A stretch of 60,996 nt of DNA, counting the filler, from Hausera hauseri (lineage: Eukaryota), in NCBI GenBank assembly GCA_046269625.1. It is 12 parts of 12 records of this genome, joined end to end, with 100 filler letters (N's around TTAATTAATTAA, not from the genome) between each part and the next. Parts side by side here need not be neighbours in the genome. Positions count along the whole stretch, not along the records: positions 11,374 to 15,983 come from JBJURY010506130.1; 11 more parts are not named here. The stretch is one strand, 5' to 3'. Positions within the stretch are counted from its first letter, which is position 1. The number at the start of each line of letters is the position of its first letter. This document shows, piece after piece, positions 1 through 60,996 of the stretch. The translations under genes were made by a program, and so were the position numbers. A model generated the notes under the pieces. It did not search any database. It saw only the letters and a list, made by a program, of their open reading frames with translations, and was not told the DNA's origin.

Positions 1-1251
1 GAGGCCAACAACAAGTATATGGCTGAATACGACTCAACAAAGGAGTCATCATATATTTCCTACCTGGATGCCAACAACTTGTATGGATCGGCAATGAGCG
101 CCCCATTGCCATATGATAACCTCAAGTGGGTTGAGCATCCTCAAAACATTCCCATACTGGACCTGGATCCCACTAGAGATACGGGATACATAGTTGAGGT
201 GGATATAGAATATCCGGCTACTATCCACACAAGGCATCAACAGCTGTCTCCTTCCTGAGAGCAAACCTCCGCCTCCTGGAAAGCATAGAAAGCTGCTCTG
301 CCATCTGGATAGTAGGGAGAGGTATGTAGTCCACTACATAAATCTCTTGCTAGCTGTTAGACATGAACTCCGCATTACTATGATTCATAGAGCCCTGCAG
401 TTCAGCCAGTCCATGTGGCTGCAGTCCTACATAGATCTTAGTACGAAGCTGCGGACAAATGCCAAGAACGATTTTGAGAAGGAACAGTTTAAGCTTTACA
501 ATAACAGCGTTTTTGGAAAGATTATGGAGAATATCCGCAACAGGATCAACATTGAACTGGTCTCCGAGTGGAAGGGGGCAAAGTAGCTCATTGCCAAGCC
601 CAACGTCCACAGCAGCACCATGTATTTTGAGAACTTGGTTAGCATCCATATGCTGAAAACATCGTTGCAATTCAACAAGCCCATATGTAGGTATGGCAGT
701 ACTGGACATGTCAAAGACCCTGATGTACAAATTCCACTATGACATTGATCCCCACGTGCAAGTCTATACAGCTGATGTATATAGATACTGATAGTTTTAT
801 TTATCCGATCCCTACTGAGACCATTTATGAGGACTTTGCTAAGTTGTCACAGCATATGGATACGTCTGACTATGCGAAGAAGCATCCCAACTATTCAATT
901 ATCAACAAGAAAGTCCTTGGGATATTCAAAGACGAGGTAAATGGGACAATCGTCTCGAGATTTTTAGCTCTTGGGTCCAAAATGTGTGCGATTGATGTAT
1001 GTGGTCAGTTCAAAAAGAGAACTAAGGGCGTTCAAAGGGCTACCTTAGCCAAGAAGATCACTTTTGCGGATTATGTGAGAGTTCTGCATGATCAGACTTA
1101 CATCATATCAGAGATGCGAAGGATCCAGTCTAGGGATCATAACATTGAGACAGTAGCACTACAGAAGAACAACCTAGATCGGATGGACGACAAAAGGCAA
1201 ATCCTGGGTGATGGAATTCATACACTACCTCACGAATATGTGGCATTGTAA
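1..1251 (+). pseudogene. Polinton/Maverick (adintovirus-like) protein-primed family B DNA polymerase, C-terminal half, disrupted
   Basis: Motifs YLDANNLYG (A), KLYNNSVFGK (B), YIDTDS (C), KxxKGV and the terminal DDKR, spread over ORFs 19-258, 347-586 and 739-1251 with stops and frameshifts; AATAAA near 1279. Confidence 0.93.
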
Positions 1252-1429
1252 ATATGTACATATTGTTATTATTTGTTTAATAAATGTTGTATAGAAATAT
1301 CGTGTTGTCTCCTTGATCAAGTAATGTGGAATATAGGATAAGGCCAAGAAAAATAAGTAACTACTATGTAGGATAAGGCCAGCTAATTTCATAACACATT
1401 TATTTCATAACAATATAACTTTAGCATAA

Positions 1430-2290
1430 CGCTAAACATTTTTATATTGTGTCTGTGTGCGTTCCTGTAAAATGAAGTAATTTTGGAAATGAATTGTCTA
1501 AAATATATGTCGTGTGTTTGTCTGTGTGTTGGTCTGCCTGTGTGTGTGGGTGGGTAAAATGCCAGTAACTTGAGAAATGAATGATTAAGATGTGTCTTCT
1601 GAGTGTGATTGTGTGCGTGTGTGTCTGTGTAAAATGTAAGTAACCTGAGAAAAGGTATAGCTCAGATATGTTTGTATGCTTGTAAATGCTTATAATATGT
1701 AAGTAACCTGAGAAAAGCTATAGCTCAGATATGTCTGTATGCTTGTCTGCGCTTGTAAAATGTAAGCTACCTGAAAAAAATTATAGCTTAGATATGTCTG
1801 TGTTTGCCTGTGTGGGTGTATGTAAAATGCAACTAACTTGGGAAAACGTATAGCTGAGATATACGTCGTGTGTGTGCATGTTTTTGTGCTGGTATAATGA
1901 AGTAACTTGGGAAATGAATTGGCTATGATATGTCTCTGTGTAAGTGGGTATTTTTGTGCATGTATGTTTGTGTGCATCTGTGTGCGGGTATAATTAATTT
2001 GCTGTGATGTCTGTATGTGCGAGCGCATGTGTGTATGTGTAAATTACAACTAATATAGGCAATATTTAGCTAATGTGAATAATATGAGTAATAAAATTAA
2101 TACGGGTAATACAAGTAATATGGGTAATCTGCAGGTGCTATATATGTAATATGCTGGTAATATAGCTAATTGAGATGAACTATAAGGTAATATATGTCCC
2201 ATCAATGTAATTAAAATGAAACTAATCAATACATTATTAAATTCAATAATCAATAGACTCATCAATACACTCATCAATAAATCAATACAA
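1430..2290. repeat. Degenerate tandem repeat (~60-70 bp unit) plus low-complexity TAATAT/ATCAAT tracts
   Basis: Recurring GTAAAATGTAAGTAACCTGAGAAA...TATAGCTCAGATATGT followed by TG-rich spacers. Confidence 0.75.
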
Positions 2291-3340
2291 CGAAAGTTTA
2301 TGACATTGGTATGCCGTTGTGCTGCAATGTTGGGGATTGGGGCTGCAGCTGTGAACTGGACGCAGGATCGCTTTAAAGTCGCAATAGATAACTATTGGGA
2401 CCACGATCTTTTTCTCGAACGCTTTGAATTCAATGTAGTCCTTCTTGTGAAATTCTGGCCTGATACAATAATTGTTGTTACTGTACATGTTGTACTCTGC
2501 AAGCTTGTCCACGGCCTCATCGCCGCTGAAATGGGAAAAACATCGTTTGCATATGTCGATTCTTGTTGTGTGTTTCGTAATTTGAAATCTGACAAGACGT
2601 TCAAAGTTCTTGATCCAAACAATGTTTCTTTTCCCCATCGTCTAGTAGGAGCAGATCCCTATGATCTTCCAACTCAACATCGCATATCTGCAGGGGATAG
2701 AATTTGTCCTTATCATCCAATCCAATGATGCTGATGGATATATTGTTTATTCGACTGAACTTGTTGACTTCATCTATGGATGGCGGGAACTTAATACATT
2801 GGAAGTCCTAGTTGTGATGCACATCCTTATATAGCCAAACTTGTGAAGCATTATGTTTATCCCGTACGAGTTTTGATAGAATGACATACATGAAACACAT
2901 GTTGTCGTTATTATGGACCTTGACACATGCTTTGTTATTAGGGATCCAATCAGGGAGCTAAATATATGAACTACCCGCATGAGAGAGTACTTGTGAACAT
3001 ACACAAGCAATCTATTAATGGTTGCTAGAGTCCATCCGCTCTTCTTATCCTGGCTCTACTCGGCTTCACGAACCAGCTTCTCGTGCGCCTCTTGCATCCA
3101 TTCTGTTATATTGGTGTTTTTCAATATGGGTCTATTTTTGGTCTTGAAAGCCCTATTGGATTCTTCACCGTCAACATTGATGTATGTGGCCTCCAGTTTC
3201 ATATTCACCTTAAGGGCTTTGAGCTCGACCGTGCTGTCCTGAAGAATTCCTTCACTCTCGTCCTTTGTGTATAAGAGGAAGTCTTGGAGGGTTGTTTGAT
3301 CAGTTGCCTCAATAACATATCTGCGGCATTTTCACTTTAA
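2282..3340 (-). pseudogene. Polinton pPolB N-terminal region (up to exonuclease I motif), disrupted
   Basis: Minus-strand translation gives GWTL, SSYI*LPDWI..KACVKVHNNDNMCF, WIKNFERL...ICKRCF and VPIVIYCDFKA, which are typical of Polinton pPolB N-termini. Confidence 0.85.
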
Positions 3341-3544
3341 TGCAGCAGCATCAACTGGCCGCTGTCTTTGGCTTTTGGATGGAGCCGGTACGTCCGATAT
3401 GGCCGTGTCTGATGCTGCTGCGCAAGATGCGGCTGTGCGTCTCAATTTTCTAATATGCTTCACAGCTGCTGCACAGATCCAGCAGCATAATGCGAGGCAG
3501 AATACCTCGAATCAGATTCATCAATATTATGTTGCTCATTATAG

Positions 3545-4010
3545 ATGGCCTTCTTTGATTTTGATGCAAATTGACTCAAATTATGTTTGTGATCATAATA
3601 GAATTGTATGTAATCTGCACCGCATACAGTCTCGCATCCCGGACATATATAATATTGGATCCTTTTGGATTTGTGTCAATAATACCGCTGCATCGTTTCA
3701 TGACACTGTTGCGAATTATGTGCTTTGGATTTGCAATAAGCATAGGAACCGCGCATATGATTTGCTTTTGGGACACTTGTTGTCATTGGTATATTACATG
3801 TTGAGTATTTCTTTCTTCGATTTTGTAAATGAATCTAGATGCTGTTTATGCTGGTTGTAAAATTCCTCGTAACCGGTCCGGCACACTACCTCACATGCAG
3901 GACACACATAGTATTGAATCCTGTTGTATTAGTATCCAAAATAATGCTGCATTACACTGTGGTAATTCTGCTCCTCGTGTTTCTGCGCCATGCAAAGTTT
4001 GTAGAAGTTG
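3545..4010 (-). pseudogene. Two tandem copies of a Cys/His-rich domain upstream of pPolB
   Basis: Copy 1: LCMAQKH..HSVMQHYFG..YYVCPACEVVCRTGYEEFYNQHKQHLDSFTKSKKEIL. Copy 2: YCKSKAH..CHETMQRYY..YYICPGCETVCGADYIQFYYDHKHNLSQF. Similar to ORF 56388-56750. Confidence 0.7.
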
Positions 4011-4159
4011 CAAATCTAAACAAACCAATTATTTGAGGGCACAATTAAAAGACTCACTATACGTGGAATTGATTTTGTAAATAATGAAATATATTGCCAT
4101 CTCAACACACACTGCCTCGTTTATAGAATTTTTGTTTATTTTCTAACATTCTAGAACAC

Positions 4160-5320
4160 TTTGTTTTAATGCATCAAATGAATTAACTGCACGTTGGCGA
4201 CAAATTCGATTTAAATATAGGTTTTCATATATGGAGATTCGAATTACGTCATTAGATTCTTCGAACGATGTATTCCTAACCAAATATTCGAGTTCTAATC
4301 GATAATTATTCGCGTTTTAAGCTCGATATCAAATATTTGACATCATATTCCTAATCACAATATACATGTTCCTATCTATCTGTGCTTGAAGATTTGTTGA
4401 TTTCAATGTGCTTTACCTTCAAATTCACCTCAATTGCTTACTCAATACAAGAATTACTTATTATTTATTAAGTACTTTTACCATATTGGTAAACCTTGTT
4501 TTATACACCGCAGTGCACTGCACCGCGCCGATATTGATTGCTCTATATGTTTCCACCCATGGGGAATCAAATGACGCCATTAGATTCTTCGTATAATGCA
4601 TTCTTGATCGAGTTTTCGAATTCGAATAGCTAATTATTCGATTTCAAATAATTTATTCGAATATCTAACACCAGATTCAGATTCATTATATATTGTGTCT
4701 ATCTATGTGCACTATTAGATTTTTCGATTTTAGTGTGTTTCACCTCCAATTTTACGCTCACTTGTGCAATCAAAATAAGCACCGTTTAATTACTTAGTAT
4801 TTTTTATGTACCTTTTGCTCGTTATTAAACATTGTTTTAATACACCGAGGTGCGCTGCACCGCGCCGATATTGATTGTCTTATAGGTTATCCAGAATGAA
4901 GAATCGACTGAACTCATTAGATTTTTTGAATAAACCATGCTTGACCGAGTTTTCGAGTTTGAATAGCTAAATATTCGATTTGTAAGTTCGAATTCGAATA
5001 TATAACATCATATTCCGATTCAACATACATGACCTCCTATCCCGCCCCGCTATTAGATGTATCGATTTCCGCTTTACTGGGCGTTAAATGCACATTTTGC
5101 ATAATTCGAAATATTGATTTTGTATCTATATAGTACATTTTCATAGAAATAATTTTTATGTATTAGGGAGTTCTCATATATGAAGAATTGATGGCCATTG
5201 TTAGATTTTTTGTATAGTTCGATATTCGATATTCGGGCCAAACAATTTTCAAATTTCGAATATTCGACTCGATATTCAAGATCGCCATAGTCGATTTCCT
5301 ATCTGTTGCCGCTTATTATA
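4160..5320. repeat. ~340-bp degenerate tandem repeat (3 copies plus a partial), subterminal to a Polinton end
   Basis: TACACCG..GTGC.CTGCACCGCGCCGATATTGATTG near 4503 and at 4841; CGAGTTTTCGA..T.GAATAGCTAA.TATTCGATTT near 4608 and 4946; a more diverged copy at 4160-4500. Confidence 0.8.
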
Positions 5321-5524
5321 ATATTGAATTTTTCTTCCTTATGGAATAGAAACCTATGGGGAGTCTGTCCCAGTTGTACTTGGATCGATATTATTCAAAA
5401 TCGGCTAGAAAAATTTAAATTCTAACTGCACATTCATAGAGTGCATCGTATTTCTAATTGATTACACCCGGTCACATGTCATAATCATCAATATTGGAAA
5501 TATCGGAAATCCGATATTATTGAT

Positions 5525-5669
5525 TTTTGCACACTTGCACATGTGCTGCACACCTGCACAGTGCACCAATAGATTTGCACTGATGTGCACTATCGATAAC
5601 ACGTTCACTATCGATTTGTCGACGCGCACACCCCCGGGGGTGGGACAAAATCCCCATTTTTCCCCTACT
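5525..5669 (-). mobile_element. Probable Polinton terminal inverted repeat end (...CCCCTACT)
   Basis: Reverse complement begins AGTAGGGG, matching the termini at 6333 and 16224; preceded by TGCAC repeats and palindromes; pPolB reads inward from it. Confidence 0.6.
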
Positions 5670-6332
5670 CCATTGATTCTATAGAAATATGCAATACACC
5701 CTAAATGGATTCATTGCTGAAAAGTTATAACTTCTGGAAGGATAATGCTTACTGGTATAAGGCGAAATGTAGATCAGAATAATAAGTTTAATATAAGAAT
5801 AACAATTCAGTATTCCAGTTACCATTTATACTACTAACAAATAATAAGTAAATAATAAGTAAGAATAAGTATTTTTGTAAAATATTATTCGACAGTAGTT
5901 TAAATTACAAAAGCTAGCTACTTTTTTACTTCTCCAAAATGTAACTGTGGTAAACGTTAATGGTTTAGAGTACAGGCTACATACAATATTAATCGATATT
6001 TGTATTGATTGAATACCATTTGGTCCAGCAAAGTTCATTTGGAAACAGTTAGCGCTATACTTCATGGACACAATTTTATGAATCATTTGAATTTGACTGT
6101 ACGAAATTCAATTGTATATTTAATTATAGTCAAGTGAATTTCTGTTTTTCCTTTTGACTTATTTGAGGAAATGTTTTACTCTTCCCACGTTTTATAGGCG
6201 TGAATCATCAGTCCTTTCTTAAATTAACAACACCGCAACTGAAAGCAACTAGACAACAGGGGGTATCTGTTCTCGAAACGATATTTTTTACCTACGTATT
6301 TCTCAACAAAATCGGCCAAATAATAAGTTGCA

Positions 6333-6420
6333 AGTAGGTAGAAGTGAGGACACTCCAACAACCCTCCTCCTGCGGAGGAAAGATGGATGTGGTTCGCGGA
6401 TGAGGCATGGGGTAGAAAAA
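6333..6420 (+). mobile_element. Probable Polinton terminus (AGTAGGTAGAAGTGAGGACACT...)
   Basis: Near-identical to the reverse complement of 16190-16224 (AGTAGGGGGAAGTGAGGACACTGCACCAACCC). Confidence 0.55.
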
Positions 6421-6593
6421 ATGGTACGCACACGCACGTTTAATAGAGCGGAGATTGGCGGCTGGGAGTTGTGTATGTGTGTATGAGAAGCAAGTGTACT
6501 GCATGGATTCAAGGTGGACTTAAAATTTAAATTTCGCTCCAACAATTTTTTTCTTTAAATTTTGGGTAGTGAAAAATTGCTGTATTTTGTGCC

Positions 6594-6693
6594 NNNNNNN
6601 NNNNNNNNNNNNNNNNNNNNNNNNNNNNNNNNNNNNNTTAATTAATTAANNNNNNNNNNNNNNNNNNNNNNNNNNNNNNNNNNNNNNNNNNNN
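6594..6693. other. Artificial assembly linker N44-TTAATTAATTAA-N44 (also at 11274, 15984, 20172, 24865, 30160, 34409, 41140, 45720, 52646, 56837)
   Basis: Identical 100-bp structure 11 times; the core places stop codons in all six frames. Confidence 0.97.
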
Positions 6694-7679
6694 GACCCTT
6701 TTTCTCAAAATTGCATTAGTTTAGGGTGAGGAATTTCTGTTGATTATCTATTCCTCTCGTATGTTTGGTACATCGCTCAGTAATAGGTATGGTATTCCAG
6801 TTATATTTCACACATTATAAACAATGCTTTTGTTCACATTTCTCGAAATCTTCCATTCTGTCAATCTTTATGAAATCGTCATTATTGGCATCACGATCCA
6901 CTGACCACCTATGTGATAAGATGACCGGACTGGACTGGTCTTTCACTATCTTCTTGGACATCTCTATGCCTATATCCAGAGCTGGATTAACCTATTAGTT
7001 AGTTATTTAATCGTCGGGTCATCATCATTACACACTGGACAAGTCCATAGGTGCTCCGATTTTATTCTCAGTATATCCGCCAGCACGTAACAACTGATAG
7101 TTCCAGTTCTGTGTTAGTTAACAAATTGTCTCCTATTCCCACAGTGACGTTCATATATAGCAGCACCTATAAGAACACTAACCACTTGCTTAGGGCGCCA
7201 CAGAAATGTTCTGTAGCCGAATTTACCATGGTCCACTGGCCACATAGTGCAATACTGCAAATGTTGCGGCTGAACCAGGATCCGCAAAATTGGCCCCCAC
7301 ATTAAATTGAAAAACTGCATACATATAGATACAATAATAGCAATATACACTAAGAGCATTCAGAGAGTGCAGACCTCCGCTGTGATGGGACATGTGAACA
7401 ATGATGGTGGAAAAAGATCAAACTACAGTAATAACGAAGTCAACAACTCTTTAGAAAAGGAAGTACGGAAGACTGAAAGAAGAAATATGATACTGAAGTC
7501 ATGAATCTGGAATAAAACTAGCTTCCAGAGGTATTTACCTATAAGTCTGTTGAACTGTACGATTCAAGAACATTCTTGTGAAAATACTAATTTCATTGTG
7601 ATTAATTTTGTGTTAAGTTTTATGACGACGTTAGAATCACTAAGGTGTCACTAGCGCATGTCTCATTACTGATCTCCCT

Positions 7680-9077
7680 TTGCCTGCAAATTTTCTTGAT
7701 CCCTTTACTGCAAACGTTGATTCAAGTTACTTTTCAATACATTTTGGGGTTGAAATAATTGCTGAAAATGAAAGTTTAGTGGACCATGGCGATGATGGTG
7801 AAATTATTCTGTCTGCAAAAGATGAAGTAAATCACAATGTAGCAAAGGATCCAGGGTTGTGGCTTGATTTTTGTGTGTGGCTAATTGGATTGTTTGTGGA
7901 CCCAGTGACTGTCATCACCACAATGGACTATTTGATAAGCCTTCCGGCATTTCAGAAGTGACCAAAAAATTGACCCATAAACCTTGTGGTGCTTAGGGGC
8001 GTCAGCAAGAGACGCCAACGTTTCAATGGCCCCATTAAAACACAACAGATCGTGAGTGGAATCCTGCTTTGTTTCGATCCCCCTATCATCGGATTCCAAG
8101 GCGAGAGTTCTAACAACTGAGGACCCCTACCTCAGTAGTGCCAAACCAGTGAGGCATTGTTCACAGAGACTTTTTGATGGGACAAAAACCATTGGTAAGA
8201 AATACAAGAGCGAGTGGTTACTCACCCCATTAGCACGATCCGTTTATTATTTTGTTTGTAAACGGTTTGCTCCTAAACATTCCTCGACTTTTGTTACAAG
8301 AGAAGTGTTCAGTGACTGGCGAAATACTGTTATAACTGATAATCATGAAAAAAAAGGCACTACTCGCCGAGACTCTATGCTAACATACTTAACTCGCAGA
8401 CAAGGTGTGGGGTTGGAGAAACAAATTCAACATGGTGATTACTGGGAACATGACTCGAGGCGTGTCATAGCTGTAATTCCTATGTTAGCTGGACGTGGCT
8501 TGGCTTTTCGAGGAAAAGGAGAAAGGTTTGGATCATTGCAAAATGTGAATTTTTTTAGGTTGCTTGAGCTCATAATTCAGTCTGATCCATTTTTGGCAGG
8601 CCACATTTCGAAAAATGAAAATTCTGGCAAAGGAAGTCCTTCTTACCTGTCCTAAACCACTTGTAAGTAACTCATTTAACTAATGGCGCAACAGGTGCAT
8701 GCGCTCATTGTTGACGAAGTAAAATCTTCATTTTCTCATTTGAAGTATATTAAAAATCCCAAATGCAAAAGGCAGGATGGCTTAATATCTATTATGTACA
8801 GAAGCAGATGTGTTACATAAGACTGGCTTTGAGGATCTGATAAAAGACTTCGCAATTAAAGAACGTAGGAGAGAACTTTGTTTTAAAATATAAATAAAGT
8901 GGAAGTCTACAAAATCAAACATCATTTTCCATCTGACTGTCTGTTTTTGTTTAATTTCTATAAATACAATGGTATTGTAAGGTTTATTATTGTTTATATT
9001 TCTAATTACACATTTATGGAGGGGGCACCACAATCTTGTAAGTGCTTACGGCATCTGTGGTTTTTAATCCGGCCCTG
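7680..9077 (+). mobile_element. hAT DNA transposon (ZMYM1-like transposase), internally deleted
   Basis: KDPGLW, EWL..SVY.FVC, FSDW, LAGRGLAFRG...NF.RLLELI..DP.LA.H...SYLS. Jumps near 8730 to a C-terminal dimerisation-like segment (FSHLKYIKN...LIKDFA). Right TIR ...AATCCGGCCCTG ends at 9077. Confidence 0.85.
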
Positions 9078-11373
9078 TCTCTATGCATACTATCTCCAGC
9101 ACTATTTAACATCTTCCTAGAAAAAAAATCATGCCTGATACATTAGACGATTCAATTCTTGTCCGAGATTTTCAAGCTGTCTGCTAGGAAGGCCCCAAAT
9201 ATCTTCTATGATGGTTACCGTATCGCGGAGTTTTCCCAAGTTTGTTAAATCGTAAGCTATGATCTTCGTTTATCTTGGTNNNNNNNNNNNNNNNNNNNNN
9301 NNNNNNNNNNNNNNNNNNNNNNNNNNNNNNNNNNNNNNNNNNNNNNNNNNNNNNNNNNNNNNNNNNNNNNNNNNNNNNNNNNNNNNNNNNNNNNNNNNNN
9401 NNNNNNNNNNNNNNNNNNNNNNNNNNNNNNNNNNNNNNNNNNNNNNNNNNNNNNNNNNNNNNNNNNNNNNNNNNNNNNNNNNNNNNNNNGAGTTCTGGGA
9501 GGGAAGTAGAAAAGACACTGTAAGTAATACACTTTGTTTTACTGCTGACCTTATTAATTTCATTCTTTTGATGACCAGAACTGGACCAGAGACCTTAAAC
9601 GTGTCACCTGGTTGTATTACTGACTCGGTAATCACCTCCTGGCAGGTGTAACTTTGATAGAAGATTCTAGACAAGCCACTTTGTTGGTTAAAGGTCTCGG
9701 ACCAGGAAAAAAACGCATAAGAGACTTTGTAACTATAATTATGATGACTGTTACATAATTTCTTTTTTTAATCATGCTTATCTTACCTTTATGTTAATGA
9801 TGTGATAGTTTGATAGCTGATTGATAATAAATATTTACCCGTTTATTTGACATTTTAATTGAAGTTATTGGTCTTTTGCAGTCTTGCAGTGTCACATATT
9901 TAGTTGATTAGTGGAATAATCGTAGGGGGGTTTATTTTGTTCACTCTCGAGAGGGGAATCTGCAGTTCTTGCTGAGATACTGCCAAAATCCTTATTGGTT
10001 TTATGATCTTCTGCTTCTATTTATCGTCTGAATTCTGAAGCCGTCTCTACGTCATCATCTGACCCTTCAGGTGAAAATCGTTAAAGTAGTCATCATTCAG
10101 CATGCTTTTTTTCTTTCTCGTTTTTCTCTTTCCTTCTGATGTCCCGCCCATCGCGGTCATGGCAATCTCTTCCTGGTCCTTCCCAAGAATATGTCCAATT
10201 CATCTTCATCGTCATTTTTTTTAATCTATGTATGTCTATCTCTTTGTCCGTTTCGGGTGAAGAGTTCCTGATGAATAATGGTCTGTTGCTAGAATACTCT
10301 GTGAAGTTTTCTTAGGCATTTGTGTGGAATGACAACAACTTTGACATTTCCCTCTGCTCTCCAACTCTCTCATCCATACAGCAACACTGACATCAAGCTG
10401 CTCTGATATATTTCGATTTCGTCTGAGTGATGATTTCCAATTCTTGTTTAGTCCAGAGAAGGTTGCTCTTGCTGTGCTTATTCTACTTATGATGGCGTCC
10501 TTGCTTGTTCCACCACCTGGTGTCTCTTTGGTATGTGTTATATTCTTGATTTCTTTAGCAATTAGTGTTGGGTTTCAACACACCTACCTCGCTTTATCGT
10601 TGACTTCATTACTGTGAATTAACGGCTTTATGACTAGTATGGCGCACGATTATTATTATTATTAATATTATGAAAGATAATGCGATTTAATTTTGATATT
10701 CATGATCAATGTATACCTTTGGTCATTGCTTGAGATTGTTTTTAATATGCGAGGTCTGATTATCCATCTGCAATTGACTTTTGTCTCCAATAAAAAAGCA
10801 AATATCATTGAATCCTTCTTCAAGACTTTCTCTGTAAATAAATAAATATGGTCTGTCTTCGATAGTAACTGTTTGGCGATATTTAGTTCAATCGAAGGGT
10901 CAACATCTTGGCATGTGGATATGTATCCATAACTTCTCCGTTCTTCTTCATTCTGGAGGATCTTAGCTGTGTGCAATTGTCAGTTGCACCGGTGAGCGCC
11001 GTGTAGGTTGAATAGACATTTCCTGGAATTTCGCTTCGACAGTGACTGTTAGGCCTACTCTTTTTCGATTCCCAAATTCCAAGGGATTTTTAACGTGAAC
11101 GATGGACATCCGATTCCACTACCCAGAGATCCGGGAATTTATTACTAGAAGATCCAGAAGAAAAAATCCCCCAAATATACCTCTAGCATTCGCGGCGGAC
11201 GTCTTATAGAGAAACCACTGAGCCCCCGATTCGCGATATATATATCATTTCTATAATCTATTGTCATTTTTGANNNNNNNNNNNNNNNNNNNNNNNNNNN
11301 NNNNNNNNNNNNNNNNNTTAATTAATTAANNNNNNNNNNNNNNNNNNNNNNNNNNNNNNNNNNNNNNNNNNNN

Positions 11374-13110
11374 CAGTAATACTGTCCGTAAAGCACTAGT
11401 AATAAAATATGTCGCTAGGAAACCAAAAGCTGCTTGGCCGAAGTATAAGGACTTTCCCCACATATTCTCCATAACATTTCTTGTTACTTTCTTTAGGTAA
11501 TCCTTATCCATTAAATTTTTTCATTGTGGTGATCCTTCACCATTTCCCATTACCTTCCTAATTAGTTCTGTTATAACTCTTTGTCTCTGTTGGGGAAACA
11601 ATAACATTCGTCGGAAATCTTCTAGATTTTGTTGCGTATAAATTCCTCCTTGCGATATTCCTGTTAATGGTTCAAACTTCTGATTCCTCTGTAAATTAAC
11701 CAAGCTTAACATCTCTGGTTTAGATAACAGTTCTCTTTTTGGCATTCTATTCCATTTATCATTATCGATTTTAAACATGGGCGACATATTGAAGGTACAA
11801 TTATATAGCGGAGTAGGATTTGTATTAACGTCTTACAGTATTCTTGTCACCAGCATCACGTACCTTGGTTCTGCATGATAAACTATGGCAATTCAGTTGT
11901 GCATTCTTCCGTTGGCCTAATTGATACTTCTGCCTTTTTGCACTCTATAGTTATTAACACCTCGCCCATTACTCTTCCAATAATTCCGTTGCCAAAGGGC
12001 ATCATTAGCGCTACCATATTTGAATTGGTTATCACCAAGGCCATTTTATTTCGTATTATTTCATAATTTAGCTTACATTCTTTCATTATTATTTCTCGAT
12101 ATAACCCTTTATCTCTTTCCTTACATAGTTGATTAGGAAATCAATCTTATTATTAAACTTAATATTATTATTAAACCTTATATCTTCCTTATCTATTTTG
12201 GTTTTTGCAACAGGTATTTCTTTTGATGATAAGAAAATACCCTTATAGGTATTTCTCGATATTTCTTCACTACGTCTATTTACTTATCCAGTGACTTTGA
12301 ATCGCATCATTTCCTCTTGGTTTTCCGAATATACTATTGTAGCTACCACCGTCACCTTGACTTCTTTTGTTCCTTCTTTATATGTCGCTGTCTCCTTTTC
12401 AGCCGTTTTCCCACTGTCTTGTTAAATTTTCCTTATTTCAACAACGTTAGTTGACATTTGCTGGCGGACGTTTTCCATATCATTTTTGACTTTCCGGTAT
12501 CGCATTCGCCATTATCATATTCACAGTCACTCATGATTGTCATTAATTTTGTTTGTGAGTCAAATAATCCTTCGTATTCCTTCAATTAGATCTGATAATC
12601 TTCTATAGCTACCGTTGTAGGTGCAATAATACCTCCAACGTCATAATCCACTCCTTTGCAAGTGTCTTCCCTTGTTTTATCTATCCTTTCTGCTCTAAAA
12701 ATTCTGATATACCTTATTCTATTCCGAAATGCCGGTATATGCGCATTTTGAATAGTTATTATACCAATCTTAAAGGCATCCTGACATTCCGCTCGTGATA
12801 TTATTATTGGCTCAAAAGGTGTTGTAGGCTCGATGATGGCCGAATTTTTAGAGTAATAGGCACAATTAAACAGGAAAAATGATCTCTTGACGTAAAATTC
12901 CCTAACTTTCACTTTCATAAATTCAGATTCCTGATAAACCCAATATGTGAGGCCACTTGTCGTTGTTAACTGTTTTGGGTCGGCTTCTGGACATTTCTCC
13001 AAATCAACTAATGAATACTTTTGCCCTTCGCTAGGTTTTGAGCAATCATAGACCATTATGCCTACGGCTTTTGGCATAAATAAGGACGTTATTATAGGAT
13101 CTGGAGGATT
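11374..13110 (-). pseudogene. env: Envelope glycoprotein, chuvirus-G / herpes gB-like class III fusogen type
   Basis: Signal-like ILQIL/IITSLFMPKAVG, then IMVYDCSKP...SLVDLEKC, SRAECQDA, CEYDNGEC, GEVLITIECKKAEVSIRPTEECTTELP, GIYTQQNLEDFRRMLLFP and a TM-like WGKSLYFGQAAFGFLATYFI. Confidence 0.8.
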
Positions 13111-13189
13111 TCGTTTATTGAAATTCCTGTTATACTTGGCCTAGAGGTGTTCGGCTGAGTTAAAATCGACGTATCTATTAATCTTTGTT

Positions 13190-13560
13190 TTCCTGACATT
13201 GTTATGTTAGTCATTAGACTGGTCAACCATCCCTCTCTACATTGAACCCAATTTCCTAACGTATATTTTAAAATTTTGACGGCTGTCTTTATATTTCGTT
13301 TGATTTCTTCTAAGTTTTGAGTTGGATGGTTGATTACTATTATTTTGTATAGAATGTAAAATATAGCAGGTTACGCTTTCTCTCGTATAATACCTGTTGC
13401 GAACATCTTTTCTAAAATATCTAGTTCATGTAATTCGTTTATCCGTTCTTCATCTAGATTTTCATAGAATTGCCTACTAATCCGTAACATATTATTACGC
13501 AAGGTTTGAAATAGGTCATCAGGAATTATCACTTGCATGTCAAAGGAGGCGAATGATATA
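13190..13560 (-). pseudogene. BCL-2 family domain (BH3/BH1/BH2-like), one in-frame stop
   Basis: LFQTLRNNMLRISRQF (BH3-like); EKMFATGIIREKA*PAIFYILYKII (cf. Bax MFSDGNFNWGRVVALFYFASKLV); VKILKYTLGNWVQCREGWLTSL (BH2 LxxWIxxxGGW pattern); all in one frame. Confidence 0.68.
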
Positions 13561-13689
13561 TGTAGTTTAGCCAATGAAGTTCTTAATAAGGGATCTATAT
13601 CTACAGATTCAGGTGTAACATTTGTTCCTGCTAATAATAGACGTCATACTATTTCTTTGTTTCTATATTTCCTGTTACGAATATCATTT

Positions 13690-14030
13690 ATCTTTGTTCC
13701 TTTTGGTCTACCTTTTCTTTTAGTTTCGGTTTGGACTGTAACGTCTTACGTACCGCCTGCGGGAGGACCTTCTACTTCTTGTGGTTCAATTTCTCTTAGG
13801 ATATTATCCATTGTTGCCTGCGCTCTCGCCTCTGGGTGTATTTCGGTTATAGTTATTGGATTGTAGTTTGCCCTTTTGCATCCAATTCTCAATAATTTAT
13901 CATAACTATAGAGTGTCCTTCCATAATAATTCAATTTATAAGGACTCCCTTGGTACAATGGTTCCAACTCCTCTATCTTTTCCCGTAAAGATTGTATGTC
14001 ATCTGTTTCGTTCATTCGGATAACCCTCAT
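13690..14030 (-). pseudogene. Ubiquitin-like domain followed by AT-hook
   Basis: DDIQSLREKIEE...YKLNYYGRTLYSYDKLLRIG (UBL-like), then in frame past a stop TKRKGRPKG; homologous to 49350-49700. Confidence 0.6.
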
Positions 14031-14662
14031 ATCTTGATTTCCTTCTCTTACTGTTATCCTAATAGCTTCATTTCTTCCTTCTCGTCTTCGGCGGCTTTGG
14101 CTAATACTGTCCTTGCTATTTCTCTCACAGGACTAGTATCGTGGGCTAGTAATACCAATTGTGATAAAATTTCATGCATCCTTTCCGCTATTACTTTATT
14201 GGTAATTACCTTCAATATCATAGTAGTCGCTTTATCTACATCAATTATATTATTAAGGTCAATAGTCATTACTGATTAAATAATATCGTCTTCTTCGTCT
14301 AGATCTACACCTGGATTCTTTATTACTTGTTCTAATATAGCTTCATCAAATATTGGTGTAGTTTGAACTTCGTCCTGATCAAATGAGTGTGTACTGAGAT
14401 TACTCTTCTTTCTTCCTCTTTTCTTTTCCTTTCCTACCTCTTCTCCCTCTGTTGATATTTCCCTTGATCCAACATTTATGTCAATTATTTTCTTATTACC
14501 TTTCTTTCTTCCTTGACGGGTTACCTTTTTCTCTGGTTGCTCCCCTACCATATAAATACTATTATCTTTCAGCCTCTTTTGTTGTGTTTTATAGCCTTTC
14601 ACTTCCATCTCCAATTGTTTCTTCATGCGTTGAGATAACGTATCGGTTATATAATTAACACT

Positions 14663-15640
14663 TTACTTCTTTTTATTTTTAGCTTTAGGTTCACAATCCT
14701 CTGTTTCATATTCTTTATCAGATGATTCTTCTGATGTGGCTGATGTATAATCTTTCTTCTGTTCTTTATTCTTATTACTAGGTTTCGAAGAATCCTCTAT
14801 TCGTAATCTGCATAATTTCGCGATATGCTTATATTTGTTACAATTAAAACATTTCAGTCTTCCTTCTGAGTCTATACTTGGTAATGCTGTTTTATTTTTT
14901 TTAGATTTCTTTTTATAATTTGTCTTTTCTCCATCGTTACGTAACTTAAATCTTACCTTCTTTTCTACGTCTGACTCAGCTTCCATAGCTGACGTTTGTG
15001 ATGGGCTTCCCTTTCTTTAGTAACGTTAATATTTTTGTGTGCCATTATTTCTTTTTTATCGTAGTTATTATTGCCATTTTTAGACTTATTCCACCTATAT
15101 AGTTCCCCGTCTCGTTCGGCCTTTCGCCCCTTCCTTATTGCTTCCTGGAACGGAAGCGGGTCTGCATGTGAGATTATCATCCTTAATCTTTCTTCCAATC
15201 CATACTGGAATTGGGCTAACAGGGCATTATTTCTTATTGTAACTTCACGATATGCTCTAGCTGCCAACTTTTCCAAAGCGCAGAAAAAATCTTCGACTGT
15301 TTCGTCTTTACGTTGCCTCCTTTTTATGAATTCTTCGATTCTTCCCTTCCCAGAGGGATGTATAAGAAACTTTTGAGGCAGTTTTTCTTTATTTCCTTTC
15401 CAGTCCCTCCTGTCATTGTCTGGCATTTGAAAATATATCATGAGAGCTGTTCCTTTTAAATGGAGGGGTAATCTTTCTACTCTTTGTTTATTATCCCATC
15501 CAAAACTCTTGGAATATATTTCATATTCCATCATAAAATCTTGTAAGTCTTCTTTGTCCGAAAATTTCTTCACTGGTAATGTGAAATCAGCCTTCGACTG
15601 AATCACCTGCTCTACATTATAATTCCCATTACTTCGTCTT
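14663..15640 (-). pseudogene. gag: Ty3/Gypsy-type Gag (capsid plus CCHC zinc knuckle), frameshifted
   Basis: LPLHLKGTAL, RRQRKDETVEDF..ALEKLA..AY, QFQYGL, CFNCNKYKHIAKLC. Confidence 0.88.
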
Positions 15641-15756
15641 CACTTAAATTTCGTAAATATTCTACTCCGAAAGGCTCGTTTTCTTCTGGTTGGTATAACG
15701 TTCGTTTTCTTGTCGTAATTTTGCTATTTATAATCTAAATGTCGTTAAATAAAATA

Positions 15757-15772
15757 CCGGGTCACGGCACCA
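15757..15772 (-). promoter_or_regulatory. Primer-binding site complementary to tRNA-His 3' end
   Basis: Minus strand TGGTGCCGTGACCCGG, 3 nt after the LTR end (...GAACA). Confidence 0.8.
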
Positions 15773-15775
15773 GTT

Positions 15776-15983
15776 TGTTCAGTCCTCAGTAATTACGTTG
15801 GGAGAGACTTGAATAAATGATTAATTAATGGGGAGAACAAATTTGCTTTACTTATTTACTTATTCGTTACACGAGGGGGCTAAGGTGTCTTACCTAATTA
15901 TATAGTCAGTAATATGTAAAAGCGATACTCGTTACTTAACTTTTACTTTCTTACTGGTTAACATATTATTATTTATGATTATA
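15776..15983 (-). repeat. 5' LTR (U5 end), truncated by gap
   Basis: Ends in CA before the PBS; similar to 46857-47080 (TGTTCA.TC.TCA.TAATTAC..TGGGAGAGACTT...GGGAGAACAAAT). Confidence 0.75.
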
Positions 15984-16083
15984 NNNNNNNNNNNNNNNNN
16001 NNNNNNNNNNNNNNNNNNNNNNNNNNNTTAATTAATTAANNNNNNNNNNNNNNNNNNNNNNNNNNNNNNNNNNNNNNNNNNNN

Positions 16084-16224
16084 TGAAACCACGACTGCAC
16101 CAATCAATATATTGATTTTCAAAATCAATTATTGATTTTTAAATTTCCCCATATAAATTTTCCATACAATATTGATTATCGATCCTGGGGGGGGGTTGGT
16201 GCAGTGTCCTCACTTCCCCCTACT
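16084..16224 (-). mobile_element. Polinton-type terminus abutting a pPolB fragment
   Basis: ...GTGTCCTCACTTCCCCCTACT; subterminal palindromes such as ATCAATATATTGAT. Confidence 0.55.
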
Positions 16225-16467
16225 CTTAATATGCGCATGACCTGTTCATCCAGAAACAAATAAGATTTAATGGTGTCCGCTGTGCTTGCATGAATTCAGA
16301 TCAGAAGCGACATGGGAGAAGCATGTGGAGCTGTGTAGACAGAATGCATCAGGAACAACAATGTATGTCACGCCCGTGTATGCATATGTAATATATGCCG
16401 ATATCGAGGCAATTCTACCGCGGCACAACATCTACGACTAAAAGCACATACCAGTCGCCGTCGGTAT
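16225..16467 (+). pseudogene. pPolB fragment (zinc finger / exo I), same family as 53040-56390
   Basis: WCPLCLHEFRSEATWEKHVELCRQN...YVIYADIEAIL...HIPVAVGI matches ORF 55166-55675. Confidence 0.88.
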
Positions 16468-18619
16468 TGTGATGCCCACAGCGGCCGGCGCCCTCTGGCC
16501 CATTCGGTTGGGCACGGCCCGGTTTTCGCTGCCGGCGCGTTGGGCACATAGACAGGCCCCGATCTCCCGCCAAAATAGTATGGAAAAATTTGAAAGGCAA
16601 TCAGAGCTTGTTGAACACATCTGCATGTCATATCAGTAGTAATGAAAACAGTCTTTTGTGTGTCGATGGAAAGATTGTGTTCATGCTGGTCGTCCTTTTC
16701 GAACTCAGTGATTCAACTTACAGTAGTATTGCAAAACTTCCAAAATTGAGTCAGGAAAATTCGACTAATGCAAATCGTGAATAATCTGATTGTCCGGCAT
16801 TTAAGCGGCAAAGAACATTTAGAAATGATCCATAATTCCAGCGAAAAACATGATACATCTCTTCTAATAGATGGTTTTTCCGACAAAAACGAAGAAACCA
16901 CCGTAAATCTAAAGTTAAACAATGTTTCCATATGGAGTCTTAATGGGCCAAATAAAGAAGGATCGTGTGGAATTTTTCCATTCATTCCGAAGAGATCATA
17001 CGGACAAAGTGTTGTGGATCTGATTTAACATCTACGATCAAACGGAAAGTATGATACCGATGATTTAGAAGTCAATTGCTTAACCAGTCGACAACGAAGC
17101 TTCTCTCCCATTTTTCTATTTTCAAATAGCTATAAACGTCGTGGATCGTTCTTTTCTTCTAGAAGCCGAGTTTAGACTCCACCATCGTGTAAAATGACTC
17201 ATTGTAATGTGAAAAGTCGTCATTTTGTTCTCCACTCAAGATATTCGATACTGCTAAATACAATTTATTTGATGCAGCTAGTAACTTCTTTGAAGGAAAT
17301 CTAAGATTCAGCAACAGTTTTGCCACGGTTAACTCATATCAAAACTCAACAACGCGTTTCATCCCGTTCTAACACCACCTGTTTCACCCTTGTATGGCAC
17401 ATAAGCAGATAACAGTGAAAACCAGCCAATCAGCCACAGTGAATATGAAAACCTTTCGAATAACATTGCCAAATTCTATATTCCACCATCCGGGTATGAT
17501 GATTTAGATATGGCAAATGTTTTTCGCCCAAACAAAGGTGATGAAATCAATTTTTACAATAGTCGATGAAAGACCCACAAAGATATCAATGCGTGTCAGA
17601 TAGAACTCAGCATTTTATAAATGATACCAGTAGTACACTCGAATCTCCTGTGGATCCAATAGGCTTAGAATCTTTAACTGTTAAACGCCCTGTATCTGTG
17701 AATCTTTATACTGAGGAATTATCAAAGAAAGGCAAAAGTCTTATTAATCCATTCGAGAATTATAATGTATTTGATTTTTATGGTGTTCAAATGAGTCCTC
17801 TTATGGAACAGTCTCTGGAAAATTTCTCCAGTAAAACAACACTCTCATCGTTATCTCTCCACAGACTTAATCGTATGATGTCGTCAGAGGATTCGTGTAC
17901 AAAATCGCCTTTATCCGTAGAACCTATTCCATCTTTGGATAAGTTGGAAATACCTTCCAGTGATAAAGCTTTTAATTAAAAATTTTCTTTGGTCAAAAAT
18001 GAATACAGCTTTTGACGATTATGAGACATTTGAATAAAATGTCGTTTCCAGATTTTATATATTTCAATTCTTTATGTAAATAGTTGTTTATTGGCTTTCA
18101 GTTAAAGGCGCTAATTCAATTTATTATGTGATGTATTTTCATTTGCTGATGAATGGCTTTTTATTGTAACTGATTGATTTTGTATATTTTGTCCAGGCAA
18201 AACTTTGAATATTTTACTGTACTTATTCTTCAATGGCCCTTCAATACACACAATGTTTTATGTAAAAATTAGTTTTAATATTGTAAATTTATTTGCGAAA
18301 AAACTTTTTTTTGAATAAATCGATTATTAGCAACCATTTTCCTTTTAATTGTAGATCTCAACTTTAAATTTTTTAACTATATTGTGCAGTGGAATTTCTT
18401 TTAGACTCTGCTATTTGAATTGATTTGATAATCATTTTATTTCTAAAAGTTGAAATTTGGATTTACTGGCTATTATTGAATTTAATCGTTATTCCTTTTT
18501 GGATTTATAGCGTGTCTAATTCTGATTTTTGTGCCGACTGATATATTCTATGTTAATTACATATGTCTTTGGTAAAAATGACAACATTTGTTTTCTTTTA
18601 TTTCAGAATACGCAGTGCA
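16468..18619 (+). mobile_element. Putative cargo-bearing LTR (GC-rich head plus host-like processed sequence)
   Basis: Starts TGTGATGCCCAC exactly where pPolB homology stops; head strongly similar to 57123-57230. The right end ...GTGCA-AC-TGG is tentative. Confidence 0.5.
16590..17979 (+). pseudogene. Intronless host-like coding fragment (weak RGS12/14-Loco RBD/GoLoco resemblance), Ser-rich tail and 3' UTR
   Basis: VLFELSD, NLIVRHLSGKEHLEM, VVDLI*HLRSN; ORF 17566-17979 followed by AATAAA signals. Confidence 0.3.
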
Positions 18620-18639
18620 ACTGGGTCCATATGGTTCAA

Positions 18640-20171
18640 GCAATGTTGCTGCTTCTTGTTCGCGTCTGTTTGGTTTATTTACGTAAGTTATTTCCAGACA
18701 TTTTTTCGGGGTTATATTGAATACAGTAAACTTTGAACATAAACCGTTGTTTATATTTTAGCTCTATTCTTGTGTCTTCTGGTAGTTTTGAATAATCTTG
18801 AAATATAGTGTGTAATTTTCGTCCTTTGATGAAGGTTGAAATTAGATTTTGTTCCAATTAAGGTGCTGAGGTCAATCGTGCCAATACGTTGGTTATACAT
18901 AATGCTAATATGCATGAGAATAATACCACTTTGCTAAGTTTTAGTTGTATGCCTTGGCCTTGATAGTTTATCGAAACACTTTCGGTATTTTGTTCGTTGT
19001 CCAATTCGATAGAGTTTTCATTTGTAATAAACTTCTCGTTAGATGTGGAATTCAAATCATCTAATTCAGTAAGATTTTNNNNNNNNNNCAGTGTGAAATT
19101 TGAGATGAGTCGGTGTAATTTTTTAATATTTTCATCCATTTTCGTCCAAGTGTCCCTATCTCTGATAGGGCCTCAAAATTTATTCTTCTTGTTCTTTAAA
19201 TATTGGTTTATATTGGTAATTTGTTTATATATTTTTGTAGGATATTGTAGGCAAAACATCTTAGTTAATGGAATTTCTTTTTTTGGCAAATCTATTAAGT
19301 AATCTATTAAGTAGCCTCTTTTATTTTGTGATAAATTGACTTGGGTTAGTCCTAAATAAGTAATAATTTTATTAATCAATCTAGTACCGAATATTGCATT
19401 AGACTTTACCCCATATTTCTGAGCAAGTGCGTCCATTCTTGCATCATGCAGTTGCACTGACCAATGATAAATCTCTATAGTACTCGCTTGCGTTAAGTTA
19501 ATTACCTCTTCATCAATTACTTTTATCCCTTTGGATTGGTTCTTATTTTTATTGAAACTGTGAAGAACTTGTATCATGTATTGTCAAATTTCCTCTGTGT
19601 CGAAGTCGGGTGTTAAAACAAAGTTATTAATATGGAAATGATCTACTATTTGTTGCAATAAACTCTGATGATAATATTCATTAAGGCAGTAAAAGTAGTT
19701 TACATACTGGCTTTTGATGCAACTGATCGTTTCTCCTGGTACGTCATGATGATTCAGGCCAATTTCCCATACAACCTGGTATATCCATCTATCTACTTCT
19801 GGAGTCGGCTTTGATAATGCTTCCAAGCTTTTATTTAAAAGTTTGGTGAAACGTACTTTTCTACTAGTAACCTTTGACAATGGTAGTGGCGTCGTTTGTA
19901 ATTTCTTTGTACAACACTTTTTATCTTGCGTATCTGGATTTTCTTCCGTGATCATTTTTCTTCTAATCAAGATATCTGAATAGTTATCAGAACATTTTCT
20001 CATCATGTCATAATAATCGAAGTTGAGACACAGTATTGGATTACGTGATCGATATCTCTCCATGTCGAATAAGTAATTCAACACAGCTTGTTTCTCTTTC
20101 GTAATTTCAAGATTTTCTTCATCTACACAATGGATAAACAATCTTTGCCATTCTCTTTTAATGGCCTGTTC
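18640..20171 (-). pseudogene. Long decayed ORF of unknown function with an internal signal/TM segment
   Basis: ORFs 19584-20141, 19173-19577, 18858-19139 and 18675-18857 continue in one frame across single stops; hydrophobic VVLFSCILALCITNVLA. Confidence 0.45.
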
Positions 20172-23100
20172 NNNNNNNNNNNNNNNNNNNNNNNNNNNNN
20201 NNNNNNNNNNNNNNNTTAATTAATTAANNNNNNNNNNNNNNNNNNNNNNNNNNNNNNNNNNNNNNNNNNNNTCCACACAGGCTTTTAATAACGTAAATGA
20301 TCAGAATCTGATGGTAACGCCTCAAGTAAATATTCTACATATTTCTCACAAATCAGAACAATATTTACCTAAAATTTGCCTTAGGGTTAGTAAAGATCAT
20401 GTGATAACAGGCACGTCATGTTTAGGTCAGTTTTTGTGTGCTTCTTAACACCATGTAGCTCTTCAGTTTGCTGTGTTGATGTCTCCTGTTGTATAATAAT
20501 CAATACAAAGTACTATAATACAAGCAGCCAGCGAAACCAGAAACAAGATGAATGCCTAAACCTAATTATTAAACAAAGAACACTATGTCGGATGAAATTC
20601 TGACATTTTTTTAGTTCAATTAAATCTACCATTCACCTGGCTTCATTTGGAGATATCAGAAAATCACGGCAACTGCAAACGAATCAAACGACCAGATGGG
20701 CTCCATCTTGCAGATTTAAGAGCTTGTTCACACGCAAACGAAGGGTATAAATAAATAAACAGACGTGTTCTTCTTTCTGTATTTAGAGGGATCCCAGTCC
20801 TCTTCTGTTATGAAAATGTTCAGAAAATCCCAAAGGGGGGAATAACTTAAGCAAAATATGCAAATAAATCCCTAACAGTATTTAATTATATAAACTGTAA
20901 GATACATTTTTAAATCATGTATTATTTGTGGATATAAGTTTATATGTAATGTTTCTAAATAATTAAAAAATCATGGCATAAGGTACTGGAAATAAAAATC
21001 ATTTGTTCATAAAGATATATGTATTTCGGTGGTAATCCCTTTTAAAACTAGCACTTCCTTGTTTAAATAGATTCTAAAATTATGCAATTTCGGCTGCCAA
21101 ATGGGAAAATTTAGCTATATATTTTGTGGCTTGTTTAAATTCACTCAAACAAATTTTTATCTTTGATAAAATTACTGTCACTATTTTGATCAATGTTCAA
21201 CTGATATACGATTTATATGCTGTTATTGCTCAAGATAACCCGGAAGGTTGTATCGTCCGAGGACAATGATTGTGAGTACAATTTTGTACCATTAATAATA
21301 ATATTTTTAATAACAAATGTATTATTAAATTATTAACATATTATTATAAAATAATATGAAAAAGTTAATTTCATTATATGAATTAAGAAGTAATAAATTC
21401 CTCTTTACGGACGAAAGCGTAAAAATAAGAACAAAATTTTTGTGAAGTTGTTTTCAGTGGAAAAATATCTGAAAAATAATGAAAAAATAATGTATCTACT
21501 TACAAATTGAAAAGTAATAAATTTATCATTCTATGATAAATTTAATCATAACGGAAAAATATACGAATCCACTAATATAGGAAGGGGGAAAATTGAAGAA
21601 ATGTAAAATGACGTAACATTTAGAAGCCGATACTGCATAATCTTAGCTTTCCTTAAAAAGTTGTATTTAGTACCATTAATCAGCACAAAATTTTGAACAT
21701 GTACAACCTCTAGAACTTGTAAAACTTCGACTATGAGTAAGGTGCTGTTCCTTGTAAGTTTAATAAAGTTTTGTGGTCAAAAGATTTGATTTCTTATTAT
21801 TCTATTAATGCATGTCAAAGTAATTTAGACAAACAAAAAGCAAACCAGACAATTATACATTAAAATACTTTACTCATTGGCTAGATAAAGATACTCCAAT
21901 AATGCATCAAAGTCTACTGAAATTAACAACCTGAATATTTATTTACTACAACAATTATCTGCAAATAAAAATCCAATAAAAATCTATTTGCTTATTATAG
22001 TGCAAAATTAAAGTTTAAAACTCAACGACAAATTAAAGAATGGATAGCATTAAATCATGAGATAAAATTCTCAAATACAGGGAGCCGCAAAAATTACTAA
22101 TTGAACTTGTTAAACAACGAAGTAGACAGTTTATCAATCCGCATATTAATTATATCCGATATCAACATACACTGTTACATGTTAACTTTTTGACGACAGT
22201 TAGCCACCAACATAAAGCAAATGTTGCACATTGTAAATAAATATATAACGGATCTTCTTTTCAAATGACGGTCACATTTAGTTAATCACAACTGAAAACA
22301 GGGAAATATTTCCAAGTGGTAATTGCTACTCAGACTCGATAAAGGCGCCTACGCAGTAATTTGTATCTTATACATGTCTAAGTAAAATTATTTCAACATA
22401 TCTATCGACACAATCCCCACACAACTGAGAGTGTGTATCCATCCATTTTATTTGCCTTTTCTATCATCACATATGTAATTTGTTTAAAGCAGCTGCAAAG
22501 CACACACACGATCCAAATAATAACAATTGAGTAGGTAAAGTGAGTCACAGAATTGATTCATTCAATACAATATAAGCATTCTGCGTGCTTATTGGAAGTC
22601 GTATTTTTTAGTTTGGTGAATTAAGTAAGTTATATTTTGTTTTCGTATACTTCATAATAAAACACTTTATTTGAAATAAACAGTTGTATGTATTATGTAT
22701 ATATATATTTGATGTAGTGTATCTTCAGCCACACGAATGTACTTTTTAATTGTTTATAAATCCGTCGAAAACCATACAGAATTTGTTACTTAAAATAATC
22801 GGGTCGATAATCAATTTCTATTTAATGGCTTAATTGAGGATTAGACGTACTAGTGCGTATCAATGTTTGGATGTCTAGATCGCATAATTGAATTCTTTTT
22901 ACGATCGACAGCAGAGCGTATTAAGTGTGTTTCACAGCCCCTGTGTGCTAGTGGCGGTTTATCAGTTTCGTGTTCAATACAGCAGACTTTATTAGACTTC
23001 TTAAATAATGCTACAGTAGGATCATTTGAAATTTTTAGTATCTTAAAAGGAGATCAAAACCAGAAAAGATGAAATTTATTTCAGATTTACTGGAAGCAGT

Positions 23101-23450
23101 AATTCAAAGTATTAGTCGTTTTTCTAGTTGATTTATGATATTTTTTTGGTGTGGTGTTTTCTTTTCTTATGATTTTTGTCAACTAAGTTTTGTAAATTTT
23201 TTTGTAAGTTTATGTCTGTTATCAAGTGATTCAACGAATGTGACAATTATGCATTATATGACTATTTCATCACAAGAAAAATCGTTTATAATTTTATGTA
23301 CTGTTTATTGTTAAAGTTTATTAAAAAGATTAATAGTTTTTTAAATTTTGAATTGGAGAATAAAAGGATAATTCTGAATTCGTTTTATCTAGATCGCCCA
23401 TATCGTTATTTCGTTATTTAATTCATTTTATATACTTTATGGAATTATAA

Positions 23451-24808
23451 ATGGGCATGGCGAATTACGTCGATGTAAGATTAAACATTATAATAACAAA
23501 AGGAGAGTCATTCGAGAAGAAGACGCCCTATGGATCAAGTTCAAGGGTATTCGGAATTGGTTGGAAGGGGAATGCGAGTTTTGATGCAGGAAGTGAATGG
23601 ATGGGCATGGTGTTCCAATTCAAGGGTGTTTTATACAAAAGTAAAAGAAATTCGTTATATTATATCGATACAGATCATCCATTGTTGGTGGTAGAGCGTG
23701 GTTTGTGCTCCGCACCGTGATCCGCTGGCGCAAACCACGTGAGGCATTGGTCTTTCGAAGTGTCCATGTCTGTCTCCTTGTTTTCGGAGCTTATTCCTTT
23801 CGTTTGAATGTTGAAGTAAAAGGGGTAACCTTATGTGAAATATGCAAGATGAGGAGATGCAGTGGAGTAAATAAAATGAAACATCGTGACTATTTCGCAA
23901 AGGCGACGCTAAAATCGGGAGTTACGATATCTTGCGCCGAGGGCAATAAATATTTGAAAGGGCGAGACAAAAATGTCTATGTTTCTAAAAACGTGGAGAA
24001 TAGACGTCGATTAATAGAACCAGTCGTAACGGACTGGAGAGACCAATACATCAGAAGGTCCTCGTTCGAGACGAGTGACCTCAAGAAATTAAATGGATCA
24101 CAGGAATTTAAAAGAGATTTGAAGTTTAAAACTACTGAACCTCGAGTTAAAAGGATCTGTCGAGAACCAAATACCAATGGCGTAGAATGGGAAAAGACAT
24201 TGGAGGATTGCATACTGGAAGGAAATAAGTCTCAAAAATTGCGGGAGTCGTCTGAGAAGGATGAACGAGAAGAACTCAGTCTTAAGGATTTTGTGAAAGA
24301 AACAACAAAGACAGAGAAGAGAAAATTGACGATATTTCTTGAGAAAATTTAGGGAAAAATAATTGCAATATTAATCAAAATGTCGGAGAAAGTAGAGGAA
24401 CTGAAGTCGGTTGTCGAGGAAAGAGAAGGGATCCCAACAAACCAACAACGATTAATTTACAATGGAAAACAACTAAAGGATTCTCGGAAACTTAGTGAAT
24501 ATTATATTCAAAAGGATTCACCTGTTCATTTGCAGTTGCGATTAGAAGGTGGGAGTGAATTAACTGTGGACGAACTGGAAGATAGGATATCTCAGCGTCG
24601 TAAGTACATCAACGACCTTTCAGCGATTCGGGGGAAGTTAATGGATGTAAACTTGAATGATCATGAATACGAAATGTATCATGGAAAGTATGACAAGTCG
24701 TTTACCGAGCTTCAAGGGGAGTTGAGTATATTAGCCACCTGTAAGGTTCCACCTTACAAAATATTAAATAAATATTTTTCAAAAAATTTTGTAAAAATTA
24801 ATTTCTAA
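23451..24808 (+). pseudogene. Intronless polyprotein fragment with an internal ubiquitin/NEDD8-like domain
   Basis: [75 protein letters not shown], in frame with ORF 23705-24352, plus a C-terminal extension. Confidence 0.75.
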
Positions 24809-24964
24809 TTTACGTAACACATTATAAAATTTAAATCATAATCAAAAAATCCAAAATCACAAATNNNNNNNNNNNNNNNNNNNNNNNNNNNNNNNNNNNN
24901 NNNNNNNNTTAATTAATTAANNNNNNNNNNNNNNNNNNNNNNNNNNNNNNNNNNNNNNNNNNNN

Positions 24965-27900
24965 AAAATAACAAAATCTTCGATAAAATATAGGAAATTA
25001 ACAATGTATTTTCCAAAAAAAATTTCAAAGCAAAAAAATGTCCGTCTGATACAATGTATAATAAGTGCGTCTTTTTCGATTATTCAAACAACAAAAGAAG
25101 TTAAAGAAATTTTTTTTTAAAGAAAAGTCGGGTGAATAAGATTATCATGTACGCTCTTTTGTGGTACGCTCTTTTTTCGCAGAATTGTGAGAATGTGATA
25201 TTTTCCTAATTGAAAAAATTTTTTTATTTTATAATGTACAAATTTATTACAATAATTCTTGTTCGGTGAAACTGAATAATTGGCTTTTCAACGACGATTA
25301 TGTAATAAACGGTCAAAATTAAAAGATAGAATAATTGGTAGTCTGATAAGTAGCCAAATAAGAATATTGATTTTATTTGCCACTAATATGGATTGTTTGG
25401 CTGCCAAACAAACATAGACCAAAAGGTCAAAAGCAGGACGAAAACCGTGCCGGCCTATCTGCACCAAACGGTGACTCTATTGCCAATAATGGAGGTCCAT
25501 GTCCTAGACCGTAGCAATACATTACCCCCCCCCGTGGCAGAAAAGAAACTGTAAAGCAAAACAGAAAGAGGCTAAACGCAAAAAAATATGTTTAGTGCCT
25601 ATTGAGTTTTGGTGTGTATGAGGCGTTGTATTCCGTCTACGGATTTTTTCCTGTTATAGGTACTAAATGTCACTTTGCATGCATTATTTGATTGATTTGT
25701 GCTTGGCTGTTAAACGGTATTTTGTGGTAGACATTTTGTAAGGTTTTCTGATTCAATGTGCTGTGTTGCTTGTGGTGCAGACGTTGAAGATGGTGAAGAG
25801 AATAAATGAAGCAAGAGAGACAAAGAAACTAAAGGCGGTGGAGATGGTGAAAGAGGAGAAGAGAGGCGGGCGGAGAAAACGGAATAAGTGATGTAGGTAC
25901 AGTAAGCGGTGCGGAAGATCAGGATGATTTATTGTGAGAGAAAAGTGGTTGCTGCAACGAATCGAAGTTGTGGAGGAAGTTTGAGGAAGGAATGGAAGGA
26001 GTGAGAGCTGAGTTAGGGTTGGAAGTAGAATCGGCATCCGGATTGTTATCAACGAAGAAAGCGGGCTTAAGATTCGAAATGTGGACGTTGTAGGGTTTAT
26101 CTTGGCATAAGATGGTAGCTGTGTGAGATGAGAGGTGAAGCAGTTTGTATGGGCCAACATACTGAGGCCTAAAACCCGAAGGTGATTGATCCTTCAGCCA
26201 TACAAACTTGGCTGAGTATAAATCTTTCGGAATGTACGATTTGTTATTGTTAAATAAGCGGCATAACGAGTTTGAGCTGACATCAACAAAGTGAGACTGT
26301 GCCGCGCGAATGTGTTCGTCTGTCGAATTGTAGTTAAGGTCGGAAGGTTCGAACAGAGACCGTATTGGAGTCCCAAAAAGTGCCTCGACTGCAGCACAAC
26401 CCGTGGTGGTGGAAGGAGTGTTGCGCCACCCGAGTATAACAAATGGTAGGATGGACGTCGAATTGCGATGATTGTCTGCCAAGATTTTAAAAGAAATTTT
26501 CATACTTCGATGGAACCTTCCAAGAAGGCCATTTGATTGTGGATGGTACGGTTTTGTATGGAAATGTGATATCTCCAAGCGGTTAGCCAGCGATTTAAAG
26601 AGTTCCTATTCGAACTGCGGACCTTGGTCCTTTATGATGTGCCGTGGGCGTCCAAAACGACTGATCCAGATTTTAATAAAGGCATCTGCTACTGAATCAG
26701 TGTTTGTTGAACGGAGAGGAACGGCTTCAGGCCAGAGAGAAGCACGATCCATCATAGTGCGAATATGTTGATACCCGTTATCAGAAGTTAAGGGTCCAAC
26801 GAGATTAAGACGGACAGTATTAAAACGTGATGTACATGGGAAATGGTAAAGCGGCGGTTTAAGATGTTTGTTGACTTTGTATTTTTGACAGGCGGCGCAT
26901 TCTTTAACCCAACCCTGTACATCTGTACGCATTGATGGCCAAACTGCATGACGTTGGAGTAAGCGAAATGTGGCTTTCGAGCCTGGATGATGAAGTGAAT
27001 GCGTGTAAAGGAAAGCTGGTTTCTGCAAAGAAGGAGCGAGAATGATTTTTTTATTACCGGGCTTAGATATGTCGTATGCAATGCCATCAGTGATTTCGAA
27101 GGATTTGAAAGAGCTAAGAATATCGGCAGACGGCTGATTGAGCTTTAGAATTTCGGTAGAAAATATTGGTTCAACCGTAATTGAGCCGATCGACCGCAAC
27201 AGAAAATCCGAGACCAAATTCTCGGTTCCTGAAATATACTTTATGACAAAACTAAATGTAGATAGGTACGATATCTGTCGTTTCTGCCTCGATGATGGCT
27301 GTTTTAGTGACATGATGTGCAGTAGAGGCTTGTGATCCGTTTGGATGATAAATGGACGAGAGAGGAGGAGATGCTTAAAATGTTTTACTGCCAGATGTGT
27401 GGCTAGTAGCTTAAATTCAAATGCCAAATATCGGCTTTCTGGTTGTGTGAGTTTTCGATAGTAAAATTCTAAAGGTTCGTCGACGCCGTTGAAAACCTGG
27501 TGTAGTATTGCACCAGTAGCTGTGGTAAAAATATCGGTGGTAAGTATTAGCTCCGCGTCGGGTTTTGGATAGGCCAGTATTTCGACAGTTTTTAGGCCTT
27601 CACGTAAGTGATCGAATTTGGTGACTAAATCGGGAGTCTATTGGATTAACTGTCTTTTCTTTTCAGATGAGAAGTGTGCGAAAGGTGTTATAAGCTCAGA
27701 CCAATGCGGTATGTATTTATGGATGAAATGTAGTGTGCCAAGAAAATTTTTCATATCTGTATTGGTCGTTGGTAGTATTACATTTTTCAATTGCTGTAGT
27801 GGATCAGGTTGTGGAGAGTGGCCGTGAGGAGTGATGATGTGGCCTAAGAAATTGACACGCTTCTGAAAGAAGTTGCACTTGGAGAAGTTAACTTGTAAGT

Positions 27901-30159
27901 TGCTATGATGTAGTTTGTGGAAAATAATTCGGAGATGTTCATGGTGTTGTTTCACGGAATTGGAGGCAACTAATATGTCATCGATGTAAGGATGAGCAAA
28001 ATCAAGGCCTGAGAGAACGGTGTCGATGTGGTGTTGAAAAGTTTGGGCTGCGTTACGTAAACCGAATGGCATAAAAATGTATTCATAAAGGCCAAATGGA
28101 GTGATGACAGTAGACTTTGGAATGTTATCGGATGCAACGGGAATATGATTGTAGACTTTGTGCAGATCTATTGTGGAATACGCATCGGTGTTGTTAAGAC
28201 TGTGCAGGATGTCTTTTATGAGCTGTAATGGATAAGCATCCATGATGGTTAGATTGTTTACTAGGCGGTAGTCGCCACATAGTCGAAAAGTACCGTCCTT
28301 TTTTGCTACTACATGGAATGGTAAAGCCCATGGTGATTTGGACCTCCGAATGATACCAGATTTTTCGAGTTCGTTAAACTCTAATTCCAGGGCTTTTCGT
28401 CTACGAGGCGATAATGGTCTCACCTTTTGTCTGATAGACCTTTGGTGTTGGATGACAAAGTGGTGATAAGTTGTTGACAGGGGCTTAAAACTAGAGTCCT
28501 TTTTGAGTATGCGAGAACAAGAAGAAATGATGTGTGATTTGAGGTTGGAATCTAGTGATAAAAATGACTGAGGCGTATTATCAGAGGAGGCGGTGACTGT
28601 GATTGGTGAAGAACGAACGACATCGCCGTCGTCAACATTCGGTTTATCCGATTGTTTTAAAATCGACTTCGATATTTGAGATGTAATTCAGAAAATAGAT
28701 AAACAACTAGATGTATCGTTATCAACCAACGAGCAATTTTCCAAATTCACATATGAGTTCGCTGACGATGTGCCTGTTGAGCTGTCTGGTAGACGATTGC
28801 CAACGTTCACGACGGAATATCTACGTAGGAAAAAGCCATATTTGCAGTTAACCAGAAGATCGTGTGCGGCCAAAAAATCTGAGCCGATTATTTGCAATTT
28901 AATATTGGCCACGTGGAATTTCCAACAAACTTGCCTGGTAAGTTTGAAAATGTAAAAATCAGTTCCGTGGTACCTGCGATTCGCAAAGATTGACCGCTGG
29001 CAGTGAAAAGCTGAGGAAAAGAAACTGCCGTTGATGCAGGGACGAAGGACAAAGGGAGGAGTGAAAAGGCAGCTCCTGAATCGATAAGAAAATCGATATG
29101 TGGAGCATTGCTAGAGAAAAGTGTAGCTTTTAACAGAAAAACTGCAGAGGCGATGTTAAGACGGCCAGAAGACTGAGAAGTATTGCCTACGCCAGAATGT
29201 GCCGTAACATCTGGCGGCCTTTTTATTTTTTTTTGAAGATTGTGGAGTAAACGAAGATGACTGATAAAAAGAAGGAGGAGGAGGAGAAGATGAAGAAAAA
29301 TTGAAGTTGTTTTTGTAATGTTTACATTCCAGAACACACAATCTGGCTAGAGAATAAAATTTTATGTAATAAATACAAATAAGGCTGTCCACTGCAAAAC
29401 GCTTGTCATAAAATCTACAGCCCAAGAGACATTTTTCTGTGTTTCTACAACATTTCTTAGGATAAAAACAAATCATTCTTCCGCCAGAAGATTTAGAACG
29501 AAATGAGTGCCTGGAGAGGCTACGCTCACGCGATACACGAATATCACCTCGCCGAAACATAGACAAGTTACTTAGTTGGGCCGTGATGGAGAAAATTGAA
29601 TGTTGTAGAGTATCGTATTGTTTCTGAATTAATTGTAGTTGCTGTGCAAAAACAATCGTGTCTACGTGAGATGGGGTATGCGTGGTTGCTGCAGCTACGG
29701 GTTTTGAGTTGTTAGTTTGCAAAATTTCGAAACTTTCATCAGCTAATAGAACAAGTTTTTCAGTTGCCGTCTAGTTGTCAACGACAGTAAGGAGAACTCT
29801 GATAGAAGTGGGCAAGGAGGAGAGGAAATAACGACGAATCAAGTCCGCATTATTGATGGGGGTAACGCCAAGAGCACTTAGGTGTGAAATATAGATCTGC
29901 AGAAATTCAGAAGGCTTTTAATTGCCTACAGCATGTTCGTTAAAGTACTTCTGTAATATATTATCAATCGATGGATCGGTAATATGTAGACCAGACTCAT
30001 AAAGCATGTCATATGGTGTTGGCGAAGTAAGGATATCAGCAAGGTTATTGATCTGATGCTTGATATCTGCTGGGCGAAGAAATAACAAGCTGTTGGCGCG
30101 CAAGAAAGAATCGGTAATATGATTGGCTTTAAGCCATTGTAAATGAAATTGTAGCCAAG
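24965..30159 (-). mobile_element. Ty3/Gypsy LTR retrotransposon, CsRn1-like (gag-PR-RT-RH-IN, PPT, 3' LTR), decayed
   Basis: CHCC-type Gag motifs, LIDSGA, RLCGDYR, MPFGLRNA, YIDD, TDHKPL, HSLHHPG..CAAC, DQGPQFE, YHPQSNG, YVGPYK; G-run PPT at 25525-25533, then TG at 25521. Confidence 0.92.
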
Positions 30160-32448
30160 NNNNNNNNNNNNNNNNNNNNNNNNNNNNNNNNNNNNNNNNN
30201 NNNTTAATTAATTAANNNNNNNNNNNNNNNNNNNNNNNNNNNNNNNNNNNNNNNNNNNNTAGGAATGAACTTTTCTTTTGTCTTTTCTGTTGGGACTTTC
30301 CGACGTAAACATTCTTCACATTTTCCAATGACATCTACTTCTTTTGATAAACCTGGAACTGTGAAGTGATGTTGAATATATCGTTTTGTCTTCTTCATAC
30401 CCAGATGGCATAGATCCACATTTATCTTCCGGATGAAATCTTTCCGCATATTTTTGGAACAACTGGTAGTCTGTGGTTCAGATCTTTATATAGCAGAAAA
30501 CCATCTGTCACTTCCAATTTGTCGATCACATTGAGAATCTCCTTTGAACGTTGTAAGTTGTCCAGCGTTGAGCCATCTAGTTGACATTTTGCCTTTGTAT
30601 TTCTGTACATTTTTCATGTTCGTCTTTTTTCATTGCAATGTTGACCTGACCAATATTGAATTATTGTGCTTTAAACGTGCCTTTTTTGTTTCGGATCGGC
30701 ATGTCTTGTTTGGCACTGAGCACACGGTTTCTCGTACATCCGCGACAATCCATCTGCGTTTCCATGCTGTTCGCCCTTTTTATATTCTAGTGTAAAATCA
30801 AAATCTGTCATATCTTATAGCCACGTCTGGAATTGTGGTGTCATTGGCTTGGTAGAGGTCTTCATATATACCAATGCCTTATGATCTTTCTAGCCGTGAA
30901 GTGCTTACCATACAAATACTGTTTAAAGTGCAGCATAAACTTTGTAATTCCAACAGTTCCTCTCTTGTAACTTATTAGTCTTTCTCAAAAGTTGAGTGCT
31001 TTAGACGCACACGCGACTACTTTTTCTTCATTTCCTCTCTTCTTGGCTGAGTATTGCTCCTATTACACCAACGATGCATCTATATCCAAAATAAAATCCT
31101 TCGTTGGATCCATGGAGATTAATACTGGTGCTTTATATAGCTTCAATTTCAATAGTTTGAAACTTTCTTCACACTCCCTTGACCAAAATAACTCTACACG
31201 TACCCTTGCAAGCCTAATGTAACGGCGCCGCAAAGAGCTCATAATAATTGATAAACCTTCTGTAATAGTTGGCCAGACCTAAAAATGCTCTCAACTGCCG
31301 CGTACATTTTGGACTGAAAAATTCTGGATCTCTATTACTTTAGTTGATTTGTTCACACTTCCGGATTACTAATGGTATGTTCAAGAAATATAAACTCCGA
31401 AACACCAAATCTACATTTTTTAGGATTCACTTTCGGATTTGAATTTTTCAATCTTTTCATTACATCTTCTAGTAATATGCAATGTTCCGAAATGGTCTTT
31501 GAAAAAATAAACACATCATCTATGAATATGACAACACCCACAAACAGGAAGTCTTCGAACAATGTATTTATCATCCACTAAAACACTCCAGGGGCCATGG
31601 AAAGGCCAAATGGTACTAGGTTGAAAAAATACTGTTGTGATTTGGTGCAAAAGTCTGCTTCCAACGCGACCGAGATCTATACTTGAAAAAAATTTTGAAC
31701 CTCCTAACGCATCAAATAAGGCTTGACTTTCCGGAATTGGGAAAGAAATTTTCTTTGATATTTCATTTAACTGTCTAAAATCCAAATAAATTTGTATCCC
31801 CAATCTTCCTTTTGAACGACGACTAAAGGCGAATTCCATTCACTTTTGTATTTCTAAGTAATATCCGCTTTCTCCAAGTCCTTCAAAAATTCTTCAATTT
31901 TACCTTCCAGATGTACTGATTGTCTTCTATGATTCAAAAAAATTGGTTTACCCTTCGTTTCGATTCTATGTTTTATCAGATCCGTAAATGCTAAATCGTA
32001 ATCATGTTTCATAAACAATTCCTCGTAGCGTTTTACAACTTTCACTAATTGACATTCCGCGATTTTTGGTTTTCCCATAGTTGACACAGCTGCTATTTTT
32101 TTCGTTCGAAGTCCAATAACGCCAGTTTTCATTAATTTCATACCAAATTCCTTTAAAATATCTATTCCTCCAATAACTTCCCACCTGGCTGTTTTTACTA
32201 CTATTAATTCAATCTCATGTACTTGCTTATCCAACTTTACGTTGACTTTTACCTTTCACGAACAACCATTACTTTTCGAAAAGGCTCCAGTCAATATTAG
32301 AGCTCTTTCCAAATCTTTTCACTGATTACTGACACTGTGGCTCCACTATCCAACAATATTTCTATTCCACACTCGTTTAGCTTGACTTTAGTCCACCACC
32401 GTCCGTCTTTTCCCACTATTGTTGTTGCACCTCGGTTTTGTAAATTTT

Positions 32449-33570
32449 CTACGCCAACTCCACTGACGAAATCCTCACAGCAGAGTTTCTGGTGTTTAAA
32501 GTTTCTTGTACGTCGTCTTTATAGGGCACAATTTTGTCTCCGTGGTCTTCATACATGTCTTCCATATACATCGGGTTTACCTGTCGTAATTTGAAACAGT
32601 TTCTAAATCCGTGTTCACTTTTTTCATATATCAAACATAAGTTGTTTAAAGGGCAGTTCCTTCTAATGTGTCTATGTTGTCCACAGCAAAAACAATCACC
32701 CTTAAATAGCACTTTCTCTTTAGGTGCTGGTAGATGTTTCACGCGGCAGTAGAACTTCCTGCCTTCATAATACGCAGCGTGAGTTGGAGCCCGTCTTCTT
32801 CTATCTGCGATCAAACTGCCATGTGGTTTCTGGTCCTGAGCAATGTTATTGTTCATCGACCTTGTTCCAAGCCTTTCTTTCTTTGAATATTCTATTCCAC
32901 TGTTGTGTATAAACGGTCTTCTATCATATTCTTTTGGTTTCACGTATGTTGTCTTTCCGAAATTTTGTTTGCGAGACTTTACCGCATCCCGGAATGATTT
33001 CTTCACTGGTACCACTTCTCTGAACTCTTCAACGGTTTGGCTATCTTCCAAAATGTTAGCTTCTTCCCTCATATTTTCCACCGTTGTTTTTGGTTTGAAA
33101 ACAAACCGCTCTTTTACCAATTTTGAGCTGATTCGTTTTCTTAGCACTTCTTGAACAAATTCATCTTTGTTGAACTTAAAAATTTTGTCAGTTGCTTGGC
33201 GCACTCTGATTTCAAATATCAGAAACCTTTCTCCTTCTTTCTGATACATGTTGGCCAATTCGACCACTTCATCGAGAGGGGTCACCTTTCTTGTGAACGT
33301 CGTTTTAAACCATATTATGACTTCTTCGTCCGACGGTTGGTTTCCCTTCTTTTGTTTGAAATCCGTCCACAGAACTCTGGCTTGTTCCATTAACTGGAAT
33401 TCACATAGCTCCACAAACGGCCGTCGAAAAAATTTGTTAGCATGAATCATGTCTTCCAGCCATCGTTTAGACTCATCAGTGAATGATCCATCAAATTGCC
33501 GAAGGGAGGCATTGTAGTATTTCCGGAAGTGTTCGTCATAGTTCGGAGAACTTGAATTGCCTTGACACAT
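32449..33570 (-). CDS. gag: Gag, largely open
   Basis: ATG directly after the PBS; QKEGERF capsid-like motif; tandem zinc knuckles. Confidence 0.75.
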   Translation of the reverse strand: MCQGNSSSPNYDEHFRKYYNASLRQFDGSFTDESKRWLEDMIHANKFFRRPFVELCEFQLMEQARVLWTDFKQKKGNQPSDEEVIIWFKTTFTRKVTPLDEVVELANMYQKEGERFLIFEIRVRQATDKIFKFNKDEFVQEVLRKRISSKLVKERFVFKPKTTVENMREEANILEDSQTVEEFREVVPVKKSFRDAVKSRKQNFGKTTYVKPKEYDRRPFIHNSGIEYSKKERLGTRSMNNNIAQDQKPHGSLIADRRRRAPTHAAYYEGRKFYCRVKHLPAPKEKVLFKGDCFCCGQHRHIRRNCPLNNLCLIYEKSEHGFRNCFKLRQVNPMYMEDMYEDHGDKIVPYKDDVQETLNTRNSAVRISSVELA

Positions 33571-33572
33571 TG

Positions 33573-33589
33573 TCCTGGTTGGATCGCCA
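33573..33589 (-). promoter_or_regulatory. Primer-binding site (tRNA-Arg-like)
   Basis: TGGCGATCCAACCAGGA immediately upstream of the gag ATG. Confidence 0.6.
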
Positions 33590-33779
33590 GTTAAGAACAC
33601 TTTGCTCGGCAAAGTCGGAGGATCGAAATTCTCGAGTTCAAAAGCTTTCTTTTCGCTGATAACTTAAATATAAGTCTAAAGAGTTTTAAAAGCATTTATT
33701 TTTTATCCAATATTTAAACAAATTAAAAATAAATAATAATTTGCACATTATTTATTTTTGCTGGTCCATTACTATGGAA

Positions 33780-34408
33780 TATACAATTACTATCACATCT
33801 ATCACACAAAATACAGAACCAGTAAAATTAATTTTATAATACGCAAGAAGCAATAAGACAGAAAACATAATACACACGTTCCAATAAGATTAATCATATA
33901 AAAATGTACCAATAAGATGTATCACATAAACTGCATGTACCAATAAGATGTACCATGTAACACAAAATTACGAATTACATGCTTCACATATTAGACAGTA
34001 CCAATAAAATATACTATAAAATAAACAAGGACCAATAAGATATACAAGTAGCAATAAGATGTGAAATATTAAACAAGTATCAAAAATGTAACTCTTAATA
34101 CAAAAGTACGAATAAGATGTATCACATAAAACACAGGTACCAATAAGAAGCATCACATAACATACACGTACCATTATGAAGTAACATGTAATACACAAGC
34201 ACAATAATATGCATGGCATAATAAACAAATACCAATAAGATGTATCACAAAATACACAAGTACCAATAAGATCTACCACATAATACACAAGTACCAATAA
34301 GATGTACCACATAATACACAAGTACCAATATGATGTATCACATAATACACAAGTACCAATAAGATGTATCACATAATACACAAGTACCAATAAGATGTAC
34401 CACATAAT
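33780..34408. repeat. 31-bp minisatellite (CAAGTACCAATAAGATGTATCACATAATACA)
   Basis: Near-perfect copies at 34257-34408 that degenerate leftwards. Confidence 0.92.
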
Positions 34409-34579
34409 NNNNNNNNNNNNNNNNNNNNNNNNNNNNNNNNNNNNNNNNNNNNTTAATTAATTAANNNNNNNNNNNNNNNNNNNNNNNNNNNNNNNNNNNN
34501 NNNNNNNNATGGGGAATAATAAGAATTCAAATGGGCCCAGGGAGGAAATTATAGAAGTTGCGTCAAGGGAAGAGTTTAG

Positions 34580-35230
34580 TGACGGATATGTACAACATCC
34601 AACGCCCATCAATTCATATTGACCATGATGAACCGTGCTTCCCGATGGCCAAAAGCCATTCCATTACGCTGCACTAACACGGACACTATTTCTTGGGGAT
34701 CAAACATATACATACTTCTCCATATCATCCTCAAGCTAACTTTTTACTTGAAAGATTTCACCGCACAATGAAGACCTCGCTCAAAATCCTTGCTGAATCA
34801 CATAGCAACTGGACATCTCTTCTTCCACTGATCCCGTTCAGTTGGCGTAACACACCCTCTACAACTACGAGTTGTGCACCGGCTGAGGCATTGTTTGGGC
34901 CGCTTATTCGGGCACTTTATGAGTTAACTGATTTAGACGACATACCAACAGATGAGGTAATTCTAGATGCGCAAAATCACTTCGTTGCATTAAACAAGGA
35001 CTCACTTTGCAAAATTGTAAATAACGACAAATCAAATATACAAGATGATTTATACACCGCTAAATTTGTCTGGCTTCGTAATCCTTCATCCAATGGTTTT
35101 CAACCGAAATACATTGGTCCGTTTAAACTACTGTCTTTATCCCATCATACGGAAACGATTCTTAAAATGGCAAAGAACAGACTGTACACCTAACAAACCT
35201 AAAACCTGCTTTCGTTGTTGATGGTCTTCC
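34580..35230 (+). pseudogene. Integrase C-terminal part of the CsRn1-like family
   Basis: TSPYHPQANFLLERFHRTMK, WRNTP, KYIGPF; clearly homologous to 25919-26578. Confidence 0.9.
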
Positions 35231-35792
35231 TGAAGACACATGAACCAACACCAACTCTGTTGGCACTTTTCTTGATGCCTTTACAGCTACTTTACTTTCA
35301 ACCGACTTAACTATTCACACACCACCTCCATTTGAAAACAAAGTTTCTCTCGATTCTTCTTAAAATTCTCAATCGACTTCACATATTCAACCTGCTTCAA
35401 ATATTTCCGTTTCAGACTCGCCTCCACTCCATACCCTCCTTAAACTTCTTCAAATGGACAATCTCCCTCCAATTCTCAACTATTCAAATCTTCTCCACCT
35501 TTTCTATCTTCGTCATACTCGGCTAAGTTTCCTTTGCAACTTTCACCTTCCACGGCTAAAAAGACGCCCGCAATAAATTCAGATATTTTTTCGTCAACTT
35601 ACACCTCTGCAAGTAAATTCAAAACACGCAAGCAAAATACGCAGAATTACCTTCATTAAGTACAGTAGAGAACAAAATTTCTACATAGTTCAACGTCTGG
35701 TGCACACGAAAACCGAGTAGGACACAAAAACTTTTCCCTTATTGCGGATATTGTTTTTCATTGTTTTCTGCTTTACAGTATTCACTTTGCCA

Positions 35793-35803
35793 CGGGAGGG
35801 CGA
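35793..35803 (+). promoter_or_regulatory. Polypurine tract
   Basis: GCCACGGGAGGGCGA directly before TG; same GCCACGGG context as the 25525 PPT. Confidence 0.7.
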
Positions 35804-36855
35804 TGTGGTGCCCACATGATGTGTTATCCCGTGGCCCATTTTGGCCGTGTACAACCGGGTGTGGCTTTTTTGCCCAATGTCGTCGATGGCTGCTGCACTT
35901 CGTCTTCCGTCACGGACTCTTGCCGTTAGACCGTCTTTACAAAGCTACTATTTTATAATTGGAAATAACGTGCGAATTAACGAATGGCGTGAGCAGACAG
36001 GAGTGAAAATTAACGTGCTGACACCGGCCGTTAAATCAGAGAAGATAAAAGATGTGATAATTGATCATAATTATCATAGTCGGTTGATAGGTGATAATGG
36101 ATATCGAATTCGTGATATTAGTCAACAAAATCCATATGTAATAACATTTCCAGAATTATCATAGAATAGGGATATTGTACAATTACGTGGACCACGAATT
36201 GAAAAATTACAGTCAGAATTAATTTCTATTCGTTACGATTCAATGATGATTTCTCATAATCTTCATGAATTATTAATTGATCAATATGAACAAATAATTC
36301 GATCTAAACAAGAATGCGCTGGGGTATTATACAATTTCCATTATCAGGAAATGTTACTAAAATTCGTAGACCTGATAATGATGTTGAAAATGCTAAACAA
36401 CGACTAATGGAATTAGAAAATAAAATCATCTGTTAATTTGTAATAAATTTATATCAGTTAAAATGAATAAGTGCCGTAATCGCAGACTGAACCATACCGG
36501 CTAATCTGGTGTTGTTTTAATGAAAAGAAAATTTTTTGGTTTTAAAATAAAAAAAACATAAAAGATTTTTCAGTTTCGTTCTGCCATTTTTGATCAAAAA
36601 TTTTAATCAATTTTTTTATTCAATTCCTGCACAGACTGGATTTGTTGAAGCAATATTCTGGCTAGGGAAAACTGGCGATTTTAATCATTCTCGTAATTCT
36701 TTAAAATCCCCTTGACCATTTTTTTTGTAGAAACTCTGGGAGATTCATAACCTTTTTCTGGAGCAGGTTATAATTCCCTACAAATGCGTGTAATCTGTTG
36801 ATATTATTCAAGTCTGGTTTGACTCAGAGCGAGTTGAAGAAGATCAAATTCTACA
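35804..36855 (+). repeat. Complete LTR (TG...CA) containing a captured vigilin fragment
   Basis: PPT on the left, PBS 2 nt to the right, head TGTGGTGCCCAC, AATAA signals near 36440-36550. Confidence 0.75.
35975..36436 (+). pseudogene. HDLBP: Processed, internally deleted vigilin (KH-repeat) fragment
   Basis: KDVIIDHNYHSRLIGDNGYRIRDI..ITFP..RDIVQLRGP and ISHNLHELLI..IIRS..EC..IIQFP..IR.PDNDVENAKQRLMEL match vigilin KH repeats. Confidence 0.78.
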
Positions 36856-36857
36856 AC

Positions 36858-36871
36858 TGGTGTCAGACGTG
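36858..36871 (+). promoter_or_regulatory. Primer-binding site (tRNA-Leu-like TGGTGTCAGA)
   Basis: ...CTACA-AC-TGGTGTCAGACGTG. Confidence 0.75.
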
Positions 36872-37029
36872 CCTCCGGCCTGCCTCGACGAACTGCGTGT
36901 TTTCTTAATGCTGTGCGTCGTTGACACGGCACTCCATGCGAAAGACAAAATTTGACAATGAAAGGTTGGTGGGTTGTTCAGTTTGCGATTAACGGCACTT
37001 TTCACGTTTTTATCTCTTTAAATAATTTG

Positions 37030-38305
37030 TTGCGATTTATAATCTAATTCAAAACGGATGCTGGGTTGCTATGGGGAAATTTTAATTGCGAAAATTCGCT
37101 TATGGTGATTAGCGGGAATAATTGGCAATTTATTGAAATTCCTTCGGTGGTGAAACTGGAGAAAAATGGCGAATTACTGATTACTCGTCGTTCGTTGAAT
37201 TCATCGTGTAATTTGAATGATTTTAAATGGTATCCCACTGATCGGATTATGTTTACAATGTTGTTGTATGGTGCGATATTTCTGTGTACAATTGACAGTA
37301 ACCAATTGAAAATTATTGGATCTCTTAACAATGCCTTTGACTTTCGTGGGCTCCAAAAAAGAATAAATTCACTGTTGCGTTAAAAACAGAAAATCCAGAA
37401 AAACTTCATTTGAAACAATTTGAATTATTAATGACAGAAAAACAAAAAGCCTATTTGGAATGTTTCAAAAGTCATTTTAAATTCATTATTGGATTTCGCA
37501 AAATATTTGCTTGTTTTCTCGGACAAAAAACTAATAGTGTTAAGGTCCTGTTTGATATAAACAGTTCATTGGATTGTGTCAATGAAATTGGACCTAGGTT
37601 CAGGCTTTACTGCGTTCATATCATCGATTGTAATGTTGTAATCTGGATGAATAACACTGCCGAATATCTCACAATGTATCACTGCAATGAGAACAATGAA
37701 ATCATTCTAAAAATTATGTATTGTCTTCCTGTTGAATGTAATGTCATTGGGCTATTTGTTATTCCAACAAAGATCGACGGAGTCCAGATCTGGGAAAAAT
37801 TGATACCAATCGAACTATTTTTACTCAACTGAGCAACGGGGAAATTTGCGGATACTTTCTCGCTTATAGTGTACCGAACTCCGATGACTATACTAAATCA
37901 AACAAAGTAAAAATGACACTTGAGACGGGAAAACGAAATTGAATGAAAACCCTCTTCCAGAGAAAAGGCCAATTTACCATCGATTTCATCATCAAATTTG
38001 ACCCAAAAAGGAATTTTTGGCGCATTCACTTCGCCTGCATTGTCTCCGTCAACAATCAATTTATCTCCTGCTCAACAAACAAACCAATACTTTGATTTTC
38101 CAAGTAATACTTCAAAACCGTTAATCGGTAACCCTGCTTTGATATCGTTTACATCAGCAAAGCATTCTTCCGCCGTACCAAATTCTATATGTAAATCACT
38201 ATTCGATACACCGCCTCCGGCATAATTGTCTGCTTCACAACCAAACCAACTCATTGGGTTTTCAAATTCTGTCGGGAAATCAATATTCGATGCACCATCC
38301 AATTT
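37030..38305 (+). pseudogene. Non-retroviral, host-like coding sequence replacing the Gag N-terminus (beta-rich part plus Ser/Pro-rich, FG-like part)
   Basis: ORFs 37066-37383 and 37410-37832, then 37998-38300 with GIFG, SLFD, SIFD; absent from the sibling element at 29700-30159. Confidence 0.35.
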
Positions 38306-38309
38306 ATCC

Positions 38310-40625
38310 TTTGATCCATCAACAAATTTCTCTTTCGATTCATCAAATTCAAAATCTACAAGCCGAAAGTGCGACCCTACATCAAGCCATATCGACCAAC
38401 TCTAGAAAAATTGACGCTTTGTCTCTACCGCGTCGTGATGGGTTTAGCGCGGATCGAAGAAGACAGTCGTCTGCAAACTCTAGGAACGGCCAGTCATCTT
38501 CGCGACAAATGGTGTGCTATTATCACACAAAATTCAATCGAAATGCCAAAAAATGCTGCATAGGCTGCAAGTTCTATACGCATCGTTTCCAATCCCACGA
38601 TGCGGTCTGTATCTATCACAGTAAGTTTAAATGCAGTATAAAACGCTATTTACCTGGGTGTAAGTTTTACACCAAGAAACCTCTAACAACTTCTTCTTCT
38701 ATTCAAAAAAACGAATAAATCCGCCAGAAATTACGGAAACCTCTGGCAAAGGCCCTTTTGTATCACTTAATTGCCGTACCAACGCTGTTTTTCTTTTGGA
38801 TGCTGAATTCGCATCTTTCCCGCACGACACCAAATTTCTGATTGACTCGAGTGCAGCCGTCTCATTACTTCCTTCATCCTTTAACTCCTTAAAACTACTT
38901 CTCACGTCTGACAAACTTTTAATTGCCACTGGGCAAACTTTACGCATTTCTGGTACTGCAGAACTTTCTTTCACTTTAGCACATTTCTCTGAAGTCTCCG
39001 TATGGAAATTCATAGTCGCTCACATCAAAACTCCTATCTTAGCTTCTGAGTTTCTATCATATCACAATTTACTTGTCGACTGCAGACAGCACAATGTCGT
39101 GAAAAATACAATCGATAATACAAAATCACAAAATGGTACACTACTTGTCGCGCATATGGTTGCGATTCCGAATTCGATATGAAAGAAATTTGTCATCAAG
39201 CTAAATGAATTGAGTGTTGGCAATACCGATTGTGACGATTCTATTCATACAATCACTAAAAAACAACTGCTAATACAAACATGATCTCTCAGCCTGCATC
39301 CCCATCCTTACAACTAGATTCAGCTCTTCGCGATTACGTAACAACGTCTTGTGCCGGAACATTAAAGAACGATCCTACTTTTAAGCCTGCTTCTACAACG
39401 TACCATCACATTGTCACTGAACATCGAAGACCAATTAAACAGAATGCCTCTTTCTCCTCACAGACGCAAAGCGGTAGAGTTGGAATTTAACGAACTTGAA
39501 AAAACAGGAATTATAAGAAGGTCAAAATCCCCTTGAGCCTGACCATTGCACGTTGTTCCCAAGAAGGATGGCACATTCAGGCTCTGTGGCGACTACCGAC
39601 TATTAAACACCATCACGGTAATGGATGCTTATCCACTACCGCTCATTAATAACATTTTACATCTATTCCATGGCAAAATCATATTTTCATCAATCGATCT
39701 TCATAAAGCCTACCATCAGATTCTCATGGCACCAGCTGACACATCGAAAACGGCTGTAACAACACCTTTCGTCCTTTTCCAGCATGTTTTCATGCCATTT
39801 TGACTCCATAGTGCCTCAAAAACATTTCAAAGGCACATAGACACAGTGCTTGGCGGTCTAAACTTTGCGTTCCCATACATAGACGACATTCTCATCGCTT
39901 CGTCGTCTCCCAAACAGCATTCTGAGGATTTACTAATAGTCTTTCAGAGCCTTCGCCAAAGTAACCTCGAAGTGAACTTCTCTAAATGCTCCTTTTTCCA
40001 ACACAGAATCAACTTTCTTGGTCACATTATCAGCAAATCTGGCCATCTCCTCAACACGATCGCATAACTCGACTTAAAAACATTCAGCTGCCACGTACAA
40101 GAACTGAGATGCGCTCTTTTCTTGGTACACTCCACTTTGTTCATAAATACGTGTCACATTGCTCCGAATTAACCGCGCCCTTTGCATTTATATCGTCTGG
40201 AAAAAAACAGTTAATTCACTGGACGCCTGAACTTGTAAACCAATTCGACCATTTACGTGAGGGTTTAAAAACCGTTGAAATTCTGGCATGCCCCAAGCCC
40301 GACACAGAGCTGATATTAACCACAGACTCCTGTACCAGAGCAGTCGGCGCAATATTGCATCAAATTTCTAATGACGTCAACGATCCTCTGGAATTTTATT
40401 CGCGCAAACTTACACCACCGGAAAGTCGTTATTCAACTATTGACAGAGAGCTCCTAGTCATAATATTAGCTCTAAAACACTTCTCACATTTGCTAATTAT
40501 CAGATCTTTTACGATTCAAATAGACCACAAACCTCTGCTTCGCATTATGGACATGAAAGTACCTTCACCCTGACAGGAACGTCACATATCGTACTTGTCG
40601 ACATTTAATTTTAAAGTGATACATA
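38310..40625 (+). pseudogene. CsRn1-like gag C-terminus, protease, RT and RNase H; truncated before integrase
   Basis: CYYHTKFNRNAKKCCIGC, LIDSSA, RLCGDYR, YIDD, TTDS, DRELL, DHKPL. Confidence 0.9.
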
Positions 40626-41239
40626 TTTCAAAACTTGTATAATGACTGGTACAGGCCGGGGTGTCAAATTTAAAAAAAATTTTTTCATTCGTTCGCCATT
40701 AATAATATTAATAATAATAATAATAATATTATTATTAAAATAATAATAAAAATTTGAACACAACTACTCCCAACACTTCAATTATAAAAATATTCAATAA
40801 AAATGAGTTAAAATAATTCAGATTTGTAAATTTTGTAAAACGGTACGCATAATAATTAAATCACACAATAAATACATTTGGAGTAAATGTAGGCAAAGCC
40901 GAGGTGAAACCTCTACAATTTGTAAATGTTGCATAAATATTTTATAAGTGACTGAAAAAAATAATTCAAAATTATTAAAAAAATATTCAATTCGATTTTA
41001 GCACAGTTCCAATTATCCAATCAAAATATAAACGTGATATTCAGAATCCGCATACTCTAATTGACTATAGAACAAAAAATCGAGTCAAAATTCGAACATA
41101 TATTTTTCATCAAAAATTTTTTCAAGTGAGGGCCATAAGNNNNNNNNNNNNNNNNNNNNNNNNNNNNNNNNNNNNNNNNNNNNTTAATTAATTAANNNNN
41201 NNNNNNNNNNNNNNNNNNNNNNNNNNNNNNNNNNNNNNN

Positions 41240-44200
41240 ATACTTTTCTTAGCTCTTCTATCGTATTCTCCACCATAATCTTCTCAACTACTGCGTCGTC
41301 AGTTAGGCTACTTTTCAACAGTTTCAAACGCGAAATTTTCATTATTCTGGCTGCGTTAAATATTGCCTTTTTTTTGTCATCTAATGTATCTCCGCGGAGA
41401 CTCGAATAATTTACGATTCGTATTAAATTTTTCATTAACTCGCTTAGTTCTTTATTATCTGTACTAAAAGTGGGAATCGATATCTGGCTTAAGTCTCTAA
41501 TTAGTTCTCCATTATAGTCAATTTCGTCTCGGGGCTTCCTGGGTCTGCCGACTGGGCGTTTCGATTTTGGAGCATTAGCTGGCATTTCCCTTAACGGTAC
41601 TAGATTCTTGTCATATTGTTCTTTGTCTTTATCCATCTGTAAATATTCGAAATACATTTCAGCGTCTCGTACTCCCATGATTTGTCCTATGCATTGTTTC
41701 GTTTAGCTTCCGCGTGGCTTCTTCTTTTGTCTGTTCGTTGGCTATAATTACTACTATCCTATTTGTTTCGCCGGGGATGATTCCGACATCTATTAACTGT
41801 TCTAAATCTTCGAGTATTCTTCCTCTAAAGTAAAATCTGTAATTTAGCTTATTCCTTTCACCGTCGTTTAGTAACCATTCTCTTACGTCCTTTACATAGG
41901 AATAGGTAGTTAACTCACATTCCTTCTCATCCATCCATTCGGATAATATAATTACTTTTATCATTACTTCGGGTTTAGTCTTCAAGATGTCTACGTATTT
42001 TTTATAAAACGTTTCGGTACCTTGCTGTAAATTGTATTTTCGCTAGATAATTTAGTCAAAGTCGGAATAAGTTGTCTAAGATTATTTTCAATTATATTCA
42101 CATTAATTGATTCCATCAAGTCCTTCTCAGTTAACGCTGAGTCTAGGAGCATCTCTACGTTGAATTTCCTATTCTGCGGATACATTTGTATTTTATCTAG
42201 GTGTACTGGAGTTACCGGATTTTCGGCCGTTATTTCTTCTAAATAAGCGTTCCATTGTGGTTCATATCTAATATCTGGGAGTCCCTAATCTACAAGCTCT
42301 ATGTTCGTTCTTTGCACATTTTATCGAATTTCTTTTAGCCTTGGTTATATTTCTTTTATCCGCGTGGTTCGGAAACCTATTCCGTTTCCACAGGCATACT
42401 AAATTATTTTCGGTAGATCGCCTAGCTCGTTAGAAATAATGAATCCTTTTTATGATAATTGGTTAGCTCAATAATTACATCTTTTTCTCAACTTTGTACG
42501 AATTCTCGCTTATTTTTAATTTCTGATTCCAGAAAAGCATATTTGTTTCGGTAGCCTTCAAACTCTTTTGTTTGTTCGTCTAGCCTCGTTGTCTTTGATT
42601 TGTTCTGATACATGTTTCTTCAACTTGTTGTATTTTGGGAATTAATTGCCTCATTCTTTCGTCATTAATCTCTGCCATTTCTACTAGTAAATAAGCTAGC
42701 CCATACATCCCATTTATAATTTTCAAGTCGGAATCCATTGTATCCAGCAATTTCTTTACGAAATTAGATTCTTCGACAGTAAGACGTTGGTCGTTTCTTA
42801 TTCTCGTCAATTCGGTGTTATAATTCTGCTCTGTACCGGCTATCCATTCTTGTGGTTTATGCAAAAATCTTAGTGCTTCTATTAGGGCTGCTCTATGTTC
42901 TGAACAAATACCTAGGGTTTCAATATCCTGAACCGAAATCTCATCGATCGGTTTCTCGATTAAATGTTGGATTCCTTCTTGCCGGATAGTTTTTAACTTT
43001 GAGTAAAAATTACAAGTCACAATCCGTTCTTCTATAAAGTTCGTTTCTTCAATCATTTTATAGATTTCTTCCAATATTGTCATTTCTTGTTTCCTCTTCA
43101 TAAAATTTAATTGTCCTAATGATTCGAACCGTGTCCGGATGTCTATTTCTACTTATATGGTGGTTAAGTTACCTGAACCTTCTTCTAGTTGCTTTTTCAC
43201 CGATGGCTCACTTTCCGGAAATTCTTCCTTGCGGTCTTCTACTAGTTTACTTAATCTTATCATTAGTTCGGATCATTCTGACAATTGATTAGCAATTATT
43301 TACTTGGCTAATATTGCTTTGTCTTACGTTTTATAGGCGTCTTCCAATTCATCGTCTGGGCCTTTTATAAAATTCATGATTTGGCTAACATAGTTTAACT
43401 CATGCTTATATTCGTCGAATTCTATGATACAAGCTTTTATTATATATTTGGTTTCGTCGTTATTCATAAACATAATCCGATTTCTTAAACTATTGATTTG
43501 TGACCTTCTTTCATTATCCATTTTAATGCGACTCTCTAAGTCCGCACATGGTCTGTTCTCGACGAAGGCAAATTTTATCATCTTCATTAAGTTAGGAATA
43601 TCCATCGGGTCTACACCCAATATTTCTAAATCAATATCACTTCGATTGCTAACCGGTTTTTCCCTAAGGCGATTTATCATTGTATAACGTATTTCGTCCA
43701 TCTTACGTTCTAAGTTACGGGTTACTCTCTTCAACTTGGGATTAGCTTCTAAGGTAGATAGCAGTGTTTGCGCTTCAGCGACTTTTACACTAATATTATC
43801 TTCGTCTTTACTCCATCCTTCTGAAAATTCTACTCCACTTTTAATCCACGACTCTAATTCGTGGTTCCATTTTATCAACGTATCTTGTGCTACCTCTTCC
43901 GGTTGTCTTACTTCAATTGCTTCATCGAGTTTCCCTTCACTCCACAGTCTTAAACTCTTGTATAACTTCTCCGCAAATTGTTGTTCCTTACCAGATATAT
44001 CTGTTTGTTTACTAATCAGCTTGATCCTTTCCAAATTGTATCTGAGTATCTCTGGATTGTGACATTTAATTCTCATCCTCTTTAATTCGCCAGCATTTTT
44101 CCATGAACGTCGAACTTTCCATTTTTCACATCAGAATCACTATTATCGTTCATTTCTTCCTCACTGGCGGGAAACGGACAAACTTCGTTTATTTCGTCAT

Positions 44201-45719
44201 TAACATTTATCATCTTGGATGTCTGCAACACTTCTGAAATCCCTATAAGCGTAATAGAAATCTCTGAGGGCGAGTCATCTCTTAGGATAGCAGTATGGAA
44301 ATTTATTTTTTCTTCTGTATCCCTTTTAATGGGAGATCGTGAACGAGTCTTAGATTTTCTCTTAGGCGATTGGCTTCTACCTCTATTCTTTGTTATCTTG
44401 AGAACTAATGGTCCGATAAATTCACTTTAGACTCCATCCGTTATTTCGTCTGGATTATGCGTTTCTGCTTCTATTTCTGCATCTAATTTTATATTTTGAG
44501 ATGTTGATGGTTTCTCCGACTGAGCTAATCCTTGCGAAACAGACTTTTTACGTACCATATTAGTATTATTTGGAGCCAATGCCCATTCTTCTTCAGTCTG
44601 TGGTTCTCTAAATCCATGATAAACTTCCATTAATCGTAATTTCTTTTCATATTCTTTTCTAGCGTTTATGACTTGGGGATTTAGTAGTTTCACTTAGATT
44701 TCTTACCGATCTGCGTAAATCTTGCATTTCAATAATGAGGCTTATATCTTCTCGTTTATCATAGATGGCTTCTAAGTTATTTTTGATCATACTTGTTTTG
44801 TTCGGTTCGGTAAATGTGACGCTTCTGGAATTTGGAAATGACCTAGCGATGTGTCCTTCTTTTCCACACGTAAAGCATATTAAATTCCTATTCCGGCCGA
44901 TCCTTTGTCGGCCATCTTCATTTACAGGCGATTTCGCTCTGTTTGTATTCTTATTCCGATTCTGTAACATTTGTCTATTATCTCCGTCGTATCTGCTATC
45001 ATTAGTCCGATTATCCGTGTACCTATTTGGTTGATAACTACCTTGGTTCCTGTCCGAATTGTAGTTTTGTTTATTACTGTTCGAGCCATATGCATTCCGG
45101 TTATTATTAAAATTTCTGTCATTCCTTTGATTTCTATTGTGAGCATTTTGATTCCTGTTATCAAAACCTCGATTTGGGTTATTATCATTAAATCGTCTCT
45201 TATCTTGATTATCATTTCTATTTCGATTATTGCGGTCGTTATTCCTTCCATATTTGTCACCTTCTTGGACATATTTTTCTAATGCCATTTCTAGATCTTT
45301 TGTTAATTGTAATATCCTCTCAAAATTATCTGGTCTGGCCAGAATTAACTGTTTAACTAAATCTCTTGACCATATGCCATTTAGTAACTGAGTCCTCATC
45401 ATGACGTCTAAATCTGGTGGCGTTGCCTTTTCCGCGAACTCACGCTCTGCCTCTGCCTTAGCCTTAGCTACATTGGCTATCCTCAGGGCACTTACATAAC
45501 TATGAGCGAGTTCCTCTAATGCAAATGAAAATTGGGTTACCGATTCACCCTTTTGTTGCACTCTATTCTGAAATGCCATAAGCTTTTGCTGTGGCGTTAC
45601 TGTCGGCAATAATTTACGGTTTAAGGCTCCTACCAGGGAGGACCAAGATTTCTTTTCATCGTTAGTAAGCTCCCTATAAGTATCAGCAGCTAGATTCTTA
45701 AGATACAGTAATAAGCGTT
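41240..45719 (-). mobile_element. Large Gypsy-type element fragment: Gag, long helical region, UBL, AT-hook; no pol in 3.4 kb after Gag
   Basis: RVQQKGESVTQF..LEELA, Asn/Arg-rich linker, CFTCGKEGHIAR; UBL VKDVREWL..YRFYFRGRILEDLEQLIDVGI; KRPVGRPRK. Confidence 0.75.
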
Positions 45720-46519
45720 NNNNNNNNNNNNNNNNNNNNNNNNNNNNNNNNNNNNNNNNNNNNTTAATTAATTAANNNNNNNNNNNNNNNNNNNNNNNNN
45801 NNNNNNNNNNNNNNNNNNNTTTTCTGAATGGTATTCAATAAAAACTGCTGAATTTAACGAATTGTAGTGCTTCGTCGTAAAATTGTTCACAAGAAAGTAG
45901 TAATTTATCAGATTTTTTTGGCTTCCTACAGTTGCTATTTGCTTCGACTGTTGTTTGGTTTGATAAATTGAAAAAAAAAAACGTCTTCTTTCCAACCCAA
46001 TTTGATTTCATAAATTATAAAAATGTCGACTACGAAACTACACCCTCTAATATCAAATATTTAGCCAAGATTTGTAAAAGTTGCCATTCCATTTTTATTT
46101 TTATTAAGTAATAAACTTTACAATTAATTACCTGTAGTGCCGCTGGTTTAGTCACAGCCCTAGGTTTTAGACCGTTTAGGCGCCATGGCGAACCTTTGAG
46201 TCATCGAGTATCGCGAATAATCGTGGGACTTTTGCCCGTCTGCTGACGATTGTTTCATCTCAGAACCGAATAAAACCGATTGATGATCTTATACAAAGTT
46301 TTCTGGCATAATTGCACTATTGATCATGGTTGTCTAATCTGTAAATATTTCATTGGAATTGTTCATCAATTATTAATGAGCAATTGGTAATCTGAATATG
46401 ATGAATTACAAACTTGTCAAGCATGTGCAAATCGTTTAAAAAGAATTTTTCATGAAGGTAAAAACTCAGTTTGTGTAATATATTTCACGTGTAAAATAAA
46501 TACATGCGAAATAAACAGG

Positions 46520-46795
46520 TTGACAATAATAAACAGTCAAATATCGGTTGACAATTATCTATTTTCATCAAATACAAAATAAACATGTCGTTGGCACAAA
46601 AAAACAATTAATGATTATTTAATTGATGTTTTTATTTTATCGATATCTTTTCCTGCCTACGGTAATTAATTGATAATTCTTTATTTTTATGTACACAATT
46701 TTAATGACTTGTACGTTTTCCATATATCTTTTTTCAAAATCTAATATATATTAGACTCATTTTCATGAACTAACAACAAAAAATCTCGATCATGC
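46520..46795 (+). repeat. Left arm of ~280-bp inverted repeat (partner at 49720-50010)
   Basis: For example TTTTTATGTACACAATTTTAATGACTTGTACGTTTTCCA, with its exact reverse complement near 49813-49855. Confidence 0.88.
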
Positions 46796-46856
46796 TTTTA
46801 CACTGCTTAATTGTTATGATCGATGTAAGTACTTTCATTTTCTACCTTCTATCTTG

Positions 46857-47400
46857 TGTTCAATCTTCACTAATTACTTGGGAGAGACTTCTTTATAGGT
46901 GTTTAATTAATTGGGAGAACAAATGAACGTTAACTTTGTAGGCCGCGATGAGGGTGTAAATAGAGAGAGGATAGACTAACCTACATAGCTATGAGTAGGT
47001 AATATGTATGAGAGGATACTTTGATATATTAAATTATTCACTACTGTTTAGTATCCTACCTTTATTTACGATTATACGGGTGGTCGTCAGGTAGTGTTAG
47101 ACCTGGTCGACCAAAAGCCAATTTACTTGTTACTTATTTAATTAATTACTTTATTTAGAAGACTAAAAACAAAACGTTAATGGGAATTACAATAATATTT
47201 CATCCAAATAGAAAACAACGATATGAATTTTACCAACATAACCATAATCGAATAAAATACTTACACGATGACATAATAGCATATATTGTCAAAAATCAGT
47301 AACAGCTAATGTGTTTGAATCATAATGTCCTCTTTATATATTCAACCATAAACATATACAAATGTCCATATTTGGACAAAACGTCCATATTAGGACAAAA
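46857..47400 (-). repeat. LTR related to 15776-15983 (minus orientation, no PBS beside it)
   Basis: Shared U5-end sequence blocks; the right boundary is uncertain. Confidence 0.6.
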
Positions 47401-47887
47401 TCATGAACATTAATTACATGTACAGTGATAGAATTCAACAAATCGATTTTACATATAACAAATAATTTCCTTCCCATTTAAGTCAACAACAAATAACTTC
47501 ATTGCGATTTAAGTCATGTATGCAGATAGTTTCCTAACCGTTTTTGTCAACGAATAAAAATAAAATAGTCAGTAGAATAGTCAATAGAGTCGTCGCTTGA
47601 AGTACAACTTTGATTCTTTTCATAATACTTACATTTTTTGGTAATCATACCTCTCTATTAATAGTTAACTAATCTCTGAAAAACGGGGTCCGATTCAGCA
47701 TAGCGTCCCATAAGGACGTTTGTTCAAAATCATTATAAGAGGAATGCGCTAATGTGCCTCCTCGCAATCGATTTACACACTAGGATCAAATAAAATTCGG
47801 TAACCCCACAGGTTACTGCAAGCATAAATAACGTTTACGTTTGAGATCGCAAGGCCTAATCTATGTTAGAACCTTTAAACTTAACAC

Positions 47888-49720
47888 TGGTGCCCCCGAG
47901 TAAGGAGACACGCTGGCGTTGTATCATTTACGAACTAAAAGTAAAGGACAGGCTAATAATGTAATAGAAAATATGGAAACAGAAGAAAACCTTCAAATAG
48001 AAAAAAATCCCCAAATGTCCAACAGGCGCAGCTTGGGTAGTAACCTAGGTGGCACTATGATTTTGCCCATGGATAAATTCAAACGAAAACCAGATCAGGA
48101 CTACAGTGAGTTTCTGATGCAGTACCAAATGTACTCTTTTCGAATGGACAGACAAGCTGAGGATAAAACTCCTTCCACTTCATCTTGAAGGTATAGCACT
48201 TAGTGCTTATACACAAGTAATGAAGACATAAGTAAGGATGTTCTCCTAGCTCAGCTCTGTTACGGAGTAACCAGAGAAATTCAAAATTATATTATCATTG
48301 TCGATCCTAAAACCTATAAAGAAGCTGTCAGTAAAGCCAGAAAAATAGACGTTAATTACGAAAGGCTTGAAAATATGAAAAAATCTCCCAGAAATGATAA
48401 CAAGAAAGTGAAAATTTTTCAAAAGATATTCCAAAATCTGTCAGAGCAACAGCAGAAGAAGGTTACTTTTCAAAATCAACCTAAAATGTCTGCAATGAAG
48501 AAACCGATAGTCAAGCAGGATGGACAGCCATTGTGTTTCTCCTGTCAGAAATATTGATATATGACTCGTTCGTGTCCCACTCAAGGACAGTCAAGCTCAA
48601 AGAAAAATAACACTAATATAATTTGTAAATTATCTGATATGGATATTGAGCATGAAACTACAGATGGAGCCTGAACATACAATAGAAAAGCTCCAACAAA
48701 AGATTAGAGCTAAGTTAAAGAAAGTAAAACAGATGTGGTAGAAGACGACGAATATAAAGTAACTGAATTAAAGTAGTTACATTTAGAATTAAAAGAACAG
48801 CAAATTTGTAAAAAAAGACAAAATAATGAATGAAAATTCAATTATTGCACTAATAGGCAGGCCTAAAAAGAACCTGCATCAGAATCAGACACTGAAATGA
48901 AAAAGTTCGAAAGAAAAGACTGACCTTTAATACAAGAAGAGGACTTGAAGACCCCTGAGTCAGACTTACCCTCATATAGTGAAAAAAGTGATTAAACTGA
49001 CAAAATAGAGAATAAGAAAGAAAGTGAAGGAACCGCCACAACAACTAGAAACTTCACCTATATATTTGGACCAAGATGGCATCGAAATAGTACGAAAAAT
49101 ATCGAGTTACGTCAATCAATAATTAATTGATGGCACTCAATTTAAACAGGATCTCTCAATGTTACTGTCACCTACAGTAAGCCATCAACAGTTTGGAAAT
49201 TTATTGGGCCATTGCTAATATATGATGTTGACAAGAGTCCACACCAAAACTGTGTGATATATAATCTACCGCTACGCAGAAAGAGTAAGAACTATTGGAG
49301 AAAACCCTGAAGTATTATTTATTGTCCAACATAACCAAGATCGCCATGCTCTGAGAATAAAGTCGTTAGACACGATAACTGTACTAAGGCATAGGATTAA
49401 TGAAATAACCTAGGTTCGAGGAATGCTAGAATTGCAGTTGTATGGACGGACATTGTTAGATTACGAAATTATGTATGAAGTAGGAAAGTGGAAAAATAGA
49501 TATAACCCCGTGTGCATTACCTTCAAACAAACTGAACAAGAGATAATAGATGAAATTCTTACCGACGTCAGATAAAAGGATGTACAAGAAGCTGATCAAC
49601 ATCACGAAGTTCAACATACAGGAATGGAAACAAATATTCCTGTATCATAACAGATTCAAACCGACAAAAGAAATCGAGGTAGACCTAAAGGAACGACAGA
49701 AAAGCATGAGATGATGAAGG
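47888..49720 (+). mobile_element. Relative of the pol-less element: PBS, gag, UBL, AT-hook; truncated
   Basis: ...TTAACA-C-TGGTGCCCCCGAGTAAGG (elongator tRNA-Met-like PBS); LPMDKF, PLHLEGIAL, AQLCYG, CFSCQKY; LQLYGRTLLDYE..YNPVCIT; KRNRGRPKG. Confidence 0.7.
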
Positions 49721-50010
49721 TACGATCAAGAATTTTTTGTTGTTAGTTCATGAAAACAAGTCTAGTATATATATCTATATATACTAGATTTTGAAAAGAT
49801 ACGATAAAAAAATGTGGAAAACGTACAAGTCATTAAAATTGTGTACATAAAAATAAAAATAATTATCAATTAATTACCGTAGAAAAGAAAAGATATCGAT
49901 AAAATAAAAACACCAAATATATAATCATTAACTGTTTTTTATGTTTATTTTATATTTCATGAAAGTAGATAATTGCCAACCGATTTTCCACTCTTTATTA
50001 TTGTCTATTT
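49720..50010 (-). repeat. Right arm of inverted repeat
   Basis: Reverse complement of 46520-46795 with scattered substitutions and indels. Confidence 0.88.
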
Positions 50011-50929
50011 TACAAATGTAACAGTATTTCGCACTTGTTCAAGTCCTCCCAATACATTTGGGAATTTTGAACTGTGACAAAATTTTCATTCTTTTTCTCG
50101 ATTACGTAATGAGGAGATTTGAACAAGTGCGAAATATTGTCACATTTAAAAGCTTCGATTGCATTGTTTTTACTTCGTTTTCGAAATTTTTTTCATATTA
50201 TTAGTCAACATTATATTTTCCGTCTTTTGCATTATTTATTAATCAATTTTCTTCTGAGGTTGCGAAAACAAAACTTGAAGTTCTTAACGCAATATGAACG
50301 TGCAAAAATGAAATTTCAGCCGTAAAACATTACTTCTAACTTATATGAACCTATTTTCATCATATTTAACTGCTGTACATATTCTTTGCTGTGATCGTTT
50401 ATAAGCAGACATATTTTATAAAATGCCTGTTTTCTGACTCATTTTGGTGTACAAAGTTCATGAATTTTATAATTTTGTCCTATCATATATAAGAGTTTTA
50501 TACTATAAGAGTAGTTATTTGAAAAAGTTTTTAGACATTAATGTATATGTAGTTTTACGGTAGCAATACTGGATAGAAAAGTGTCGTTGCATTTTTGCAG
50601 CTTCAGACACACTTTCTACAGAGTATACTAAAAATGAAAAGCAGAAGAGAAAGAAAACTGGTTGACATGAAACAGCGGGGAAAAGAAAAAGAATGGAGAT
50701 ATTTCATAACACTGTGACGTCAATTAGACCGACTGAAAATGACGGCAAAAGCAGTAATGAATCAGCGAGCAAAACAGCTTGTGGTGTGTGCGGTAAATCA
50801 AAAGACCAAAAAAGCAAATAACAGGAAAGCCGAAGCCCATATATGTATAATGTACTAAAAGAAACCCAAAGTTCAGATTGCATCCCGTAAATGCATAAAA
50901 GGTAAAGGTTTCTGAGCTCACAGCATTGT

Positions 50930-52205
50930 TGATACAGAAGACAGAGGTTGAACTTTTTGAAGAATTCTGGGATGGAGAAATGCATGACATAGTGAGTAAG
51001 CCGAGTATGTTATATGCACGACAGCAGAACGAACATGCGTTTGAGGTAAGGAACTACCAGCCTAAGCGCATTATTGTTTTTTTTTCTATCTTCTGGGTAC
51101 CATAAACTACCCAGAGAAATGATGTATTGGGAAGTGGCGAACGACTGTAGCGTGGATATAGTGACTGAGGCCCTCAGTAGCCAGGAATACATTGACATCA
51201 AGTGCAGTCTCCATCTCGTCAGTAATGCTGAATTTCATATATGCGAGAAGTTTTACAAAGAGAGTTGTTATTTCGAGCTACTTAATAAGAGGTTTACCAA
51301 GTTTGGAGTGTTTTTGCACAACATATGTGTAGGTGAGGAAACGATACCTTACTTCCGCATACACTCCTGCAAGATGAACATGACGGGAAAACTTGTGAGG
51401 TTTGGCTTCAATTTATTGTCTTTGTTCCAGTAATGGATGCCTCTATAATTTCATTTCGTACGCTGGACGAGATGAAAGAGCTGACTACGACCTGGGACTT
51501 GGCGCTAGTGTTGTGATCAACTGTTGGATATTGACAATAAGCTAAATCGGCATGTTGTCTACTTCGACAACTTTTTCACTTCCCAGCATCTTCTCATTAA
51601 AGTCAGTAAACGAAATTTTTGAGCAACGGGGACCGTAAAAGTATATCGTCTGGCCGGCTGCACTCTTACAGACCATGAGGCACTGGCCAAGAAGGACCGT
51701 GGTTTATGTGATTTTCTCTATAATAACCTCAACAATACCATGGCTGCCAGATGGAACGACAATTAGGTGGTGACGTTAACAGTTTCACAGCGAAACCTAA
51801 TTGCTTTGTACAACATACACATGGAAGGGGTGAAAATGTTGGACAATTTTGTTTTGTTGTATCACCGTAAAAGTAAAAACTGGTGGTGGCTACTATTTAT
51901 CAACTTTATTTATGTTGCACTATGCAATACGCAGTTATTTCATCGTTTGGTACATGGTAAAGAATTGGACCTGCTGAAATTTATTTGTTGGGTTGCGATT
52001 TCGCTGCTGAAAGCAGAGCCAGTTGATAGCTGTTCAACAGTGTGCAACAGTAATCTGCTTGGTGGACCTTGGAATCTGAAGAGCATCTTTGATCCGTACT
52101 ACAGCATTGGTGAACATTACATCAAGAAGAATTTGGACAACAGACAAAGTCGATGCCATCTGTGCAAATGCATCACCCACCACATCTGTGCTGTTGGAAT
52201 TCACG
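50930..52205 (+). pseudogene. piggyBac (PGBD-type) transposase, decayed
   Basis: SGYHKLP...YW, CVGEETIPY, RFGF, VYFDNFFTS, ATGTV, RWNDN, YN.HMEGV..LD, KNWW, C-terminal Cys-rich domain. Confidence 0.9.
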
Positions 52206-53039
52206 ACGGTGGGGGAAAAAGATGAGCCTTGAACAAGGACAGGGGGTCCACCCACGCAACAATTGACTAATCAAGTAACACTTGCATGCTAATTGGTCAA
52301 TTTGACAACGACGAGTTGTATGGTGTGGTCGATTTTTGTGTCGCAAAAGACAAAGCCGGGAAATGCAAAAGAAAAAAACGACCTTTTTCCAGAAGCAAAA
52401 TTTGAGCAGGGATGTATAGGAGAAAGTGTAGAGTAGAGTACGGGCGTTCGAATGATGTGGGAAACATAGGGTTGGAGTGTTTAGGAAAAGTGGAAAAGTC
52501 GGTCAAGGAAGAGGTGGCGGAAAAGTCGGCGAAATAAATTGGGATCTCTAGCATAGAACCACCACCTTACGCATCACGGGTTACGCGTACGCGTCACGTG
52601 TGTCAAGTAACTGATGCCTAATCGATCACTTCATAAGTCTGACATNNNNNNNNNNNNNNNNNNNNNNNNNNNNNNNNNNNNNNNNNNNNTTAATTAATTA
52701 ANNNNNNNNNNNNNNNNNNNNNNNNNNNNNNNNNNNNNNNNNNNNTGAATAACGATATCTGAGATACATCGTCGATTTTTCTCAAAGGAAATATGGTGAA
52801 AATTATCAGTTCACACGGCGGAGAAACAGCAGCAGCAGTTTTGCCACCGGAAGGAGCTAAAGGCCATCTAACATTGAAGTTGAAAGGATTATGATTAATA
52901 AATTTTATTGATTTTGTTTTTCATATTGTTTCTCATCACATTAAGTTAAATATATGAATGTATATACATAAATTAAATGATAATAAAACAAGAGGCAAAA
53001 CAACGAACAATATACATTATTTATACAAAACAAACAGAT

Positions 53040-56000
53040 TGCGATGAATTGTCAAAGTAATTTGATCTGTCTGCACCGAATTCATGCGTGTGCGTTTTAT
53101 ACCAAACGCCAACGTCCGTACAGCAAACTCTTATTTCGCCCCACCCACGTACGCGTAGCATCATTGCATTATAAGGTGACTTTTGTATTGGTCACCGTAT
53201 ACAGATGGTGCTCAATCGATCGGATGATCGTTTGAGACAACAGCTCTTGATTGCCCTCCTTCATAGACACGGCGATAATCACCGTGATCTATTGAACTCC
53301 TTTGGCGTGCATTTTCGGTCCACAGTTAATTAAAAGACTAACATTTTAGGCTTAGAAATACTCATTCCCGATACTGAAGCCGACCTTCACTTTCATCGTT
53401 GAAGCAGCCGATTTGGTTTGTGATGGTATTGCTGTACAACGGATGATTCTGTGGGTATTTGGACATGTCCAGTAATCCGTCTTCCATAATTTGCTGCAGT
53501 AGTTATTTGCGATTGACATTTTCCAGTTGCAAGAAAAAACTATCTGTGACACCGACAATTATATTGATACTGCCGCCGCCGCCGCCGAACATTTGCCGGT
53601 AGCGTTCCAAATTGCGATACTGCAGCTCATACATCCGAAACTTGCTCAGGTACAATACCACTTGTCTAATGTAACTTGGCCGATCCAGAACAATATCTCT
53701 GTTTAAAAGCACGGCAACCAATCCATCGGCAATGTGCATTGACCGCCGAAACTGCGCCTTACTCGTGTACATGACCAACCGCTTTTGGCTATTGCATAGG
53801 GGTACATTGAGCCGCTTTTTCACATTCTGTACTGCTTTCCTTACAGAGAATTGTTTTTCAGCTTGTAGTAGTCCTTTTCGAACTTTGTTCAAGCTACGGC
53901 TCGTTTATCCGAATTTACATCTATGTACGCCTTGAATATGGGAGCCTGAGCAAATCGGATTGCAATATGCAGCTGTATGACACGTACACCGAGCTTTATG
54001 TAGAACTGTAGCAGACGCCAATGGACCACGTAATTCAGCTTCAGTTCATGCGTCATGAGCAGTTTCTTCACTTTTGAGCCTGGCGGACATTGGTTAAATT
54101 GTACGACCGGTATATCATCCAAAACGTCATGCAGCTCATCTGGTACTACGAAATCGACTTCATAAGGTATCCGATTGAGTTGTTTTCTGCTGTTGTCGTC
54201 TCTGTCTCGACATATTTTCCAGTATTGTGTCCAGGTCCTATTTATCGACTACCCATTCTAATGAACCGTACGGCAATGGTTGTGAAAGCGCCCAGCCGTA
54301 CAGGTTATTAATGTCGATATGCAACAGTGATGTGGTATCATCACTGGTTACGTGATACCTGTTGACAAATATCATGCCGCCACGAATACCAACATAAAAC
54401 ATTCGGTACATTTCTGGATCTTGAAATAGCTCGATATCCCGATCCAGTGACAACAGAGCTGATGCACAACTCATTTCGGGTATTGAGTAAAAGTTGTGTG
54501 GCTCCAGCCTATCTTCCGCCAACGCTTTTACTCGGAACGCCTGGAACAGATAGGCTAATAAGTACACGTCCAGTTTAAAATACTGGAGCATGTAATCCAA
54601 CATGTTTCTACAGTCGATTTCTGTCCAACACCTCTGCTTTCCGGTGTTCATTCTCTGCGATAACTGTCCATCGCGGCGGTAATTCCTATGCTGTCCAGAA
54701 TCGCTCATATGATGTTGCAAAGTCATATGGAAATATGCCTTTGCTGCGTGCAATATGTGTGGGGAACTGCGTCAGTGCTGTCGGCACATTTGGCAAGGCA
54801 TTTACCAGCTTTGCCAATGATTCATTGAGAAATTGCAATGAATCAAGGAAGCGTACCTGTAACAGGTTAATACGAGCAGACAGTGAAAAGTATTTCTCTA
54901 TCGTAGTCGGAATTATGGACAGTTCCCAGTGCGGAAATCCGTTGATGACCCATTTCAGTATATGGTGACAATTATAACCTCGAAAATTATGAAAGATCAC
55001 CGGTAGAAATGGTTTCACACGCCTTGTTAAATTGCATGCGTTGCATGTTGCTCTCAGGTATCGACGGGTGAAATGATCATGGTCCGGAACGAGCCGTTCT
55101 TGTGCGTAAAAGACAATATTTTGTGGCAGAGGTAACATTTATCGGTGGCAACCAAAAGCAGCGGTTCATATTTGTCTGTCCATATCACGGTGCGATTTCC
55201 GTTTCCACAATCGTTTCCAACTGTTACAGGAAATCGCGTATTGATGTTGTCCGGCGACTTTTATTGGAACAACTAATATACCGACGGCGATTGGAATGTG
55301 ATTTTGGTCATATACGTTGTGCCACAGTAGGATTGCCTCGATATCGGCATATACCACATATGCTGGACTGTCTCTTTTCGACCAGTCACTGAATCTCAGC
55401 TCCTTTCTGACTGGCATGACGTACATTGATGTCCTTGATGAATTTTGTCTGCACAGCGCCACATGTTTTTCCCATGTCGTTTTTGACCTGAAACCATGCA
55501 AACATGTTGGGCACCATTTACAATTTATACGCTTTTTGATGAAATGGCTATGATCCATATTCAGCAGTCTGTCCAAATTGGTTACTGCCACGTAGTGAAA
55601 TTTATTTACTTGCTTCAACAGCAACAAATTTACTGAGCGTCCATTCGGGTTCCGACTGCGATAAATTATATCCACGTGTTTTTTTTGTATCTCTTCGTCT
55701 GCTGGTATTTCTACGATTGTGTTTTACCTGAACACTGATTTCCAGTGTCGGATTACGCCGTTCAAAAGCCGGAATGGTTTCGAGTTTCATCGGCATCCAA
55801 CACCCGTCGTAGTCCAATTATGAGAAATACTTACTGTACTGCTTTGGACAATTTGCATGATGTCTGGACACTTGATCATATTTCAATATGTCCAAAATGC
55901 TGTAAATAAAGCAGTATTTGCTGTTAGTATTTTGTACATTCACTACCACCAGAGACTGCTTCAAGGACGCAGGTGTCGGCATGAATGAACGTCCGGACAG

Positions 56001-56390
56001 GTAAATCATGCCACTCGTCTTTGTCAGAATAAAGCCGAAAGTGACAATCTTTACAATTCGCCAATTACTGCTGTTTTCGGTGTAGTTTGCGATTTTTTCG
56101 TTAAGATTTTCGCCTACATCGGCAATAAAATCCTCAGAGTATCCTACGGCTCCATGTGACAGGTACCATTTTTTCCTGTCACCCTACAGATTTTCAAAAT
56201 CTGCAAATACATAATATTGCACTTTGCAGTGGTGTTGTTAGAATTTGGCCACTTCTGATTTCAACCGGTTACGCACATTAGTGCGTACATTCTTCAATTG
56301 CGTTGTTATTTTCCCCGACATGTCCACCTTCTTGTCCACGTACGATCTCTTTAGGTCGTACTTGACAGTAATGGGCGGTTCACGTTCTTA
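53040..56390 (-). pseudogene. Polinton pPolB, near full length, many frameshifts
   Basis: SFMPTP..VVNVQN..CF, HYVAV..LDRLL, YADIEA, DHDH..CN.CNL, FHNFRGY, FLDSLQF, KGIFPY, IRGG, DINNLYG, KLKNNSL, VTDS. Confidence 0.93.
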
Positions 56391-56750
56391 CTGCTGCTGC
56401 AGCTGACTTTTGTGGTTCTGAAAGTATTCTTCAAGGTTTGATGATGTTTGACATTTCCTGCTGCTGCTGCTGCTGCTGCTGCTTCTTGCTGCGTCCATTA
56501 ATATTTCTTTTCTGGACCTCTGAAACTGGTTCAAGTGGTCCTTGTGAATGTTGTAGAATTGTTCATAACAACCGGAACAAGCGTAGGCTCGTTTACCGTG
56601 TACCGTTGTGGCGCCATAGTACTGCTCCATTACATTCTGGCAACCATTAACATCATGCACTCTACTACTACTACAGTATCGCAGGTATGTGGGGCAATGC
56701 ACAACCATCATCTTAGACGGAGTAAACGGTCCGAGATGATGCTTGTGCAC
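56388..56750 (-). CDS. Small Cys/His-rich ORF upstream of pPolB
   Basis: CPTYLRYC..H..CQNVMEQYYG...YACSGCYEQFYNIHKDHLNQFQRSRKEIL, homologous to 3545-4010; contains a CAG/CTG microsatellite (poly-Ser). Confidence 0.55.
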   Translation of the reverse strand: MHKHHLGPFTPSKMMVVHCPTYLRYCSSSRVHDVNGCQNVMEQYYGATTVHGKRAYACSGCYEQFYNIHKDHLNQFQRSRKEILMDAARSSSSSSSSRKCQTSSNLEEYFQNHKSQLQQQ

Positions 56751-56936
56751 TTCATAAAAATCGGGGTAGGGACAACGGGTTGGAACATCACACGTTGGAC
56801 ACTCATACGTATCCGTGCCAATTTTGTAATATATCGNNNNNNNNNNNNNNNNNNNNNNNNNNNNNNNNNNNNNNNNNNNNTTAATTAATTAANNNNNNNN
56901 NNNNNNNNNNNNNNNNNNNNNNNNNNNNNNNNNNNN

Positions 56937-57122
56937 AATGGTGAATTTTCCATATCTGCAAGATCAGTCAGAGGAATTTTATAAGATGAAGAACTTTATA
57001 GTTGAGTAAATATGAGAAAGCTTAAATTGAGCAAGAAAACCGTGAAAAGGCGTTTAGACTTCAGTAAGGCATATGTGAAATTTTCAATTATTGATTTGAA
57101 GCCAGTAATGTTTTCTGATGAA
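56937..57122 (+). pseudogene. Tc1/mariner transposase fragment, interrupted by an LTR insertion
   Basis: LSKKTVKRRLDF...VMFSDE, ending exactly at TGTGGTACCCAC. Confidence 0.75.
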
Positions 57123-58901
57123 TGTGGTACCCACGGTGGCCGATGCCCTCTGGCCCATTTGGTTGGGCACAGAACGGCCTCCGTTGCCGCCGCGTCGGAC
57201 CTCTAGTCGGGCCCGATCACCCGCCTCGAAAATCTTATAACAGTACGTGGTTAAAACTGTTCCCACCGATAAAAATACTTTAAATACCTAATCTTACTGT
57301 TCAGAGAAAGCAATCGACGTTTGATATTCGACATTTATCGTTCTAATTTCGACAACGAATGTCAAACTCTGCTGTCAATTATTTACGACAAATTCAACGA
57401 ATAAAAACTGATGCTATTGACAAAAGTTATCGACCTTTGAAATCATATTTGGCGCCATCATCCGATACGATCAAGGATACGTCGAATCAGTATTACAATC
57501 CCAATCAGTTTATGTATTTGCCAGATGATTCGCGGATACCGCTTTCTGACAACGATAGCATCATGTTCTACCAAATGTAGTTCCGTCGAATAATGGATCC
57601 AGACCGGAATCCAGAGCAGACTATTCCATCATTTTTCCGTCGAAGAAAAACGCAAACGGTCCGAAAATAACCTATGGATCTCAATCACAGAATTTAGAAC
57701 GATACAATGGGACTCTTCGGTCCGATAACGGGGTACATTGTCCAGGAATTCCATCGACGATTGCCTTTGCTGGTAGTCATGAGTATGATGGAGAAAGTGA
57801 CGATAGTGGGAAAGGAGCAATCGAAGTCGATTTCAGACTACAACAGCAATTAAACCTGAGAAACTATCCTACAATGCCTTTATCTCACTACTCCACACCA
57901 ACAACAATATTTGGTCACGTGATCAACAACAATTACTACAAATTCCAGTCCCTTAATAACAATCCCCGAACATACGACAATCGGCTACTGCACACGAATA
58001 CCGGAACTCTACCCAATTCCCGTCGAGTAGCATCACCATCTTTAGTGTCTGCAACGCATAATTGCCAGTGCTTCAGACTGCCGAAAGATGACGTCATCCA
58101 AATCAAACAGGACGACAACAATATCCACGTGTCTACGTTTGCCAACCACTGTCAGTATTTCCGATCGATGACTAATGACGATGACGGCCACAATTTATGT
58201 AACGAACAGTTTTTGTCCGCGAAGGAAAATTCTGTCACACATTGGTGATCGATTTCATACAAATATTCGGCCTACAATAGACATTGGTAAATCCGTCAAT
58301 AAAAGCAACATTTGTTTATCGGATAAAACGGTTCCAGATTGAAATGCTTATTCACCAGAATTGGATAATTAACACGAAGATGTTAGGTTTCAACATTAAC
58401 ACCTATTTTTGTGCACCTATATGTATAACTTTTTATTCCGAGTTTTACATGGTTCTGTGTAAGTACAATAAACCTATCACTATAAATATTTGCTTGGTCT
58501 GTAGGGTTTATAAAAAATTTTGTTTAAATAATTAATAAATACTTTTTCAACTTTTTGAATTTTAAATTATGATCTTCATCTTGGAATTGTTGTATACCTC
58601 TTCATTGGATACAATTTTATCGTTGAAGGTTGGCAAAGTTTTAATTTACATTTCGAAAAAAGATTTCGAAACGATGTGTATCAATGTTTTAATTGGAAAG
58701 TCTGTAGTCCGAAACCTAATTTTAAGCATCTATTTTTTACAGCGATACAGAACATGAGTCCCAATATCTATTATAATAAAAAATTGTTTTGTTTCACGTT
58801 GAAAATATTACAAATTTGGTTGAACTGTTCCTATCTAAAACTCGTAAATCTGAGCGAGGAATTTATCAACAATCTCCAGGATACTATTCGTGAAAACAAC
58901 A
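57123..58901 (+). repeat. Putative LTR with GC-rich head and ~1 kb host-like coding cargo
   Basis: TGTGGTACCCAC head; ORFs 57359-57580 and 57874-58248; AATAAA near 58535; ends ...AACA-AT-TGGTGCCAGAA (PBS-like at 58904). Confidence 0.55.
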
Positions 58902-58989
58902 ATTGGTGCCAGAAAAATGTAACGTTTCATTCTATTGTAAATATACGGTCTGTACAAAACTATTGTTCTATATTTGCATGGTTATTGTT

Positions 58990-59619
<630 letters not shown>

Positions 59620-59622
<3 letters not shown>

Positions 59623-60520
59623 GTCGTCATGTTGGGCAACAAAACTGGAAGATCACGTGGATTTGGTTACGTGAAATACAAAAATTCCGACTATGTTGAT
59701 CTTGTTCTGCAAACGAAGCCTCACATCATTGATTAAAAAGAAGCGAACGTTCAGCAATGTAATGTAAATATGAAAGGAAAAAACAGAAGTCTAAAAATAT
59801 TTAGTGGAATAAGCTTAGATCTGTATGCTGATGGTATCTAACAGTTCGTTGAACAATTCGGCAAAGTAACCGATATAAACCTCATGATGGATCAAACGAA
59901 AAATCGACATCGAGGATTTGCATTTGTTGGATTTGAAGATAAAAACTTTGTTAAAAAGTTAATATGCATTACGTTGTAATAAATTCCAAACAAGTTGAAC
60001 TCAAGGCTATGGAACCATCAAGTTTTTCCAAGAAGTTGAGTGCTTCATCGGATCAGTCAAATATAGTAAATAATAACTACCGAAAAATGAACCTTATTGC
60101 ACAAGTCAGAATGCATTCTATACAAGGAATCATGCACCTTCACTGTGACATACGACTCGAGTTAATTATCCACAAGTTATATGGCCAGCCCAAGTGGGAA
60201 CGTAAAATTGGATGTGCCCGACACAAACTTGGAGTACTCATCTTGATCATCAATTCTGGCCGGCTATAAATTTGTCACATAACGGCTGGTACCGACCAGT
60301 AGCATCTCCTTCGCCATGGTCAACGCAGAACACAGCATGGTCGCCATTGACTGTATCGAATCAAACGCCCGTTCAACAATCCAAAATGCAAACATGCACC
60401 AATCAACTATCACAAAATTGGCACAGTACAAGAATTCAGTATCTATCTACTCAATCGACTACAGTACCTAATTGGACAACTCAACAAGGATTAGGTGAAT
60501 ACGAATCGCTACCAAATAAA
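59620..60520 (+). pseudogene. Processed tandem-RRM protein fragment (DAZAP1/Musashi/hnRNP-A-like)
   Basis: VVM..KTGRSRGFGYVKY...[45 protein letters not shown], then a low-complexity tail. Confidence 0.88.
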
Positions 60521-60808
60521 AATGATAAATCCGCTCAAAAAGGTTTGTTCTGTAATGTATTGCAACCTTCAATAAATGAATCTACGGTAAACAATGAAAT
60601 TTATAGTAATTGACTCTACGGAAATAATAAAGATTTGGAAAACAGCTATTGTGCCAGAGTCTATTTATCCTTTTGACATCAACACTGACCTACTTTTTCT
60701 CAAATACTATGACTATCGATCAAAATCCGAAAAGCAATTCATTGGGCCCACTGCGAGAATAATTAAAGGACCTTTAAGGGGGAATTCGGTTACCCCGAAA
60801 TTTGGGAC

Positions 60809-60996
60809 TTGCCGCGGGGAGACTGAGGTCCAGGCCGTCCACCCTGCACCATTGGGTAGGACGGCGCCATTCGTTGCCGCCCCACGACACGCCCCCGGAC
60901 ACACCACTTCTTACCACCTTTTCTTTTTTCTAAAAAACAGGCATTAGCACACAGTAATACATGTAAACACAGCTGCAATCCATAAAATCATCTCCA
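60809..60996 (+). repeat. PPT-like sequence followed by start of another GC-rich LTR head
   Basis: TTGCCGCGGGGAGAC-TG resembles TTGCCACGGGAGGGCGA-TG; CCATTGGGTAGG...CGTTGCCGC is shared with 57155-57192. Confidence 0.5.

Follow-up and report, generated by a model that had tools for sequence, protein, structure and literature searches.

The window analysed here, 60,996 nucleotides from Hausera hauseri, consists of short eukaryotic contigs strung together with N44-TTAATTAATTAA-N44 spacers, and adjacency across a spacer is not genomic. The element under study fills one of these contigs, JBJURY010506130.1 (4,610 bases, window positions 11374-15983). Its minus strand carries, in turn, a Gag capsid region, a CCHC zinc knuckle, a probably helical region, a ubiquitin-like domain, a short basic motif that we take to be AT-hook-like, a BCL-2-like domain with an internal stop, the remnant of a hydrophobic segment, and an Env of the Monjiviricetes fusion glycoprotein type (Table 1). 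Env is interrupted by stops and frame changes, and the contig end cuts it at position 568 of the 653 positions of the PF24664 profile; a further scan with that profile gave E values of 8e-24 and 3e-6. No pol is present on the contig, which ends inside Env, and no aspartic-protease motif occurs in the element sequence available up to that point.

Table 1. Features of the element and of related copies in the window (positions count along the whole window)
Feature	Position	Strand	Evidence or remark
Gag capsid region, Ty3/gypsy (Arc-like)	15103..15585	-	tblastn with P0007 residues 19-182, 49% identity
Single CCHC zinc knuckle	14810..14851	-	Pfam zf-CCHC weak, E 0.3; frame differs from capsid part
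Probably helical stretch of ~80 aa preceding the ubiquitin-like domain	14087..14330 (approximate)	-	26% identity to P0007 370-452
Ubiquitin-like domain	13841..14072	-	33% identity between copies
Basic motif KRKGRPKG, taken as AT-hook-like	13698..13721	-	Sequence; no profile match
BCL-2-like domain	13227..13610	-	BH3-position helix 13574-13551, BH1-like 13406-13338, BH2-like 13259-13227
In-frame TAA in BH1/helix-5 region	13371..13373	-	P0007 without stop in the same domain
Polar tail and remnant of putative hydrophobic signal/anchor segment	13060..13226	-	Frame change near 13095-13080
Env, Monjiviricetes-type viral fusion glycoprotein	11374..13059	-	Pfam PF24664, E 2e-18 and 1e-13
Second, more broken family copy, on another contig	48030..49731	+	Gag to AT-hook-like motif; ends before BCL-2-like domain
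More distant element of similar plan	41240-45717	-	Gag (Pfam Retrotrans_gag E 0.0009), CCHC, longer coiled region, ubiquitin-like (E 0.011), GRPR

A search with the region from the ubiquitin-like to the BCL-2-like domain against 1,835,955,588 representative proteins returned a single match at E<=0.001, the protein P0007 (1130 residues, E 2e-51, 41% identity), which forms a one-member cluster and comes from a 4,786-base contig. In one frame, P0007 holds the Gag capsid, one CCHC knuckle, the ubiquitin-like domain, the AT-hook-like motif, the BCL-2-like domain, the hydrophobic segment and the N-terminal part of Env (Pfam Monjiviricetes_fusion, E 6e-19). In tblastn the same domains lie in the same order on the window contig, spread over three frames and several stops, and we therefore read the window copy as the decayed Gag-Env polyprotein gene of a multi-copy Ty3/gypsy-type element. 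Its stops and frame changes leave this copy unable to make the protein.

The smaller domains of the polyprotein are of varying clarity. With profile A2, the top PDB match of the Gag part is Drosophila Arc2 (E 0.024), and the ubiquitin-like part matches the ubiquitin-like domain of RAD23A (E 0.09-0.3); in P0007 the latter domain matches Pfam ubiquitin at E 0.031. Each copy has one CCHC knuckle, that of P0007 matching Pfam zf-CCHC at E 0.00025. Residues 370-452 of P0007, the counterpart of the helical region, have no usable match in the Atlas; our guess for this region, made from its pattern only, is a death-fold (CARD-like) domain. The GRPK-type core of the basic motif recurs in P0007 and in two further elements of the window, at 48-50 kb and, as GRPR, at 41-46 kb.

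The element belongs to a sizeable family. In one public run (X1), 13,027 contigs match the 4.6 kb with a likeness of at least 80%, and together they cover all 30 of its 30 bins, the BCL-2-like domain included; this full coverage makes the domain a regular part of the family and no one-off insertion. Run X1 may be the window's own source, and these counts accordingly speak for a multi-copy family and not for a wide distribution. In the window, the copy at 48030-49731 is far closer to P0007 than the copy under study, with 74-81% identity to it in short Gag pieces (tblastn). By this comparison the assembly would hold at least two subfamilies, and P0007 may derive from this host or one related to it. 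In the more distant element at 41240-45717, the contig end cuts where a BCL-2-like domain might follow.

Several other parts of the window carry features of their own. At 24353-24808 (+) a ubiquitin-like domain near ubiquitin itself (Pfam E 1e-19) is followed by about 85 residues and lies in frame with an upstream open frame of 235 codons, with one stop between them. A MATH-UCH deubiquitinase piece at 59011-59313 (+) (Pfam UCH E 5e-8, MATH_2 weak) is presumably USP7-like, and MATH is also a cargo domain of the planarian Burro elements discussed below. The long frame at 18858-20171 (-) has two internal stops, a hydrophobic signal-like end and no informative Pfam match. By eye, a Ty3/gypsy-type reverse transcriptase, RNase H and integrase occupy 25922-28687 (-) in one frame broken by stops, and Polinton/Maverick-type DNA polymerase B-like pieces and a piggyBac-like transposase are found at 209-1251 (+), 53503-56183 (-) and 51050-52225 (+). 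Taken together, these gypsy-, Polinton- and piggyBac-like pieces suggest that the host is an animal. Tandem-type repeat families lie at 1606-1861, 4197-5030 and 33898-34398, with spacings of about 63, 330 and 31 bp.

Within the BCL-2-like domain of the window copy, MFATGIIREKA (13406-13374), PAIFYILYKII (13370-13338) and LGNWVQCREGW (13259-13227) lie in one minus-strand frame. An earlier, sequence-only reading had proposed these as BH1-like and BH2-like motifs with a stop interrupting the first, and both the motifs and the in-frame TAA are where that reading had placed them. The Bax-like spacing that it proposed also holds, since 48 residues separate the BH1 Gly from the first BH2 Trp in the window copy and in P0007, and 47 do so in human BOK as counted on the profile alignment. 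The W-x5-GW signature of BH2 is kept (WVQCREGW in the window copy, WVKCRGGW in P0007), and a six-frame search of the 61 kb window for the pattern W-hydrophobic-x4-GW finds 2 sites, the BH2-like one and another that runs across a stop codon. Where BOK has GITWGK in BH1, the window copy has GIIREK and P0007 has GISRNK; both keep the basic residue and have lost the Trp and Gly of the NWGR signature, and WG[RK] occurs in neither. The proposed BH3-like helix fared less evenly. LAKLHISF (13574-13551) does occupy the BH3 position and has a Leu and a Phe seven residues apart. Its start lies just outside the interval 13190-13560 given in the earlier reading, and in neither copy does this helix contain L-x3-G-D, the definition of the BH3 motif given in PMC8093901.

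These departures bear on how the domain could work. For a placozoan protein, PMC8998228 takes the loss of the NWGR Gly to mean that a functional BH3 groove is improbable or that its selectivity is changed, and it defines pro-apoptotic members by a Gly-Asp-bearing BH3. Because BH1 is without Trp-Gly and the BH3-position helix without Gly-Asp, canonical BH3 binding by the retroelement domain appears doubtful, and the domain is no more than a candidate for a viral BCL-2 mimic in the canonical sense. Deerpox DPV022 has no recognisable BH motifs and yet binds BAK, BAX and BIM (PMC11209288), so divergent motifs do not exclude function.

BCL-2 was the family named in advance, before any profile match was obtained. 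The 183-residue translation of the window copy, with X at the stop, matches no Pfam family, Bcl-2 included, and no PDB sequence, and none of 159 candidates was a near-length relative; judged by this copy only, the case for BCL-2 would depend on how alike the motifs are. The 140-residue domain of P0007, the one of the two alignment members that does match, has Bcl-2 (PF00452) as the better of the 2 families listed among 24,736, at E 0.0022 (0.055 with the whole protein). The match runs over profile positions 5-100 of 100, a full-length alignment that keeps the order and spacing of BH1 and BH2, and scores 19 bits against a curated cut-off of 31.4 bits. A profile built from the two copies and searched against 177,635 PDB sequences gave 1 match at E<=10, human BOK (6ckv, E 0.52), in an alignment of 98 residues that pairs BH1 with BH1 and BH2 with BH2. 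Both this signal and the Pfam one derive from sequence, and they are not independent of each other. The P0007 stretch alone gave 4 unrelated PDB matches at E<=10 and no BCL-2 protein, and the full-length profile A2 gave 6, none of them BCL-2. AF2 models were all-helical and of low confidence (mean pLDDT 41 and 44), and four fold searches with them returned no significant match; the models are too poor to test the fold. The proposal of a BCL-2-like domain beside env in a retroelement thus stands as to its setting, an LTR-type element with a Ty3/gypsy Gag in which the domain directly precedes Env, and it finds its weak profile matches through P0007, whereas the window copy itself has neither a profile nor a fold match.

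Across the BCL-2 span the window copy and P0007 are identical at 48/98 positions (49%) without a gap, a level like that of Gag (79/155) and the N-terminal part of Env (90/179) and above that of four flanking or linker stretches (21/82, 9/33, 47/129 and 11/29; 26-38%), which points to constraint on the BCL-2-like span.

A comparable layout has been described in planarians. Burro1-4 and GYPSM1 are giant gypsy-like LTR retrotransposons of Schmidtea mediterranea and Dugesia tigrina (Jurka 2007 and Grohme 2018, in PMC6431247). According to the description of them in PMC6431247, a single ORF of about 4,900-5,100 residues encodes Gag, two or three CCHC knuckles, Smc, MATH, BIR and ankyrin domains, a Ubi2/SUMO-like domain before BCL2, and, in frame between BCL2 and the protease, an Env with matches to mononegavirus fusion proteins; PR-dUTPase-RT-RH-IN follows Env, the elements measure 25-30 kb with their LTRs, and MATH varies among them. 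The authors of that paper remark that meddling with host apoptosis would be worth testing, and hard to test in so complex an element. In the text available from PMC11410931 and PMC13238120, Burro is merely mentioned.

Our element shares with the Burro group its multi-copy state, the same order of Gag with CCHC, ubiquitin-like domain, BCL2-like domain and in-frame Env (one ORF in P0007), and an Env related to mononegavirus fusion glycoproteins (E 6e-19 for P0007, down to 8e-24 for the window copy). It differs in its single CCHC knuckle, seen in both P0007 and the window copy, and in an N-terminal half that is far shorter, with about 800 residues from Gag to Env, the comparison being drawn from the Gag-Env part alone. 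Further searches yielded no related locus that shows the part after Env. The 1130 residues of P0007, outside which the post-Env part lies, contain no Pfam match to MATH, Smc, BIR or ankyrin. Between its ubiquitin-like and BCL-2-like domains P0007 has an AT-hook-like motif, which goes without mention in the portions of PMC6431247 that we cite. Burro proteins are absent from our sequence-search matches, and the libraries searched may not contain them. Since the order Gag, ubiquitin-like, BCL2 and in-frame Env is published for Burro, the combination is known and the surprise limited; the element is likely a compact variant of this Burro-like layout. The expected rarity of BCL-2 in LTR elements holds to the extent that the Burro group is the only case found, but the layout is not new (PMC6431247). 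In the open papers that we searched, we found neither a functional test nor any LTR element with BCL-2 beyond planarians. Helped by the Burro precedent, we consider a BCL-2-derived fold of the domain very probable.

Other relatives differ in different ways. Cellular BCL-2 proteins (PF00452; nearest, human BOK, 6ckv) share the order and spacing of BH1 and BH2 and a C-terminal hydrophobic segment, which in P0007 lies 36 residues past the last BH2 Trp; unlike them, the retroelement domain is without the NWGR Trp-Gly and the BH3 Gly-Asp, scores below the curated cut-off, and sits within a polyprotein whose putative anchor would be the Env signal sequence. The viral BCL-2 proteins of herpes-, pox- and asfarviruses likewise belong to a mobile or viral genome and may show divergent BH motifs (DPV022), and the retroelement domain likely has their BCL-2 fold, but those of large dsDNA viruses are described as free-standing genes (PMC11209288), whereas here the domain is part of a polyprotein in a Gag/Env retroelement. 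Retroelements with Chuviridae/Jingchuvirales-type glycoproteins (PMC7642597, PMC10084718) share the Monjiviricetes-type glycoprotein; the term 'bcl-2' has zero occurrences in the text available from either paper.

It had also been proposed that the hydrophobic segment after the domain doubles as BCL-2 anchor and Env signal peptide. This fits P0007, in which some 35 mainly polar residues separate the last BH2 Trp from a hydrophobic 19-mer, followed by small residues and the start of Env; the 19-mer (residues 784-802, hydropathy 1.77) is the most hydrophobic of the protein and is in frame with both neighbours. In the window copy, however, the segment is broken, and the hydropathy of the X-read domain peaks, over 19 residues, at 1.13 within the domain itself. 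Cleavage by signal peptidase follows a small-residue rule. Residues 784-802 of P0007 would act as an internal signal sequence carrying Env into the ER, and signal peptidase would cut behind the small-residue site that precedes Env's conserved YDC. The upstream chain would stay tail-anchored, its BCL-2-like domain facing the cytosol as in cellular BCL-2 proteins. A protease would free the domain from Gag, either the element's own or through a host deubiquitinase-type cut after the ubiquitin-like domain, and the domain may then dampen apoptosis or ER-stress death via host BAX/BAK/BOK or BH3-only proteins, probably with a non-canonical groove. We regard a signal sequence that doubles as anchor as likely, and a pro-survival role in the particle-producing cell as somewhat favoured. 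The best explanation of the whole, in which we place modest confidence, is a decayed Ty3/gypsy-type copy whose likely BCL-2-fold domain would serve as a membrane-anchored pro-survival factor.

The main rival to a pro-survival role retains the BCL-2 fold and assigns it to another pathway (autophagy, ER calcium or innate-immune signalling) or to membrane shaping in particle assembly, rather than to blocking apoptosis by way of a BH3 groove; action on such other pathways is known from some poxvirus proteins with this fold. It would account for a BH1 without Trp-Gly and a BH3-position helix without Gly-Asp in both copies, and for a putative anchor that is an ER signal sequence and not a mitochondrial tail. 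We consider it unlikely on balance, given that the W-x5-GW of BH2 and the BH1-BH2 spacing are kept, that viral proteins such as DPV022 can bind BAK, BAX or BIM without recognisable BH motifs (PMC11209288), and that Burro elements also bear BIR (apoptosis-inhibitor) domains (PMC6431247). The domain might instead be a BAX/BOK-like pore former that brings death or permeabilisation to the producing cell and so helps release. The sole PDB match is to the pro-apoptotic BOK and the central helix is hydrophobic, but an E value of 0.52 is too weak to assign a paralogue, the Gly-Asp BH3 by which PMC8998228 defines pro-apoptotic members is absent, and an Env-bearing element would presumably need no lysis to exit the cell; this reading seems to us quite improbable.

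The likeness to BH1 and BH2 could also have arisen by chance in an unrelated helical bundle. All matches are weak (Pfam E 0.0022, PDB E 0.52), the window copy has none, and the low-confidence models gave no significant fold match. Against this, a BCL-2 member comes first in two different libraries, nearly the whole Pfam model is covered, the family had been predicted beforehand, and in the published Burro elements BCL2 likewise sits between a ubiquitin-like domain and Env (PMC6431247), so that we think chance resemblance improbable. Finally, a host BCL-2 sequence might have been captured once and be decaying without function, as the stop inside the domain of the window copy could suggest. In P0007, however, the domain is in frame and unbroken; between copies only about 50% identical it is gap-free and conserved like Gag and Env, and it is covered across the family in run X1. 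These observations largely refute a mere passenger, which we regard as very improbable.

Mimics of death regulators are a hallmark of large DNA viruses. Tentatively, and as a possibility that we hold to be rather doubtful, the element may represent a separate compact Burro-like enveloped lineage, perhaps outside planarians, in which a single hydrophobic segment would double as Env signal sequence and tail anchor for a virus-type BCL-2 protein whose groove has been rebuilt. If so, a retroelement would encode a death inhibitor of a size that allows testing, and the Gag-ubiquitin-like-BCL2-Env cassette would be older and wider than Dugesiidae. A compact version with a naturally unbroken domain of 140 residues makes it testable whether a genome-resident retroelement keeps its host cell alive in order to spread, and bears on the age of the layout in which Gag and Env share one frame.

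Follow-up and report, generated by a model that had tools for sequence, protein, structure and literature searches.

The window analysed here is a stretch of 60,996 nucleotides of Hausera hauseri DNA, filler included, built as a chain of short contigs with 100-base spacers between them. Because of this construction, the three elements that concern us, E1, E2 and E3, are on separate contigs. In each of them a Ty3/gypsy Gag and a zinc knuckle are followed first by non-Pol sequence and then by a ubiquitin-like domain (UBL) with a GRP[K/R] motif after it (Table 1). For the sequenced parts, this confirms the original observation that three elements share an architecture of Gag, no protease, UBL and AT-hook. 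E1 continues beyond position 13690, which had been missed earlier, with a domain that is likely Bcl-2-like and then an envelope gene. Its order is Gag, knuckle, helical domain, UBL, GRP motif, helical domain and envelope; the envelope belongs to PF24664 (E=1e-11 to 8e-14) and breaks off with its contig around the transmembrane segment (1417-1437 in the relative P0004). The AT-rich repeat that takes the place of the rest of E3 has an inverted copy, 80% identical, at 46522-46791. The contigs of the three elements contain no 3' LTRs.

Table 1. Elements and their features, in positions of the window
Element	Feature	Positions	Strand	Basis or remark
E1	Whole element	11374-15983	-	Own contig; stops at contig end
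E1	Primer-binding-site-like motif	15757-15772	-	Just behind partial 5' LTR end; read from sequence
E1	Frameshifted Gag with Ty3/gypsy capsid and a single CCHC zinc knuckle	14810-15585	-	Pfam, P0003 mapping, profile
E1	Helical domain before UBL	14057-14275	-	Positional homologue of P0004 541-589
E1	Ubiquitin-like domain, without C-terminal GG	13782-14078	-	Pfam, BLASTP, profile against PDB
E1	AT-hook-like GRPK motif	13698-13721 (13712)	-	Motif count
E1	Likely Bcl-2-like domain, two in-frame stops read as X	13185-13655	-	Homology to P0003
E1	Chuvirus/gB-type class III envelope glycoprotein, broken	11374-13080	-	PF24664; tblastn to P0004 883-1441
E2	Whole element	41240-45719	-	Own contig; stops at contig end
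E2	Gag, Asn/Arg-rich linker, zinc knuckle	44662-45717	-	5' end lost at contig end; Pfam, shuffles
E2	Non-Pol insert, about 800 codons, no family match	42285-44661	-	Not in P0003-P0005
E2	Helical domain before UBL	41994-42284	-	Falls on P0004 511-578, 1/300 shuffles
E2	Ubiquitin-like domain, without C-terminal GG	41686-41979	-	Falls on P0005 577-655, 0/200 shuffles
E2	GRPR motif (41549) and about 100 more codons to contig end	41241-41702	-	Translation, motif count
E3	Whole element	Within 45820-52645	+	Own contig
E3	Primer-binding-site-like motif	47888-47905	+	Read from sequence
E3	Gag capsid with internal deletion, and zinc knuckle	48030-48590	+	Close relative of P0003
E3	Ubiquitin-like domain, stops read as X	49297-49581	+	BLASTP, shuffles
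E3	GRPK motif (49678)	49666-49731	+	P0003 homology stops here
	AT-rich repeat in place of remaining E3	49724-50005	+	Sequence comparison

The capsid is of Ty3/gypsy type in all three elements. A profile made from P0003, a related protein, and the E1 and E3 pieces matches the dArc2 capsid (E=2.5e-6), and E3 is 74-81% identical to P0003 in its first two capsid pieces. In E2, Pfam finds Retrotrans_gag (E=9e-4) and zf-CCHC (E=5e-4). None of 300 shuffles reaches the score of the E2 Gag against P0003, P0004 or P0005, compared with 5 to 271 of 300 for three other Gags of the window.

Natural ORFs allow the elements to be read beyond their contigs. P0003 has 1,130 amino acids and carries Gag, knuckle, helical domain, UBL, GRP motif, helical domain and envelope (PF24664) in one frame. 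It covers all of E1 and the Gag-to-GRP part of E3; it ends inside the envelope, on a contig of 4,786 bases, and has no Pol. Its residues 380-800 retrieved P0003 alone from 6,497 candidates of near length, and the viral contigs searched held no relatives. P0004 and P0005 were found through the P0003 envelope region (37-38% identity, E=1e-68). They have the capsid in common with P0003 (E=1e-22 to 1e-24), and the stretch with the helical domain and UBL (P0003 355-522, P0004 484-653) matches with E=1e-6. Their order is Gag, knuckle, helical domain with UBL, envelope, protease, protease, RT, RNase H and integrase. By Pfam, the intact relatives have the envelope at residues 869-1490, RVP at 1916-2011 and RT at 2234-2391, then RNase H and integrase. 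All 20 full-length relatives (3.7 kaa), which form two clusters and are not 20 independent cases, have Gag, helical domain with UBL and envelope first, and protease, RT, RNase H and integrase after it. Three protease motifs lie downstream of the envelope start in each of the 20, the first two directly after the envelope.

Protein homology without any DNA-level similarity among E1, E2 and E3, the presence of diverged copies, and intact natural ORFs with the same domain order as the window elements bear out the earlier view that the lineage is old and diversified and did not arise by one deletion. The reads of one run (X1), searched for E1 and E2, contain many diverged copies of each. It also holds that the two visible primer-site-like motifs are different: the TGG-initiated motifs at 15772 (-) and 47888 (+) differ, and would putatively correspond to tRNA-His for E1 and to a Met-like tRNA for E3. 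The window has no tRNA gene with which they could be matched.

What has become of the protease? The coding-strand frames of E2 and E3 are free of D[ST]G motifs, the two such motifs of E1 are both inside the envelope region, and no piece of the three elements has a Pfam match to a protease. An HSV/gB envelope follows gag with no pol between them in E1 and P0003, and in E3 by way of P0003 only. In elements of the described kind the envelope stands between the capsid and the enzyme genes, and hence the "missing" protease is likely further downstream. The block of protease, RT, RNase H and integrase is seen after the envelope in P0004 and P0005; P0003 and the copies in the window stop short of it. 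Judging from these sequences, the protease was likely moved behind the envelope gene in the source elements, and not lost.

Our confident reading of E1, E2 and E3 is that they are truncated and decayed remnants with a Ty3/gypsy Gag and a UBL, and that they likely stem from errantiviruses of the planarian Burro type, with GAG-ENV-POL in a single frame. For E1 and E3 we have hardly any doubt; for E2, on a contig without env or pol, this is probable. Speaking against this reading, the intact relatives are just 37-38% identical in the envelope, and Pol is not seen on E1, E2, E3 or P0003. The latter fact, together with the many diverged copies in X1, would also suit a different origin, in which E1 and/or E2 represent non-autonomous families with an envelope but no pol, dependent on the Pol of an autonomous GAG-ENV-POL partner. 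However, E1, E2 and P0003 end at or near contig ends, before the position of Pol in the relatives, and E3 is overwritten by another repeat, so such an origin seems quite improbable. There is the same slim chance that the E1 and E2 families are high-copy satellites of this kind with their own capsid, UBL/AT-hook/Bcl-2 cargo and fusogen, in which the GRP motif would tether Gag to AT-rich chromatin and the partner would supply protease, RT and integrase.

The UBL is the other common feature. Its single-sequence Pfam matches are weak (0.027-0.045 for E1, 0.011-0.089 for E2) or lacking (E3), and a profile of the three sequences finds ubiquilin UBLs as its best PDB matches (E=5e-4). The multiple alignment is made of the three copies in the window, and P0003-P0005 entered the comparison as entire proteins, either in pairs or against the profile. 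The three UBL segments were expected to align. E1 and E3 do so (BLASTP E=4e-14, 30% over 144 aa), but E1 and E2 are not significant by BLASTP and hhalign and become so when hand-cut domains are shuffled (0/1000; 24/1000 for E3 and E2). In the 3.7-kaa proteins the profile has its best matches at P0005 573-650 (E=0.0022) and P0004 608-669 (E=0.005), with a low hhalign probability of 7-13%. The E1 UBL alone is not above chance against P0004 and P0005 (97/200 and 75/200 shuffles reach its score), and it found no relatives among 1,289 longer candidates.

It had been suggested that the UBL replaces the viral protease: the lineage would have none, and a host deubiquitinase would cut behind the UBL to process Gag. 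The sequenced parts do lack a protease motif, and the UBL is kept across diverged elements. However, the UBL ends in di-glycine in none of the three elements, which makes such cleavage unlikely; the domain of the ubiquitin-family ORF at 24353 in the window, by contrast, does end in GG. None of the 20 full-length relatives has a GG before the envelope, and the only one in P0003 is at 746, far from the UBL. The hydrophobic patch of ubiquitin is centred on Ile44; where the window's ubiquitin-family ORF has the corresponding Ile, the aligned residue is N in E1, Q in E3 and Y in E2. These UBLs have neither the di-glycine nor the Ile44 patch of a type I cleavable ubiquitin-like modifier. Intact relatives with the same helical and UBL module keep their three aspartic-protease motifs. 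Host cleavage in place of a protease is already largely refuted, and we give it next to no credence. The relatives show that the helical and UBL module before the envelope is an old feature common to the lineage.

E2 deserves separate consideration, as it could be an unrelated gypsy lineage that gained its UBL and GRP motif independently. This would accord with the E1/E2 comparison by BLASTP and hhalign, with an 800-codon insert and a post-GRP region that match nothing in P0003-P0005, and with a contig on which there is no env. Part of the insert (42583-43152) looked SAM-like by eye, and no Pfam or PDB match was found for it; an ESM Atlas search with an insert piece gave no relatives, nor did a search of JGI metagenomes with the last ORF. 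On the other side, the E2 Gag, pre-UBL helical domain and UBL fall at matching places, in order, in P0004 and P0005, and the window ubiquitin, used as a control, does not fall on their UBL region. The helical domain of E2 is not significant against P0003 or P0005 by shuffling; that of E1 has its score reached by 1/300 shuffles against P0004, 12/300 against P0005 and 15/300 against P0003. An independent origin of E2 is unlikely, and we keep it with the other two.

Several described systems can be compared, as far as the available parts of the papers go. Burro, or GYPSM1, comprises giant Ty3/gypsy elements of Schmidtea mediterranea and Dugesia, with a Ubi2/SUMO-like domain before BCL-2 and an env in frame between BCL2 and PR (PMC6431247). 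The elements here resemble it in the CCHC-knuckle Gag, the accessory domains, among them a Ubi2/SUMO-like and a likely BCL-2-like one, the env in frame between gag and pol, with the protease after it in P0004 and P0005, the very many copies, and the decaying fragments in related species. Of the Burro order, the UBL is found here, the Bcl-2 match is weak, env is in frame in P0003, and PR is present only in relatives without a Bcl-2 match. Unlike Burro (ORF of about 4,900-5,100 aa; >30 kb; MATH, BIR, ankyrin and Smc cargo), E1, E3 and P0003 are compact: env follows about 800 aa after the start of Gag, there is a single knuckle, and Pfam finds no MATH, BIR or ankyrin domain. Since E1 and P0003 reach env in about 800 codons and lack the giant size and cargo, we file the elements as Burro-like, not as Burro. 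E2, unlike compact E1 and P0003, has a long insert without an assigned domain. The GRP motif between UBL and Bcl-2 also differs from Burro as covered in the available text of that review, where "AT-hook" does not occur; and the Burro env was likened there to gypsy Env and mononegaviral fusion proteins, whereas here it is PF24664, of gB type.

Flatworm errantiviruses have only HSV/gB envelopes, arranged GAG-ENV-POL (PMC13524379). Those of Platyhelminthes, Nematoda and Bryozoa, such as Smed_errantivirus_1-6, share with the present elements a Ty3/gypsy Gag and a gB/chuvirus-like envelope directly after gag, with pol last as in P0004 and P0005. The Smed_errantivirus_1 envelope in the supplement has, by eye only, motif after motif in common with P0003 and E1. 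The published elements are intact copies, while those here are decayed fragments, and the available main text has no ubiquitin, AT-hook, Bcl or Burro. Smed_1-4, from their spans of 14.5-14.9 kb, would be of Burro type. Anakin also combines an LTR retroelement with a chuvirus glycoprotein (PMC7642597); its backbone is BEL/Pao, whereas the capsid here is Ty3/gypsy (dArc2-like) and env comes before pol. Little here is new: more families, diverged and compact, are added to a GAG-ENV-POL/Burro-like layout that is already in print. Annotators should be warned that such elements seem protease-less in short contigs, only because Pol is 2 kb or more downstream.

How might such an element work? One polyprotein would be made. 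If the hydrophobic segment just before the envelope (784-802 in P0003, which passes the hydropathy threshold, while P0004 and P0005 do not) is an internal signal sequence, the signal peptidase of the host would release the Gag-UBL(-Bcl-2) portion on the cytoplasmic side. A transmembrane helix would hold the envelope in the membrane. Pol would emerge on the cytoplasmic side of this helix and be cut there, as would Gag, by the aspartic proteases that the element itself encodes. The UBL may be an integral, non-conjugatable interaction domain of the ubiquilin/RAD23 type and not a cleavage site, and the Bcl-2-like domain would likely modulate host-cell death.

The Bcl-2-like assignment of E1 13185-13655 and its P0003 counterpart is likely, though a weak call. 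P0003 651-748 matches positions 6-100 of the 100 of Pfam Bcl-2 (E=0.055). Foldseek with the model of this region gave no matches at E<=0.001, and 18 of the 46 matches listed were of the Bcl-2 family, a weak enrichment; this model and the other predicted structure are of low confidence (pLDDT 42.6 and 37.5, respectively). Bcl-2 was absent from the best 50 matches of a wide VIA search and from phmmer against PDB, and ESM Atlas gave no relatives of the region. The intact relatives have no Pfam Bcl-2 or ubiquitin match and no GRP motif.

GRP[K/R] occurs seven times in 119,522 six-frame residues of the window, four of them in these elements (13712, 41549, 48856 and 49678). The motif has the GRP core and basic flanks of an AT-hook, and Pfam AT_hook has no match in the window elements or P0003. 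In our literature search no AT-hook was found in such elements (Grohme 2018, Jurka 2007, Sacco 2022, Repbase entries and figure supplements may mention one), and it is the sole detail for which the search found no published precedent. The motif had been proposed as a chromatin tether in an AT-rich genome. E1, E2, E3 and P0003 have it; all 20 full-length relatives lack it, so it is not essential to the lineage. It is likely an optional basic patch for DNA or RNA binding or nuclear targeting. The distribution shows that the GRP motif, and apparently also the Bcl-2-like domain, come and go within the lineage.

Three divergent elements, E1, E2 and E3, were confirmed to share a layout in which Gag and its zinc knuckle are followed by non-Pol sequence, a ubiquitin-like domain (UBL) and an AT-hook-like GRP[K/R] motif, with no protease among them. 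They lie on non-continuous DNA, short contigs strung together with 100-base spacers. The capsid is of the Ty3/gypsy type; its profile matches dArc2 (E=2.5e-6) and Pfam agrees. The coding-strand frames of E2 and E3 hold no D[ST]G protease motif, and the two found in E1 are both within an envelope region. GRP[K/R] occurs seven times in the 119,522 six-frame residues of the window, and four of the seven are inside E1, E2 or E3. Two primer-site motifs are visible and unlike each other. At the DNA level blastn finds no similarity among the three elements.

Features of the window, by position
Feature	Position	Strand	Observation
Broken ORF	209-1251	+	by eye, presumably protein-primed family-B DNA polymerase of Polinton-type elements
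Broken ORF	2186-2728		presumably as above, by eye
E1 contig	11374-15983	-	broken by stops and frameshifts
Primer-site motif	15772		tRNA assumed to be His
ORF pieces	18861-20171	-	195, 136 and 72 aa; signal-peptide-like hydrophobic stretch at end; no convincing Pfam match
Ubiquitin-family ORF	24353-24805	+	Pfam E=1e-19; after its GG runs on in frame for ~85 residues without family assignment
Ty3/gypsy remnant	26400-29770	-	RT/RNase H matches; by eye, protease-like region directly behind Gag
Ty3/gypsy remnant	30737-33663	-	same
Tandem array	33815-34407		unit of ~31 bases
Ty3/gypsy remnant	38143-40573	+	same as other remnants
E2 contig	41240-45719	-	broken by stops and frameshifts
Part of E2 insert	42583-43152	-	SAM-domain-like by eye; rejected, no Pfam or PDB support
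E3 (contig 45820-52645)	47888-49731	+	broken by stops and frameshifts
Primer-site motif	47888		tRNA assumed to be Met-like
Second GRPKK of E3	48856	+	upstream of UBL; also at P0003 residue 307
Broken ORF	53503-56183	-	presumably as first ORF, by eye
Ubiquitin C-terminal hydrolase fragment	59011-59313	+	Pfam UCH E=5e-8; we take it to be USP7-like, by eye

Beyond 13690, in sequence that the original prediction missed, E1 continues after its GRP motif with a helical domain and then a chuvirus/gB-type envelope (PF24664 on three pieces, E=9e-12, 8e-14 and 1e-13) that extends to the contig end. Searched against 1.84 billion representatives, the UBL-to-helical part of E1 has a single match (E=2e-51). 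This is P0003, a natural ORF of 1,130 aa from a contig of 4,786 bases; Gag, knuckle, UBL, GRP motif, Bcl-2 match and envelope follow each other in its one frame. P0003 aligns across all of E1 and across the Gag-to-GRP part of E3 (identity 74-81% in the first capsid pieces), past which E3 has an AT-rich repeat in place of P0003 homology.

Where, then, is the protease? Among 972 longer candidate proteins, the P0003 envelope region matches two, P0004 (3,771 aa) and P0005 (3,761 aa), at E=1e-68. By Pfam, both run from envelope (869-1490) through aspartic protease, RT, RNase H and integrase to another protease; two aspartic-protease motifs follow env and one follows integrase. They share the P0003 capsid (E=1e-22 and 1e-24), and P0004 also its helical and UBL stretch (E=1e-6). 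The window's UBL profile is best placed at 573-650 of P0005 and 608-669 of P0004 (E=0.002 and 0.005, with a probability of only 13% and 7%). The E1 envelope corresponds to P0004 883-1441, and the cut in E1 falls at the P0004 transmembrane helix (1417-1437), some 240 residues upstream of the first protease motif. That these particular families are instead pol-less satellites seems to us very improbable. The P0004 and P0005 clusters have 28 members, 22 of them listed and 20 of these full length. In every one of the 20, three protease motifs lie downstream of where the envelope begins, GG is absent ahead of that point and GRP is absent throughout; they represent two clusters and do not amount to 20 independent observations.

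The UBL had been proposed to replace the viral protease as a cleavage site for host deubiquitinases. This is unsupported because the UBLs of E1, E2 and E3 lack a C-terminal GG and the relatives retain proteases. The window's own ubiquitin-family ORF does have this GG. The patch isoleucine of that ORF is matched by N, Q or Y in the three UBLs; the roles of the residues compared, this one included, are our assumption. Single-sequence Pfam UBL matches are weak for E1 and E2 (E 0.011-0.089) and absent for E3, while matches of the three-sequence profile are dominated by ubiquitin-family structures, with ubiquilin UBLs at the top (E=5e-4). The UBL-to-GRP segments of E1 and E3 align (E=4e-14); that of E2 does not with BLASTP or hhalign. 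With hand-cut UBL domains the score was reached by 0/1000 shuffles for E1/E2 and 24/1000 for E3/E2; for the ubiquitin-family ORF as control it was reached by 33/1000 against E1, 964/1000 against E3 and 212/1000 against E2.

E2 probably belongs to this lineage too, as an expanded member; its contig shows neither env nor pol. Its Gag outscores 300/300 shuffles against each of P0003, P0004 and P0005, a test that three other Gags of the window fail. Its helical domain ahead of the UBL aligns to P0004 511-578 (1/300 shuffles) and not significantly to P0003 or P0005. The UBL is placed at P0005 577-655 (0/200 shuffles), P0003 492-540 (2/200) and P0004 609-674 (24/200). Its 800-codon insert and post-GRP region had no match in the searches made. 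The tabulated Ty3/gypsy remnants are of the ordinary kind, and their Gags do not match the UBL lineage.

E1 and E2 are clearly large, diverged repeat families along their full length, depth not being copy number. In one sequencing run, possibly the source sample and hence not independent, 13,027 contigs map onto E1 and 11,178 onto E2, covering 30/30 bins in both; 10,972 and 8,717 are less than 95% alike. A second run gives the same pattern at a lower level (1,479 and 914).

The observation is real and its explanation is already known. In the sections of PMC6431247 describing Burro/GYPSM1 of planarians, Gag has CCHC knuckles, a Ubi2/SUMO-like domain precedes BCL-2, and env lies in frame between BCL2 and PR. 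PMC13524379 gives errantiviruses of Platyhelminthes, Nematoda and Bryozoa only an HSV/gB env, in the order GAG-ENV-POL, and catalogues nine flatworm elements; in its supplement, the envelope row of Smed_errantivirus_1 looks, by eye, similar to P0003 and E1 in one motif after another. A word search of the available text of both papers, and literature-search listings, gave no AT-hook in such elements. E1, E2 and E3 are likely new, decayed members of these GAG-ENV-POL, Burro-like errantiviruses.

Burro has BCL-2 described at the same position as the Bcl-2-like domain here, for whose identity the evidence is weak and mixed. The P0003 match spans Pfam positions 6-100 of 100 at E=0.055. Foldseek, with a query model of pLDDT 43, has the Bcl-2 family in 18 of the 46 matches listed, BOK at the top and none at E<=0.001. 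A wide structural search has it in none of the best 50, and phmmer against PDB gives no Bcl-2-like match.

Several suggestions can be made about how such elements might work. A single polyprotein would be produced. In P0003 a hydrophobic stretch (784-802) lies directly ahead of the envelope start at 810, and may act as an internal signal sequence at which signal peptidase would free the Gag-side part; an equivalent is below threshold in P0004 and P0005. The transmembrane helix would anchor the envelope, with Pol on the cytoplasmic side, where proteases of the element itself would cut it. The UBL would be an interaction domain that is not cleaved. The GRP motif would be a dispensable patch for binding nucleic acid or for nuclear targeting, and the Bcl-2-like domain would probably modulate the death of host cells. 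Past the third protease motif, P0004 and P0005 have hydrophobic segments and then a C-terminal transmembrane helix, possibly another surface protein encoded in frame.
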